Assembly: GCA_963806495.1 (NCBI GenBank)
Contig: CAWDYA010000011.1
Span: 435,801 to 499,800, forward strand
Source of the DNA: an uncultured Acidobacteriota bacterium
Lineage (GTDB): Bacteria; Acidobacteriota; Polarisedimenticolia; JACPZX01; DASXTC01
Reading direction: 5' to 3'
Length of the DNA stretch: 64,000 nt
The position numbers and the translations under genes were made by a program. Positions within the stretch are counted from its first letter, which is position 1, and each line of letters opens with the position of its first letter. This document shows, in pieces, positions 1-64,000 of the stretch. The notes below the pieces were generated by a model. It had not been told where the DNA came from. It worked only from the letters and a program-made list of their open reading frames with translations, and ran no database searches.

Positions 1-1
1 A

Positions 2-2890
2 TCGACTCCCTCCTCCGCCGCTGGTCTGACCTTCGAGCAGCGTGTCGAGGCGCAACGCGCCATCGAGCGAGTCTATTACTCACACCGGATCGGCGCGCAC
101 CGCTCCTTCGCCGAGGCGGTCCCGCGCCGGCTGCTCGAAAAGAAGGTCCGGACCTATCTGAGAGAATCCGCTGCACTGGATCGGATCTGGAGCTCGCCGA
201 TCACGGCCGAGGCGCTGCGTCGCGAGATGGCGCGGATCGAGGCCGGCACCCGGATGCCGGAACGGCTGACGGAGCTGTACGCCGCGCTGGGCAACGATGC
301 CTTCCTCATCCAGGAGACGCTCGTCCGAGCATCGCTCGCCGACCGTCTCACGAGGAGCTTCCTCGCCGGCTCGAACGAGGCCGCTTGGGAGAGGGCCTCC
401 CGATCGCTGGATGACCTGCCTGTCCCGGCCGTCGCCACCCCGGCGCACCCGTACGCCGCGCCTAGGCCCGGCGCCGCGGCACAGGAGTGCGTGCGGGACG
501 ACACCTGGGACAACGGGATCCTCGACGCCTACCCGGCGGCCAGGGTGGTCCCGGGAGTCTGGACCGGCACGGAGCTGTTCCTGTGGGGAGGGTCCGGCGC
601 GTCGGGCGCGCTCGGCGACGGGAGCCGCTACGATGCGGACCTCGACACCTGGCGCCGGGTCTCGAGTGTCGACGCCCCCGCGGCGCGCGAGGGTCATACG
701 ATCGTCTGGACGGGATCCGTGGCGATCGTGTGGGGCGGGAGCGCGAACACGGGCGGCCGATACGACCCGGCCACGGACAGCTGGGCCCCCACGACCACGA
801 CGGATGCCCCGTCGCCCCGCTCCGGCCACACCGCGATCTGGACGGGTGACGAGATGATCGTCTGGGGATACGACAGCGGCGGCCGGTACGACCCGGTGAG
901 CGACAGCTGGCGCGCGGTCGCCCCGGCTCCCCTGCCGGGCTCACGCATCCTCCACACGGCGGTCTGGACCGGCTCGGAGATGATCGTCTGGGGCGGGATC
1001 GCCAGCGACGGCTCGCAGGCGGTGTACGGCGACGGAGCCCGGTACGATCCTCTCACCGACACGTGGCTCCCCGTGGGATCCACCGGCGCGCCCTCGGCGC
1101 GATACGCGCACACCTCCGTCTGGACCGGAACCGAGATGATTGTCTGGGGAGGCAGCCGGGGCGCATTCGGCGGACTGAACGACGGCGCGCGATACGACCC
1201 GGCAAGCGACGCCTGGACGGCCGTGACCACGCTTGGCGCCCCCGACCCGAGACAGGATCATACCGCCGTCTGGACCGGCGCCAGGATGATCGTCTGGGGC
1301 GGAGTCAACCTCCCCTGCTGCGACCGCAGCGAGCCGCGCGACTCGGGCGGCCTCTACGATCCGGACACCGACTCGTGGACACCCACCTCCTCGACGGGAG
1401 CGCCCTACCCGCGCGATCATCACATCGCCGTCTGGACGGGCGACCGGATGGTCGTCTGGGGCGGGGAGCTGACGGTCGTCAGCGTCCTCAACGGGACGAC
1501 AAGAACCCCGCTGGCGACCGGAGCGCGGTACGACCCGGTCACCGATACGTGGACGCCCACGTCGACCTTGAATGCGCCGCCGGGCGGCGCTGGCCACACC
1601 ACTATCTGGACCGGCAGCCTGATGATCGACTGGGGCGGTGCGCAGCGATCCAACGCAAGCATCGGCCCGGGCGGCCGGTACGATCCCGCGCTGGACCTGT
1701 GGACCCCGACCTCGAGCCTCGGCGCCCCGTCGTCACGGACCCGCCACACGGCCGTATGGACCGGTGACGAGATGATCGTCTGGGGCGGGGCCCAATTCGA
1801 CTACCTGGGAGACGGCCGGCGCTACGACCCCGTGGCCGACACCTGGGCTCCGATCACGGACGCCGGAGCGCCGACACCGCGCGCCGGTCACACCGCAATC
1901 TGGACCGGGAGCCGGATGATCGTCTGGGGCGGCGCAGACGCGTCCGGCCGAACCGACACCGGAGGCCTGTACGATCCGATGACGGACACATGGGCGCCGA
2001 TGTCCGCGCTCGGCGCGCCGCAGGCGAGAGCCGATCACGAGACCGTGTGGACCGGCACAGAGATGCTCGTCTGGGGCGGCCGCACCGGCTACACCACGCT
2101 CGCCTCCACGGGAGGCCGGTACGATCCGGGCTCCGACACCTGGACGCCGATCTCCACCGTCGACGCACCCTCGGCACGATACGGCCACACCGCCATCTGG
2201 ACGGACACCGGGATGGCGGTCTGGGGGGGCCGGACGGCAACGGGCGTCACCGGCAGCGGAGCTTTGTACGATCCGGTCGCCGATTCCTGGACCGCGATCT
2301 CCATGGTGGACGCCCCTTCGGTGCGGGAGAGCCACAGTGCCGTCTGGACGGGCAAGGTGATGGTCGTCTGGGGCGGCTCGGGTCAGCGCACGGGAGGGCG
2401 CTACGATCCTGTCGCGGAGTCCTGGACTCCGACGTCGTTGATCGGCGCTCCCTCCGAGCGAAGCGGCCACAATGCTGTCTGGACGGGAACCCAGATGCTG
2501 ATCTGGGGAGGGGTCGAGTACAGCGGCGGCCGCTACGGCCTCGATCAATCACCCGACGAGGACGGCGACGGATTCACGACCTGCCAGGGCGACTGTGACG
2601 ACACGGACCCCGCGGTCAATCCTCTCGCGGTGGACCTGCCCGGCGATCGGATCGATCAGAACTGCGACGGTGTGCCGATATGCGACCCGGACGCCGCCTG
2701 GAAGAACCGCGGGCGGTTCGTCTCCTGCGTCGCGCGGGAGTGCCACAGGCTGGTCGAGGGCGGCCTGCTCGGCCCCGGAGAGTGTTCCTCACTCGTGTCG
2801 AAGGCCGCCCGCGGGGTGAATCAGAAGGGTCGTCCGATGAACAGAAACAACGACCCGTGGCCGCCCTCCGCGAGCCCGCCGCCGATGTAG
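2..2890 (+). CDS. Kelch-type beta-propeller repeat protein (5' end off-window) with C-terminal Cys/Asp-rich MopE-like putative metal-binding motif
   Basis: The frame is open from nt 2 (no stop before the first ATG at 227), so the gene is cut by the window edge. 13 tandem ~50-aa units match RYDPxxDxWxP...AP..R..HTAVWTGxEMIVWGG. Tail DEDGDGFTTCQGDCDDTDPAVNP...DQNCDG. The last ~23 codons overlap the convergent gene 2821-5061 and may not be genuine. Confidence 0.85.
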   Translation, partial: STPSSAAGLTFEQRVEAQRAIERVYYSHRIGAHRSFAEAVPRRLLEKKVRTYLRESAALDRIWSSPITAEALRREMARIEAGTRMPERLTELYAALGNDAFLIQETLVRASLADRLTRSFLAGSNEAAWERASRSLDDLPVPAVATPAHPYAAPRPGAAAQECVRDDTWDNGILDAYPAARVVPGVWTGTELFLWGGSGASGALGDGSRYDADLDTWRRVSSVDAPAAREGHTIVWTGSVAIVWGGSANTGGRYDPATDSWAPTTTTDAPSPRSGHTAIWTGDEMIVWGYDSGGRYDPVSDSWRAVAPAPLPGSRILHTAVWTGSEMIVWGGIASDGSQAVYGDGARYDPLTDTWLPVGSTGAPSARYAHTSVWTGTEMIVWGGSRGAFGGLNDGARYDPASDAWTAVTTLGAPDPRQDHTAVWTGARMIVWGGVNLPCCDRSEPRDSGGLYDPDTDSWTPTSSTGAPYPRDHHIAVWTGDRMVVWGGELTVVSVLNGTTRTPLATGARYDPVTDTWTPTSTLNAPPGGAGHTTIWTGSLMIDWGGAQRSNASIGPGGRYDPALDLWTPTSSLGAPSSRTRHTAVWTGDEMIVWGGAQFDYLGDGRRYDPVADTWAPITDAGAPTPRAGHTAIWTGSRMIVWGGADASGRTDTGGLYDPMTDTWAPMSALGAPQARADHETVWTGTEMLVWGGRTGYTTLASTGGRYDPGSDTWTPISTVDAPSARYGHTAIWTDTGMAVWGGRTATGVTGSGALYDPVADSWTAISMVDAPSVRESHSAVWTGKVMVVWGGSGQRTGGRYDPVAESWTPTSLIGAPSERSGHNAVWTGTQMLIWGGVEYSGGRYGLDQSPDEDGDGFTTCQGDCDDTDPAVNPLAVDLPGDRIDQNCDGVPICDPDAAWKNRGRFVSCVARECHRLVEGGLLGPGECSSLVSKAARGVNQKGRPMNRNNDPWPPSASPPPM
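560..2540 (+). repeat. Degenerate tandem coding repeat, ~150-bp period (Kelch blades)
   Basis: Recurring strings tacgacccg...gacacctgg...gtctggaccgg...gatgatcgtctggggcgg at roughly 150-nt spacing throughout the CDS. Confidence 0.7.
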
Positions 2891-5061
2891 ATAGGCAGGA
2901 ACTTCGTGTCGAGGCCGAAGAACAGCGAGCCTCCGTAGTTCAGGTCGCCCCAGCTTGCGTCCGACACGCTGTCCCAGGTGTTCCCCGCCTCGACACTGAC
3001 CCCGATGTAACGCCGCGCGAAGCTCGCGAGGCTTCCGATTCTCCAGTAGTTCACCAGAGTCGCCAGCCCCACCACGTCGCCCTGCAGTTTCCCCCGACGC
3101 AGGCCCGAGAGCCTCAGGAACCCACCGAGACGGTACTCGTCGTAGATCGGCACATCGGAGCCCAGGTCGGTGCCGAGCTGGAGCGCCCCCACGACGGTGC
3201 CGCGCCACGCGGTCCAGGCCTGGACGGTGCGGAAATCCGCGGTCTCGTACTCGTCATCGGCCCCCAGGCCCTCTCGCGAGAAGAACATCCGAAGCTCGCT
3301 GTAGTTTCCGTGGGTGGGGAAGAAGACGCTGTCTATCTGATCCAGCGTCGCCTTGAAGCGCATCCCCCCGATGGATCGGTCCAATGGGCCGAAGGTCGTC
3401 TCGGTAACCGGGCCGACGTCCAGATGTCCGCGCAGGACACCGGCTCGCACCTCCCCGTAGTTGCCGAGCTGGATCCCCATATCGAGCCCGACCTGTCTTT
3501 CCCGCGTCCTGACCACCTCGAGATCGCCGTTGTCGAGGTAGGTCGCATCGGTCTTCCAGATCATGCCTGCGCGCGGGGCGACGAACCAGAACCCCGAGTA
3601 GCCGAGGGGCTGGTAGAACTCCGCGTTGAAGCCCGATTCGTCACCGGCGAGGACGAAGCTCTTCAGCTCGGCGTTGAGCCGGTTCAGCTTCGGTCGCCGG
3701 TACTCGACGAGCGCCCTGAAGGACGAGTCCCCCTGGAAGTCGCTCTCGGCGCTGAGACCGACGGAGGCGTAGCCGGGCCCCCATGACTTCTCCCGCGCGG
3801 CGATCACCAGATCGTTGCGCCCCTCCCGGGGGATCACGCTGAAATTGACGGCCTCGTACTCGCCGGACTGGGAGATCCTGATCAGGTCCCTGTACAAAAC
3901 GGCCGGATCGATCGGTTCGCCCGCTTTCGTCCGGATCCTGCTGGCGAGTCGCGGCGATTGTCGTACCGAGCCGTCGCGCGCCTGCACCTGCACCTCGATC
4001 TCGTCCACCCTGGTCTGCGGGATAATCCCGCCTTCTCCGCCGCGACGCTGTCGTTGGAGATACGCCTGGAACTCCGGCTCGGAAACGGCGAAGGCGCGAA
4101 GCTCCGCCTCGTGCTGGCGCGCCGCCTTGACCCCGATCTCGATCGCCTCGTCGATCTTGGCGAAGTCCTTGACCGTCACTCCGGAGAGATCCGGCGTGAT
4201 GAGAAGGCTACCCGGCGGGATGTGGCCTCGCTGCTCCACCACGCTCTGCTCGGACAGCACGCTGAGCACCTGCGACAGGACGCCCAGCGTCCCGAGGTCC
4301 GAAACATCGGACCTGGGCGGCGTGCCGACGTCGATCACGATGACCCTGTCGGCACACATGTCGAAGGCCACGTCGACGGGCAGGTTCATCGAGATGCCTC
4401 CATCGACGAGAACGCGCCCATCCAGTCTCATGGGCGTGAACACCCCGGGGATAGACATGCTGGCCCGCATGGCGTCGGCGAGGTTCCCGTGATCGAGAAT
4501 GACGGGCTCGCCGGTCGCGAGGTCCGCCGCCACCGCCCGGAACGGGATCCGGAGCTGGTCGAAGTCCCGCGTACCGGCCGTGTTGAGGGTGAGACTCTGA
4601 AGGACGAAATCGATCTTGCCCCCACCGAGGATTCCGGCCTTGCCCGAGATCCCGTTACGGCCCACGCCCAGCTCGAACGGCAGGAGATCCAGGTTGTCGT
4701 CCTCCTTGCGCCGGAACGCGACCTGCTTGCGTTTCAACCTCGCGCTCAGCAGATCCTCCCAGTCGATCCTGTCCATCGCCGCGCGCATCTGCGCAGGCGA
4801 CATGCCGGCGCTGTAGAGGCCCCCCACGATGGCGCCCATGCTCGTCCCGGCGACGCAGTCCACCGGTATCTTCAACTCCTCCATCACCTCGAGAACGCCG
4901 ATGTGCGCGGCGCCACGCGCCCCCCCTCCCGCCAGCGCCAGGCCGATACGAGGTCTGTGGGGAGGAGCCGGTCGCTCGGGTTCCTCCCGCGCCCCGGCGG
5001 AGGAGCAGACAAGCACGAGGGCTGCGACCACGGCAGCGAACCTGAGTGTTCTCCCGGTCAT
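2821..5061 (-). CDS. Patatin-like phospholipase fused to POTRA/Omp85-type beta-barrel (PlpD-like, type Vd autotransporter architecture)
   Basis: Signal peptide MTGRTLRFAAVVAALVLVCSSAGA. Patatin motifs GGGARG and GTSMG (GxSxG). Long C-terminal Omp85/surface-antigen-like region ending FLFIGRPF. Confidence 0.85.
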   Translation of the reverse strand: MTGRTLRFAAVVAALVLVCSSAGAREEPERPAPPHRPRIGLALAGGGARGAAHIGVLEVMEELKIPVDCVAGTSMGAIVGGLYSAGMSPAQMRAAMDRIDWEDLLSARLKRKQVAFRRKEDDNLDLLPFELGVGRNGISGKAGILGGGKIDFVLQSLTLNTAGTRDFDQLRIPFRAVAADLATGEPVILDHGNLADAMRASMSIPGVFTPMRLDGRVLVDGGISMNLPVDVAFDMCADRVIVIDVGTPPRSDVSDLGTLGVLSQVLSVLSEQSVVEQRGHIPPGSLLITPDLSGVTVKDFAKIDEAIEIGVKAARQHEAELRAFAVSEPEFQAYLQRQRRGGEGGIIPQTRVDEIEVQVQARDGSVRQSPRLASRIRTKAGEPIDPAVLYRDLIRISQSGEYEAVNFSVIPREGRNDLVIAAREKSWGPGYASVGLSAESDFQGDSSFRALVEYRRPKLNRLNAELKSFVLAGDESGFNAEFYQPLGYSGFWFVAPRAGMIWKTDATYLDNGDLEVVRTRERQVGLDMGIQLGNYGEVRAGVLRGHLDVGPVTETTFGPLDRSIGGMRFKATLDQIDSVFFPTHGNYSELRMFFSREGLGADDEYETADFRTVQAWTAWRGTVVGALQLGTDLGSDVPIYDEYRLGGFLRLSGLRRGKLQGDVVGLATLVNYWRIGSLASFARRYIGVSVEAGNTWDSVSDASWGDLNYGGSLFFGLDTKFLPIYIGGGLAEGGHGSLFLFIGRPF

Positions 5062-5238
5062 CGACCGACCTCCTGGTGCGTCTTTGTGCGCGGGGCTTCC
5101 GGGTCCGGCGGCGTTGCCGGCTCGATCATCGTGCCATCCGACCGGCGAAAGTCAGGGTATGATATCAGTCGAGCGTGTCACGGTTGCCGGCGGATGCCCG
5201 CCCGCTACGCCCATTACGACTCTCGCACGAAAGGTTCC

Positions 5239-5766
5239 ATGTCCGGCCAGCCTTCTGAACCTCTTGAGGATTTCGAGCAGATTCGCCGTTATATAAAGGG
5301 CGCCGTGATCCGCGCCTGTCCGGGCTGGAGCCCGGACGACGTGGAGGAGGTGACCCACCACGCGCTTCTGCGTCTGATGAAGCTGTCGCGAAAGGATCGG
5401 GCCGAAGGAGGCTTCACCAGGCCGTATCTATGCCGGGTGGCCTACACGCACATCGTCGACGAGATCCGCCGGCGACGAGCCGTCATCCCGCTGGAGCTTC
5501 ACGAGAACGCGCGTGGCGAGCTGCCGTCGCCTGATACGGATCCGGAAGGAGATTGCAGCCTGAGCGAGCTGAGGAAGGCCATCTGGGAGTGCATCCAGCG
5601 GCTGAACCGCAACCGGCAGCACGCGGTCACCCTCATGCTCTTCGGATACAGGAACAGCGAGATCGCCCGGCTCGCGGGATGGGGCGCGAAGCAGGCCGAG
5701 AACCACGTGACGCGCGGTCGGGCCGACCTGAGGGCCTGTCTGGGCACGAAAGGATACCGAGGCTGA
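5239..5766 (+). CDS. ECF-type RNA polymerase sigma-70 family factor
   Basis: C-terminal 175 codons of the 3958-5766 ORF, starting at ATG 5239. Region 2-like segment HHALLRLMKL...YLCRVAYTHIVDEIRRRR and region 4 HTH-like NRQHAVTLMLFGYRNSEIARLAGWGAKQAENHVTRGRADL. The upstream part of that ORF is antisense to the patatin gene. Confidence 0.85.
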   Translation: MSGQPSEPLEDFEQIRRYIKGAVIRACPGWSPDDVEEVTHHALLRLMKLSRKDRAEGGFTRPYLCRVAYTHIVDEIRRRRAVIPLELHENARGELPSPDTDPEGDCSLSELRKAIWECIQRLNRNRQHAVTLMLFGYRNSEIARLAGWGAKQAENHVTRGRADLRACLGTKGYRG

Positions 5767-6467
5767 TGTCCGTGGAAAGGGACGAAGAGCTCGAGCGGCT
5801 CCGGAGAGCCTTCCTGGAGGGGTCGCGGCAGACGCCGCCTGGGGCCGCGGGTCCCTCCGCCGACAGGATCTGGGAGGCCGCCGCGGGGCGACTGCCTCCC
5901 GAGGAGCTGCGGCGGGTCCTCGACGAGGTCATCGCCGACCCCGCCTCGGCCGAGTCCTGGGCGATCGCCCGGCGTCTCGTCGCGGAGTGCGAGGAAGTCG
6001 ATCACGCCGAGCCTCGCCCGGCCTCCCGTCCCGCAGGCTCGTGGCGGATGGTCTGGCGCGCCGCCGCGGTCGTCATCCTCGCCGCCGGCCTCGCCGCGGC
6101 CTGGCTCGTCCTGCGCGCGCCGGGCAGGCCGGTGTATCGGGGCGGCGAGAGCGGCATCGAGTCTCTCCTGCCGGCCGATGCGAGCCTTCCCAGGGACGCC
6201 GCGGTCCTGCGCTGGGAGCCGGCGGCGGGCGCGCGACGTTACAACCTGCGCCTGTTCGACACGGAGTACCGCATCCTCCTCGTGGAGGATGGGTTGACCT
6301 CCCCGGTGTTCACCATCCCCACGGACGTCCTGGGCGGCATCCCGGATGGCGGAGAGGTCCTCTGGCAGGTCGAGGCCGTCCTCCCCGACGGCTCGAGCGT
6401 GCTCTCGGAGACCTTCAGGGCGAGGATCGCGGGGCCGGGAGGGAGGGCGGCGCCTGAGGGAAACTGA
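5766..6467 (+). CDS. Putative single-pass anti-sigma factor
   Basis: The ATG overlaps the sigma-factor stop (TGATG). Helical N-terminal domain, one TM segment (MVWRAAAVVILAAGLAAAWLVL), then a ~110-aa extracytoplasmic domain. Call rests on position directly after the ECF sigma gene. Confidence 0.6.
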   Translation: MSVERDEELERLRRAFLEGSRQTPPGAAGPSADRIWEAAAGRLPPEELRRVLDEVIADPASAESWAIARRLVAECEEVDHAEPRPASRPAGSWRMVWRAAAVVILAAGLAAAWLVLRAPGRPVYRGGESGIESLLPADASLPRDAAVLRWEPAAGARRYNLRLFDTEYRILLVEDGLTSPVFTIPTDVLGGIPDGGEVLWQVEAVLPDGSSVLSETFRARIAGPGGRAAPEGN

Positions 6468-6514
6468 CGTCACCGCCGTTATTAGTGGGGTAGCCTAATG
6501 AAAGGGGGTATCCG

Positions 6515-6838
6515 GTGACACGACCGCAGTCAGTCCAGCAACTGGACACGAACGATTACGAAGCGCCTGTCGAGCAGGACGGGAACAACAAGCAGGTCCA
6601 TTCATCGATCTCCGCGGTGGGAGAGCACGGTCGAAACATCTACGTCTATCTGTTCGGCGGCGACTCGCTCGAGTTCAGCAGCCTGTCTGCCGGCGAGGCC
6701 GGCACGTCCTACATGCGCGTCGAGGTCGACATGCAGGGGCATCGGCACTGGAACGTCCACCTCGCCGCCGGCGACAGTCTCGGCACCGGGCGGCTGCTCC
6801 CGCCTCCGCCGCCTCCGCCTCCTGGTGGAGGAGGCTAG
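6515..6838 (+). CDS. Small hypothetical protein (107 aa) with C-terminal P8-G4 tail
   Basis: GTG start 6 nt after an AAAGGGGG Shine-Dalgarno-like string. Visibly lower GC than its neighbours. No signal peptide. Ends ...LLPPPPPPPPGGGG. Confidence 0.5.
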   Translation: MTRPQSVQQLDTNDYEAPVEQDGNNKQVHSSISAVGEHGRNIYVYLFGGDSLEFSSLSAGEAGTSYMRVEVDMQGHRHWNVHLAAGDSLGTGRLLPPPPPPPPGGGG

Positions 6839-6886
6839 GTCGCGCCCGGCGTCACCGTCAGCCCGGCCCGGCTCGAGCCGTCAAGG

Positions 6887-9325
6887 ATGATGCCGCCGGC
6901 GACGTCGCGTGATTGTATCCACCGGGTTGCGTGGAGTGTGGTGGTCTGTCTGATGTTCGCAGTGGCGGCGGCATCGGGCGAGCCGCCCGCTCCCGCTTCC
7001 CCGTCGTCCCTCTCCGCCCGGCTCGAGCAGGCCGTCACCATCGTCACGAGCGGGCGGAACCTCTTCGAGGCGTATCGCATCCTGCACAGGATCGACCCGG
7101 ATGCGCTCGAGCGCGAGTCGCCCGGATGGCTGTCACGGTACTGGTGGGCGGTCGGCCGGATCACGTACGAGCTCGGCCGCTACGACGAGCTGGACACCGC
7201 CGCCGAACGCATGCTGAGCCAGCCGGACACACCGCCCGACAGCCCGGCCGCCTTGCAGGCACTCTACTACCGAGCCTCGGGAGCCCTCGCCGATCCGCAC
7301 CGGTTCGCTCCGAAGGATCGGGCGATCGCCGACATGAAGACGATCGTGGCCCGCGCGGGTCCGGACAGCCAGCTTCTCAAGCTCCTCGCGTTGCTCGCGC
7401 TCGGAAAGCTGGTCACGGCCGACGGACCGGCGCTGGTCTATCTGGACCAGGCCCGCCGCATGGCGATCGGCCTGGGGAGGGACGACTATCTGTTTTACAT
7501 CAGGGCCGAGCTCGCACGCCGCCGCGCGCGGACCGACCCGCAGGCCGGCTACGCGCTCCTGCAGTCGGCGCTGCATGACTGGCAGGAGGCCGGCGAGCCC
7601 TGGTCGATCTACGGCTGGGAGGCGCGGCTGGAAGTGGTGTGGGCTGCACGGCCGCCCGAGGAGGCGATGAGGTACTCCCTGGAGCTCCTCGACAGGATCG
7701 AGTCGATGCGCCGCGAGCAGGAGGAGCGCGGAGCGGGGAGCATGGGTTTCTTCTCGGTCTGGGTCCGGGCTTACCGGCGTGTCATCGGTCTTCTCCTGCG
7801 CGAGAGCAAGGGATCCCCGGACACCCTGGCGCTCGCCTTCCGCCTCTCGGAGAGGATGCGCGCCCGCCTGCTGGTCGAGGACCTGCGAGACGGGACCGGG
7901 GTCGACCCGGCGTGCGCCAGCCCCGAAGCGGAACGAAAGCTCCTCGAGCTGCGCCATCGAATCTCCGGCCGGCAGAAGGCCCTCCTGAGCGACCCGTCCG
8001 TGGACCGCGAGACGGTCGGCCGGGAGATCGAGAATCTCATGCTCGACGAGGAGTCGATCCATCGCGAGATCCGTTGTGACACCGGCCCCGTAAAGTTCGT
8101 GGAGCTTCCCGACCTGGAGCGGATGCTGTCTCCCTCCGAAGCGCTTCTCGTCTTCCAGACCGGCAGCCGGACGGACCACTACGGCGCGTACGACGGCGGC
8201 TCATGGGTGTTCGTCGTGACCTCCGATAGCGCCATCGTGCTGCCGCTCCCGGAGGATCGGACGATCCGCCTGAAACGCGACGCGCTGGTCGGCTCGCTTC
8301 GCCGTCGGGACGGCACGGACGCCCCGGCCGCCGTCGCACTGTACGACGATCTGTTCCGCGGCATCATGTCGGCGCTGCCCCCGTCGGTCGAGCACCTGAT
8401 CGTCGTCCCCCAAGGCGCAATACACGGCCTGCCTTTCGCGGCCCTGCGGCCGGACCCGTCAGCCCCCCCGCTGATCGACCGGTTCCGGTTCAGCTACGTC
8501 CCGTCGGCCACGATCTGGGCCGAGCTGACCCGGGTCGGGAGACCGGCGCGACGATCCGAGGTGATGGCCTTCGCGGACCCGGCCCTGGGCGCCGCGGAAC
8601 GGGCCGGCCGGCGCTCCCTGGGGATCCCCGAGCTGGGCGCGCTGCCCTGGGCGCGCAGGGAGTCGAGCCGGCTGATACGAAGCTATCGCGGCCTCGGCTG
8701 GCTTTTCGAGGGCTCCGCAGCGAGCGAGGCGGCCCTGAAACGGGCCGACCCTGAAAACGTCGGGCTCCTGCTCTTCGCCGCCCACGCGGTCGTGGACGAG
8801 CGGTCGCCGCGGCGCTCGGCCATCGTGCTCGCCCCGGGTGGGGATGACGAGGACGGGCTGCTGCAGCCTCCCGAGATTGCCGAGCTGCCGCTTGAAGGGT
8901 CGATCGTCGCTCTCTCGGGTTGTCAGAGCGCCACGGGCATGGCGATCGAGGGTGAGGGCCTGCTGAGCCTCGCCCGCTCGTTCTTTTCGGCCGGGTCCAC
9001 GGCGGTTGTGGGAAACCTGTGGCCGGCGCGTGACGACGAGGCCGGGAGGCTGTTCGGCGAGGTGTACGAGAACCTGGCCGACGGCGAGCCCCTCGCCGCC
9101 GCGGTCGGGCACGCCCAGCGGACGTTCGTCCGCGCGGGCGCCCCCACCGAAGCCTGGGCGGGGATCGTGGTTCTGGGAGACGGGAGGGTCCGTCTGCCGC
9201 GCGCCCCGGGCCCCGCAGGAGGCGCCGGAAGCCCGATGGTATGGCTGCCGATCCTCGCGGCCGGCGGGTTCGGCTACTTCGTGTTCAGGGCGGCCCGCGC
9301 CCGCGACGAGAGACGCGGAGGATAG
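6887..9325 (+). CDS. CHAT-domain (caspase-like) protein with TPR-like N-terminal region, N-terminal signal/anchor and C-terminal TM helix
   Basis: Hydrophobic N-terminus VAWSVVVCLMFAVAAASG. CHAT signature with His (LLLFAAHAVVD) and Cys (IVALSGCQSATG) dyad. C-terminal TM MVWLPILAAGGFGYFVF followed by a basic tail. Confidence 0.85.
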   Translation: MMPPATSRDCIHRVAWSVVVCLMFAVAAASGEPPAPASPSSLSARLEQAVTIVTSGRNLFEAYRILHRIDPDALERESPGWLSRYWWAVGRITYELGRYDELDTAAERMLSQPDTPPDSPAALQALYYRASGALADPHRFAPKDRAIADMKTIVARAGPDSQLLKLLALLALGKLVTADGPALVYLDQARRMAIGLGRDDYLFYIRAELARRRARTDPQAGYALLQSALHDWQEAGEPWSIYGWEARLEVVWAARPPEEAMRYSLELLDRIESMRREQEERGAGSMGFFSVWVRAYRRVIGLLLRESKGSPDTLALAFRLSERMRARLLVEDLRDGTGVDPACASPEAERKLLELRHRISGRQKALLSDPSVDRETVGREIENLMLDEESIHREIRCDTGPVKFVELPDLERMLSPSEALLVFQTGSRTDHYGAYDGGSWVFVVTSDSAIVLPLPEDRTIRLKRDALVGSLRRRDGTDAPAAVALYDDLFRGIMSALPPSVEHLIVVPQGAIHGLPFAALRPDPSAPPLIDRFRFSYVPSATIWAELTRVGRPARRSEVMAFADPALGAAERAGRRSLGIPELGALPWARRESSRLIRSYRGLGWLFEGSAASEAALKRADPENVGLLLFAAHAVVDERSPRRSAIVLAPGGDDEDGLLQPPEIAELPLEGSIVALSGCQSATGMAIEGEGLLSLARSFFSAGSTAVVGNLWPARDDEAGRLFGEVYENLADGEPLAAAVGHAQRTFVRAGAPTEAWAGIVVLGDGRVRLPRAPGPAGGAGSPMVWLPILAAGGFGYFVFRAARARDERRGG

Positions 9326-9446
9326 GGCCGACTCTCCGCAGCCCGTGGGCTGCGACATCGAGGACAAGCGCCCTCGCGCCGCCCTGCCCATGCGGAGAGT
9401 CGACCCTAACCACCACGTCCCGTCAATCGCTTGTGTCAGACGAGAT

Positions 9447-9511
9447 GACCAGGGAGCGGGCTCTCCACCGCGTTCTTGCGGGGGGGAACAGCGAGCACCC
9501 GCTCCCTGGTC
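9447..9511. other. Perfect 14-bp inverted repeat with 37-nt spacer in a 430-bp intergenic region
   Basis: gaccagggagcggg (9447-9460) pairs with cccgctccctggtc (9498-9511). Confidence 0.5.
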
Positions 9512-9757
9512 GCTCTGCAGCACGAGGCGACCCCCCTGCCCGAAGTTACCCCGTGCATCGGTTGATATGACGTCTGCGGGCGCAGTTTCCCTCAGGCGGG
9601 ATTCGATCTTTTTCGCCGCGGGGTGACCTTGAAGATCACCCGCATCTCATCGACGGCTCACCGGATGCTCATGTCTTTTGCGCGGCGTGGACGTACCCTC
9701 GATCCGCAGATGGCGGCACCGGGCCATGGTGCCCCACATGGGTGAAGGGAGGCCGCG

Positions 9758-10495
9758 GTGCGGACGAACCTCTGGTTGCGCTACTTCTCGTTCAACGCCC
9801 GGGCCGTCCGGGACATCCCCTGGGAGATCGGTGCCGACCTGCCCGCCGAGGAGGTCCATATCGTCGTCCCGTCCCTCCGGGAGTTCCAGATCGGCGAGAG
9901 CTCGGACGGCAGTCAGCTCCTGTGTGCCGCGGACCGGTGGGCGGCCCGGGCAGGCGACGAGAGCCTCCCTGAGGCGATAGCTCTGTTCGTCGCCGAGGAG
10001 CAGCGTCACGCGGCGGAGCTCGAACGGTTCCTGCTGATCAATGGTCAGGGAATCGAGCGGCGCAACACGGCCGATACGGCGTTCCGTGTGCTTCGCCATC
10101 TGACGGGTGGGCTGGAGGGGTCACTGGTGGTTCTGATGACCGCCGAGATCATCGGCTACGCCTACTACAGCGCGCTTCGCGCCGGGACCGGGTCGTCGCT
10201 GCTGCGCTCGCTGTGCGACGTCTTCCTGCGCGACGAGGCGCTCCATCTCCTCTTCCACATCGACACCCTGGCGCGGGCGCGTCGGGGAAGAACACGGGCG
10301 GAGCTGTGGCCCGGGTGGGTCGTCTCCCGGATCCTGATGGGCGGCGCCGCCTCGTGGGCCTGGCTGCGCCATCGTGAGGTGTTCACGAGGGGCGGGCTGA
10401 CGTTCACCGGATTCGCAAGCGTCTGCTTCGGACGGTTGAGACTCTCGGAGTCGCCGCCGCCCGCCCCCCGTCATGCCCGCCTTACTTCTCTTTGA
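9758..10495 (+). CDS. Ferritin-like di-iron carboxylate family protein (hypothetical function)
   Basis: GTG start 5 nt after GGGAGG. Two ExxH motifs (EEQRH, DEALH) in a helical protein. Confidence 0.6.
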   Translation: MRTNLWLRYFSFNARAVRDIPWEIGADLPAEEVHIVVPSLREFQIGESSDGSQLLCAADRWAARAGDESLPEAIALFVAEEQRHAAELERFLLINGQGIERRNTADTAFRVLRHLTGGLEGSLVVLMTAEIIGYAYYSALRAGTGSSLLRSLCDVFLRDEALHLLFHIDTLARARRGRTRAELWPGWVVSRILMGGAASWAWLRHREVFTRGGLTFTGFASVCFGRLRLSESPPPAPRHARLTSL

Positions 10496-11054
10496 TCACG
10501 CCGCACGCCACGCGCGGCCCGGCGTTGCCGGACGGCTGCGACTCGAGATCGTCCCTGCCGCCGTGCACGATGACCGCGAGCCCGATGATGGAGTTCTCGC
10601 CTTCGAGCGACGGCTTGGTGAAGACCTTGTCGATGTGCGCGTTGCCCGAGGCGTCGGCCATGATATTGCCCATGTCGCCGACGTGGGACTCGGGCGTGTT
10701 CGGCGCGCCATGAGGCGTGCCGGTCGGATTGAAGTGCCCTCCGGCCGAGCTGCCGTCCGGGGCCGAGCAGTCGCCCTTCTCATGGATGTGGAATCCGTGA
10801 TCGCCGGGTGTCAGCCCGCTGATGTCGGCGACCACGCGGACGCCCTTCTCCTGCTCGGTGAACGTCACGGTGCCTTTCACCTCGTTGCCCTGTGTCGGCT
10901 GCAGGTCGGCCACGGCGCTCATGGCCATGGTCTCCTTGGCTGATTTCGTCTGGGTCTTGTTCTCCGCGCTCTCGCTCGTGGTCGCGCAGGCGCACAGCGC
11001 CACCGCGGTCGAGCACGCGATGAGGGACAGCATGATCTTGCGTGGAGCGTTCAT
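10482..11054 (-). CDS. sodC: Cu/Zn superoxide dismutase, lipoprotein precursor
   Basis: ATG at 11054 preceded by GAGGAGG. Lipobox LIACSTAVALCAC. Motifs GFHIHEKGDC, GGHFNP, HVGDMGN, VIVHGGRDD, RVACGVI. Confidence 0.9.
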   Translation of the reverse strand: MNAPRKIMLSLIACSTAVALCACATTSESAENKTQTKSAKETMAMSAVADLQPTQGNEVKGTVTFTEQEKGVRVVADISGLTPGDHGFHIHEKGDCSAPDGSSAGGHFNPTGTPHGAPNTPESHVGDMGNIMADASGNAHIDKVFTKPSLEGENSIIGLAVIVHGGRDDLESQPSGNAGPRVACGVIKEK

Positions 11055-11334
11055 GGATTCCTCCTCATTCCGGTCGTGGATTCGGATGATGTCGAGCGAT
11101 TCGTGCCGTGTCCGGCAGCCGGCCGGAGCGACCCGGAGCGGGACGGCGGATTCGACATCCGCACGGTTCCGGGCGGCCGACGGCGCCGGGGAGACGCACG
11201 CGGTCTCCGTCATCATCGTATGATCGCCGGGCCCCGGATACAACCGGCGTTCCGGCCGTGCCTGAAGCCTTCCGGAGGTTCAGGCTATAATCGGCCCTCT
11301 ACGGCGCCTTCGCGCCGGTACGGGATGGAGGAAG

Positions 11335-12573
11335 ATGCCGACACGCACCGCCCCCACGCGCCGTCTCGCGATCCTGCTCGTGTCGCTGTCCGTTCTCCTG
11401 ACCGGCTGCATCCATGGCGGCAAGGCGCTGCGTGTCAGCCACGAGGGACAGAACGAGGCGATCCAGCGCCGCATCGGCGAGCAGCTCCTGCTCAACCTGG
11501 TGCGCCTGAAGTACCGCGACAATCCGCTGTTTCTCAAGATCGGCAACGTCGTGGTCCACTTCGAGTTCCGCGGGACCGCCGGCGGCGCGGTCACCCTCGA
11601 GGAGGGCGGGCCGACCGTCCTGTCGGTGCCGGGCAGCCTCACCGCGGCGGAGGAGCCGACCTTCACCTTCACACCGATGCAGGACGACGAGTTCGTCAAC
11701 CGCATGCTGAGGCCGATCGACATCGACACGCTCGTGCTGCTCCAGCGTTCCGGGTGGAGCGTCGACCGGGTGGTGCGGCTGGCGGTGCAGAGCATGAGCG
11801 GGCTGGACAACCTCACGAGCGCCTCGGGTGTCACACCGGCCGTCGCCGGCGGCTACGAGGCGTTCGCGCGCGTCTCACGGGCGCTGCGATCCCTTCAGGT
11901 CTCGGGCGACGTCGTGCTGGGGTACGAGCAGCGACGCACCGACCTGTCGGATGACGTACCCGCCGGCTCCGTCTCGGGCGCCGACCTGGTGGCCGCGGCC
12001 AAGGAAGGGTACCGGTTCGTCTCGTCCGAGGACGGCCGGTCGCTGCGTCTGACGAAGGAGAATCTCGTGCTGACGCTCGCCTTCTCGGCCGCCAGCCGGG
12101 AAGACGGCCGCGCGACGCCGGTGATCGAGGCGCTCGGGCTCGACCCGACCGCACCGCGCTACGAGATCGACGTCGCCACGAGCGTCCTGCCGGAGAAGAT
12201 GGAGCCGCCGGGCACCCGGCGCCGGATTTTCGTCTCGACCCGATCGCTGCTCGGCGCGATGTTCTATCTCTCCCAGGCGATCGAGGTGCCGCCTCAGGAC
12301 GTCGATCGGGGCCTCGTCACCCTGACGCTCGATGCCGCCGGCCACCCGTTCGACTGGAGCCGGGTCACCGGAGATCTGCTGCACGTGCGTACTGCCCCCG
12401 ACAAGCCCGAGGGCGTGGCGGTGGCCGTTCGCCACCGCGGCCACTGGTTCTACATCGCGGACAGCGACCTCGAGTCCAAGTCGACCTTCGCCCTGCTGCT
12501 GCAGCTCTTCGCCCTGCAGTCGGGCTCGGCCGCCGAACCCTCTCCCGTGCTGACACTGCCCGTCGGAAACTAG
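11335..12573 (+). CDS. Hypothetical lipoprotein
   Basis: RBS GGAGGA. Signal plus lipobox LLVSLSVLLTGC. 412-aa ORF with no recognisable catalytic motif. Confidence 0.7.
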   Translation: MPTRTAPTRRLAILLVSLSVLLTGCIHGGKALRVSHEGQNEAIQRRIGEQLLLNLVRLKYRDNPLFLKIGNVVVHFEFRGTAGGAVTLEEGGPTVLSVPGSLTAAEEPTFTFTPMQDDEFVNRMLRPIDIDTLVLLQRSGWSVDRVVRLAVQSMSGLDNLTSASGVTPAVAGGYEAFARVSRALRSLQVSGDVVLGYEQRRTDLSDDVPAGSVSGADLVAAAKEGYRFVSSEDGRSLRLTKENLVLTLAFSAASREDGRATPVIEALGLDPTAPRYEIDVATSVLPEKMEPPGTRRRIFVSTRSLLGAMFYLSQAIEVPPQDVDRGLVTLTLDAAGHPFDWSRVTGDLLHVRTAPDKPEGVAVAVRHRGHWFYIADSDLESKSTFALLLQLFALQSGSAAEPSPVLTLPVGN

Positions 12574-12586
12574 CCCGGGTCGGCCC

Positions 12587-13477
12587 TCACCTCCGGTGCA
12601 CCGCCATGGCGACTCCCCCGATCACGAGCGCGGCGCCCGCCATCATCCGCGCGGTCAGCGGCTCGCCCCGCATGACCCCGATGATCACCGCCACGACCGG
12701 CACCACATAGGCGATCAGCGCCAGCCGTTTTGCCGGCATGTGCGACAGCAGCCAGTAATACAGGCTGAAGGTGACCGCCGAGCCCGGGATCGCGAGATAC
12801 AGCAGCGTGCCGATCGACGAGGCGTCGAAGATCAGGTGGACGTCCCGCTCCACGGAGAGAGCCACCGCGGCCATGACGCCCGAGGTCATCGCCATCGGCA
12901 CGACGGTGAGCGAGAGCGGATGGATCCCGTGCCCCCATCGCTTGACCGCGACGCTACCGAATGCCGACGAAAGGGGCGAGGCGAGCATGACCGCCGAGGC
13001 GATGGCCACTTCGCGTCCTCCGAGCGCCGTGAAGTCCTCGGAGAAGATGACGGCCACCCCGCCGAAACCGACGAGCGCCCCCGCCACCTCGCGCAGCGAG
13101 AGGGACTCGGCGGGCAGCGCCACATGCGCCAGCAGCGCCACGAAGAGCGGGTAGGTGGCGAACAGCACCGCGGCCAGCCCCGAGGGGATCCACTGCTCGC
13201 ACCAGTAGACGACACCGTAGGAGACGGTGAACGAGAGAGTCCCGTTGGCCAGCCAGAGCAACCGCTCGCGGCGCGTGCGGCCGAGCCGCACCCGCATGGC
13301 CAGCGCGGCCGCGAACAGCACAGAGGAGGCGATCGCGAAGCGCATCGAGACCGCGGCGAACGGCGGCAGCCCCTGAAGCCCGACCTGGATGATGGACCAG
13401 GTGGTGCCCCAGATCAGACACAGGAGACCCATCGCCGCAACAACGGCTCCGCGGCCGGGAGCGACACGCTCGTGCAT
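12587..13477 (-). CDS. EamA/DMT-superfamily transporter
   Basis: About 10 hydrophobic segments in two half-repeats. Start trimmed to MHERVAPG... (ATG 13477); the longer ORF extension is Arg/Pro-rich noise. Confidence 0.8.
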   Translation of the reverse strand: MHERVAPGRGAVVAAMGLLCLIWGTTWSIIQVGLQGLPPFAAVSMRFAIASSVLFAAALAMRVRLGRTRRERLLWLANGTLSFTVSYGVVYWCEQWIPSGLAAVLFATYPLFVALLAHVALPAESLSLREVAGALVGFGGVAVIFSEDFTALGGREVAIASAVMLASPLSSAFGSVAVKRWGHGIHPLSLTVVPMAMTSGVMAAVALSVERDVHLIFDASSIGTLLYLAIPGSAVTFSLYYWLLSHMPAKRLALIAYVVPVVAVIIGVMRGEPLTARMMAGAALVIGGVAMAVHRR

Positions 13478-13568
13478 GCGGCCGAGTCTACCCGATCGTG
13501 ATACTCTCCTTCCCGCCGGCGCTCCGATCGCCCCGGGACGCCGCCGCACGGCTCGGAGAGGCCGCAGG

Positions 13569-16438
13569 ATGACGCCCGGACCAGGCCAGATGCTCGCGCA
13601 ATACCGCATCGTCGAGAAGATCGCCGACGGGGGTATGGGCGTCGTCTACAAGGTATACGACACCAGGCTGCAGCGGCACGTCGCGCTCAAGCTCCTGCGC
13701 CCCGAGCTGACCGCCGACCCCGATTGCCGTGCCCGCCTGCTCGCCGAGGCCCGCGCCGCGGCGGCGGTCAACCACCCCAACATCGCGGCGGTCTACGACG
13801 CCGGCGAGACCGAAGGGGTCGCCTACATCGTGATGGAGCTGGCCGAAGGGGTCACCCTGCGTTCGATGATCGCACAGGGTCGTCTCGAGCCGGCCGACGC
13901 GCTGCGTGTGGCGCACGGCGTCGCGCGCGGCCTGGCGAGCGCCCACCGCAGCCGCGTGGTGCACCGCGATCTGAAGCCGGAGAACATCATCGTCGGCCCC
14001 GATCTGCATGCGAAGATCCTGGACTTCGGGCTCGCGGAGATCCTGGAGAACCCGGTCACGTGCCTCGAGACCGCGGGCGACCCGGCCGAGACGACCACCC
14101 GGGATCTGCGCGTGAGCGATCGCCTCGCGGGCACGATCGCCTACATGTCCCCCGAGCAGGCGCAGGGGCTGCCGGTGGACGCCCGCTCGGACATCTTCTC
14201 GTTCGGGGTGGTGCTGTACGAGATGCTCTCCGGACGCCGCCCGTTCGCCGCCGCCAACGTCACCGCCACCCTCGCGCGGATCCTCGAGTCCGACCCCGAG
14301 CCGCTTCAGGCCCTGCGCGCCGATCTTCCCGAGGGCCTGGCGGGGGTCGCGAGCCGCTGCCTCGAGAAGGACCCGGCCGCACGGTACGAGGATGGAGGCG
14401 GCCTGTCGCGCGCGCTCGAGGATGTTCCGGACGGCGCCGGCCGGCACGCATCCCGAGCGGGTCGCCGCGGTCTCGCCCACGACCATCGCCGTCTTTCCGT
14501 TTCGCGTCCGCGGCTCCTCCGGGCTCGACTATCTCGGCGCGGGGATGGTGGACCTGCTCGGCACGAAGATTGACGGCGCCGGGGAGCTGCGCACGGTGGA
14601 TCCCCACGTGATCCTCTGCTGCGCCGCGAGCGAGGCCGGCGGGCCCGCGGACCCCGACGCGGCGCGGGAGGTGGCCGCGAGGTTCGGGGCGGGCCTGTTC
14701 GTCCTCGGCAGCGTGCTCGCCGCGGGCAGCCTGGTCCAGATTGACGCCTCGCTGTATGACGCGTCCGGGGGCGCGCGGCCCGTATCGAAGGCCTCGGCAC
14801 AGGGCGAGGTCGCCCGGATCTTCGACATGGTCGACAAGCTGGCCGCGGACCTGCTGGCCGGCCGGAGCCGGGGGCCCGCCACGCGGCTGACGCAGATTGC
14901 CGGAGCCACCACCGGGTCGTTCCCCGCGCTGAAGGCGTATCTCGAGGGCGAGAACGAGATGCGCGCCATGCGGCGCACGGCGGCGGTGGAGGCATACCAG
15001 CGCGCCGTGGCGATCGACCCGGGGTTCGGGCTGGCCTGGTACCGGCTCAGCGTCGCCGCCCTCTGGTCGGGTCGGGGGCGGCTCGCGGGGGAGGCCAGCC
15101 GGCAGGCGGTGCGCCACGCCGACCGGCTCACCGAGCGGGACCAGCTGCTGCTCGAGGCATTCGCCGCTTGCGTCAACGGCAGCAACGACGAGGCGGAGCG
15201 GCGCTTCCGCAATATCGTGGGCAGCCATCCCGACGACGTGGAGGCCTGGTACCAGCTCGGCGAGCTGCTGTTCCACTGGGGCCCGTTGCGCGGCCGGCCG
15301 ATTGAGGAGTCGCGTCTTGCCTGGGAGCGCCTCCTGACGCTCGATCCGAAGCACACCAACGGATGGGTGCACATCGCGCTCATGGAGGCAAGGGCCGGCA
15401 ACGCGGCGGGGCTGGACGACGCGGCGAGGAGGATACTGGCGCTGAGCCCGGGCGGAGACCCGGCGTCGTGGATGAGGGCGCTGCTGGCATTCTCGCCGGG
15501 CGGCGAGGAGGAACGGGACGCCGTGATGGACGAGCTGCGGCGCGCGAGCGATCACGTTGTCACCAACACGGTCCGGATCCTCGGCGGCTTCTCGCGCGAT
15601 CCGGCCGCCTCGCTGCCTCTCGCCGGCCTGCTGGTCGAGCCGTTCCGGTCCCCCGAGACCCGCGCGCTGGGGCACATCATCCGCTCCCATCTGCATCTGG
15701 CCCGGGGCCGGTGGGAAGACTGCGCCGCCGATCTGGATCGGGCGGACCGACTGGCTCCCGTCTGGGCCGCCGAGTATCGCGCGCTGCTTGCGACGGCCCC
15801 GTTCCTGCCGGTGGATCCCATGGCGTCCGGCCCCCTGCTTTTTGGGCTGGAACGGATTCGAGGCCGGGAAGGCCGCGGCGGGGGCACGGCCGGACGACTG
15901 GCTGGATCCGCACGAGGGGCTGCACCCGGCGCTGCGGCTCTATCTGCGCGGGCTGATTGAGGTGCGTGCCGGAGAGCCGGCCGCCGCGGAGCGGGCCGCG
16001 GAGGATCTCGAGGCGGCGGACGACGGCGCCCGCGGCACTCTTCCAGCCGACCTCGCCCTGAGCGTGCGGGCGCATGCCGCGGCCGCGGCGGGGCGCACGG
16101 CCGAGGCGCTGTCATTGCTCGAGTCGATGCGATCGGGCTCGCGCTTCGATCAGACGATGTGGTCGCCGTTCCACTCCCAGGCGAGGGAACGGTACCTGCG
16201 GGCGGAGCTCCTGACGACGCTGTCGCGCGAGGAGGAGGCGGTCACCTGGTACAGCTCGTTCGCGGAGGTCAGCGTGTACGACCTGCCCTATCTTGCCCCC
16301 TCGCTCGTGCGGCTTGCCGCCATCCGCGAGCGGCTGGGCCAGCCGCAAAGGGCGGCCGCCGCCCGGGAGCAGGCGCGGCATCTGTGGGACGGCTGCGACG
16401 CCCGGCTGCGGCCCGCGCTCGGGGACCCGGGGGCCTAG
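13569..16438 (+). pseudogene. Ser/Thr protein kinase with TolB-N-like and TPR C-terminal region; two +1 frame disruptions as assembled
   Basis: Kinase motifs GGMGVVYK, HRDLKPENI, DFGLA, SPEQ. Homology continues in another frame after ~14424 (TAPAGTHPERVAAVSPTTIAVFPFRVRG...) and in a third frame after ~15845 (GWNGFEAGK... TPR-like helices). Span length 2870 = 3n+2. Confidence 0.8.
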
Positions 16439-17121
16439 GAACCCCCGGCCGCGGCGAACCGCTCCGCGAGCCAGCCGCCGATGTCGGATATCTCCTCGGG
16501 GCAGACCTCGTGCCCCATCGGATATGTCCGCCAGGTGACCGCGTAGCCGAGCGCCTTCAGGCGATCCCGCGCCGCCTCGCCGCGTGCCGGCGGCACCATC
16601 GGGTCGAACTCCCCGTGCGCGGCGAAGACCGCGTTGCCGGCGTTGGCCTCGGAGCGGCGGGCCTCGACATCCTCCTCGCAGACGAGATAGGTCGACAGCG
16701 CCATGATGCCGGCGAGCCGCTCGGGGTGCCGGAGCCCGACGTGCAGGGCGATTGCCCCGCCCTGTGAGAAGCCGGCCAGGACGATCCTCCCGGACGGCAC
16801 GCCCCTTTCGTTCTCGCGGGTCAGCAGGGCGGAGATTCGGTCCGCCGAGCGGCCGATCCCCTCGGCATCCTGGTCGCGCCGCAGGTCACCGCCGAGGATG
16901 TCGTACCATGCCGGCATGATCAGTCCCATGTTGATGGTGACCGGGCGCGACGGGGCATGCGGGAACACGAACCGGACGCCGAGCCCACGCGGCAGGCCGA
17001 GGTAGGGTACGATCGGCTCGAAGTCATGGCCGTCCGCGCCCAGGCCATGCAGCCAGACGACACTGAATCGCGCCGGGTTGTCCGGCTCGATCTCGACGGT
17101 CCGCAGCAGCTCTTCGCTCAT
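16435..17121 (-). CDS. Phospholipase/carboxylesterase-family alpha/beta hydrolase
   Basis: MSEELLRTVEIEP...VVWLHGLGADGHDF, nucleophile elbow GFSQGG, C-terminal His (YPMGHEV). Confidence 0.85.
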   Translation of the reverse strand: MSEELLRTVEIEPDNPARFSVVWLHGLGADGHDFEPIVPYLGLPRGLGVRFVFPHAPSRPVTINMGLIMPAWYDILGGDLRRDQDAEGIGRSADRISALLTRENERGVPSGRIVLAGFSQGGAIALHVGLRHPERLAGIMALSTYLVCEEDVEARRSEANAGNAVFAAHGEFDPMVPPARGEAARDRLKALGYAVTWRTYPMGHEVCPEEISDIGGWLAERFAAAGGS

Positions 17122-17155
17122 GGGGAACGGAACGGTATCACAGGGAGGCCGGGTC

Positions 17156-17908
17156 TTGCCTGAGGCTTGGGGTCTGTACGGAGCGTTGTTCCTCGCCGGG
17201 CTGGTGGCCGGAACGCTCAACGTCATCGCGGGAGGGGGCTCGTTTCTCACCCTGCCAGCGCTCATCCTGCTGGGCCTGCCGGCCACCGCCGCCAACGCCA
17301 CCAACCGTGTCGGGATCGTGTTCCAGAACGTCGGCGCGGTCTGGAGCTTCCGCCGGCACGGGCTCTTCGAGACGCGCTGGACCTGGACCGCGGCACTGCC
17401 TTCCTGCGCCGGCGCGGTGGGCGGGGCGGTGCTGGCGCTGTGGATCAGCGACGCCGCGTTCAAGCGGATGCTGGTCTTCCTGATGATCGCGGTCACACTC
17501 TGGACGCTGTGGGATCCCGTCGGACGCATCCGGCGGGCTCGTGGCGGCGGGCCCGCCTCGCCCCTGGCGGTCGGCGCGGCCTTCTTCGTGGTGGGCATCT
17601 ACGGCGGGTTCGTCCAGGCGGGCGTCGGGTTCTTCCTGCTGGCGGTCACCACGTACGCCGGCTACGACCTGGTGAAGGGGAACTCGCTCAAGGTCTACTG
17701 CGCGCTGCTGTTCACCATCGTCTCGGTGGTCATCTTCGCGGCCGCCGGCCAGATCGTCTGGGCCGCGGGCGTGGTGCTGGGGCTGGGCAACATGATCGGC
17801 GGGCTGCTCGGCGTCCGGCTGGCGGTGCTCAAGGGGCATCGATGGCTCAAGGGGGTGGTGACGGTCACCATCATCGCGCTGGCGATCAAGCTCTGGCTCA
17901 CCGAGTGA
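17156..17908 (+). CDS. TauE/SafE-family (DUF81) anion exporter
   Basis: LNVIAGGGSFLTLPALILLGLPATAANATNRVG signature and polytopic profile. Start set at TTG 17156, 7 nt after GGGAGG; start uncertain (the ORF is open from 17078). Confidence 0.75.
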   Translation: MPEAWGLYGALFLAGLVAGTLNVIAGGGSFLTLPALILLGLPATAANATNRVGIVFQNVGAVWSFRRHGLFETRWTWTAALPSCAGAVGGAVLALWISDAAFKRMLVFLMIAVTLWTLWDPVGRIRRARGGGPASPLAVGAAFFVVGIYGGFVQAGVGFFLLAVTTYAGYDLVKGNSLKVYCALLFTIVSVVIFAAAGQIVWAAGVVLGLGNMIGGLLGVRLAVLKGHRWLKGVVTVTIIALAIKLWLTE

Positions 17909-17933
17909 GCCGGCCCTTCGCCCCTCTGATAGG

Positions 17934-18191
17934 ATGTCCTGCGTGTCCGACCCGATGCCACGGCCGCCCAGACCGCCGCTGACGACCCCGCGCCCCGACC
18001 GGCTCGACCCGGGCCGGTCCGACTATCACCTGGTCCTCGGGCGGCACGACGCCGCGGTGGCGCGCGGCGAGGACACATACGTCGACCCTTCCACCGGCCT
18101 CCTGGTGATGACGGCGCAGGCGCTGTGGGATCGCGGCCGCTGCTGCGACACCGGGTGTCGCCACTGCCCGTACCCCGGCGCGGAGGACTGA
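17934..18191 (+). CDS. DUF5522-like small Cys-rich protein
   Basis: C-terminal GRCCDTGCRHCPY motif typical of this family (recalled from memory, not searched). Confidence 0.6.
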   Translation: MSCVSDPMPRPPRPPLTTPRPDRLDPGRSDYHLVLGRHDAAVARGEDTYVDPSTGLLVMTAQALWDRGRCCDTGCRHCPYPGAED

Positions 18192-18193
18192 GC

Positions 18194-18502
18194 CTACTTG
18201 CCCGGGAAACCGAGCCAGCCGCGGCTCGCGTAGTCGCACATGATCAGGCTGATGAGAATCACCAGCCAGAACAGCGCCGTGCCCGCCAGCAGCCACAGGA
18301 TCCTGCCGCCCCAGCGCAGATGCATGAAGAACAGCACCACCAGAAGCGCCTTGCCGCAGGCGATCGTGATCGCCACCACGGTGTTGAGGGGTCCCAGGTC
18401 GAAGAACGCCACCCACGCGGTCAGCGCGGTGAGCGCCAGCAGCGCCGCGAAGATGGCGAAGTAGATCCCCGGCGAGACGATGTGTTCCGAGTGTTCCGGC
18501 AT
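18194..18502 (-). CDS. Cytochrome c oxidase subunit IV (prokaryotic caa3-type small subunit)
   Basis: 102 aa, three TM helices, KALLVVLFFMHL motif. Directly follows subunit III. Confidence 0.8.
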   Translation of the reverse strand: MPEHSEHIVSPGIYFAIFAALLALTALTAWVAFFDLGPLNTVVAITIACGKALLVVLFFMHLRWGGRILWLLAGTALFWLVILISLIMCDYASRGWLGFPGK

Positions 18503-19139
18503 CAGTGGCGCCCCAGCAGGTACAGCAACGGAAAGAGGAAGATCCAGATGATGTCCACGAAGTGCCAGTACAGCCCGAAGTTCTCCACCGGCGTGAAGTA
18601 GCTCGCGCTGAACCGGCCCCGCCAGGCCTCACGCACCAGCCAGACCATCAACCCCATGCCGATGATCATGTGCAGCGCGTGCATCCCGGTCATGGCGAAG
18701 TACATCGCGAAGAAGAGCTGCACCTGCCGGCCGAACGGCCCGGGGAAATGAAAGTAGGGCCCGGGCACGAACCCCTCGACCCACTTGTGGTGGTACTCGT
18801 ACGCCTTGATCCCGAGGAAGAGGCCCCCCAGCAGCATGGTCAGCAGCAGGAACAGCACGATCCCGTTGCGTCGTCCGAGCTGCGCGGCGTGCACCGCCAG
18901 CGCCATCGTCAGGCTGCTGCAGATCAGCACGCCGGTGTTGATGCCGCCCAGCACGACGTCCAGCTCGTGGCTTGCCCTCCGTCCAGGCGCCGGGATGCAG
19001 GGTGCGATACACGACGTAGGTCGCGAACAGCCCGCCGAAGAAGAGCACCTCGGTGACGAGGAACACCCACATCCCGAGGCTGGCCGCCTCCTTCTGCTGC
19101 TCGAGATCCACGAAGTGGTGCTGCAGCACCGAATGGGTG

Positions 19140-19147
<8 letters not shown>
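18502..19147 (-). pseudogene. ctaE: Cytochrome c oxidase subunit III; one +1 frame disruption as assembled
   Basis: N-terminus (TTG start, [40 protein letters not shown]) is in one frame. From ~18977 the homology ([24 protein letters not shown]...[25 protein letters not shown]) continues in another. Span 646 = 3n+1. Confidence 0.85.
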
Positions 19148-20755
<1,608 letters not shown>

Positions 20756-20759
<4 letters not shown>

Positions 20760-21766
20760 CGGCTCTCCCCTCCGGGCGGCGCCGACTGTGTCGCGGCGCC
20801 GGCCGCGCCGGCATCACCCGCCGCCGGGGCCTGCCCCTCCGGGCCGATCGACTTCAGGTATTCGATGATCTGCATGAGCCCTTCCTCGTTCACCAGGCCG
20901 CGGAACGTCGGCATCAGCGGCGTGTAACCCTTCACGATCCTGGCCTTCGGGTCGACGATCGACTCACGAAGGTACGCCTCATCCGCCGTGGTGCCGCCCC
21001 CGCCCTCGAACTGGACCTTCGTGCCGTACAGGCCGTGGAGCGACGGACCGCGCCCCTTGTCGTTCTGCTGATGGCAGGAGCTGCAGCCGAGATTGGTGAA
21101 CAACCGCTCGCCGGCGGCTGCCGGCGTCAGACCCCCCGTGCCGCCGCCCAGCCAGTCCTGGAACGCGTCAGGTTCCATGACGATCACCGACCCGATCATC
21201 CCCGAATGCTTCGTGCCGCAGTACTCGGCGCAGAACAGATGGTACGTGCCCGTTTTCGTGGCCTGGAACCAGGTCGTGGTGTACTTGCCGGGCAGCACGT
21301 CCGCCTTGATGCGGAACGCGGGGACGAAGAAGCTGTGGATGACGTCCTCGGAAGTCATCGTCAGCTTCACGGCCCTTCCCACCGGGACGTGCAGCTCGTT
21401 GATCTCCCGCCGCCCGTTCAGGTGCTGCAGCTTCCACATCCAGCGCTTGCCCACCACCAGGATGTCCATGGTGTCGTCGGGAGGACGGTTCAGGTGGAAG
21501 AAGACGTTCGTGCCCCAGACGAAGACGAACATCACGAGCACGAACGGAATCAGCGTCCAGATCACCTCCAGCTTCGTCGAACCGGTGCTCGCACCGACGC
21601 GGCTCGCGCTCGAGCCGCGCCGGTAACGGATCGCGAAAAAGACCAGCAGCCCCGCAATGAGCAGCGACATGACCATCGCCAGCACGACGAGGAACAGGTA
21701 GAGCGCGTCCACGCGGCTCGCGCTGGTCGAGGCCTCGACCGGAAAAAGCGGTAGATCTTTCAGCAT
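20756..21766 (-). CDS. ctaC: Cytochrome c oxidase subunit II with fused C-terminal cytochrome c domain (caa3 type)
   Basis: CuA motif [15 protein letters not shown] and heme c motif CSSCH. ATGA overlap with ctaD. Start trimmed to [13 protein letters not shown] (ATG 21766). Confidence 0.9.
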
Positions 21767-21788
21767 CGGCTCGATCTTCCCTCGCGGC

Positions 21789-22605
21789 TCATGCCGGCTT
21801 GCCGTGCGCGCGACGCGAGTCGCGCCGGAGCATGAAGAGCACCAGGATCCCGATCCCGAGGACGGTGGCCACGCCGCCAAACCTCATGAGACGGTATACC
21901 ATCAGCCCGTAACGGCTCGTCTGCGGATCGTACTGGTAGCACAGGAGCAGCAGATGATCCGTGACGGAGCCGACCTTGCCGCCCGACGCCTCCACCAGCG
22001 CCAGCCGCAGATCCCTCGGAGCGTATTCGACACCGAAGAAGTACTTCGCGATCTTTCCTTCCGGCGTCAGCACCATGACCCCGCTCGCATGCGCGAACTG
22101 GTCCTTCTCTTCGTCGTAGACGTACCGGAAGCCGACGGCGGACGCCAGGGAGTGGATCGGCTCCTGCTCCCCCGTCAGGAAGTGCCATGCCGAGGCCGCC
22201 TCCGGGTGTCCGTACTTCTGCAGGTAGTTCTTCTTCGTGGCGGCGGCGAGGTCCGGGGTCTCGCGAGGGTCGAACGACACGGTGACCACCTGATAGTCCT
22301 TCCCCGCCTCCAGACCCAGCGCCTTCATGCTGCTCGCCAGCCCGCTCTCCACCAGCGTGCACAGCATCGGGCAACGGTAGTAGGCCAGCGAGAGGATGAC
22401 CGGCTTGTCGCCGAAGTACTCGGACAGTCGCACCGTCCTTCCCGTCTCGTCGTTGAATGTCAGATCCAGGGGGATCGTGTCTCCGATGCTGCTGGTCGAT
22501 CCCCACCTCGTCGAACGGCGGCTTCGGGGCCGCCGCCGAGACCTGTGTTCCGGGTACCGAGATCGCCAGCAGCGCCGCACAAGACAGTGTCCTGATGATC
22601 CGCAT
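21789..22605 (-). pseudogene. SCO1/SenC-family copper chaperone; one +1 frame disruption as assembled
   Basis: Signal peptide MRIIRTLSCAALLAISVPG...FDEVGIDQQ in one frame. After ~22489 the homology continues IGDTIPLDLTFNDETG...YYRCPMLC (CxxxC) in another. Span 817 = 3n+1. Confidence 0.8.
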
Positions 22606-22607
22606 GG

Positions 22608-23015
22608 CTACTCGCCCTCCTTCCGTACGGGGGCCTGACGGGCCGGAAGTCCCCGCTCCACGAGGATCTCCATCGCTCTTTCGATCGGGATCCTCACGAT
22701 TTGCTTTTCCTGATCGACCCATCCATAGCTGCCCAGGATCGCATCCTCCTCGGCATGCAGCTCCTGAAGCTCCGCGAGCGGGCTCTGCTGCAGCCTCGGC
22801 TCGGGGGGCAGCTGGTCCCTCGAATGAGCGGTCAGCGTGACCGGTGGCGGCTGCGCCGCCGACTCGCCCGCGGCGAGATAGCGGAACATCCACCACATGA
22901 GCAGACCCACGACGACGAGGAGCACCACCAGCCACGAGCCCAGAATGCTCAGCCAGCGGAAATCGACGTCCTTCGTCTCGTGCCCGGGCCTCCGCCCGGG
23001 CTCAATCATGGTCAT
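22608..23015 (-). CDS. Small single-TM protein in the ActG position of the alternative complex III operon (hypothetical)
   Basis: 135 aa with one TM (WLSILGSWLVVLLVVVGLLMWWMF). 14-nt overlap with actF upstream; SCO1 gene follows. Confidence 0.6.
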   Translation of the reverse strand: MTMIEPGRRPGHETKDVDFRWLSILGSWLVVLLVVVGLLMWWMFRYLAAGESAAQPPPVTLTAHSRDQLPPEPRLQQSPLAELQELHAEEDAILGSYGWVDQEKQIVRIPIERAMEILVERGLPARQAPVRKEGE

Positions 23016-24162
23016 CGCTCAGCGCTTCCAGAAGATACGGATCCCGCATCGGCAGCAGGGACACACCCCTGATCTGCCGCAGGTACAGATAAACCCACAG
23101 GCCGCCCAGTCCCACCGTGGTGGCGACATCGATCCATCCCACCGACAGCGTCTCGACCCCGTCGGCGGGCCCCATCATCCAGTACGTGTCGACGATCCGC
23201 ATGACGAAGAGCATGATCGCGACGGCCACCAGCCTCCGCGTGTTCTCCTTGACCCTCCGCATCAGCAGCAGGAGGAACGGCAGGGCGAAGTGCACCGCGA
23301 TCAGCGCGAGCCCCACCCACTCCCATCCGCCCTTCAGCCGCTTCAGGTACCAGGGGATCTCCTCGGGCAGATTCCCCGACCAGATGATCAGGTACTGCGA
23401 GAAGGAGAAGTAGGCCCAGACCATGACGAAGGTGAACAGCATCGTGCCGAGATCGGCAACGCGCCCCGGCGTCATGATCCCGTCGAGCGGCTTGACCTTC
23501 GACAGCAGCACCGCCATCAGGATCACGAAGCAGAAAGCGGCCACCGCCTCGCCCGCCATCAGCAGGACACCGAAGATGGTGGAGAACCAGTGCGGCTGAA
23601 GCGACATCACCCAGTCGGTGGCGGCAAGGGTGATGACGACCACGTAGATCACCAGCCCGCCCGCGCTGAGCATCTGGAACCGGCGTATCAGCGAGGCATC
23701 TCCGGTCTCGTCCTGCCGCCGCGACCACCGGCTGAGCAGCCAGGCGAAGGTGCTCCACACCGCGAAGTAGAGGAGCGCGCGAACGAGGAAGAACGGGACG
23801 TTCAGATACGGCGCCTTGTGCAGCAGGACCTCGTCATGGGCGACCAGGGCGGGATCGGCCCACGGATAGAGCGTCCTGATGCCTGCCGCCAGCGGGATGA
23901 ACAGCACCGCCATGAACGGGATGGTGAGCGCGCCCGCTTCGAGCAGCCTGCGCACCATGAGCCCCCAGACGCCCCCGGTGACATGCTGCAGCATCAGGAT
24001 CCCAAGGCAGCCGAGCGCGATTCCCAGCCAGAACATGTAGGCGAACAGGTAGGCACGGAAGAACCGGTCGGGCGCGACCCATGCCCCGGCCGCGGCGGCA
24101 ACGAGGCCGGCCGCTCCGAGCCCGACCGCCCACGCACGCAGCCTCTCCACGCCCGGCGTCAT
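23002..24162 (-). CDS. actF: Alternative complex III subunit ActF (NrfD-like polytopic membrane subunit)
   Basis: Polytopic, MLQHVTGGVWG motif. ATGA overlap with actE stop; start trimmed to MTPGVERLRAW. Confidence 0.8.
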   Translation of the reverse strand: MTPGVERLRAWAVGLGAAGLVAAAAGAWVAPDRFFRAYLFAYMFWLGIALGCLGILMLQHVTGGVWGLMVRRLLEAGALTIPFMAVLFIPLAAGIRTLYPWADPALVAHDEVLLHKAPYLNVPFFLVRALLYFAVWSTFAWLLSRWSRRQDETGDASLIRRFQMLSAGGLVIYVVVITLAATDWVMSLQPHWFSTIFGVLLMAGEAVAAFCFVILMAVLLSKVKPLDGIMTPGRVADLGTMLFTFVMVWAYFSFSQYLIIWSGNLPEEIPWYLKRLKGGWEWVGLALIAVHFALPFLLLLMRRVKENTRRLVAVAIMLFVMRIVDTYWMMGPADGVETLSVGWIDVATTVGLGGLWVYLYLRQIRGVSLLPMRDPYLLEALSDDHD

Positions 24163-24758
24163 CGGGACGCTCCCTTCTTCAGAAGCTCCGCCCGCTCCTT
24201 CGGGGGCACGTCGGCCAGCGTGGCGTGCTGGCTGAGCTGCAGCGCCCGGACGTAAGCGACGATCGCCCACCGGTCGCGCACGGGGATCTGCTCCGCGTAG
24301 CCATACATCCGGCCGAAGCCGTTGGTGGCCACGTCGAAGATGTACCCGGCCTCCTTCTCGATAAGCCGCTCCTCGTGAAACGACGCCGCCTGCGGAAAGC
24401 CTCGACGCACGACCATCCCGCGCCCGTCCCCGACGCGGCTGTGACAGGGCGAGCAGTAGATGTCGAACCGCTCACGGCCCCGGCTCATCACCTCCGCCGT
24501 GACGGGAAACGGGAATTCGTCGACGACCTTGCCGTCGATCTTGCCCGTGTACAGCAGCTCGTCCTCGTCGAGCTGCCCGCGCGCGACCGTTCCCTCCACG
24601 GGATGCCGGGAGGCACGGCCGTCGGCGAAGAAGTCGGTGGAGGCCAGCGGCTTGTACTTCGGCTGGTCCTGCATGTCTCGCCGACAGGCGGGCCCGGCGA
24701 GCACGGCCATCAGGCAGCACACGGCCAGCGCCAGCCCCCTCGGACGTCTATCGCTCAA
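24159..24758 (-). CDS. actE: Alternative complex III subunit ActE (monoheme cytochrome c lipoprotein)
   Basis: Lipobox LMAVLAGPAC and a single CSPCH motif. TTG start. Confidence 0.8.
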   Translation of the reverse strand: MSDRRPRGLALAVCCLMAVLAGPACRRDMQDQPKYKPLASTDFFADGRASRHPVEGTVARGQLDEDELLYTGKIDGKVVDEFPFPVTAEVMSRGRERFDIYCSPCHSRVGDGRGMVVRRGFPQAASFHEERLIEKEAGYIFDVATNGFGRMYGYAEQIPVRDRWAIVAYVRALQLSQHATLADVPPKERAELLKKGASR

Positions 24759-25290
24759 TTTCGGATACCTCCGCCGGCTCCAGACTCTGCAGGAAGCGCC
24801 GGGTGCCCTCGACGTCGAACCGGGAGTCGCTGGCCTCGATGCACAGGAAGAATCGATCGGTGCTGGCGAGCGCGAAGTCGGGAGCGTTGAACACGGGATG
24901 ATGCGGACGCGGCAGGCCGTTGAGCCCGAGCATCCCGAGGACCGCGGTCAGCGCCGCCGCCAGGACGCCCATCTCGAACGTGATGGGGATGAACGACGGC
25001 CAGCTGTGCAGAGGGCGGCCCCCGACGTTGACGGGATACGCCATCACCGAGACCCAGTACTGCAGGAGGTACCCGCCTGCGGCGCCCAGCAGGCCGCCCG
25101 CCAGCACCATCTTCGGCAGCCGGCCCCGCGTGTGCCAGCCGAGCGCCTCGGAGAGCTCCTCGATCGGAAAAGGCGTGTAGGCGTCCATGTTCCGGTAGCC
25201 CGCCTCGTACGCCCTGCGCGCCGCCGAGACGATGGCGGCCGTGTCGTGGAACTCGGCCATCAGCCCGTACGTCCTGCGCTCGGCGCTCAT
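24748..25290 (-). CDS. actD: Alternative complex III subunit ActD (DUF3341)
   Basis: MAEFHDTAAIVSAARRAYEAGYRNMDAYTPFPIEEL followed by two TM helices; operon position. Confidence 0.8.
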   Translation of the reverse strand: MSAERRTYGLMAEFHDTAAIVSAARRAYEAGYRNMDAYTPFPIEELSEALGWHTRGRLPKMVLAGGLLGAAGGYLLQYWVSVMAYPVNVGGRPLHSWPSFIPITFEMGVLAAALTAVLGMLGLNGLPRPHHPVFNAPDFALASTDRFFLCIEASDSRFDVEGTRRFLQSLEPAEVSEIER

Positions 25291-26702
25291 TTCCCGTCCT
25301 CCTCCGGCTCATGCACCTCGGCCGCGGGCAGGATCGTCCGCATCTCGAAGATCGAGATCATCGGCAGGAAGCGGATGAACAGGAACAGCAGCGCCATGAA
25401 CAGGCCGAGGGTGCCGAACAGCGTCGCGTAGTCCCAGAACGTGCCGTAGTACATCCCCCACGACGACGGGCAGATAGTCACGGTGCAGGCTGGTGACGAC
25501 GATGATGAACCGCTCCAGCCACATGCCGACGCTGACGATCAGCGCGATCACGAACAGCGTCACGGGGCTGTTCCTGCACGCGCTTGAACCAGAGCGGCTG
25601 GATGGCGACGATGTTGCAGAAGATGAGCGCCCAGTAGGCCGGCCAGTAGGGGCCGACCATGCCGGTTGTCCGACATGAACATCTCGAAGGTGTTGCCGCT
25701 GTACCAGGCGTAGAAGACCTCCGTCATGTAGCCGTAGGCCGACCATGAGACCGGTGGCGAGCATCACCTTGCCCATGTTCTCGAGATGCCGCATCGTGAT
25801 GAAGTCCTGCAGGCCGTAGACCGCCCGCAGCGGGATCGCGATGAGTCAGCACCATGGCGAACCCGGCGTAGATGGCGCCCGCCACGAAATAGGGCGGGAA
25901 GATCGTCGAGTGCCAGCCGGGGACGATCGACGATGGCGAAGTCCAAGCTCACCACCGAGTGCACCGAGAGCACGAGCGGCGTGGCGAGGCCGGCCAGCAG
26001 CAGGTAGGCCACCTCGTAGCGGTGCCAGTGCATCGCCGAGCCGCGCCATCCCATCGCCAGGATGCCGTACACCTTCCGCGGGAACCACCACGACGCGCGA
26101 TCCCTCAGGGTGGCGAGATCCGGGATCAGCCCGACGAACCAGAACATGAGCGACACGGTCGCATAGGTGGACACCGCGAAGACGTCCCAGACCAGCGGGC
26201 TGCGGAACTGCGGCCACACCCCCATGGTGTTCGGGATGGGCAGCAGCCAGTAGAACAGCCAGGGCCGCCCCATGTGCAGCAGAGGGAACAGCCCCGCGCA
26301 CGCCACGGCGAACAGGGTCATCGCCTCGGCGAACCGGTTGATCGAGGTGCGCCATTCCTGCCGCAGCAGCAGGAGTATGGCGGAGATCAGCGTGCCTGCG
26401 TGGCCGATACCGATCCACCAGACGAAGTTGATGATCGCGAATCCCCAGCCGACGGGGATGTTGATGCCCCAGATGCCGACCCCCTTGACCATGAGCAGGG
26501 TCACGGCATAGAGCAGGATCATGACGAAGATGAAGGAGATCCCGAACCCCAGGAACCAGCCTTTTCGTGTCTTCTGCGTGAGGACGATGGAGGAGATCTT
26601 GTTGGTGACCGAGCCGAAGGTGTGATCGCGGCCGGTCAGGATCGCACGGTGCGCGGCCCGGGGCCCTCCAGCGTCATTCGGCTGCGTGATCTCCGGCGGC
26701 AT
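25287..26702 (-). pseudogene. actC: Alternative complex III subunit ActC (NrfD-like quinol-interacting membrane subunit); six +1 frame disruptions as assembled
   Basis: Homology is continuous only if one base is removed near each of 25928, 25845, 25739, 25662, 25577 and 25468. Examples: ...SLDFAIV|[26 protein letters not shown]|[35 protein letters not shown]|[25 protein letters not shown]|MVGPYWPAYWALIFCNIVAIQPLWFKRV|RNSPVTLFVIALIVSVGMWLERFIIVVTSLHRDYLP|SSWGMYYGTFWDY. Confidence 0.85.
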
Positions 26703-26705
26703 CGC

Positions 26706-29717
<3,012 letters not shown>

Positions 29718-29731
29718 CCTTGCCCTTCCGG

Positions 29732-30382
29732 TTACCGGTGACAGGTGTCGCAGTCGGTCCGCGTCTTCACGTCGTACTGCTTCATCAGCTTCCGGCCCAG
29801 CGCCTCACGATCCTCCGGAGGCTGCCAGTCCATGCGCGCGATCGTGTCGCGTGGCTGCAGGTTCGCTTCGGGTTGCCTGTGGCATCCGACACACCACTCC
29901 ATCTGCAGCGACGCCACTTTCCACGTGAGGGACATTCTGTCCACCCGCCCGTGACAGGTCACACAGGCTACTCCCTTGTGGACGTGGACGCTGTGATCGA
30001 AGTAGGCGTAGTCGGGCAGGTCGTGCACGCGCGTCCAGACGATCGGCGTGTTGTTGCGGAAGCTCGCCCGCACCGGCTCGAGCGTCGGGCTGTCCGTATA
30101 GAGCTGCGAGTGGCAGTTCATGCACGTCTTCGTCGGCGGGATGCCCGCGAACCCGGATCGCTCGACCGACGTGTGGCAGTACCTGCAGTCGATGCCGATC
30201 GCTCCCGCGTGATGAGCGTGGCTGAACGGGACCGGCTGGTCCCGGGCCACGAACGCTTCCGTCCTGTACGGAGACCGTTCGACGGTGACGAGCAGCCACC
30301 CGAGCGCCGCGATGAACAGCAACGCGCCGTAGACGGAGACCTTCGCGATGGTGTTGGTGCTCGGGTGGAAGATCTGGCTCAT
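29732..30382 (-). CDS. actA: Alternative complex III subunit ActA (membrane-anchored pentaheme cytochrome c)
   Basis: N-terminal TM plus five CxxCH motifs (CRYCH, CMNCH, CVTCH, CVGCH, CDTCH). Confidence 0.9.
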   Translation of the reverse strand: MSQIFHPSTNTIAKVSVYGALLFIAALGWLLVTVERSPYRTEAFVARDQPVPFSHAHHAGAIGIDCRYCHTSVERSGFAGIPPTKTCMNCHSQLYTDSPTLEPVRASFRNNTPIVWTRVHDLPDYAYFDHSVHVHKGVACVTCHGRVDRMSLTWKVASLQMEWCVGCHRQPEANLQPRDTIARMDWQPPEDREALGRKLMKQYDVKTRTDCDTCHR

Positions 30383-30485
30383 CTTTTTCTCTCAGTTTCG
30401 CTCAATCTCTGTATGCGGGAGGGCGTCATGATAGCATCCCTCCGAAGTCATGTGGAGTACGGCGGGGATACACCACGTCGACGTA

Positions 30486-30500
30486 TGTGACTCCGTCACA
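30486..30500. promoter_or_regulatory. Perfect palindrome TGTGAC-N3-GTCACA in the actA / nitrilase divergent intergenic region (candidate operator)
   Basis: tgtgactccgtcaca lies 16 nt upstream of ATG 30516 and ~105 nt upstream of the actA start. Confidence 0.3.
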
Positions 30501-30515
30501 CGAAAAGGGCCCCTC

Positions 30516-31341
30516 ATGAAGATCGCTCTCGCGCAGAACAATGCCGGCGTCGATCGCCGCGCGAACCTGGAACGGGCTCTGCATACGATGGAGCGCGCCG
30601 CGGCGGCGGGCGCGGCGCTGATCGTCTTCCCGGAACTGGCCGTGGACCGGTTCTTCCCCGCATCGGAGTCGAACGAAGCGGCCCGTGATCTCGCCGAGCC
30701 GGTGCCGGGGCCGACCGCCGACGCGGTGGCCGACGCGGCCCGGAGGCTGTCGCTCGTCACCGTCTTCAACATGTACGAGAGGGACGCCGGCGGGCGGTGC
30801 TACGACTCGTCTCCGGTCTTCGACGCCGACGGCAGCCTGCTCGGCGTGACGCGGATGGTGCACATCGCCGACTTCGAGGGATTCCGCGAGAAGGCCTACT
30901 ACCACCCGGGCGATCGCGGGGCCCCCGTGTACGACACCCGGGCCGGACGTGTCGGTGTGGCGATCTGCTACGACCGGCACTACCCGGAGTACATGCGCGC
31001 TCTCGGCGTGCGCGGCGCGCAGATCGTCGCGATACCGCAGGCGGGAGCCCTCGACGAGTGGCCCGAGGGACTCTACGAGGCGGAGGTTCGCGCCGCCGCG
31101 TTCCAGAACGGGTACTATGCCGCGCTGGCCAACCGCGTCGGCGAGGAAGGAAGGCTCACCTTCGCCGGCGAGTCGTTCGTCGTGGATCCATCGGGTCAGG
31201 TGGTCGCCCGCGGGCGGCGTCTCGAGGAGGATTCTCGTGTTTGCCGACGTGGACCCGCGGCTCTGCGAGGCGTCACCGGCCCGCCGGCTTTTCTGGCGCG
31301 ACCGCCGGCCGGAGCTGTACCCGGGCTGGCTGGGCGAGTGA
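30516..31341 (+). pseudogene. Carbon-nitrogen hydrolase (nitrilase superfamily); one +1 frame disruption as assembled
   Basis: MKIALAQNN..., FPEL (catalytic Glu), VGVAICYD (Cys). After ~31230 the conserved C-terminus (LVFADVDPRLCEASPARRLFWRDRRPELYPGWLGE) is in another frame. Span 826 = 3n+1. Confidence 0.8.
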
Positions 31342-31429
31342 GCACCGACAAGGGCGACGACCCGGACAGGCCATAGATCCGGACAGGCCGCGCCGGAGCG
31401 AATATCAAGGACGATTCTGACATTTGTCA

Positions 31430-31458
31430 TTGATGTCCGCACCCGGGCGGACTATATT
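31430..31458 (+). promoter_or_regulatory. Candidate sigma70-type promoter (TTGATG-17 nt-TATATT) flanked by inverted repeat TGACA-TT-TGTCA (31418-31429)
   Basis: Locally AT-richer stretch ~125 nt upstream of the first gene of the cytochrome cluster. Motif match by eye only. Confidence 0.3.
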
Positions 31459-31582
31459 GCGGCATTGTTCGCCCCGCACGGCGAAGGGTCTCCGGCGGCC
31501 AGAGTTCCCCCCGCGCGCCCCGCGAGATCCCCACTTCAGAGCATTCGAAGACCTGACCACGGCTCCCGCTGGAGGACGAACC

Positions 31583-32509
31583 GTGATCGAAGCCGCGCGC
31601 CCCCACACCGCACGCAGCACGGCCTCCGTGTCTTCGGCGGCGCCCCGGCCGGGCGCGATCCTGAAGCCCGGCCCCGCCATGGTTGCCTGCTTCGTCCTGC
31701 TGGCCGCCGTCAACGTCATCGGCCTTCCTTATTACACGGCATCGCTCGGCGAGAGGATCCGGCATCCGCTGCACCCCTGGCTCAAGCCCTCGGGCCTCGT
31801 CGGCCAGAGTCTCGGCATGCTCGCCGTGGTGCTGTTTCTCTTCCTCTGGCTCTATCCGCTCAGAAAGAAGCTCGGTGCCCGCGCCGCCTTCACCGGCCGC
31901 GTACCCGCGTGGCTCGACTGGCACATCGCCGCGGGTCTGCTCGCGCCCTGGGCCGCGGCGACCCACGCGGGATGGCGGTTCACCGGGCTGATCGGTCTCG
32001 GCTACGCCGCCATGTTCATCGTGTATCTCAGCGGCATCGTCGGGAGATACATCTATACGCGGATCCCCCGGCGGCGTGACGGACTCGAGCTGAATCGCGA
32101 CGAGATGGCCGCCGAGCGCGAGAAGCTGCTGTTCGAGCTGACGGCGCGCACCGGTTTGCCGCCCGACGAGGTGCGAGGCGTGCTGGCGCGCGACGTGGAA
32201 GGGTGCGAGGGACTGTCTCCGCTCTCGACCATCCGTCGCATGGTGAGCGACGACTTCGCGCGGCGCCGATCGGCACGCGCGCTGGCGCGCCGGATGCCGC
32301 GCTCGGCCGGCGGGCGCTCCCTGACCCAGGTGCTCAGGCTCGCGCGCCGCGAGATGGCGCTGTCCCAGCAGGCCCGGATGCTCGACGCGACACAGCGTCT
32401 TTTCAAGTACTGGCACATCGCCCACCGCCCGTTCGCCGTGACGGCCCTGATCGCCGTGCTGGCGCACATCATCGTGGCGATCCTGATGGGCGCCACCTGG
32501 TTCCTGTGA
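31583..32509 (+). CDS. Polytopic His-rich inner-membrane protein (hypothetical; possible b-heme/ferric-reductase-like electron carrier)
   Basis: GTG start 6 nt after GGAGGA. About 5 TM segments with conserved-looking His in or near the membrane (WHIAAG, ATHAGW, YWHIAHRPF, VLAHII) and a long Arg-rich cytoplasmic loop. Confidence 0.6.
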   Translation: MIEAARPHTARSTASVSSAAPRPGAILKPGPAMVACFVLLAAVNVIGLPYYTASLGERIRHPLHPWLKPSGLVGQSLGMLAVVLFLFLWLYPLRKKLGARAAFTGRVPAWLDWHIAAGLLAPWAAATHAGWRFTGLIGLGYAAMFIVYLSGIVGRYIYTRIPRRRDGLELNRDEMAAEREKLLFELTARTGLPPDEVRGVLARDVEGCEGLSPLSTIRRMVSDDFARRRSARALARRMPRSAGGRSLTQVLRLARREMALSQQARMLDATQRLFKYWHIAHRPFAVTALIAVLAHIIVAILMGATWFL

Positions 32510-32522
32510 AGGCCCACCCAAG

Positions 32523-33988
32523 ATGACGATGTTGCTGACGACCCTCGGGCTGGTGCTGGTGACGGCGCTGTCAATCCACTTCCATCTGCGGCGAACCTCG
32601 CCTCGTGTCGGCAACACCCCCGCCCGGCCCTCGGGAGAGCCCTGCCCTCGCTGCCGCGCGCTCGTGCCGGCCGGCGCCCCCGTCTGCCCCTCGTGCCGCG
32701 TGCCGCTGCGCGCCTACGACGTCGTGACCGCCGAAGTGTCCGCGGACGCGGGCGATGGTGACGCCGGGGGCGGACGTCTTCACGCGATCGTGCGCGCCGA
32801 CATCTGCGTCGGGTGCGGCACCTGCGTCGAGGCCTGCCCGGAAGCAGGGGCGATACGATTGGAAGGCAAGCGCGCGATCATCGACACCGGAGCCTGCGTC
32901 GGCCACGGGCGGTGCGTGGAGGCCTGCCCGGTGGGCGGGATCCTCATGACGACCGGTGACGCCGTGCAGCGCGTCGAGGTGCCGGGTGTCGACGCGAACT
33001 TCCAGACGAACATCGAGGGGCTCTACATCGTCGGCGAGCTCGGCGGGCGCGGCCTCATCAAGAACGCGGTCAACGAGGAAAGATCGCCGTCGAGCACGTC
33101 GCCCGCCGCACGAACGCCGGCAACGGCCGGCCGGACCCCGTGCCCGGCACCCTCGACGTGGCGATCGTGGGCTCGGGGCCGGCCGGGCTGTCGGCCGGGC
33201 TGGAGGCGCAGCGCCTGGGGCTTTCGTACGTGGTGCTGGAGCGCGGCACCCTGGCCGACTCGATCCGCAAGTATCCCCGCCACAAGCTGCTGCTCGCCGA
33301 GCCGGTGAAGATGCCGCTGTACGGCGATCTCTGGATCGCCGACGCCTCGAAGGAATCGCTGCTCGCGGTCTGGGAGGCGATCGTCGCGCGCACGGGACTC
33401 GCCATCCAGACCGGTCAGGAGGTGAAGGCGATCGAGCCCACCTCGGGGCTGTTCCGGATCGCGACGCTCGACCGGACGTATCACGCCCGGCGCGTGGTGC
33501 TCGCGCTGGGTCGGCGCGGAACACCCCGCAGGCTCGGCGTCCCGGGCGAGGAGCTGGCCAAGGTCGTCTACGACATCGTCGAGATGGAGGTGTTCGCCGG
33601 CCGGCGCGTGCTCGTCGTGGGCGGCGGCGACAGCGCCGTGGAGTCGGCCGTGGGGCTGGGACGCCAGACCGGCACGCAGGTATCGCTGAGCTACAGGTCG
33701 GACAGCTTCAAGCGCGTCAAGTCCCGCAACCGCACCAAGCTCGACGAGTCGGTGGCCGCGGGCCGGGTCGGGCTGCTGCTCTCCAGCGAGGTGCGCGAGA
33801 TCCGCGCCGACTCCGTGCTGCTCGAGATGGAGGGCCGCACGCTGGAGCTTCCCAACGACGACGTGATCATCCGGATCGGCGGCGATCCTCCGTTCGAGTT
33901 CCTCAAGCGGCTCGGCGTTCAGATCGTGACGAAGAAAATCCGAATCACAGCGACGCAGAGCGAGGCCGGTGCCGGCGCGGCATCCTGA
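32523..33988 (+). pseudogene. TM-anchored zinc-ribbon / 2x[4Fe-4S] ferredoxin / FAD-NAD(P)-binding (thioredoxin-reductase-like) oxidoreductase; one -1 frame disruption as assembled
   Basis: N-terminal TM LLTTLGLVLVTALSI. CPRC...CPSC. CVGCGTCVEACP and CVGHGRCVEACP. After ~33078 the homology continues in another frame with DVAIVGSGPAGLSAG and VLVVGGGDSAVE Rossmann motifs. Span 1466 = 3n-1. Confidence 0.8.
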
Positions 33989-36014
33989 CGCGGGCCGCCC
34001 GCGCCGTGCCGGCCGTCTCGCGGCGCTCGCCGCTGCGGCGGCGACGCTGCTGCCGGCGCTGTCCGCGCCGGCCCGCGCGCAGGTCTCCCCCGGCCCGCTC
34101 GCGCGCCCCCACGCCTCCATCGACAGCACGCTGAAGTGCTTCTCGTGTCACGGCTCGTCGAAGGAGTCGATGGACGACAAGTGTCTCGCCTGCCACGAGG
34201 ACATCGGCTGGCTGCGCGACCGTCATCGCGGGTTCCACGGGCAGGCGGGTCTGCCCGCCTGCAGCTCCTGCCACCCGGATCACGGCGGGCGCGACTTCGA
34301 GCTGATCCAGTGGAAGGAGGGCGCACCGGAGAAGTTCGACCACGTGCGCAGCGGCTGGCCACTGAAGGGACGCCACGCCGAGCTGCGGTGCGCGAGCTGC
34401 CACCAGGCGAAGTTCCAGCTCTCCGCCGCGGCGAAGCTCGGCCGCCATGATCCGGGATCACAACGCTGGACCGGACTCGAGACGGCCTGCGCCTCGTGCC
34501 ACGAGGACGCGCACCGCGGCGCGCTCGGCCCGGACTGCGCTTCGTGCCACGGTCTGCAGCACTGGAAGCCGGCGGTCGGCTTCGATCACGCGAAGACCTC
34601 GTTCCCGCTGACCGGCAAGCATGCTCCCGTGGCATGCGCCGCCTGCCATCAGGCAAAACACCTGAAGCTGAAGCTCGACGGCGCCGGACGGCCGATCCCG
34701 TTGTACAAGCCGCTGCCGCACGCCGAGTGCAGCAGCTGCCACAAGGACGTGCACGACGCGCGTCTCGGCCCGGTGTGCAGCAAGTGCCACGGCACCGACG
34801 ACTTTCACCGGGTGGCGAAGGAGTCATTCGACCACGACAGGACCCGCTACCCCCTGCGCGGCGCGCACCGGGCGGTGAAGTGCGCGTCCTGCCACGAGGC
34901 GGCCGCGGCGAAGGGGCGCCAGCCCGCCTTCGCCCGGTGCGGCGACTGTCATGCCGACGCCCACGCGGGCAAGGCCACGCTCGCGGGCAAGGCCGTCGAC
35001 TGCGCCTCGTGCCACGAGGTGTCGGGATGGCGGACATCCACCTTCACCGTGGCGCAGCACGCATCGACACCCTATCCCCTCGTCGGGGCGCATGCGCGCG
35101 TCGCCTGCGCCTCCTGTCATGCCCGGAAGAAGGGAGCGGCGGGCCTGGGCTCCTCGGGCGTGGTGATCCGCGCGGCCCACGCCCTCTGCACCGATTGCCA
35201 CGCCGACGCGCACGCCGGACAGCTCGCGTCCGCAAAGGACGGCGGCGCCTGCGAGTCGTGTCACGCCGTCGCCGGATGGAAGCCGTCCACCTTCACGGCG
35301 GCACGGCACGACAAGCTGAAGTTCCCGCTGAAGGGACGCCATGCCGCGATCGACTGCGCCGCCTGCCACGGGCCGCTGCGGCCCGGGCTGCCGCCCGTCG
35401 CCCCGGCGAAACAGGTCGGCTCGGCGCGCGTGGAGCTGGCGCTGCGCGTCTCGGACTGCGCCGACTGTCATCGTGACCCTCACGCGGGACGGTTCGCGAA
35501 GAGCGCAACGTCACGCTGCGGCGACTGTCACACCTCGGCCGTTTCCTGGACCTCGACCATCGACGTGGAGGGGCATCGTCGCTTCCCGTTCCCGCTCGGC
35601 GGAGCACACCGGGCCGTCCCCTGCATCGCCTGCCACAAGGAGATGGAAGGGCCGCCGGGCGGCTCGACGCTGAAGCTGGCCTCGAACCCGGGCCGGCCGC
35701 TGCCATTCCGAGCCGGGCGCACCCGGTGCAGCGATTGCCACGAGGACCCGCACGGGGATCAGTTCGCGAAGCGCAAGGGCGGCGACACCTGCGACACGTG
35801 CCATGTCGACAACAGGTTCAAGCCGGCCGCCCTGTTCGACCACGAGCACGACACGGTCTTCCCGCTCAAGGGCGCCCACGCGCGCGTGACGTGCGGTGAA
35901 TGCCACAAGCCCCGCATCGACGAGAAGGGAGTGAGACGGGTCGTCTACCGTTCCGTTCCCACACGGTGTGAGGATTGCCACGCTGGCGGCAAGCAGGGAG
36001 GAGCATCACCATGA
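33969..36014 (+). CDS. Secreted multiheme cytochrome c, 23 CxxCH motifs (seven c7-like triheme modules)
   Basis: Signal peptide ...LLPALSAPARAQV. 23 CxxCH counted in the translation. Recurrent module FDHxxTxFPLxGxHxxxxCxxCH. Confidence 0.9.
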   Translation: MPARHPDAGRPRRAGRLAALAAAAATLLPALSAPARAQVSPGPLARPHASIDSTLKCFSCHGSSKESMDDKCLACHEDIGWLRDRHRGFHGQAGLPACSSCHPDHGGRDFELIQWKEGAPEKFDHVRSGWPLKGRHAELRCASCHQAKFQLSAAAKLGRHDPGSQRWTGLETACASCHEDAHRGALGPDCASCHGLQHWKPAVGFDHAKTSFPLTGKHAPVACAACHQAKHLKLKLDGAGRPIPLYKPLPHAECSSCHKDVHDARLGPVCSKCHGTDDFHRVAKESFDHDRTRYPLRGAHRAVKCASCHEAAAAKGRQPAFARCGDCHADAHAGKATLAGKAVDCASCHEVSGWRTSTFTVAQHASTPYPLVGAHARVACASCHARKKGAAGLGSSGVVIRAAHALCTDCHADAHAGQLASAKDGGACESCHAVAGWKPSTFTAARHDKLKFPLKGRHAAIDCAACHGPLRPGLPPVAPAKQVGSARVELALRVSDCADCHRDPHAGRFAKSATSRCGDCHTSAVSWTSTIDVEGHRRFPFPLGGAHRAVPCIACHKEMEGPPGGSTLKLASNPGRPLPFRAGRTRCSDCHEDPHGDQFAKRKGGDTCDTCHVDNRFKPAALFDHEHDTVFPLKGAHARVTCGECHKPRIDEKGVRRVVYRSVPTRCEDCHAGGKQGGASP

Positions 36015-37288
36015 AGCCCGCACGACTTCATCTCGGCCTCTTCGTCTTCGCTACGCTGGCCGCGGGCGCGGCGCCCGCGGCTGCGGCCGAGACGACATCG
36101 GAGAAGAACCCGCACGGCTCGTTCGTCGCCGACTGTTCGACCTGCCACCGGCCGGACGCCTGGAAGCCGGCCGTCATCTCGAGCGACTTCGACCACAGGA
36201 AGTACGGCTACACGCTGCAGGGGGCGCACGAGAAGCTCCCCTGCCGCACGTGCCACGCCTCGCTCGACTTCAAGCGGGCCGGGACGGCCTGTATCGACTG
36301 CCACCAGGACATCCACAACGGCGAGATGGGGATCGACTGCGATCGATGCCACACGCTGCGCAACTTCATCGAGCAGACGCAGCAGCGGCGCAACCACAGG
36401 CTGACCCGTTTCCCGCTCACCGGCGCCCACACGGCCGTGGACTGCGATTCGTGCCATCGTGCCGGCAGTACGGGGCAATTGAGCTTCGTCAACACGAATA
36501 CCGAGTGCGATTCGTGCCATCTGAATGACTACCTGGCCACCACCAACCCCGACCACACCGCCTCGGGGCTGCCGCGCGACTGCATCGAGTGCCACTCGGT
36601 CATAAGCTGGGCGGGCAGCCGGTTCAACCACTCCACGACCGGGTTCCCCCTGTCGGGCACGCACAAGAGCCTCGATTGCTCAGCCTGCCACACCGGCAAC
36701 CAGTTCACGGGGGCGTCTCCCGACTGCTGGTCGTGCCATCAGACCGACTTCGAGCAGACCACCAACCCGCCTCACCAGAGCCAGGGGTTCTCGCACGACT
36801 GCCAGTCCTGCCACAACACCAGCGCGTGGCAGCCCTCGACCTTCGATCACAACGCGACCGGATTCCCGCTGACCGGCGCGCACCGGGCCGCCGCCTGCAC
36901 CGACTGCCACACCGGCGGCACTTACGCCGGCACGCCCACAGCCTGTGTCTCCTGCCACCAGCAGGACTATGACGGCACCACGAACCCGGACCACCAGGCC
37001 GCCGGCTTCCCGACCGACTGCGCGAGCTGCCACGGGACCACGACCTGGAGCGGGGCGACCTTCGACCACGACTCGCTCTACTTCCCGATCTACAGCGGCG
37101 CGCACGCCGGCCGGTGGGCGTCCTGCGCCACCTGCCATATCAACCCGGCCAACTACGGCGACTTCACATGCCTTTCGTGTCACCCGCACGATGACAAGAA
37201 CTCGACCGACGGCCACCACAGCGGGGTCAACGGGTACATGTATGTCAGCTCGGCCTGCTACAGCTGTCATCCGAGGGGGAGGCACTGA
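36011..37288 (+). CDS. Secreted multiheme cytochrome c, 16 CxxCH motifs
   Basis: ATG 36011 overlaps the upstream stop (ATGA) and follows GGGAGGAG. Signal peptide MKPARLHLGLFVFATLAAGAAPAAAA. 16 CxxCH. Recurrent TTNPxH...DCxxCH module. Confidence 0.9.
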   Translation: MKPARLHLGLFVFATLAAGAAPAAAAETTSEKNPHGSFVADCSTCHRPDAWKPAVISSDFDHRKYGYTLQGAHEKLPCRTCHASLDFKRAGTACIDCHQDIHNGEMGIDCDRCHTLRNFIEQTQQRRNHRLTRFPLTGAHTAVDCDSCHRAGSTGQLSFVNTNTECDSCHLNDYLATTNPDHTASGLPRDCIECHSVISWAGSRFNHSTTGFPLSGTHKSLDCSACHTGNQFTGASPDCWSCHQTDFEQTTNPPHQSQGFSHDCQSCHNTSAWQPSTFDHNATGFPLTGAHRAAACTDCHTGGTYAGTPTACVSCHQQDYDGTTNPDHQAAGFPTDCASCHGTTTWSGATFDHDSLYFPIYSGAHAGRWASCATCHINPANYGDFTCLSCHPHDDKNSTDGHHSGVNGYMYVSSACYSCHPRGRH

Positions 37289-38904
37289 TGAACGCCATGC
37301 GCAAGCTGATCCCCTGGATACGGCCCGCGGCGCTCCTGCTCGCCATGATGCCCGGCATCGCCGACCTGCCCGCCGCGACGGAGCAGGCCGAGACCGGGCC
37401 GTACCGTGAGACCACCATCACCTATCTGTCCGGGGCATCGGTCTATCTCGGCTCGGGCAGTGACGCCGGAATGGCGATCGGCCAGCAGCTCGAGGTGGTG
37501 CGAGACGGCGCGGTGATCGGATGGCTGCGTGTCACCTACATCTCGGCCAGCCGGGCCCTGTGCGAGCGGATCAGCGGTGAGACGCCCCTCGCCACCGGTG
37601 ACACCGTCCGCTACATCCCGCAGGCGGCGCCCACGCCGGCCGCGGAGCCGGCCCAACGCAAGCCGGAGCCGCCCCGCGCGCGACGCGGGACCGGGCTGCA
37701 TGGCCGCGTCGGCGTCCGGTACCTCGTGGTGAGGGACAACGGCGTGGACGGCGCGGACGGCACCGACTTCTCACAGCCCGCGCTCGATCTGCGGCTCGAC
37801 GGCACGACGATGGGCGGGGCGCCGATCGACATGGACGTCGACGTCCGCTCCCGCCGCTCGTATCGCACGATGCCCGACGGCACGCGCGAGACCGACGGCT
37901 CGACGAGCATCTACCGGATGTCCGCCTCCTGGCACGACCCTGCCTCGCCATGGCGCGTCACCGCCGGGCGGCAGGTCTCGCCGTCTCTCGCGGCGATCAG
38001 CATCTTCGACGGCGTGGAGGCGTCGTACCGGGCGGCACGGTGGGGCGCAGGCGTCTTCAGCGGCACCCAGCCCGATCCGGTCGACCTCGGCTACTCCAAC
38101 ACGATCCGCGAGCACGGTGCCTATGTCGAGTGGCGTCAGGCGCCCGAGAGCGAGCGACGCTGGGGGATCACCACGGGGCTGATCGGCTCGTACGCGGAGG
38201 GCGAGATCAACCGCGAGTTCTCGTACATGCAGGGCTCGTACATGGGCAGGAGACTCTCCTTCTGGCTCGCCGAGGAGATCGACCTGAACCGCGGATGGAA
38301 GGAGCAGGCCGAGAACAGCTCCGTCTCGTTCACCAGCACGCTGGTGACGGTCGGCCTGCGCGCCACCGAGGGGCTCTCGTTCAACGCCGGCTACGACAAC
38401 CGGCGCAACGTGCGTCTCTACCGCGACCGGATCACGCCGGTCACCGAGTTCGACGATCAGTACCGCACGGGCGCCTGGGCGGGGGCGACGTGGCGGTTCG
38501 CCGACCACTACTCGATCGGCGTGGACGGCCGCACCAACACGGGCGGCTCCACCGGCGGCGCCGACGGTTACACGCTGCGTCTCGGGGCCGTGCGGCTGAC
38601 GCCCCTCGGGCTGGACTTCCGCTCGCGCAGCACCCGCTACACCAACGACACGGTGGAGGGATGGCTGCACTCGCTCGGGATCGGCCTGCCGCTGGGATCG
38701 CGCTGGCACATCGAGGTCAACGGCGGCGTGCGCGACGAGACGAACCTGATCGATCCCACGCTGGGCGGCACGCTGACCTGGTACGGCCTGGACATCGACG
38801 TGAACATCGCGCGGCGTTGGTACGCCATCCTGTCCGTGGAGACCGCCACCGGCGACATGGAGGCCACGGATCAGGCGTTCCTGAGCGTCTCGTGGCGGTT
38901 CTGA
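37288..38904 (+). CDS. Putative outer-membrane beta-barrel protein with ~100-aa N-terminal soluble domain
   Basis: TGATG overlap with the upstream cytochrome gene. Signal peptide MNAMRKLIPWIRPAALLLAMMPGIADLPAA. Alternating hydrophobic/polar pattern rich in Y/G/R/D. C-terminal FLSVSWRF (terminal aromatic, OMP signature). Confidence 0.7.
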   Translation: MNAMRKLIPWIRPAALLLAMMPGIADLPAATEQAETGPYRETTITYLSGASVYLGSGSDAGMAIGQQLEVVRDGAVIGWLRVTYISASRALCERISGETPLATGDTVRYIPQAAPTPAAEPAQRKPEPPRARRGTGLHGRVGVRYLVVRDNGVDGADGTDFSQPALDLRLDGTTMGGAPIDMDVDVRSRRSYRTMPDGTRETDGSTSIYRMSASWHDPASPWRVTAGRQVSPSLAAISIFDGVEASYRAARWGAGVFSGTQPDPVDLGYSNTIREHGAYVEWRQAPESERRWGITTGLIGSYAEGEINREFSYMQGSYMGRRLSFWLAEEIDLNRGWKEQAENSSVSFTSTLVTVGLRATEGLSFNAGYDNRRNVRLYRDRITPVTEFDDQYRTGAWAGATWRFADHYSIGVDGRTNTGGSTGGADGYTLRLGAVRLTPLGLDFRSRSTRYTNDTVEGWLHSLGIGLPLGSRWHIEVNGGVRDETNLIDPTLGGTLTWYGLDIDVNIARRWYAILSVETATGDMEATDQAFLSVSWRF

Positions 38905-38919
38905 GCCGGCGCCCCTCCG

Positions 38920-39723
38920 TCAGAGGCCGCGGTGCAGGATGGCCGGCGGCGCGATGCCGGCTTCGCGGAACGCCTGCAGCACCCGTTCGTTGACGTCCGT
39001 CTCGAACGCCTTCTCGAATCGCACGTCGAGGACATACGCCTTGGCCCTCACCTGCACCGCGAGATAGTTGTCCTGGATGACCTGCTTGACGAGGACAGCC
39101 CACGGCTTCCTGAGCTGCGCGTAACGGCTCGTGGTGAGCGCCTCCTGCACGATCTGCTTCGCCTTCGCGACGTCCTGGTCGAGGCCCACGTAGAAGTCCA
39201 TCTGGATCATCATATCGACCGAGCCCGCGTTGCCCGACGCCACCACCTCGATCAGGAACTTGTTGTTCGGAATGGTGACCAGCGTGTCGTCGAGCGTCAT
39301 GAGCCGCACGGAGCGAAGGCCGATGTCCCGGATCTCGCCGTAGTAGTTCTCGAAGGTGACCCGGTCGCCCACCTGGAACGGTTTGTCCATCAGGATCACC
39401 AGCCCCGCCACCACCGACGCGACGATGTCCTTCAGCGCGAATCCGATGGAGACGGCCACCGTGCCGCCCACGGCGAGCACGACCTCGCGGGTGAGCACCA
39501 GCATGGTCGCCGCCGCACCCAGCCCGCCGAGCATGTAGAGGCCGAACCGGACGAACGAGCCGACCTGATTGATGATCAGCCGCTTGTCGGCGAACCGCTG
39601 TCCTGCACGGTTGAGCACGCCCGTCAGGATGCGCGCGATGACGAACGTCACGAGCAGGATCGCCAGCGCGTAGGGGATCCCGCCGACCCGCACGATGTTC
39701 AGGATGTCCGCCTGGTTGTCCAT
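38920..39723 (-). CDS. Small-conductance mechanosensitive channel (MscS family)
   Basis: Three N-terminal TMs, then PFQVGDRVTF..YYGEIRDIGLRSVRLMTLDDTLVTIPNNKF. Confidence 0.85.
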   Translation of the reverse strand: MDNQADILNIVRVGGIPYALAILLVTFVIARILTGVLNRAGQRFADKRLIINQVGSFVRFGLYMLGGLGAAATMLVLTREVVLAVGGTVAVSIGFALKDIVASVVAGLVILMDKPFQVGDRVTFENYYGEIRDIGLRSVRLMTLDDTLVTIPNNKFLIEVVASGNAGSVDMMIQMDFYVGLDQDVAKAKQIVQEALTTSRYAQLRKPWAVLVKQVIQDNYLAVQVRAKAYVLDVRFEKAFETDVNERVLQAFREAGIAPPAILHRGL

Positions 39724-39730
39724 CGCCCCC

Positions 39731-42001
39731 TCAGTCCGGCAGCAGGTTGAGGCGTGACAGCAGCCGTGTCACCGCCTTGTACCAGTGGGTCCGGACGCGG
39801 TATCGCCCCTCGTCGACCCGCAGAACCCCCAGGTCGGACAGCCTGTCGAGATGGATCGAGCAGATCCGCTCCGTGTAGGCGGTCACCGCGACCGCCTCCT
39901 CGTGCGACAGGTTCTCGTGCGTCACGACCGCCGCGAGCACGAAAAGCCCTTCCTCGGGGATCCGCTCCAGTTGCTGTGTGCCGGGCGCGCGGAAGAGACG
40001 CACCCGCGCGCGCGTCTCCGAATCGGGGACGAGCGACCGGAGCCAGAAGTGCAGCGCGATGCGCGGATTGCCGTCGGCGTAGTCCCACAGGAGACGGCTG
40101 TACCCCTCTTCGGTGCGCAGGAACCGCGCCTCGGCCGAGACGCCCTCCATCCGGTCCACCACGAGATCCTCGAAGGTGAGATCCACCCCGCTCTCCGTCG
40201 TGCGCGTCCGGAGCAGAGCGCGGATCGCCTCCTCGCTCCAGGGCGTCAGCACCTGCTCATCCCGGAAGACGGCGAGATCCGGACGCACCGCCCTGAGATG
40301 CTCCCACGAGAAGGCGTTGAAGGCGCACAGCCAGAAGATCCGATCGCATGTCTCCTCCACGACCGAGACGAACCCCTCGAGCGCGTCGTACCCCCCGACG
40401 GCGGCCAGGAACAGGTTCTGCGCCGCATCCACCACCACGACCCGGCGGCTGTCGTCGCTACGGATCACCGGCTCGACGGCCTTTCGCAGGTCGGCGTCCC
40501 TCAGCAGCCTTTCCCGAAGCTCCAGCCGTTCCACGGGCAGGTCACCGGTCTGAACACGCCCCAGCCAGGAGGTCTTCCCCATGCCTGGCTCGCCGATCAC
40601 CACGAAGCTGCCGCCGCGGCTGCCGGAGCCCCATTCCTTCAGAGTGTTCGTGAGCCGGTCGAGACCCGGGAACCGGTCAACGACGAGCGGCCCCTCGGAG
40701 ATCGCCTTCTCGGAGAACGCCGCGACAAGAGACGCGGGCAGCAAATCAATCCGCCCTTCCGCGTACCCCTTCTGCTCGGCCTGCTTCTCCATCCGCCGGC
40801 GGAACACGAACGCGAGCGCCTTGCGTGTCTGGTCGAACGTCAGGGCGAAGTCGCGCGCCATGATCGCGCCGGCCCGGCCCGCAAGCCAGCCGAACGAGGC
40901 CGCTGCCACCAGCACGCCATACCAGTGGTCGCGCGAGCTCTTTACCATCTCGGCGAGCCTCCCTGAAGGCGCCGACCCCAGGTAGGCGTCCGCGACGATC
41001 TGCCGCCACCGGCTGAGGACCCGAAGGGCCGCGGCCAGCACCACGAGCCACGAGAAGTCCACGACGATGCCGTAGAGGAAACCGGTGCCGAGGAGCTGGC
41101 GGGAGAGCGCGAACAGGACGCCGAGCAGCGTCACGGTGCGGACGATGGTGCGCACGCTGCGGATGAGGAGCATCCGGCGCGCCGTATCCATCGCCAGGTG
41201 GTAGCGGCGGGCGACCCTCACGATCAGGGAAAAGGAGACATCGATGGCGAGCCGGTAGAAGACGTACAGCACCGCGAGCCGGTAGATGACGACGGCCTCC
41301 GGCAGGTCGCGTGCGCCGCCCAGGCCCCATTGCAGCAGCCACAGGGCGAACAGCCACGTCAGCCACGGGACGACCACCTCGACGATGCCGGACACGGCCT
41401 CGAGACGCCGCAGCCAGCGCGCGCTGTGGACCCGATCGAACGCGGCACGTTTCGTCGCGGCGAGAAGCTGCGGGCCCCGGCGCCGGACGATGAGCAGGAA
41501 CACCAGGATGAGCGCGATCTTCCCGAGCACGAGCGTGGCGCTGCCGAGCGCGAACATGTCACCCAGGATCGAGGGCAGCTGGTGAAGCGCCCGTGCCCTG
41601 CTCGCGCCCCACAGCCGCGCGGAGAGAACGAGCTGGCGGAACTCGCGCCTGAGCTGGGCAAACCCCTCGCGTGAGAACCCGAGGATCTGGCTCCGCTTGT
41701 CCGGTGTCAGCAGCGACAGCGCGCGGATTCTCAGGTTGGTGATCCGGCTCACGAGGTCGGCGTCGGTCTCGACTCCCATCCACAGCGAAGCCCGCCGGAT
41801 CCGCTCGAAATGATCGGTGGCCTCCTCGATCTCGGACTCCAGTCGCATCAGGGCCCGCGCCCGTTCCTCCAGGGGCGTTCCGAGCAGGGTCTCGGGCTGG
41901 AGGCTCGGGACGAAACGGGGTGCCGGGGGCGGCGACTTCCACTCGTCGAGCGCGGCCTCCAGAATCGTCCCGGGCCGATCCGACGAGGTCCCCGAGCTCA
42001 T
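39731..42001 (-). CDS. Polytopic membrane protein fused to cytoplasmic P-loop NTPase and C-terminal winged-helix-like region (hypothetical); probably extends upstream to ~42350 across a frameshift
   Basis: About 6 TM segments in the N-terminal half. Walker A VVIGEPGMGKTS and Walker B-like RRVVVVDAAQ. Ends 7 nt upstream of the MscS gene. See finding on 41985-42377. Confidence 0.7.
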   Translation of the reverse strand: MSSGTSSDRPGTILEAALDEWKSPPPAPRFVPSLQPETLLGTPLEERARALMRLESEIEEATDHFERIRRASLWMGVETDADLVSRITNLRIRALSLLTPDKRSQILGFSREGFAQLRREFRQLVLSARLWGASRARALHQLPSILGDMFALGSATLVLGKIALILVFLLIVRRRGPQLLAATKRAAFDRVHSARWLRRLEAVSGIVEVVVPWLTWLFALWLLQWGLGGARDLPEAVVIYRLAVLYVFYRLAIDVSFSLIVRVARRYHLAMDTARRMLLIRSVRTIVRTVTLLGVLFALSRQLLGTGFLYGIVVDFSWLVVLAAALRVLSRWRQIVADAYLGSAPSGRLAEMVKSSRDHWYGVLVAAASFGWLAGRAGAIMARDFALTFDQTRKALAFVFRRRMEKQAEQKGYAEGRIDLLPASLVAAFSEKAISEGPLVVDRFPGLDRLTNTLKEWGSGSRGGSFVVIGEPGMGKTSWLGRVQTGDLPVERLELRERLLRDADLRKAVEPVIRSDDSRRVVVVDAAQNLFLAAVGGYDALEGFVSVVEETCDRIFWLCAFNAFSWEHLRAVRPDLAVFRDEQVLTPWSEEAIRALLRTRTTESGVDLTFEDLVVDRMEGVSAEARFLRTEEGYSRLLWDYADGNPRIALHFWLRSLVPDSETRARVRLFRAPGTQQLERIPEEGLFVLAAVVTHENLSHEEAVAVTAYTERICSIHLDRLSDLGVLRVDEGRYRVRTHWYKAVTRLLSRLNLLPD

Positions 42002-42346
42002 CGAAGATCCGGTCCGCGGCCGGCGTGCCGGGTCTGGCGGTGGTCAGAGCGAGGCTCAGCTTGCCAATCCGCTCGCCCATGGCCTGCAGGCGTGCCTCCC
42101 TCTCACCATCGACGTCGGAGAGCGCTGCCTCGCGCCGCTCCAGGTCGACTCTGACCGCGGCGGCCCGATCGATCTCGGCCTGCAGCTCGCGCTCCAGGGG
42201 GGTGGCGGGCGCGACGGTATCGGCGGGAACGGCGTTGGGGTCTGCGACGGCCGGCGGTGCGGGGGGTATCTCCTGCCCGTAGACGAAGGGGGCGAGCAGC
42301 AGCGCGCACAGGGCGATCGGGATGGAGGTCCTCAGAGGTCCCCTCT

Positions 42347-43138
42347 TCAGCGGCCCCGGAACACCGGGTCGCGTTTCTCACGAAACGCCTTCAGCGCTTC
42401 GAGACGATCCTCCGTCGGGAGGACCCCCTCATAGCATCGGCGCTCGATGTCGAGCGCCTCGGACATCGGTCAATCGGCCCCCTCGTCGATGGCGCGCTTG
42501 GCGAGGCGGATGGCCAGGGGGCCGTTGCGGTCGATCCTGTCCGCGATGGCGAGGGCGGCGCCGAGTCCCTGGCCCGCGCCCACGACCTGGTCCACCACGC
42601 CGTCGGCCAGCGCTTCGGCGGCCGTGTGCATCGCGGCGGTGAAGATCCAGAGCTTGGCGCGCGACGCGCCGATCAGCCGCGGCAGCCTCTGCGTGCCGCC
42701 GGCCCCGGGGATGATCGCCAGCGCCGTCTCGCGCAGCCCGAGCGAGGCCTGCTCCTCGGCGACGCGCATGTCGCAGGAGAGCGCCAGCTCGAGGCCACCA
42801 CCGGCCGCCACGCCGGCGACGACGCCGACGACCGGCACCGGCAGCGACGCGATGCGCGTGAAGGTGGCCGACAGGTACGGGACCCACTGTGCCACGTCCT
42901 GCTCGGACATCGTCTGACGCTCCTTGAGATCCGCGCCCGCGCAGAAGCACTTGCCCGCGGCCGTGAGCACCACGACGCGCGGCGCGTCTTCACCCCGGTC
43001 CTGCTCGATCCACGCGCAGACGGAGTTGAGGTCCTCGACGAGCACGCGTCCGAGCGCGTTGACGGGAGGACGGTCGATCGTCAGCACGATAATGCCGCCC
43101 TCTCGCGGCTCGACCCGGACGTGCTTCGTCTGCGTCAT
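42347..43138 (-). pseudogene. Enoyl-CoA hydratase/isomerase (crotonase) with an in-frame TGA at 42470-42472
   Basis: Crotonase motifs FCAGADLKE and GGGLELALSCDMRVA. After the TGA the same frame continues with the canonical C-terminus PMSEALDIERRCYEGVLPTEDRLEALKAFREKRDPVFRGR-stop (42347). Confidence 0.8.
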
Positions 43139-43151
43139 GGCCGGGGCTCCG

Positions 43152-43544
43152 TCATACGGCCGGCCGCTCCACACCCGGGTACTCGCCCCCGGCGGGGCCG
43201 GACAGCGGTGGCGTGTAGTCCTCTGGCACCTCGATCTCCATCATCAGCAGCGCCATGCCGTGGGTCTTGCCCTGCGCGTCGGTGCGCAGGCTCGCGCTGC
43301 CGCCGCCGCCGAGCGAATCGTGCAGGATGAAGTTGAGCGCCCTCAGGTTCGGAACCTCGTACCGGTCGACCTCGCCGGCGACAATCTCGCCGAAGTGGGT
43401 CTTGACCTTCTCGGCCGTCACCTCGCGGCGGATGATCTCGTATCCCTTGTCGTCGTAGGCGATGAGGCCGACGTTGCTGCCGTCCCCTTTGTCGCCCGAC
43501 CGGGCATGCGCGAGCCGGTACAGCCGCATCCTGCGCGCGGTCAT
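43152..43544 (-). CDS. DUF4387 / AtuA-associated small subunit
   Basis: RLAHARSGDKGDGSNVGLIAY...ALNFILHDSLGGGGSASLRTD. ATGA-type overlap with the upstream DUF1446 gene. Confidence 0.75.
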   Translation of the reverse strand: MTARRMRLYRLAHARSGDKGDGSNVGLIAYDDKGYEIIRREVTAEKVKTHFGEIVAGEVDRYEVPNLRALNFILHDSLGGGGSASLRTDAQGKTHGMALLMMEIEVPEDYTPPLSGPAGGEYPGVERPAV

Positions 43545-44896
43545 ACCTCCTCCACCCGCACGTCGGCGCGCACCAGCGCCTTCGGGATGAGCGCCGGCCA
43601 GAAGGCGATCACCTCGGTGGCGCGGGGGCGGCCCCCCGCGAAGCCCGTGATCCCCGGCGGGCCCGACGTCACCAGCGGCGCGATCTCCTTGCCGAAGCGG
43701 TCGACCTTGAGGCGGTCCTGATCCTTCACGCCCACGCGCAACACCACCTCGACGGGCGGCGTGGTGGTGCGGGCGACCTTGCCGTGGCAGGCGCCCGCTC
43801 CCACGAACTCCGTGTGCGTCTCGTCATAGCCCAGACCTGCACGCTTCAGACGCCCCCACAGCGCGTCGGCCGCCACCTTCGCCTTCTCGAGCGCCTGCGG
43901 GCCCGAGACCGTGAGCTGCCCCACAGCGCTGTAGCCGGCCAGGTACGAGATCGAGACCTTGTAGGTGTCGGTGGCCGGCTCGCCGCGGATGTCGCTCACC
44001 GCCACCCGGTCGGGACCGTCCTGGGCGAGCTTCACGCTGGTGAAGTCGGCGATGACATCGGGGGTGATGTAGCGGGCGGGGTTTCCCATCTCGTAGGTGA
44101 GCTGCTCGGCCACCGAGTCGATCGTGACCAGACCGCCGGTGCCCTCGTGCTTGGTGACCACGAACGAGCCGGACGGCTCCGCCTCCACCACCGGGTAGCC
44201 GAGATGATCCCACCCCTCGACCTCCCACCAGCGGCTGAAGTTGCCCCCCGTGCACTGGGCGCCGCACTCGACGATGTGCCCCGCCACGGTGCCGGCCGCG
44301 AGCTGGTTCCAGTCGTCCTTGCGCCACTTGAACTCGTGGATCAGCGGGCCGACCACCAGCCCCGGGTCGGTGCTGCGCCCCGTGAGCACGATGCGCGCGC
44401 CGAGATCCAGCGCCTGGGCGATCGGGAAGGCCGACATGTAGACGTTGGCCGCCTGCACCCGGTCGCGGATCTCCGACAACGGCCGCCCATCGTCCATGTT
44501 GTCGAGCGACACCCCCTCGCTGAGGATCGCGTCGAGCCGGTCGAGGATGTCGTCACCCATCACCATCCCGACCTTGAGCCCCGTCGCCCCCCCCTCCCGG
44601 GCGACGGCCATGACCGCCCGCAGGCACGCCGCCGGGTTCACGCCCCCTGCGTTGGCCACGACCCGGATGTTCTTCTCCATCAGGTCGGGGAGGATCCGCT
44701 TGACCAGGTCGACGAAGTCGGTGGCATAGCCGCTGTGCCCCGTCTCGTCACGGCGCTTCAGCTTCTGCATGATCGACATGGTGACCTCGGCCAGGTAGTC
44801 GAGGGTGAGGTAGTCGAGGGGGCCCTCCCGGACCAGACGCACGGGCGCGTCCACCGAGTCGCCCCAGAATCCCTGGCCGTTCGCGATGCGGATCAT
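43541..44896 (-). CDS. Acyclic terpene utilisation AtuA-family protein (DUF1446)
   Basis: MIRIANGQGFWGDSVDAPVRLVREGPLDYLTLDYLAEVTMSI... over 451 aa. Confidence 0.8.
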   Translation of the reverse strand: MIRIANGQGFWGDSVDAPVRLVREGPLDYLTLDYLAEVTMSIMQKLKRRDETGHSGYATDFVDLVKRILPDLMEKNIRVVANAGGVNPAACLRAVMAVAREGGATGLKVGMVMGDDILDRLDAILSEGVSLDNMDDGRPLSEIRDRVQAANVYMSAFPIAQALDLGARIVLTGRSTDPGLVVGPLIHEFKWRKDDWNQLAAGTVAGHIVECGAQCTGGNFSRWWEVEGWDHLGYPVVEAEPSGSFVVTKHEGTGGLVTIDSVAEQLTYEMGNPARYITPDVIADFTSVKLAQDGPDRVAVSDIRGEPATDTYKVSISYLAGYSAVGQLTVSGPQALEKAKVAADALWGRLKRAGLGYDETHTEFVGAGACHGKVARTTTPPVEVVLRVGVKDQDRLKVDRFGKEIAPLVTSGPPGITGFAGGRPRATEVIAFWPALIPKALVRADVRVEEV

Positions 44897-45212
44897 GCCT
44901 GGTCCTGCCTCCCCCTGCCGCCGGCCGGTGCGGTCCGGCGGCGAGCGGCCATTATAGCCCAGGCGGCTGTGGGGCCGGCCGGAGGGCGGCGGGCGCGGCG
45001 GGAGGACGGAGTAGCCATCGGCTTCACGACGACGCGGAGCACCTCACGCACTGAGGAGCAGGTCGATGAGAAGGCACCCTCTTCCAGGGGGCGGCCTTCC
45101 GGCGTATGCTCGGCTGGCGGCGGCCGTCGGGATCGGCGCGGCTTTCGTCCGCACTCTCGACCGCCACGAGTGAGCAGAGGTGCTGGCCGCCAGGGCGTTA
45201 CCGGGAGATTGA

Positions 45213-45831
45213 ATGAGTCTTTTCTACAGATTCCAGTATCTGATCGGCATGACACCGTGGGAGCGGATGCCGTCACTTCCCATAGGAGAACAGGCCGTCG
45301 CGCTCCTTGACCGAGAGGAGGCCGGTCGAGAACCGCCCTACGGGCGCGCTCTCGAATCTGGGATGCGGCACGGGCTTCTGGTCGGTTCGCCTGGCTCAAC
45401 GCGGGTGGGAGGTAGCCGGCGTCGACATCGTGCCGAAGGCGGTGCGCCTCGCCCGCGAACGCGCCCGTAAAGCGGGCGTCAAGGGTCTATTCGTCGAAGG
45501 GACCATCACAGCGCTCTCGGCCGCAGGCGTCGGCTCGAGGTTTCGCCTCATCCTGGACTTTGGCGTCGTACATGGCCTCCCGCCCGAGGACGTCCACGCG
45601 GTAGGCCGCGAAGTCACGGCAGTGGCCACCGAGGACGCTACGCTCCTGATGTACGCGTTCTCGCCAGGTCGCAGAGGCCCCCTCCCGCGAGGGATCAGTC
45701 GGGAAGAGATCGAACGAGCTTATGGGGGATGGACGATCACCCACGAGGAAGCATTCGTGCTGGCCGGGGCCCCCCGTTTCGTGCAGAAAGCACACCCACG
45801 TTTTTACTGCCTTCGCCCCGAACGATCGTGA
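45213..45831 (+). pseudogene. Class I SAM-dependent methyltransferase; one +1 frame disruption as assembled
   Basis: N-terminus MSLFYRFQYLIGMTPWE...PPYGRAL in one frame. Motif I LGCGTGFWSVRLAQRGWEVAGVD follows in another frame from ~45354. Span 619 = 3n+1. Confidence 0.75.
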
Positions 45832-45904
45832 TCGCGCTCTGGCAGCAGGACCACGTCGCTTCATCGGCGGGGCGTCGGCCATCAAAGCAAATGGAGGTCC
45901 GGAA

Positions 45905-46555
45905 ATGACGCGAGTCCGGGTGGAGAGCTTCACCATCTCACTTGACGGCTACGGAGCTGGGCCGGATCAGGGCATCAACAACCCGCTCGGGGTCGGCGGG
46001 ACGGACCTGCACCAGTGGCTTATTCCGACGCGCACCTTCCAGCGGATCCACGGCACCGGCGATGGCGCGACCGGCATCGACGATGACTTCGCGGCACGCG
46101 GGTTCCAGGACATCGGTGCCTGGATTCTCGGGAGGAACATGTTTGGACCGGTTCGCGGGCCCTGGGCGGACCCAAGCTGGAAGGGTTGGTGGGGTGACAA
46201 CCCACCCTATCGCGTTCCTGTCTTCGTCCTGACGCATCACGCGCGCGCGCCGATTGAGATGGAAGGCGGAACCACGTTCCACTTCGTCACGCAGGGCATT
46301 CACGAAGCTCTCGAGCAAGCGCGCCGCGCGGCCAACGGGCTCGACGTGCGCATTGGCGGTGGGCCAAACACGATACAGCAGTATCTTCGGGCGGGCCTCA
46401 TTGACATGATGCACTTCGCCATTTCGCCGGTGCTCCTGGGACAGGGCGAGCGGTTGTTCGATGGGGTGGACCTTCGAGCCGGGGGATACGAATGCGTCCA
46501 GGTCACCCCGTCCGAGAAGGCGACCCACGTAGTCCTCCGACGCCATGGGCAATGA
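45905..46555 (+). CDS. Dihydrofolate-reductase-family (RibD C-terminal domain) protein
   Basis: ATG 45905 after GGAGG. VESFTISLDGYGAGPDQ...FVLTHHAR...RIGGGPNTIQQYLRAGLIDMMHFAISPVLLGQGERLF. Confidence 0.75.
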   Translation: MTRVRVESFTISLDGYGAGPDQGINNPLGVGGTDLHQWLIPTRTFQRIHGTGDGATGIDDDFAARGFQDIGAWILGRNMFGPVRGPWADPSWKGWWGDNPPYRVPVFVLTHHARAPIEMEGGTTFHFVTQGIHEALEQARRAANGLDVRIGGGPNTIQQYLRAGLIDMMHFAISPVLLGQGERLFDGVDLRAGGYECVQVTPSEKATHVVLRRHGQ

Positions 46556-46755
46556 CGGCCAACAGCCGGTCGCTGCGGACGACCCGCGGCGCGATCAGCC
46601 GCTGGTCATGCTGAGCGGGGAATACGCCCATGGGTGAGGCAGCCCGGGAGATCGTGTCCGACGACGGGATGCGTAGGGTGAGCATCTTTCGCCGCGAGGT
46701 TGGGACCACCCCCCCTTCGTTGCCTCTCCCCACCGCGCGCGGATAGAATGATCGG

Positions 46756-48153
46756 ATGTTCCGACGCGTGATGGTGGCGAACCGGGGTGAGATCGCGGCG
46801 CGGATCCTCAGGGCCTGCCGCGAGATGGGGATCGAGACGGTCGCGGTGCACTCCACGGCCGATGCCGGCTCTCCGCACCTGAAGCTGGCCGACCGGGCGA
46901 TCTGCATCGGGCCGCCGCCGGCCGCACGCTCGTACCTGGACATGGACGCGGTGCTGCAGGCGGCCGAGCAGACCGAGTGCCAGGCGGTGCACCCTGGCTA
47001 CGGCTTCCTGGCCGAGAACCCGATCTTCGCGGCCCGGTGCGCGGCGCAGAGCCTGACCTTCATCGGCCCGTCTCCCCGACTCATCCGCCTCATGGGCGAC
47101 AAGATCGAGGCGCGCAGGACCATGAAGGCGGCGGGGCTGCCCACGATCCCGGGCTCCGAGGGGGTCGTCGCCGACGCAAAGACGGCGGCCCGTCTGGCGA
47201 AGGAGGTCGGCTACCCGGTGTTCCTCAAGGCGTCGGCCGGGGGCGGCGGCAAGGGGATGCGCCGGTGCGACGACGAGGCGGCGCTGAAGACGGGGTTCGC
47301 CGAAGCATCCAACGAGGCGGAGAAGGCGTTCGGCAACCCGGCGCTGTACCTCGAGAAAGCCATCGTGGGAGGCCGGCACATCGAGTTCCAGGTGCTGGTC
47401 GATACCTGGGGCAACGCCGTACACCTGGGCGAGCGCGAGTGCTCGGTGCAGCGGCATCATCAGAAGCTGGTGGAGGAGTCCCCTTCCCCCGCGGTGGACG
47501 GGAAGACCCGTCGCGCGATGGGCGAGCGGGTGGCCTCGGTGGTGGCGCGGCTCGGCTACGTCAACGCGGGCACGGTGGAGTTCCTGCGCGACGCCGACGG
47601 CTCGCTCTACTTCATGGAGATGAACACACGGCTCCAGGTGGAGCACCCGGTGACCGAGGCGATCACGGGCGTGGACATCGTGCACGAGCAGATCCGGATC
47701 GCCGCCAACGAGCGGCTGGGGCTGGCGCAGAAGGATGTCTCCTTCTCCGGCCACGCCATCGAGTGCCGTCTCAATGCGGAGGACCCGGACGACAACTTCC
47801 GCCCGTCGCCCGGCACCATCACCCGCTTCGACGTCCCGCCCGGCGTGCGTCTCGACACGCACATCAGCCTCGACGGGTCGGCCCCCGGCGACGGGGTGAC
47901 GATCCCTCCTTACTACGACTCGCTCATCGGCAAGCTGATCGTCCACGCCGCGAGCCGCCCGAAAGCGATCGCCGCGGCCACCGAGGCGCTGAGAAAGCTG
48001 CGCATCGAGGGGATCAGGACCACGATCGGCCTTCATCTGCGGATCCTCGCCGACGCCGCCTTCGCCGCGGGCGACTACGACGTCACGCTGCTGGATTCGA
48101 TGAACGCACCGGTACCGCCCGCCCGGGGCGGTGCCACCAGTAGGAGGCGCTGA
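46756..48153 (+). CDS. accC: Biotin carboxylase subunit of an acyl-CoA carboxylase
   Basis: MFRRVMVANRGEIAARILRACREMGIETVAVHS..., ATP-grasp GGGGKGMR, EMNTRLQVEHPVTE. Confidence 0.9.
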   Translation: MFRRVMVANRGEIAARILRACREMGIETVAVHSTADAGSPHLKLADRAICIGPPPAARSYLDMDAVLQAAEQTECQAVHPGYGFLAENPIFAARCAAQSLTFIGPSPRLIRLMGDKIEARRTMKAAGLPTIPGSEGVVADAKTAARLAKEVGYPVFLKASAGGGGKGMRRCDDEAALKTGFAEASNEAEKAFGNPALYLEKAIVGGRHIEFQVLVDTWGNAVHLGERECSVQRHHQKLVEESPSPAVDGKTRRAMGERVASVVARLGYVNAGTVEFLRDADGSLYFMEMNTRLQVEHPVTEAITGVDIVHEQIRIAANERLGLAQKDVSFSGHAIECRLNAEDPDDNFRPSPGTITRFDVPPGVRLDTHISLDGSAPGDGVTIPPYYDSLIGKLIVHAASRPKAIAAATEALRKLRIEGIRTTIGLHLRILADAAFAAGDYDVTLLDSMNAPVPPARGGATSRRR

Positions 48154-48159
48154 CCCGCC

Positions 48160-48540
48160 ATGATGAAGGCGCTCATCGTCGGGGCCGGCGGCTTTCTCGG
48201 AGCGATCACGCGCTACGGCCTGTCGGGCTTCGTGCACCGGTTCGCCAGCGGGCTCTTCCCTTTCGGGACACTGGTCGTAAACCTGATGGGGTGCTTCCTG
48301 ATCGGGGGGCTGATGTCGCTCGTGGAGGATCGCCAGCTTCTCGCGCCCGGCACGCGGCTGTTTCTGGCGATCGGCTTTCTCGGCTCGTTCACGACGTTTT
48401 CCACCTTCAGCTACGAAACGCTCGAGCTGATGCGTCACGGCTCGATGCGGCTGGCCGCATGGAATATCGGCGGCAGCGTGATCCTCGGCCTGGCCGCGGT
48501 GGCGGCCGGGTGGGGCACGGCGCGGGCGATCCTGTCATGA
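48160..48540 (+). CDS. crcB: Fluoride channel CrcB/FluC
   Basis: GGFLGAITRY, FPFGTLVVNLMGCFLIG, GFLGSFTTFSTFSYE. 126 aa, four TMs. Confidence 0.9.
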   Translation: MMKALIVGAGGFLGAITRYGLSGFVHRFASGLFPFGTLVVNLMGCFLIGGLMSLVEDRQLLAPGTRLFLAIGFLGSFTTFSTFSYETLELMRHGSMRLAAWNIGGSVILGLAAVAAGWGTARAILS

Positions 48541-48550
48541 GGAGACGGCG

Positions 48551-48913
48551 ATGAAGCTCGAGGGCGAAGGACAGCTCCTGCGGATATTCATTGGCGAGGC
48601 CGACCGCTGGGAGGGGCGCCCCCTGTACGAGGCGATCGTGATGAAGGCGCGCGAGGAGGGGATCGCCGGGGCAACGGTGATGCGGGGGCTCGAAGGATAC
48701 GGAGCGCACAGCCGCATCCATACCGCCAGCATCCTGCGGCTGTCGCAGGACCTGCCGGTGATCATCGAGATCGTGGACAGCCCGGAGGCTATCTCCCGGA
48801 TCCTGCCGATCCTGGACGGCATGGTGGACGAGGGGATGATCACGGTCGAGAAGGCGCACATCATCGCCTACCGCCATGGCAACGGCACCGCACCGGGCAA
48901 GGGAAAGAGCTGA
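48551..48913 (+). CDS. DUF190 (PII-like) protein commonly paired with crcB
   Basis: [43 protein letters not shown]. Confidence 0.8.
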
Positions 48914-50637
48914 TGGCCAAGGTGATCCTCGAGCCGATCGGCGATCCTCTCGAGCGCGTCCACGACCAGGCGACCGCGGCCGACAACGCCGCCGCCATGC
49001 GCCCGCTCGCCGACTCGCTTCAGGAAAAGCGCGTCGCCGTGCGCGACGGATGGGGCCCCGAGTACGCCAGGCGCGTGCACGACAAGGGTCGCCTGACCAC
49101 CTGGGAGCGGATAGAGAAGCTCAAGGACCCGGGCACGCCGGTGCAGCCGATCGGCACGCTGGTGAACCACGGCGTCACCTTCGGCGAGAAGAAGCAGACA
49201 TCGCCGGGCGCGGGCGTGGTCACCGCCTTCGTGCGGGTGTGCGGGCGCCTCACCGTGGTGATCGCCAACGACAACACGGTGGCCTCGGGCTCCTGGTGGC
49301 CCCTCACCCCCGAGAAGATCCAGCGCGCGCAGGAGATCGCGCTGCGGCTGCGCGCTCCGGTCATCTATCTGGTGGACTGCAGCGGTCTGTTCCTCCCCGA
49401 GCAGTCGCACACCTTTCCGGGCCGTGCCGGCGCGGGTGCGATATTCAAGATGAACTCCCTGCTGTCGGACGCCGGTGTGCCGCAGATCGCCGGCGTGCTG
49501 GGCGACTCGATCGCCGGCGGCGGGTACATGCCGATCATCAGCGATGTCGTCTACATGACCGAGCAGGCGTACATGGTGATCGCGGGCGCCGCGCTGGTGA
49601 AGGGGGGCAAGTCGCAGAAGATCACGTCGCTGACGATCGGCGGCCCCGACGTGCACGTGCACCTGTCGGCCTGCGCCGACCACCGGGTGCCCGACGACGA
49701 GACCTGTGTCGCCAGCATCCGGGCCGAGATCGGCCGGCTGCCGGGCTCGGCGGCCGACTACTACCGCCGCGGGGCCGCGCCCGAGCCGCCGCGGTACGAC
49801 CCGGCCGAGATCGACGCGTTGTTCCCGCGCGACTATCGAATGGTCTACGACGTGCGGCAGGTGATCGCGAGGCTCGTCGACTCGAGTCTCTTCTGGGAGG
49901 TGCTGCCGAAGGCGGGCCGCGAGATGATCTGCGGCGTGGGGCGGATCGGCGGCCTGTACGCCGGGATCATCGCCAACAACCAGCTTCTCACCGAGCACCC
50001 GGACCACCAGCGATCCAGCCGCCCGGGTGGGATCCTCTACCGCGAGGGGATCGCCAAGATCTCGATCTTCTCGCGAGCCTGCAACGACGACGGGCTGCCG
50101 ATCGTCTGGCTGCAGGACATCTCCGGCTTCGACATCGGCGTGGAGGCCGAGAAGCAGGGGCTGCTCGGCTACGGGTCGAGCCTCATCTACACAAACTCCA
50201 CCAACACCACGCCGATGGTCACGGTGCTGCTGCGCAAGGCCTCGGGCGCGGGCTACTACGCCATGGCCGGGATGCCGTACGCGCCGGTGCTGCAGCTCGC
50301 CACGCCGATCACGCGTCTGGCGGTAATGGAAGGGCGCACGCTGGCGATCGGGGCGTTCCGCACCAAGCTCGACGACAACTTCCGGATCGCGGTGGACGAC
50401 CCGGCCGAGGCGGAGAAGATCCGCAAGGGAATGGAGGCGGTCGAGGCTCGCATCACGAGCGACATGGACCCGGTGCTGGCGGCACGGCAGATGGACATCG
50501 ACGAGGTGGTGCCGATGCCCGACATCCGCGGGTATCTCGAGACGATTGTGGAGATGTCGTACCAGGCGTACGGCTACCGGCGGGTGAAGAACTCCCGCAT
50601 CTGGTCGCTGCACGATCTCAAGGCGCTCACATCATGA
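48913..50637 (+). CDS. Acyl-CoA carboxylase carboxyltransferase (beta) subunit
   Basis: TGATG overlap with the upstream stop. [39 protein letters not shown]. 574 aa. Confidence 0.85.
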
Positions 50638-51254
50638 GCATCTCGCACAGGGTTCTCGAGCTGCTGGCCGACCGCGACGGCGACGGGTGGCTGATCCGGG
50701 CGCCACGCGTCGGCATCTACCGCGAGGGCCCGCCCGCGGGGCGGTACCGCGCCGCGGGAGAGTCCGCCGGCCGGCTTCGTGTGCTGAACCGCACGATCGG
50801 CCTGGTGCTGCCCGCCGGTGTGGAAGGGCTCGTCGGCGACGTGAGGGTGAACGATCTGTCGGTGGCCGTGGAGTACGGCCAGCCTCTCTTCCGGCTGGAC
50901 CCGGCGGGTCTGTCGGCCGAGGGCGCCGCGCGCGAGACCGCCGGCGCGCCGGTGCCGGGCGCTGCGGCCTCCGAAGGGATCCCCGAGGGTTGCCACGCGG
51001 TGTTCAGCCCGATCGACGGGGTCTTCTACCGGCGCGGCTCCCCCGCCTCCCCGCCGTTCGTCGAAGCGGGGGCGATCATCGAGACCGGCGCGACCGTCGG
51101 GCTGGTCGAGGCGATGAAGAGCTTCAACGCCGTGGCATACGGCGGGCCCGGGCTGCCGCTGCGCGCCGAGGTGGTCGAGGTGCGGGCGGCCGACGCGGCG
51201 GAGGTGAGACAGGGCACCCTGCTGATCGTGGTGCGTGCGGCGCCGCCGAGCTGA
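50634..51254 (+). CDS. Biotin carboxyl carrier-like protein (biotinyl/lipoyl domain)
   Basis: ATGA overlap with the carboxyltransferase stop. C-terminal [13 protein letters not shown] biotinylation motif (EAMK). Confidence 0.75.
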
Positions 51255-51261
51255 CCCGCAT

Positions 51262-52317
51262 TCAGGTCACCTGTGCGATGATCATCGTCACGTCGTCGGT
51301 GAATCGCCCGTTGCTGAAACGAACCGCCTCGTCGATCAGCAGACGCTTCATCCGGGCCGGCGGCGCCGACGGCGATCCCAGCACGGTCTCGATGATGCGC
51401 CCCTCTCCGAACGGCTCCCCTCGCGAATCCTCGGCCTCCGGCAGTCCGTCGGTGTACATGACCAGACGATCGCCGGGTTCGAGATCGATCGTGGCGGCCG
51501 GGTAGCGCGCGTCCTCGATCACGCCCAGCACCGGGCCACGCTCCTCCAGCCGCGCGTGCAGCGCACCTCCGCGAAACAGCAGCGGGGCGTTGTGCCCGGC
51601 GTTGGCGTAGACAAGCCGCCTGCGCCGCCGGTCGACCCGACCCATGAAGAAGGTGATGAACTTCTCCGGTGTGAGATTGGCGGCGACCAGCGCGTTCAGG
51701 TGCGTGCAGATTTCCTCCGGAGCGCTGCCGGCCGGCGCCAGGACGCGGACTGCGGCCTGCAGGTTGGCCATGAGCAGGGCCGGGCCGAGCCCCTTGCCGG
51801 TGACGTCGGCGATACACAGGACGACCTCGGCATCGCCCGATCCCAGGATGTCGAAGTAGTCGCCGCTGAGATCGCGGAAGGGACGGTAGAGGGTGGCTAT
51901 CTCGAGTCCGGTCGCGGCGGGGGCGTGCTGCGGCAGGAGGCGCCGCTGGATCGCCCTGGCCAGGAGCCGCTCGCGGTCGAGGGCCGCACGCGCCGCGCTG
52001 AGCGTAAGGCTCACGATGATGAAGAAGCCAATCCGGACCAGTGCGTTCCACATGTCGAGCGGCACGGGCACCCTCAGCCGGAACGTCTCCATGTCGGCGA
52101 CGCTCCAGATCAGGGCGCAGCCGAGCGAGAGAACCACCGCCTGGAGCCGTCCCACGTACCAGGCGACCACGGCCACCGGGAAGAGGTAGAAGATGGTGAA
52201 GGAGAAGAGCGGTCCGGTCAGGTAATCCACCACGCCGAGCGCGAGGGCCAGCACCGTCGCCAGCGCCACCACGAGGCGTCGCTTCCGGGAGCCGGGTCGG
52301 GCCATCAGACCGGGCAT
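51262..52317 (-). CDS. PP2C-type (SpoIIE-family) Ser/Thr phosphatase with N-terminal membrane sensor region
   Basis: About 4 TM segments, then LSGDYFDIL, IADVTGKGLGPALLMANL, NAGHNAPL, MYTDGL, DDVTMI. Alternative ATG at 52305. Confidence 0.8.
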   Translation of the reverse strand: MPGLMARPGSRKRRLVVALATVLALALGVVDYLTGPLFSFTIFYLFPVAVVAWYVGRLQAVVLSLGCALIWSVADMETFRLRVPVPLDMWNALVRIGFFIIVSLTLSAARAALDRERLLARAIQRRLLPQHAPAATGLEIATLYRPFRDLSGDYFDILGSGDAEVVLCIADVTGKGLGPALLMANLQAAVRVLAPAGSAPEEICTHLNALVAANLTPEKFITFFMGRVDRRRRRLVYANAGHNAPLLFRGGALHARLEERGPVLGVIEDARYPAATIDLEPGDRLVMYTDGLPEAEDSRGEPFGEGRIIETVLGSPSAPPARMKRLLIDEAVRFSNGRFTDDVTMIIAQVT

Positions 52318-52334
52318 GGATCGTCCGTTCGGGA

Positions 52335-53063
52335 TCAGACGGGCCCCTGAGGCCGGCCGGCGCGGTCGGCGAGGCGGGCTGCCCGGTGCTGGTGCGCCGC
52401 GGCCGCGAGACACACGGCGGTGAGAAGGATCGTCGGCAGGAGAAACAGCGACATGTCGCGGCCCGAGATGAAGGTGTAGCCGAGGTACGGCAGCGGCAGC
52501 GTGAGCCCGATGTACAGCAGCGCCTTGGCGCGTGCGCGCGGGTCGAGGATCAGCCGGTCGCCGGCGGCCGCCGCGATCGCCGCCCCGGTAGCCTCCCCGT
52601 CCGCCGCCGCGGGCAGGTGCCTCTCCACGTCCAGGATCACCCCGTGCAGCTTCGTCTGCAGGCGGTACTCCAGCGGGATGACGGCCAGCAGCCAGGCCGA
52701 CGCCACCGCGGCCAGCGACAGGTGCAGCCATCCCGGCACGCGGCCGAGACGGGCCAGTCCGCCGATGATCGCCGTGGCCGCGATCGCCACGGCGCCCGCG
52801 GCCGCCATCGGGAACAGACGGTGATACACCTCGTTGAGACGGTCGATCAGCGCGGCCGGCATGTCGAACCGGCCGACATGCTCCTTGATCAGCTTGGCGG
52901 CGCCGAGAAACAGCGCGATGACCCCGCACTGCACCAGGCACAGGAAGACAGCCGCGAATATCCCGACACGCATGTGCCACGCCGAGCCCGTCCACCCCGA
53001 CGCCGCCGCGGCGGCGAGAAACAGCAGGCCCCACAGGTTCAGGCCGAGGAACAGCCGGTTCAT
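52335..53063 (-). CDS. Hypothetical polytopic membrane protein
   Basis: 242-aa ORF with ~6 hydrophobic segments. Abuts the upstream ABM gene stop. Confidence 0.6.
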   Translation of the reverse strand: MNRLFLGLNLWGLLFLAAAAASGWTGSAWHMRVGIFAAVFLCLVQCGVIALFLGAAKLIKEHVGRFDMPAALIDRLNEVYHRLFPMAAAGAVAIAATAIIGGLARLGRVPGWLHLSLAAVASAWLLAVIPLEYRLQTKLHGVILDVERHLPAAADGEATGAAIAAAAGDRLILDPRARAKALLYIGLTLPLPYLGYTFISGRDMSLFLLPTILLTAVCLAAAAHQHRAARLADRAGRPQGPV

Positions 53064-53366
53064 CTACTCCCCGTACACCTTGTGGCTCGGCCGGCCGGCC
53101 AGGATCTCCTCGGCACCCCAGCGGGTGACCTCGGCGAACTGCGGCGACCTGATGAAGGCTGTGAACGCCTCCTTCGTCTCCCACTCCGAGACAATCAGGT
53201 ACGATGCGGCTGCGTCTATGTCCTTGTAAAGATGTGACTTGACGTGGCCCGGCATGCCGCCCATCACCCCGAGCACCTTGCGGAAGCCGTCCTCGAACAC
53301 CTGCTCCTTGCCCGGCCGGACCTCGTAGTTCATGCCCACCGTGATCATCCTCATCCCTCCTGTCAT
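53064..53366 (-). CDS. Antibiotic-biosynthesis-monooxygenase (ABM) domain protein
   Basis: ITVGMNYEVRPGKEQVFEDGF...YLIVSEWETKEAFTAF ferredoxin-like fold signature. Confidence 0.7.
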   Translation of the reverse strand: MTGGMRMITVGMNYEVRPGKEQVFEDGFRKVLGVMGGMPGHVKSHLYKDIDAAASYLIVSEWETKEAFTAFIRSPQFAEVTRWGAEEILAGRPSHKVYGE

Positions 53367-53434
53367 ATGGATGAACCACTGTAGACCCGCCGCCCTCCGG
53401 GGGTCAACGCGGAGTCCCCGGGGAGCCCCCCCTA

Positions 53435-53467
53435 ATACTTGACAAAAAAGTCTGATATCGGTACTCT
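53435..53467 (+). promoter_or_regulatory. Candidate sigma70 promoter of the Rrf2-suf operon (TTGACA 53439-53444, 17-nt spacer, TACTCT 53462-53467) overlapping an IscR-like site ATACTTGAC-A6-GTCTGATAT
   Basis: AT-rich island in a GC-rich genome 41 nt upstream of ATG 53508. GAC-N6-GTC dyad overlaps the -35 element. Confidence 0.45.
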
Positions 53468-53507
53468 CCCTTCAGTCACGGCAAAATACGGCTTCGGAGA
53501 CCTGGCG

Positions 53508-54038
53508 ATGAAGGTGACGTCACAGGAAGAGTACGGGCTGCGATGCATGATGCAGATCGCCGGCTCGGGCCCCGAGAACACGCTCAGCGTCCACGAGATC
53601 GCCTCCCGGGAGGGGCTCTCGGACGCCTACGTCGCCAAGCTGATGAACCTGCTGCGCGAGGCCGGCCTCGTCGACAGCGTCCGCGGCCGATCGGGCGGCT
53701 ACTACATCACCCGCCCCGCCGAGTCGATCAGCCTGTCGGAGATCATGCGATCTCTCGGCGGGCGGCTCTTCCAGACCGAATACTGCGAGCGGTTCCCGGG
53801 CGACGAGAGCGAGTGCGTCCACCTGGGCGAGTGCTCCATCCGATCCTTGTGGGGCACGGTGGAGGTGGTGGTCGAGCAGGTGCTCTCGCGCACCACTCTC
53901 TCCGACCTGTTGAAATCCGAACGACGCGTCCGGACCGATCTGCTCGGACTGCAGAAACGGTCGCTTCCGATCGTGACCGGCCTCCCGATCGCGGGCTCCC
54001 CGATGGGGATCCTGCAGACCGACCCGGAAGACGAATGA
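53508..54038 (+). CDS. Rrf2-family transcriptional regulator (IscR/SufR-like, Cys-containing)
   Basis: [18 protein letters not shown]...[37 protein letters not shown], with C-x-C-x-C-type ligands ([17 protein letters not shown]). Confidence 0.85.
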
Positions 54039-54051
54039 ACGGAGACATACG

Positions 54052-55497
<1,446 letters not shown>

Positions 55498-55542
55498 GAC
55501 CTTTTCCCGGGCCGAGCCGGCCCGGTTGTTTCCAATGGAGCG

Positions 55543-56322
55543 ATGACGAACAAGATGGCGATGCTCGAGATCAGGAATCTGCACGCGTCCGTGGGCGACA
55601 AGGAGATCCTCAAGGGGGTCGACCTGACCGTCAATGCCGGCGAAGTCCACGCAATCATGGGGCCGAACGGCTCGGGCAAGAGCACGCTCGCGCACGTTCT
55701 GGCCGGCCGGGAGGCGTTCACGCCGACGGCGGGCGAGGTAATCTACGAAGGGCGCAACCTGCTGGAGATGGCTCCCGAGGACCGGGCGCGTGAAGGGGTG
55801 TTTCTCGCGTTCCAGTACCCGGTCGAGATCCCCGGCGTGAGCAACCTGTACCTGCTCAAGGCGGCCCTCAACGGCATCCGCAAGAACAGGGGTCTGCCTG
55901 AGGTGGACGCGATGGACTTTCTCGCGCTCATCAAGGAGAAGATGAAGCTGGTCGAGATGGATCAGAGCTTCCTCAACCGGTCGGTCAACGAGGGGTTCTC
56001 CGGCGGAGAGAAGAAGCGCAACGAGGTGTTCCAGATGGCGGTGCTGGATCCCAAGCTGGCCATCCTGGACGAGACCGACTCGGGCCTGGACATCGACGCG
56101 CTCAAGATTGTGGCGGGTGGCGTCAACGCGCTGCGCAGCAGCGACCGTGCGATGCTCGTCATCACCCACTACCAGCGGCTGCTCGAGTACATCGTCCCGG
56201 ACAGGGTCCACGTCCTGCACAACGGCCGGATCGTCAAGTCCGGCGGCAAGGACCTGGCGCTGGAGCTGGAGGACAGGGGGTACTCCTGGATCGAGGACGA
56301 AACCAGGGCGGCCTCGCGGTGA
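55543..56322 (+). CDS. sufC: Fe-S cluster assembly ATPase SufC
   Basis: Walker [13 protein letters not shown] signature FSGGEKKR, Walker [13 protein letters not shown]. Confidence 0.95.
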
Positions 56323-57671
56323 TCGACGTGACCCGGGACAAGGACACATACATCGCGGCCTTCGAGAAGCTCGCCGGCGAGTCGGGTGGCCCGGGCAAGT
56401 GGCTCGAGCCTGTCCGCCGATCGGCGATCGAGCGGTTCGCCGCTTCGGGCTTTCCGACGACGCGCGACGAGGCCTGGAGGTACACCAGCGTAGCGCCGAT
56501 CGCGAAGACGCCTTTCCGGCTTGCACCGCGTTCCGGGAACGGCTCCCTGCCGCGCGGCTCGATGCATGACGTGGAGGCGCTCACTCTCGGTGGCCTGAGC
56601 CCCCGGCGGATCGTCTTCGTCAACGGGCACTACTCGCCCGCGCTCTCGTCGCCGGCCCCCGGCGGCAACGGTCTCCAGACGCTCAGCCTCGCCGCGGGTC
56701 TCAAGTCGGAGCGCGCCCTGCTGGAGGGACATCTCGCCCGCCAGGCGGCGTCAGAGGACGGCGCGTTCACCGCGCTCAACACCGCATTCTTCTCCGATGG
56801 CGCCCTGGTGAGGATCCCCGACGGGGCCGTGCTGACCGAGCCGATCCACCTCATCTATATCTCCGCTCCGCCTCCCGGCGCCGAGCCGCAGGTGTCGCAT
56901 CCACGCACGCTGATCATCGCCGGCAAGGGGAGCCAGGCCACCATCGTCGAGAGCTATGTCGGCCTCGGATCCGATGTCTGCTTCACCAACGCGGTCACCG
57001 AGGTGGAAACCGGCCCGGGCAGCGTGATCGACCATTACAAGCTCGAGCGGGAGTCTCCCGCGGCCTATCACGTGGGCTCGATGCACGTGACGCTCGCCCG
57101 CGACAGCGTCTTCTCCTCATGCTCGATCGCCCTGGGCGGCCGTCTCGTCCGCAACGACGTCACGGCGGTGCTCGACGCCGAGGGAGCCGAGTGCACGCTC
57201 AACGGACTGTACGTCCTGTCCGGCGATCAGCACGTCGACAACCACACATTGGTGGATCACGCGCGGCCCCACGGCACCAGCCGGCAGCTCTACAAGGGGG
57301 TCCTGGACGGACGCTCGCGCGGCGTGTTCGACGGGACGGTGATCGTCCGGCCCGATGCGCAGAAGACCGACTCACGCCAGGAGAACCGCAACCTGATCCT
57401 GTCCGAGGAGGCCCTGGTCGACACCAAGCCGACCCTCAAGATCCACGCCGACGACGTCAAGTGCAGCCACGCGGCCACGACCGGCCAGATGGACGAGGCC
57501 TCGATGTTCTACCTGCGCTCGCGCGCCATCGACGTCCAGACGGCGCGTCGCATCATGATCCACGCCTTCGTGAGCGAGATGCTCTCGCGGGTCAAGGTAG
57601 CCGCGATCCGCTCCGGTCTCGACACGTTCATGTTCTGCGAGCGCCCCCACAGGCCGGGAGAGGGATCGTGA
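56319..57671 (+). CDS. sufD: Fe-S cluster assembly protein SufD
   Basis: GTGA overlap with sufC. SufB/D-family C-terminal region ([35 protein letters not shown]). Confidence 0.9.
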
Positions 57672-58927
57672 GACCCGCGACCGGCGCCCCGGGCGTCACG
57701 CCGGCAGAAAGGCTCGACGTTGCGCGGATCCGGGCCGACTTTCCGATCCTCTCCGAGCGCGTCAACGGGCACCCGCTGGTGTACCTGGACAACGCGGCCA
57801 CCACGCAGAAGCCGACCTCGGTGATCGAGACGGTCAGCCGTTTCTACGCCCACGACAACTCCAACATCCACCGCGGGCTGCACGAGCTCAGCCAGCGGGC
57901 CACCGACGCCTATGAGAAGAGCCGCTCGCAGGTGAGGCGGTTCCTCAATGCCCGCGAGGACCGTGAGGTGATCTTCGGCCGAAGCACCACCGAGGCGATC
58001 AACCTCGTGGCGGCCAGCTACGGCCGGCGGCATGTCGGCCCGGGCGACGAGGTGCTCATCACGGCGATGGAGCACCATTCCAACATCGTCCCGTGGCAGA
58101 TCCTCTGCGAAGAGAAGCAGGCCACGCTGCGTGTCGTGCCGATCGACGACAACGGCGAGCTGCGGCTCGACGAGATGGAGCGTCTGATCGGCCCGCGCAC
58201 CCGGCTCGTCTCGCTCGTGCACGTGTCCAACTCGCTCGGCACGGTCAACCCGGTGCGCGAGGTCGTGGCGATGGCGCACGCGCGCGGCATCCCGGTGCTC
58301 GTGGACGGCGCTCAGGCGGCGGCCCACGTCAGGCTCGACGTGCAGGAGATCGGGTGCGACTTCTACGCCTTCTCGGCCCACAAGCTGTACGGACCGACGG
58401 GCGTGGGGGTGCTGTACGGCCGCTCCGAGCTGCTCGAGGCGATGCCGCCCTATCAGGGCGGTGGCGACATGATCAGCTCGGTGACGTTCGAGAAGACGAC
58501 GTACAACAAGCTGCCACACAGGTTCGAGGCGGGCACGCCCAACATCGCCGGCGTGATCGGCCTCGGCGCTGCCATCGACTATCTCGAGGGAGTCGGTATC
58601 GAGCGCGCGGCGGCCCACGAGCAGGATCTGCTGGCCCATGCCACCGAGCGGGTTTCGTCAATCCCCGGCGTGAGGATCATCGGGCGTGCGCGCGAGAAGA
58701 TGAGCGTGCTGTCGTTCGTGATGGACGGGATCCATCCGCACGACATCGGCACCATCCTCGACCGGGAGGGCGTGGCCATCCGTGCGGGGCATCACTGCAC
58801 GCAGCCGCTGATGGACCGGTTCGGCGTGCCCGCCACCGCGCGCGCGTCGTTCGCCTTCTACAACACGCGGTCCGAGATCGACGCGCTCGTCGACGGGATC
58901 CACAAGGTGATCGAGGTGCTGGGCTGA
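57668..58927 (+). CDS. sufS: Cysteine desulfurase SufS
   Basis: GTG start overlapping the sufD stop (GTGA). FPILSERVNGHPLVYLDNAATTQKP, SAHKLYGPTG (PLP Lys), RAGHHCTQP (catalytic Cys). Confidence 0.9.
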   Translation: MRPATGAPGVTPAERLDVARIRADFPILSERVNGHPLVYLDNAATTQKPTSVIETVSRFYAHDNSNIHRGLHELSQRATDAYEKSRSQVRRFLNAREDREVIFGRSTTEAINLVAASYGRRHVGPGDEVLITAMEHHSNIVPWQILCEEKQATLRVVPIDDNGELRLDEMERLIGPRTRLVSLVHVSNSLGTVNPVREVVAMAHARGIPVLVDGAQAAAHVRLDVQEIGCDFYAFSAHKLYGPTGVGVLYGRSELLEAMPPYQGGGDMISSVTFEKTTYNKLPHRFEAGTPNIAGVIGLGAAIDYLEGVGIERAAAHEQDLLAHATERVSSIPGVRIIGRAREKMSVLSFVMDGIHPHDIGTILDREGVAIRAGHHCTQPLMDRFGVPATARASFAFYNTRSEIDALVDGIHKVIEVLG

Positions 58928-59373
58928 TGAACGATCTGAGCGACCTGTACCAGGAAGTCATCCTCGACCACAACAAGCGGCCGAGGAATTTCCATCGGAT
59001 GGAGCAGCCCAATCGCCACGCCGACGGGCACAACCCGCTGTGCGGCGACCGGGTGACGATCTACCTCGACATCGAGAACGACCGGGTGCGCGACGTCAGC
59101 TTCGAGGGATCCGGCTGCGCCATCTCCAAGGCCTCGGCCTCGATGATGACCGAGGCAATCAAGGGGATGACGCTGGCCGAGGTGGAGTCGCTGTTCCGGT
59201 CGTTTCACGGCCTGGTCACCGGTCAGGAGCCGGCCGGCGAGGAAGACCTCGGCAAGCTGGTGGTCTTCTCCGGCGTCAGGGAGTTTCCCGCGCGCGTCAA
59301 GTGCGCCAGCCTGGCCTGGCATACGATGCACGCCGCCCTCGAGAACGTGTCCGAAGTCACCTCCACGGAGTGA
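58927..59373 (+). CDS. sufU: SufU/IscU-like Fe-S assembly (sulfur acceptor) protein
   Basis: TGATG overlap. LYQEVILDHNKRPRNF, NPLCGD, GSGCAIS, ARVKCASL. Confidence 0.9.
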   Translation: MNDLSDLYQEVILDHNKRPRNFHRMEQPNRHADGHNPLCGDRVTIYLDIENDRVRDVSFEGSGCAISKASASMMTEAIKGMTLAEVESLFRSFHGLVTGQEPAGEEDLGKLVVFSGVREFPARVKCASLAWHTMHAALENVSEVTSTE

Positions 59374-59377
59374 GCCG

Positions 59378-59710
59378 ATGACCGTCATAAAGAACGAGAG
59401 CGCCAAGCCCGACCTCGGCGAGAAGGTCGTCGAGGTCCTCAAGACATGCTTCGACCCGGAGATCCCGGTCAACATCTACGAGCTGGGTCTGATCTACAAC
59501 ATCGACATCGACGCCGAGGACAACGTCTCGATCAAGATGACCCTCACCTCGCCGATGTGCCCGGTGGCCGAATCGCTGCCGCCCAACGTCGAGGCCAAGG
59601 TACGGAACCTCGCCGAGGTGCACGAGGCCAGGGTCGAGGTGACCTGGGATCCGCCCTGGGGCCCGGACAAGATGACCGATGCGGCGCGGCTTCAGCTCAA
59701 CATGATGTGA
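59378..59710 (+). CDS. sufT: DUF59 / SufT-like Fe-S assembly protein
   Basis: VVEVLKTCFDPEIPVNIYELGLIY...MTLTSPMCPVAE. Confidence 0.85.
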   Translation: MTVIKNESAKPDLGEKVVEVLKTCFDPEIPVNIYELGLIYNIDIDAEDNVSIKMTLTSPMCPVAESLPPNVEAKVRNLAEVHEARVEVTWDPPWGPDKMTDAARLQLNMM

Positions 59711-59746
59711 GCCGTCCGGTCACGGCCGCCACGGCACCCATGCCTC

Positions 59747-61570
59747 TCACCAGCCGCAGACTTCGTCCTTGTTCTGGTCGTCGAGCCATTTCTTCAGCGG
59801 CGCGAAGTAGTCCAGGATCGCGGTGGCATCCATCTCGCGCTGCCCGGTGAGCGCCTCGAGCGCGTCCGGCCACGGACGGCTCGCCCCCATCTCGAGCATC
59901 GCCTTCAGCCGCCGCCCCGCCTCCTCGTTGCCGTAGATCGAGCACTGATCCAGCGGCCCGGTGAAGCCGATGTCCCGGCACAGCGCGCGGTGGAACTGGA
60001 ACTGCAGGATGTCGGCCAGGAAGTAGCGCATGTATGGCGTGTTGGCCGGCACATGGTACTTGGCCCCCGGGTCGAAGTCGGTCTCGGAGCGGCCGATGGG
60101 CGGCGCGATCCCCTGGTACTTGCGTCTCAGGTCCCACCAGCCTTCGTTGTAGTGGTCCGGCGTGATCTCGCCCGAGAACACCTTCCAGCGCCACTGGTCC
60201 ACGAGCAGGCCGAACGGCAGGAAGGCGACCTTGTCGAGCGCCATCTTCATCAGCAGCCCGAGGTCGGCGCCGGCGGCCGGCGGGTGATTCAGCAGACCGA
60301 TCTTCATCAGGTAGCCGGGCGTGATCGACAGCGCGAGCGTGTCGCCCACCCCCTCGTGAAAGCCGTCGTTGGCGCCGTCGCGGAACAGAAACGGCTGGCC
60401 GCTGTAGGCACGATAGTAGAAGTCGTGCCCCAGCTCGTGGTGCACCGTCGAGAAGTCCTCCTCGTTGATCTCGATGCACATCTTGATCCGCAGATCGTTC
60501 TTGCCGTCGATGTCCCAGGCGCTGGCATGGCATACGACGTCGCGGTCGGCGGGCTTGGTGAACAGCGACCGCTCCCAGAACGTCTCCGGCAGCGGGGCAA
60601 AGCCGAGCGAGGTGAAGAACCCCTCGCCATAGCGGACCATCCCCTTCGCGTCGACGTGGTGATCGTGCAGCAGCCTCGTCAGGTCGTATCCCGGGTCGAC
60701 GTCCCCCACCCCCATCATGTCGTAGATGTTGATCCAGGACTGGCTCCACATGTTGCCGAGCAGATGGGCCGGGATCGGCTTGCCCGGGGGGACCAGGTCC
60801 TTGCCGTACTTCTTCGCCAGCTCGGCCCGGACGTGGCAGTGCAGCGCCTCGTACAGCGGCCTGACCTGCCCCCAGAGACGGTCCAGCTCGGCGGCGAAGG
60901 CATCGGGAGGCATGTCGTACGCCGATCGCCACAACGCGCCCAGATCGGCGAACCCCAGATCCTTCGCGCCGGCATTTCCCAGCTCGACGAACCGCCGGTA
61001 CTGCGACCGCATCGGAGGAGAGATCGTCCGCCACCCGCGCCAGACATCGAGGAGCTGCTCCGGGTCGCGGCTCGTGGCCATGATCTCGCTGAGCTGGTTG
61101 ATGTCCATGCAGGTCCCGTCCGGGCGGCAGTACTCCCCCTTGCCGTACTCGCTCTCCATGCCCGCCGTGATCTGCGACAGCTCGGTCTGCAGATCCGGAT
61201 CGGAGGGGGCGGCGAGCGGCATCGAGGTCCTCAGGAGCCTCAGCTTGCGCTCCACGTCGGCGGGCAGCTTCAGGCCGTTGAAGCGTGCGGCCTCCTTTGC
61301 CGCCGCCATCCGGGCGGCCAGCGCGTTCTTGCCGGCTTCGGCGGCGAGTATCTCCGTATCGCCGGTGATGAAGTTCGACTGCACCCAGGCGGCGCGCTCC
61401 GCCTTCTCGTCGAGATCGGCGAGCTGCGTCTCCACCCGCTCGATGAACCGCTTCGCCTCCTCGGCCGTCGGCGCGCCCTTCGACGCCGCCGCGGCCGGAG
61501 CGGCGCCGCCCGCCGTCACCGCCAGCGCCAGGATGCCAAGAGTGGCACCGGACAGACGCACTCTCCTCAT
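59747..61570 (-). CDS. M2-family zinc metallopeptidase (angiotensin-converting-enzyme-like peptidyl-dipeptidase)
   Basis: Signal peptide MRRVRLSGATLGILALAVTAGGAAPAAAA. HHELGH zinc motif and downstream FHEGVGD (third ligand Glu), as in ACE HHEMGH...HEAIGD. Confidence 0.85.
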   Translation of the reverse strand: MRRVRLSGATLGILALAVTAGGAAPAAAASKGAPTAEEAKRFIERVETQLADLDEKAERAAWVQSNFITGDTEILAAEAGKNALAARMAAAKEAARFNGLKLPADVERKLRLLRTSMPLAAPSDPDLQTELSQITAGMESEYGKGEYCRPDGTCMDINQLSEIMATSRDPEQLLDVWRGWRTISPPMRSQYRRFVELGNAGAKDLGFADLGALWRSAYDMPPDAFAAELDRLWGQVRPLYEALHCHVRAELAKKYGKDLVPPGKPIPAHLLGNMWSQSWINIYDMMGVGDVDPGYDLTRLLHDHHVDAKGMVRYGEGFFTSLGFAPLPETFWERSLFTKPADRDVVCHASAWDIDGKNDLRIKMCIEINEEDFSTVHHELGHDFYYRAYSGQPFLFRDGANDGFHEGVGDTLALSITPGYLMKIGLLNHPPAAGADLGLLMKMALDKVAFLPFGLLVDQWRWKVFSGEITPDHYNEGWWDLRRKYQGIAPPIGRSETDFDPGAKYHVPANTPYMRYFLADILQFQFHRALCRDIGFTGPLDQCSIYGNEEAGRRLKAMLEMGASRPWPDALEALTGQREMDATAILDYFAPLKKWLDDQNKDEVCGW

Positions 61571-61660
61571 GAATGCCCGCTCGCCCATGGATGGTCCTCC
61601 CGATCGCCTTCCATTCGTGGATAGCAACCAGGGAATTATAGCCGGGAGTGCCCCGCGCGA

Positions 61661-64000
61661 TCAGGGCGCCGCGACGCAGACCGTCGCCCGGCTCGACGAC
61701 GAGGGACGGATCCCGTCGTGGCTCGGCCAGACCGGCTGGTGGTACGGGGCCACCTGGTAGAAGAAGACTCGCCCCGGCGGAGGCGTGTCCGTGTCCTGCT
61801 GCGTCACGAGGATCGGCAGCACCGGGCCCGGATGGACGTTGGAGAACAGCATCGCGCCGGCGAACGTGGCCACCCCCGTGCCTCCCGAGGCCTCGGGGAA
61901 AAGGTCGACACCCGTGGTCGTGCCGGCGGAGTCGTAGCGCCACACGTTATAGCCCCATCCGTTGGGCCGCGGCCGGGTGGGCCATCTCAGGGTCTGTGAA
62001 TCGACGAACTCCAGCGCGCCCGAGCAGAAGAAATCGCCCGCCGGGCCGGTGGCGCAGGGCTGGTTCCTCAGGAATCCGTACCCCGCGCTGCAGGCACCCG
62101 CGGCGCAGACGCCCCCCTCCCCCGGGATGTCGGTGTACTTCGCCACGCCGGGCGGTCCGGGGATGACGCTGCCCGTGGTGACGGAGCAGGGCGGATACAG
62201 GGCCGTGTCCGGGTCGTCGAACTCGGTGCCGGTGTAGACGTTCACCGCCACGACACGGGCGGCCTCGCAGGCGGTGTCGGACGTGCAGCGCGCCTCGACC
62301 TTGTAGCTGGTGTTCTGCGCCGGAGAGACGGCCAGGGTCGGCGCGGGCGAGTACGGCTGCATGACGGTCGACGTGACGCAGTCCGGGTCGAGACACTCGC
62401 TGAACCGGTACTGCAGCACGCCGAAGTCGCAGGCGCCCTCGGTGATCCCGGCCGTGGCCGGGTCGTCGCCGGCGACCGTCGTCCGTGCGTCCAGGGTCAC
62501 GGTCTGTCGCTGCACGTCGGCGTTGAGCACGAGCGGGCCCCCGAGATCCAGCGCGCCGGCGATCCGGATGTCCACGACACCGCAGTTGCCCGCGTCCAGG
62601 CCGGTCAGGCATTGCGACAGACCCGTGGCGCTGTCGGGTGTGATGACGCCCGGCTGCACCCGCAGATCGGTCAGCCTGATGTCGTCGATCCACCAGCCGT
62701 CGTCGCCCTCGAAGTACTGGTAGGACACCCCGGTGGGGCTCTCGAGCGCCGACCGGCTGACGCCGAACGACCAGCCGCCCTCCACCATCCCGATCCAGCG
62801 CAGACGCGCCACCCGGCCGGCGAACGGGGACAGGTCGAACTCGGAGCGCGTCCAGACACCGGCGCCGAGGCTGCCGGTCTCGGTGCAGCCGGAGCCGGGC
62901 GTGCAGATGATGTCGCCGCAGTCCTTGTGCAGCGGGTCGTTGCCGTTCGTGTCGACGGTGCAGGTCGGGTCGGTGCCGATCGCGTCCCCTTTCTCGGCGA
63001 ACATGCGCGCCGGGCTGCACATCGTCTCGTCCGTGGGGAAGAACTCGTCGTCACCCGGGTCGAAGCCGCACAGGCTGACGCTGCCCTGATCGATTGAATC
63101 GTAGTAGTCGAAGGACGGCGTGAGACGCTGCCACTTCTCGAACCTGCCGTTGGATCCCAGCAGGCTGAGCTGCACCTGCCCGCCGGCGAAGGTCGTGCCG
63201 TCAGGGATGAAGCCGCTGCCGAAGTTCTCGTCGTCGGGCACGGCGATGATCTGCCAGAAGTCCACCGTTGAAGCGGGGCCGAGCGCCAGACCGGGGATGT
63301 TCGGATCCCCCTGGCTGTCCAGCACGAACGCCGACACCTGCCGGAATCGCACCGTGTCGGACAGGGTCGTCGAGGCGCTCAGGTGCCGCCCCATGTGCAT
63401 CGAACGGGTGCCGCCGTGCGCCTTGCCGCCGTCGGGCGCGCCGATGGCGGGCGGGTGGAGCGGATCGTAGCCGGCCCCCGGTCCCTCCGTGGGCGAGTGC
63501 AGGTGCCAGTCGTTCTCCTCCGCGACCGGGTTGCACGTCGCGTAGCCTCGCGCGGCGTCGTCGGCGCAGGTCACGGCGCTGGTGCCGGCCGGTCCGGCGC
63601 CCGTGCCCTGGGTGTAACCCAGCACGTCGTCGTTCGGGTCCCCGATCGCGCGCAACGCATCGTTCGGATCCACGCCCACGGGCAGACGGGTGACATCGTA
63701 CGTGCCGCTCGCGTTGCGGTCGGTGTCGAATCCTTCGCACAGCACGCCGGGTCCGTTCACCGCGGGCCGGTCGGAGCACGACGGCGGAATGAGCGGCGCG
63801 TCGAATCGATCGAGATCGATCGTGATGTCGAAGGTCCGCGACGGGTCGATCCCCTCCATGTCGTCCGCCTGCGCCGTGACGGCGAAGCCCGCGGTGGCCC
63901 ATGTGGTCGCACCCGACTGCCCCGGCCCCGGTTCGGCCGGGTCGATGACGAAGCTGAGCGCCCCCGCGGGTGTCGTGACCGCCGCCCCGGCGGCGAGGTC
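61661..64000 (-). CDS. Large Cys-rich secreted protein, 5' end off-window (hypothetical; contains jelly-roll-like segment ending GDDGWWIDDIRL)
   Basis: The frame stays open from 63859 to the window edge at 64000. Many paired Cys and Asp/Gly/Pro-rich loops. No catalytic motif recognised. Confidence 0.7.
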   Translation of the reverse strand, partial: DLAAGAAVTTPAGALSFVIDPAEPGPGQSGATTWATAGFAVTAQADDMEGIDPSRTFDITIDLDRFDAPLIPPSCSDRPAVNGPGVLCEGFDTDRNASGTYDVTRLPVGVDPNDALRAIGDPNDDVLGYTQGTGAGPAGTSAVTCADDAARGYATCNPVAEENDWHLHSPTEGPGAGYDPLHPPAIGAPDGGKAHGGTRSMHMGRHLSASTTLSDTVRFRQVSAFVLDSQGDPNIPGLALGPASTVDFWQIIAVPDDENFGSGFIPDGTTFAGGQVQLSLLGSNGRFEKWQRLTPSFDYYDSIDQGSVSLCGFDPGDDEFFPTDETMCSPARMFAEKGDAIGTDPTCTVDTNGNDPLHKDCGDIICTPGSGCTETGSLGAGVWTRSEFDLSPFAGRVARLRWIGMVEGGWSFGVSRSALESPTGVSYQYFEGDDGWWIDDIRLTDLRVQPGVITPDSATGLSQCLTGLDAGNCGVVDIRIAGALDLGGPLVLNADVQRQTVTLDARTTVAGDDPATAGITEGACDFGVLQYRFSECLDPDCVTSTVMQPYSPAPTLAVSPAQNTSYKVEARCTSDTACEAARVVAVNVYTGTEFDDPDTALYPPCSVTTGSVIPGPPGVAKYTDIPGEGGVCAAGACSAGYGFLRNQPCATGPAGDFFCSGALEFVDSQTLRWPTRPRPNGWGYNVWRYDSAGTTTGVDLFPEASGGTGVATFAGAMLFSNVHPGPVLPILVTQQDTDTPPPGRVFFYQVAPYHQPVWPSHDGIRPSSSSRATVCVAAP

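Follow-up and report, generated by a model that had tools for sequence, protein, structure and literature searches.

Five consecutive genes in a 64,000-nucleotide stretch of DNA from an uncultured Acidobacteriota bacterium (the window) raise the question of whether they encode a route for electrons from the cytoplasm across both membranes, as an initial annotation had proposed, and of how such a route would be fed. The observations behind that proposal are partly confirmed here and its interpretation is supported by the sequence comparisons described below.

Layout and conservation of the cluster

The five open reading frames lie on the same strand, as annotated, with high GC3 (0.85–0.93 by ORF analysis of the window; Table 1). 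The junctions between them are also as annotated, with a 13-nt gap between genes 1 and 2 (32510–32522), a 20-nt overlap of genes 2 and 3 (33969–33988), an ATGA between genes 3 and 4 (36011–36014) and a TGATG (37286–37290) through which genes 4 and 5 are coupled translationally. It is proposed that genes 1–5 form one operon. The start of the cluster and of gene 1, previously placed at 31418, is most likely the GTG codon at 31583, since GGAGGA (RBS) lies 6 nt upstream and the source collection calls a product of 308 residues. A consensus scan, which returned two sites against 0.5 expected, identified a candidate promoter, TTGATG-17-TATATT (31430–31458), overlapped by the palindrome TGACAtttGTCA (31419–31430). 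The promoter-like block is kept in a relative (L247, 80% identity) despite a different upstream gene there, and may represent a promoter upstream of gene 1.

Table 1. Features of the cluster, with positions in the window
Feature	Position	Strand	Basis
Promoter-like region, AT-rich, 5' of gene 1 (putative)	31405–31458	+	Consensus scan; conservation in L247
Gene 1, inner-membrane protein, 308 aa	31583–32509	+	RBS; called product
Gene 2, TM-anchored 2x FeS flavoprotein	32523–33988	+	Pfam; frameshifted here
Gene 3, secreted 23-haem c-type cytochrome, 681 aa	33969–36014	+	CxxCH count; Pfam
Gene 4, secreted 16-haem cytochrome, 425 aa	36011–37288	+	CxxCH count; Pfam
Gene 5, outer-membrane protein, 538 aa	37288–38904	+	AF2 model; C-terminal Phe

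The five genes are strongly co-conserved across many phyla. Among loci collected around the barrel gene (gene 5), 45 were informative, with at least 8 kb of sequence upstream of that gene, and 36 of these have all five. A second subfamily (Calditrichota, Ignavibacteria, Zixibacteria, Thermoanaerobaculia and KSB1) has all of the parts in another order (49 of 80 loci), and a Bacteroidota subfamily has the gene order of the window, with gene 1 adjoining gene 2 in 79 of 80 loci. The latter includes the cultured Emticicia, Flectobacillus and Lacihabitans, the first two of which are genera of aerobes. The gene set is found in hundreds of bacteria, mostly uncultured, from soil, sludge and freshwater. 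Gene 2 differs in position and orientation between subfamilies and is missing nearby in two loci; genes 1 and 2 lie apart from genes 3–5 in some genomes, some loci hold just genes 4 and 5, and in at least one genome gene 2 is not next to genes 1, 3, 4 and 5, or the genes are spread over contigs. The pairing of genes 1 and 2 is retained even in distant members.

The initial annotation had described the cluster as adjacent to, and transcribed separately from, an ACIII–caa3 chain. The ACIII genes ActA, ActB, ActC and ActD do lie 5' of the cluster on the opposite strand, separated from it by a CN-hydrolase gene (30450–31376, + strand), but their adjacency is incidental, because ActB is found nearby in none of 240 related loci.

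Predicted proteins

Gene 1 had been annotated as a His-rich polytopic protein. Five TM helices are predicted, with a helical loop of ∼115 residues joining TM4 to TM5 that, from the charge distribution, is predicted to face the cytoplasm. 'His-rich' was an overstatement (ten His in the 361-aa ORF), although four of these are invariant and transmembrane. The invariant residues are W163-x3-H167-x13-H181, S203-G-x-x-G207 and W330-x3-H334-x13-H348 (the numbering is for the 361-aa ORF). The two Wx3Hx13H motifs and SGxxG are invariant in 43 and in 32 homologs, also in distant subfamilies, and constitute the set reported for the PCC3/PCC4 inner-membrane protein, which He et al. proposed to be quinone-linked (PMC5566968); a quinone site in gene 1 is possible. 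The four His, spaced by x13, lie on two helices with the same orientation, and from this signature gene 1 is read as a putative transmembrane di-haem b electron carrier. Profile searches gave no Pfam or NCBIfam match, and neither a PDB sequence match nor, in a structure search of the AF2 model (pLDDT 86.7), a fold match was found. The ferric-reductase/NOX domain and the solved cytochromes b likewise gave no match to gene 1 in sequence or fold, and the prediction of haem binding is wholly motif-based.

Gene 2, which the initial annotation had merged into one gene, is intact in two close relatives (80–92% identity; 487 and 488 residues) and is divided here into two ORFs (32523–33308 and 33140–33988) by a change of frame near 33075–33080. 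Alignment reveals a 1-nt deletion (AACGAAGG[C/G]AAGATC in the two relatives versus AACG-AGGAAAGATC here), repair of which gives a protein of 488 residues; both halves retain high GC3 and conserved residues. The parts follow in the order N-terminal TM anchor, Cys4 ribbon, two FeS motifs and FAD/NAD(P)H flavoprotein (Pfam Fer4_10, 8.6e-11, and Pyr_redox_3, 1e-45; NCBIfam YpdA, 5e-52, under its cut-off). The second FeS motif is CxxHxxCxxxCP, its His being conserved in 31 of 32 gene 2 sequences. By profile comparison the flavin part is circularly permuted and TrxR/YpdA-like: a permutation test lengthened the YpdA and TrxR profile matches, and the permutation brings the FAD 'GD' segment beside the FeS domain. 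The GxGxxG and GGGDSAxE motifs are kept, and the redox Cys is absent from the flavin part according to the sequence and a comparison of homologs. Positive residues follow the N-terminal TM helix, from which the FeS and flavin domains are predicted to be on the cytoplasmic side.

The CxxCH counts of genes 3 and 4 agree with the 23 and 16 haems annotated initially. Gene 3 contains 32 other His and only two Met and matches Cytochrome_C7, Cytochrom_c3_2 and Cytochrom_CIII in Pfam; its C-terminal 250 residues show a likeness to the DmsE/MtrA decahaem family that is below the NCBIfam cut-off. Gene 4 (Cytochrome_C7, 5.5e-19) is built of repeats of a trihaem unit of ∼73 residues with a spacing pattern of 32/16/25 residues. 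In both proteins the non-motif His are numerous enough to give all haems bis-His ligation, and Met is almost absent; all of the haems appear to be bis-His and typically of low potential. Orthologs of Hao, Nrf or Otr, which the initial annotation had named as an alternative, were rejected: the cytochromes are c7/c3-type repeat polymers, and their best curated match, the DmsE family, is below the cut-off (57 bits versus 192).

Relatives of gene 3 have 23 haems in 35 of 44 cases and 20 in eight, and the equivalents in the other two subfamilies have 20 or 23. Homologs of gene 4 have 9–62 haems, with 48 of 61 counts equal to 1 mod 3 (mostly 3n + 1), and equivalents in Bacteroidota reach 76. A haem number that is fixed across phyla in gene 3 and varies by threes in gene 4 is in keeping with a wire whose first part crosses a periplasm of fixed width and whose last part ends freely. 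It is proposed that gene 3 spans the periplasm and that gene 4, which lies directly 5' of the barrel gene in every locus, even those with just that pair, pairs with the barrel as a wire reaching outward. The N-termini of genes 3–5, read by eye, are signal-peptide-like, as annotated. Gene 4 has no lipobox in its sequence, nor can a route for its secretion to the surface be discerned, and both points were counted against the conduit reading.

Gene 5 encodes 538 residues and ends in an aromatic residue (...SWRF, the last being Phe), as first described. After a signal-peptide-like start it comprises a beta domain in its N-terminal part (∼40–109), a disordered linker and a barrel (∼136–537) that has 22 strands by DSSP in the AF2 model (pLDDT 83.6), rather than the 12 or fewer that the initial annotation had considered as an alternative together with a known porin or TonB receptor. 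No match was found in Pfam or NCBIfam, including the porin, TonB-receptor and MtrB models, or among PDB sequences, and all 522 homologs are annotated 'hypothetical'. The best Foldseek matches in the PDB are the PapC usher pore (TMq 0.47), AlgE and porins, which are generic large barrels. From general barrel geometry, not from this model, the Cα diameter of a 22-strand barrel is estimated as ∼40 Å, which would fit a c7-type chain.

Proposed electron path and alternatives

The path to which we give slightly better than an even chance would run from NAD(P)H through FAD and FeS clusters, two b haems and a periplasm-spanning cytochrome to a cytochrome wire threaded through the barrel. NAD(P)H would be oxidized on the FAD of membrane-anchored gene 2 at the cytoplasmic face, and the electrons would then pass through the two FeS clusters, the second with the conserved His replacing one Cys. 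Gene 1 would carry them over the inner membrane by way of two b haems between TM3 and TM5, each ligated by one His per helix (H167/H334 on the inner side and H181/H348 on the outer side). Gene 3 would bridge the periplasm, and the trihaem-repeat cytochrome of gene 4, inside or through the barrel of gene 5, would pass electrons from its end to an extracellular acceptor such as Fe(III), Mn(IV), humics or O2. The quinone pool would be bypassed. The claim that the cluster serves every compartment draws support from the four-His signature of gene 1 and its lasting pairing with gene 2, and so tight a linkage suggests that the partner on the cytoplasmic side is a nucleotide. The outward direction is preferred because inward flow to NAD(P)+ would, from established bioenergetics, run against both redox potential and membrane potential, and no coupling device for it is visible in the cluster. 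Electron export without proton co-transport dissipates the membrane potential, and this was counted against an outward NAD(P)H-fed path, as were the aerobic host genera (Emticicia and Flectobacillus), the split gene sets and the frameshift in gene 2 here.

A reading as electron uptake seems unlikely. In it, as hypothesized for PCC3/PCC4, Fe(II), Mn(II) or a cathode would supply electrons to genes 5, 4 and 3, and gene 1 would hand them to the quinone pool, with gene 2 as an accessory or NAD(P)+ branch. Gene 1 has the same motif set as the PCC3/PCC4 inner-membrane protein, first found in Fe(II) oxidizers (PMC5566968), the PCC3 membrane-protein gene is upregulated in the iron-oxidizing Sideroxydans CL21 (10.1101/2025.02.27.639646), and an aerobic chain (ACIII) adjoins the cluster in the window. 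However, that neighborhood is conserved in none of the 240 loci, the gene 1–gene 2 linkage suggests a nucleotide partner in the cytoplasm, and reduction of NAD(P)+ against the membrane potential from c haems that are apparently all bis-His, typically low in potential, would be strongly uphill. Nor, to our knowledge, are the hosts found here (Acidobacteriota, Gemmatimonadota, Bacteroidota and Ignavibacteria) lineages known as iron oxidizers. We also regard as improbable an outward conduit fed with quinol via gene 1, like CymA, ImcH and CbcL, in which gene 2 would not be the main donor but would come in conditionally as a second input, or would serve redox sensing or maintenance. Every characterized diderm extracellular electron-transfer pathway that we know of draws its electrons from quinol, and the loci and genome in which gene 2 is not adjacent to genes 1, 3, 4 and 5, or in which contigs split the set, favor such feeding, as do the shifts of gene 2 in place and orientation. 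A periplasm-side quinol oxidase would, however, have no need of a membrane-spanning di-haem arrangement; gene 2 occurs in a great majority of the loci of three subfamilies, and no quinone-site motif showed up in the general motif comparisons.

Still less probable is that the barrel is mainly an usher-like export or anchoring pore for a surface cytochrome polymer, or that the set stores electrons or reduces O2 or reactive oxygen species instead of acting as a respiratory conduit. Certain hosts belong to genera of aerobes, the N-terminal beta domain is set apart from the barrel by a flexible linker, and the barrel matches the translocation pore of the PapC usher best in structure, yet at a TMq of only 0.47; many unrelated barrels score alike in Foldseek, which suggests that the likeness is generic, and chaperone or other usher-pathway genes are absent from the cluster. 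Homologs of gene 4 reach 60–76 haems, and Saprospiraceae cytochromes with >100 haems have been proposed as 'capacitors' (PMC11495043). Export and conduction may coexist. It is also very doubtful that gene 2 is a genuine pseudogene and the cluster inactive in this host. The deleted base would suggest this; however, ActC, which belongs to the respiratory complex ACIII and is encoded in the same window, is spread over at least five frames in 1.4 kb, which points to assembly indel errors, and both the state of the two gene 2 halves and the intact gene in relatives argue against decay.

Relation to known systems

The cluster has close counterparts in PCC3, PCC4 and Ptd, predicted Proteobacteria clusters with the same ingredients (PMC5566968; 10.1101/2023.11.21.568154). 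PCC3 (porin-cytochrome c complex 3), predicted in Sideroxydans, Leptothrix and other Proteobacteria (He et al., 2017, PMC5566968; Hoover et al., 2023, PMC10734462) and compared by its published description, is like the present cluster a predicted system and has its gene order in reverse (porin, 'extracellular' cytochrome, 'periplasmic' cytochrome and inner-membrane protein). Its 'extracellular' cytochrome is many-haem and variable, as is gene 4, and its 'periplasmic' cytochrome is near-constant (21, 24 or 27 haems; 20 or 23 in the gene 3 family); the cytochromes are repeat-rich with a low residue-to-haem ratio (22–39; 29.6 for gene 3 and 26.6 for gene 4), and the membrane protein of ∼300 residues has five TM helices, with Wx3Hx13H on TM3 and TM5 and SGxxG on TM4. 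In contrast, PCC3 has no flavoprotein/FeS gene, its haem counts and hosts differ, and up to 42 membrane strands were predicted for its porins. The PCC4/Ptd operon (He et al., 2017; 10.1101/2023.11.21.568154), likewise known as a prediction, shares the cytoplasm-to-surface logic, whereas its flavoprotein and FeS protein are encoded in separate genes (here fused, permuted and membrane-anchored), its cytochromes have 4, 5 and 10 haems without long polymers, and its hosts are Alpha-, Zeta- and Gammaproteobacteria and Planctomycetes.

As the initial annotation had stated, the cluster matches neither textbook system, MtrCAB or Pcc, in haem counts, c7-polymer architecture or flavoprotein input. MtrCAB, MtoAB and PioAB (Shewanella and Fe(II) oxidizers; the MtrCAB structure is solved) share with it a large barrel gene directly preceded by a cytochrome gene, the principle of a barrel-insulated haem wire and the weak similarity of the C-terminal part of gene 3 to the DmsE/MtrA family. 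Unlike gene 5, the MtrB barrel has 26 strands, and gene 5 matched neither the MtrB/PioB model nor the MtrB sequence. The Mtr cytochromes have 10 and 10 haems, versus 23 and 16 and no lipoprotein cytochrome here, and their input is quinol via CymA, where a flavoprotein and a b-haem protein are proposed here. Geobacter Pcc (OmaB/OmbB/OmcB) shares the porin–cytochrome logic, and c7 polymers such as GSU1996 share the head-to-tail trihaem c7-type block; the cytochromes here match PF14522 and, weakly, TIGR04257. The haem numbers differ (eight in OmaB and 12 in OmcB), OmcB is a lipoprotein, and Pcc clusters lack inner-membrane and flavoprotein genes. The NOX/FRE/FRO ferric-reductase-domain enzymes, and MsrQ with the flavin reductase Fre, resemble the proposed inner-membrane step in passing electrons from NAD(P)H through flavin and two stacked b haems to a far-side acceptor, with the haems between paired His of two TM helices (Hx13H). 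Neither PF01794 nor a structural search detected homology to them in gene 1, and they have six TM helices rather than five and an FNR-like domain in place of a separate TrxR-like protein with FeS clusters.

The best reading of the cluster is as a differing version of the predicted porin–cytochrome systems. The dedicated flavoprotein input named in the initial annotation would be gene 2 and is not unprecedented: a flavoprotein input and a His-motif inner-membrane protein already have precedents in the predicted PCC3/PCC4/Ptd clusters.

Gene layout and surroundings

Five genes on the plus strand between 31.4 and 38.9 kb are set apart by a third-position G+C content of 0.85-0.93. The G+C content of the whole window is ~68%, for which reason spurious long open reading frames are common in it. 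The initial annotation likened these genes to a porin-cytochrome electron conduit across the envelope, and this reading is supported as a hypothesis: the cluster is real, whereas the start assigned to gene 1 and the continuity assigned to gene 2 had to be revised. The haem counts (23 CxxCH motifs in gene 3 and 16 in gene 4), the junctions (13 nt of intergenic sequence, then overlaps of 20 nt, ATGA and TGATG) and the aromatic C-terminal residue of gene 5, which ends in ...SWRF, were all found to be exactly as described.

Gene 1 most probably starts not at 31418 but at GTG 31583, which is preceded closely by GGAGGA and yields a 308-aa product, the same product as that called in the source collection. 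The N-terminal extension of the longer 361-aa open reading frame is poorly conserved and is aligned mainly with gaps in homologues. Upstream of gene 1 is a promoter-like sequence (TTGATG-17-TATATT), the -35 element of which is overlapped by a palindrome, TGACAtttGTCA, within an AT-rich block. The block and its TGACAtttGTCA are kept in a relative with 80% identity (L247, about 5080-5140) despite a different upstream gene there, and on this ground the block may be an operator. That upstream gene region of L247 contains a TonB-dependent receptor gene between the CN-hydrolase gene and gene 1 (2882-5032) that is absent from the window, an isolated hint of a possible link to iron uptake.

Gene 2 had been taken as a single open reading frame but is split across two frames in the window. 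Frame 0 holds the transmembrane anchor, the Cys4 ribbon, the FeS motifs and '...GLYIVGELGGRGLIKNAVNE', and the flavoprotein part resumes in another frame with 'KIAVEHV...VAIVGSGPAG'. In two close relatives, whose gene 1 is 92% and 80% identical to that of the window, gene 2 is intact, with products of 487 and 488 aa, and DNA alignment with them shows that one base is missing from the window. ActC, the NrfD-like subunit of the neighbouring alternative complex III (ACIII), lies in at least five pieces in different frames within 1.4 kb, every one of which still reads as ActC-like membrane sequence. Together, the breakage of ActC and the deletion in gene 2 suggest that the frameshifts of the window are assembly indel errors rather than signs of decay.

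Features of the cluster and its neighbourhood (positions in the window)
Feature	Position	Strand
ActA, c7-type cytochrome	upstream of cluster	minus
ActB, FeS protein	26706-29717, upstream of cluster	minus
ActC, NrfD-like	25287-26702, upstream of cluster	minus
ActD	upstream of cluster	minus
cbb3-type cytochrome c domain protein	upstream of cluster	minus
CN-hydrolase	between ACIII group and gene 1	plus
AT-rich block, candidate operator	31405-31458
Promoter-like sequence	31430-31458
Gene 1, putative di-haem b inner-membrane protein	31583-32509	plus
Gene 2, FeS/flavoprotein	32523-33988	plus
Gene 3, multihaem cytochrome	33969-36014	plus
Gene 4, multihaem cytochrome	36011-37288	plus
Gene 5, predicted barrel	37288-38904	plus
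MscS-type channel	downstream of cluster	minus
756-aa open reading frame, no Pfam or NCBIfam match	39731-42001, adjoins MscS-type channel gene	minus
Enoyl-CoA hydratase	downstream of cluster	minus
AtuA	downstream of cluster	minus

The cluster does not stand out as an island by its base composition. The neighbouring genes do not accompany it in relatives, as checked for ActB and the CN-hydrolase. A functional tie to the adjoining ACIII-caa3 genes was rejected on the occurrence of ActB in none of 240 related loci, and the CN-hydrolase was discarded as a sixth member since it is not kept beside the cluster and gave a single weak match elsewhere. ActB itself has a best identity of only 56%, to Terriglobales MAGs, among species-representative genomes; by this measure the source organism, probably Acidobacteriota-like, is without a near relative in that set. 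The 756-aa open reading frame, which is outside the cluster, has a 782-aa counterpart in the closest relative (L246, 3719-6067).

Predicted properties of the five proteins

The gene 1 product has no relative in Pfam, NCBIfam or among PDB sequences. Five membrane helices are seen in its model (pLDDT 86.7), together with a cytoplasmic insert that is itself helical, and no solved fold was matched in a Foldseek search (best E-value 0.9, to unrelated proteins). Three motifs are invariant in both of two sets of homologues (43 and 32 sequences): W163-x3-H167-x13-H181 in TM3, S203-G-x-x-G207 in TM4 and W330-x3-H334-x13-H348 in TM5; the W/H and SGxxG pattern is also kept in distant subfamilies. From the distribution of positive charge, the loops TM2-3 and TM4-5 are assigned to the cytoplasm, so that TM3 and TM5 would run parallel with their histidine pairs aligned. 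This arrangement points to one inner and one outer bis-His site, with the geometry expected of a classical transmembrane di-haem b carrier. The histidine spacing is that of the ferric reductase superfamily, in which two pairs ~13 residues apart are located on two transmembrane helices (here H167/H181 and H334/H348). Gene 1 thus shares the paired-His motif of NOX, FRE, STEAP and MsrQ (PF01794) but neither their domain model nor their fold: PF01794 was not matched at E<=0.01 in Pfam, and the gene 1 profile gave only noise against PDB sequences. Assignment to a NOX/FRD or cytochrome b fold was therefore dropped for want of any Pfam, PDB-sequence or Foldseek match, with the motif analogy alone being retained.

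Gene 2 combines a 2x[4Fe-4S] ferredoxin domain with a Pyr_redox_3 domain in Pfam (PF13738, 156.8 bits, cut-off 30), the flavin domain being fused to the FeS and transmembrane parts. In NCBIfam the flavin part is closest to YpdA and thioredoxin reductase (TrxR) but falls under the equivalog cut-offs; at 176.6 bits against 339.9 for TIGR04018, gene 2 does not score as a YpdA equivalog. Ahead of the first Rossmann motif, after the FeS domain, is a stretch that resembles the C-terminal FAD 'GD' segment of the TrxR/YpdA-like fold. When this stretch was moved in silico to the C-terminus, the YpdA match lengthened from profile positions 1-261 to 1-288 (172.7 to 191.8 bits) and the TrxR profile match from 2-246 to 2-296 of 300, indicating that the flavoprotein is circularly permuted, which would place the flavin beside the FeS domain. 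The second FeS motif (window 32890-32930, residues ~125-136) reads CxxHxxCxxxCP in 31 of 32 homologues; here histidine replaces a cysteine ligand, suggesting that the second cluster is His-ligated or otherwise non-standard. It is perhaps the exit cluster towards gene 1. The flavin part contains no cysteine, which argues that gene 2 is not a disulfide reductase. A role for genes 1 and 2 as a thiol-reducing route for cytochrome maturation was likewise rejected, as gene 1 has no conserved cysteine and the gene 2 flavin part has none.

Genes 3 and 4 belong to the cytochrome c7/c3 multihaem class (PF14522, PF14537, PF02085) by both score and CxxCH content, with PF14522 scores of 88.6 and 68.2 bits, respectively (cut-off 24.8). 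Histidines outside the motifs number 32 against 23 haems in gene 3 and 21 against 16 haems in gene 4, predicted to be enough for bis-His ligation of all haems, and methionine is nearly absent. Trihaem units of ~73 aa are repeated almost regularly along gene 4, in which successive CxxCH motifs are spaced by 32, 16 and 25 residues. The repeats show at the protein level only, with no DNA-level tandem repeats of note in the cytochrome genes. A weak likeness to the DmsE/MtrA decahaem family was seen in the last 250 residues of gene 3, with scores far under the cut-off of that family (TIGR03508, DmsE/MtrA/MtoA, 192.2 bits): 57.4 bits for gene 3, confined to residues 427-673, and 26.1 bits for gene 4. 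The signal-peptide region of gene 4 lacks cysteine. In all sets of homologues the haem number of the first cytochrome is 23 or 20 (23 in 35 of 44 and 20 in eight of 44 in the window's set). The second ranges from nine to 76 haems over all sets, and 48 of the 61 counts in the window's set equal 1 modulo 3. In four loci (L032, L042, L069 and L112) the cytochromes are seemingly fused in one open reading frame of 41-64 haems, or have been merged by open-reading-frame extension.

Gene 5 has 522 detectable homologues, all unnamed, a few of which carry a precomputed PF16538 match. In an AF2 model from 30 homologues (mean pLDDT 83.6), a small beta domain at the N-terminus (~40-109) is joined by a disordered linker to 22 long strands (~136-537), in keeping with the beta-barrel expected from the initial annotation. 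No match was found in Pfam or NCBIfam at E<=0.01, including MtrB/PioB (TIGR03509) in the latter, and a profile of 30 homologues gave only noise against PDB sequences. Foldseek against the PDB retrieved only generic large barrels, led by the PapC usher pore (TMq 0.47), with AlgE, OccK-type channels and porins after it; MtrB was not among the best 50 matches. Assignment to a known barrel family was thus rejected, these searches returning generic barrels at most.

Conservation, hosts and described counterparts

A scan with the barrel over one genome per species produced at least 201 relatives, with hosts among MAGs of Acidobacteriota, Gemmatimonadota, Eisenbacteria, Latescibacteria, Krumholzibacteriia, Binatia and Polarisedimenticolia. 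In 36 of the 45 best loci that extend 8 kb or more upstream of the barrel gene, all five genes are present; in five the gene 4-gene 5 pair stands alone and in two only gene 2 is missing. The five genes are thus co-conserved. Several MAGs have a second, stand-alone locus with gene 4-like and gene 5-like genes beside the full one (L002, L007, L010, L020, L022, L052 and others).

The gene 1 family comprises 3,028 representative clusters (50% identity, E<=0.001, exhaustive profile search). A subfamily of Calditrichota, Ignavibacteria, Zixibacteria, Thermoanaerobaculia, KSB1 and others has at least 564 relatives and the order gene 1, 20-haem cytochrome, variable cytochrome, sometimes a 10-haem cytochrome, barrel and gene 2; the part set is complete in 49 of its 80 best loci, and most of the others are on incomplete contigs. 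In the Bacteroidota subfamily, with at least 563 relatives, the window's gene order is kept and gene 2 adjoins gene 1 in 79 of the 80 best loci. A ccsA gene heads the cluster in 17 of these 80 but does not do so in the window's subfamily, for which reason a dedicated cytochrome-maturation gene was not accepted as part of the system. Proteobacteria are not represented among the best 80 loci of each genome scan. The Bacteroidota loci include Saprospiraceae MAGs with gene 4 homologues of up to 76 haems, which may therefore be the same proteins as the giant Saprospiraceae cytochromes called 'undescribed' in 2024 (PMC11495043).

Cultured carriers in the Bacteroidota are Emticicia oligotrophica DSM 17448, Emticicia aquatica CECT 8858, Flectobacillus rivi and three Lacihabitans strains. 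In E. oligotrophica DSM 17448 the whole cluster is located on plasmid pEMTOL02 (L081, record 78197-90781), where the annotation names no more than hypothetical, NAD(P)-binding and cytochrome c3 family proteins; plasmid tblastn matches were found in Emticicia only. On pEMTOL02 a ccsA gene for a 1028-aa protein (system II cytochrome c biogenesis) is located before the cluster and a gene for a GW-dipeptide-domain protein after it.

As had been proposed, the cluster departs from the textbook Mtr and Pcc systems, with neither MtrB/PioB, MtrA/DmsE nor the haem pattern of Geobacter Pcc being recovered. MtrB/PioB/MtoB proteins (TIGR03509) are 26-strand barrels paired with a decahaem cytochrome, whereas the barrel here has 22 predicted strands, an N-terminal beta domain and a 16-haem partner. 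DmsE/MtrA/MtoA cytochromes carry ten haems, in contrast to the 23 and 16 of genes 3 and 4, which score under the family cut-off. In Geobacter Pcc the periplasmic cytochrome is octahaem and the lipoprotein cytochrome dodecahaem, a pattern unlike that of genes 3 and 4, given their CxxCH numbers and the cysteine-free signal region of gene 4. The EET1-4 clusters of Acidobacteriota and Verrucomicrobiota (2026 peat preprint) were set aside as different systems with 8-13-haem cytochromes.

The nearest descriptions are PCC3 and PCC4/Ptd, predicted porin-cytochrome clusters of Proteobacteria that are themselves bioinformatic predictions and are compared here by their published descriptions. PCC3 consists of a porin, a variable many-haem cytochrome, a ~21-haem cytochrome and an inner-membrane protein (PMC5566968; PMC10734462), the last being of ~300 aa with five transmembrane helices, Wx3Hx13H on TM3 and TM5 and SGxxG on TM4 (PMC5566968). 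Gene 1, with 308 aa and five predicted transmembrane helices, agrees with this definition. The PCC3 gene order is the same in reverse, but PCC3 is proteobacterial and has no flavoprotein, which in the window is encoded between the membrane protein and the cytochromes, and its cytochrome has 21, 24 or 27 haems (PMC10734462) rather than 23 or 20. PCC4/Ptd has a porin and cytochromes of 4, 5 and 10 haems beside a ferric-reductase-like membrane protein, an FAD/NAD(P) oxidoreductase and a 2x[4Fe-4S] protein (10.1101/2023.11.21.568154). Its functional ingredients are common to the window's cluster, but its flavoprotein and FeS genes are separate rather than fused as in gene 2, and its cytochromes are far from the 23- and 16-haem proteins found here. 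Likened by these descriptions, the window's family combines PCC3-like wires with a fused PCC4/Ptd-like input. No description of the five-gene set was found in the literature searched, the coverage of which is incomplete; the cluster adds to a predicted kind of system and is not categorically new.

Proposed electron path and its implications

Beyond composition, motifs, predicted folds and co-inheritance, the working model is one that we infer. That a flavoprotein/FeS protein predicted to face the cytoplasm is so regularly paired with a membrane protein in which an inner and an outer bis-His site are predicted suggests a path in which electrons would pass from NAD(P)H to FAD and FeS in gene 2, to the inner and then the outer haem b of gene 1, and on to gene 3. 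Gene 3 would bridge the periplasm, a gap of fixed width, and gene 4 would act as a wire with a free end; the fixed size of the former and the variation of the latter in trihaem steps fit such an arrangement. Polymers of the c7 type extend roughly 1 nm per haem, so that 20-23 haems span about one periplasm width. Others have already reasoned in this way about the 21-haem cytochrome of PCC3 (PMC10734462). Gene 4 is always directly upstream of the barrel gene, is translationally coupled to it and is its sole partner in minimal loci; by analogy with mtrA-mtrB and mtoA-mtoB, it is taken to be the cytochrome that would enter the barrel of gene 5. From general barrel geometry, 22 strands correspond to a Cα diameter of ~40 Å, wide enough for a c7-type chain. 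Locus composition suggests that outer modules are interchangeable, with one inner module serving them.

Electron flow would be outward. This direction is favoured because inward reduction of NAD(P)+ from bis-His c haems would be strongly uphill against the membrane potential and because no means of coupling is evident. To export electrons without co-transport of protons costs membrane potential, and the role is therefore possibly other than classical energy-conserving respiration; it may lie in redox balancing, in reaching distant acceptors under O2 limitation, in reductive iron mobilisation or in O2 reduction.

In its fullest form the proposal, which is offered tentatively and is judged possible but rather doubtful, is that the gene set encodes an NAD(P)H-fed, quinone-independent, envelope-spanning electron exporter. 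It would be a diderm equivalent of the NOX/FRO ferric reductases of eukaryotes, with parts unrelated to theirs: a permuted FeS-flavoprotein, a new di-haem b fold, a fixed 20/23-haem periplasmic 'ruler', a wire growing in trihaem steps to more than 70 haems and a new 22-strand barrel. Carriers of such exporters, among them aerobic heterotrophs, would number hundreds to thousands of species in the Bacteroidota, Acidobacteriota, Gemmatimonadota, Ignavibacteria, Calditrichota and Zixibacteria.

To our knowledge, the mechanism of extracellular electron transfer is known only in a few Proteobacteria and Desulfuromonadia, where it always starts from quinol. The interest of the present gene set lies in its very wide distribution, which includes dominant and poorly understood phyla of soil and wastewater, in the apparent bypass of quinone, in two proteins without a known fold family and in the cultured hosts at hand (Emticicia, F. 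rivi and Lacihabitans), which make the hypothesis directly testable. The set would also supply a genomic context for the giant Saprospiraceae cytochromes (PMC11495043). If the flavoprotein-to-b-haem input is real, it would represent a different way of wiring metabolism to the cell exterior, with a bearing on iron, manganese and humic cycling, on redox balancing in flocs and biofilms and on bioelectrochemistry. If the exporter reading is true, extracellular electron transfer in soil, sludge and freshwater would have in these bacteria a major route that has gone unrecognised.
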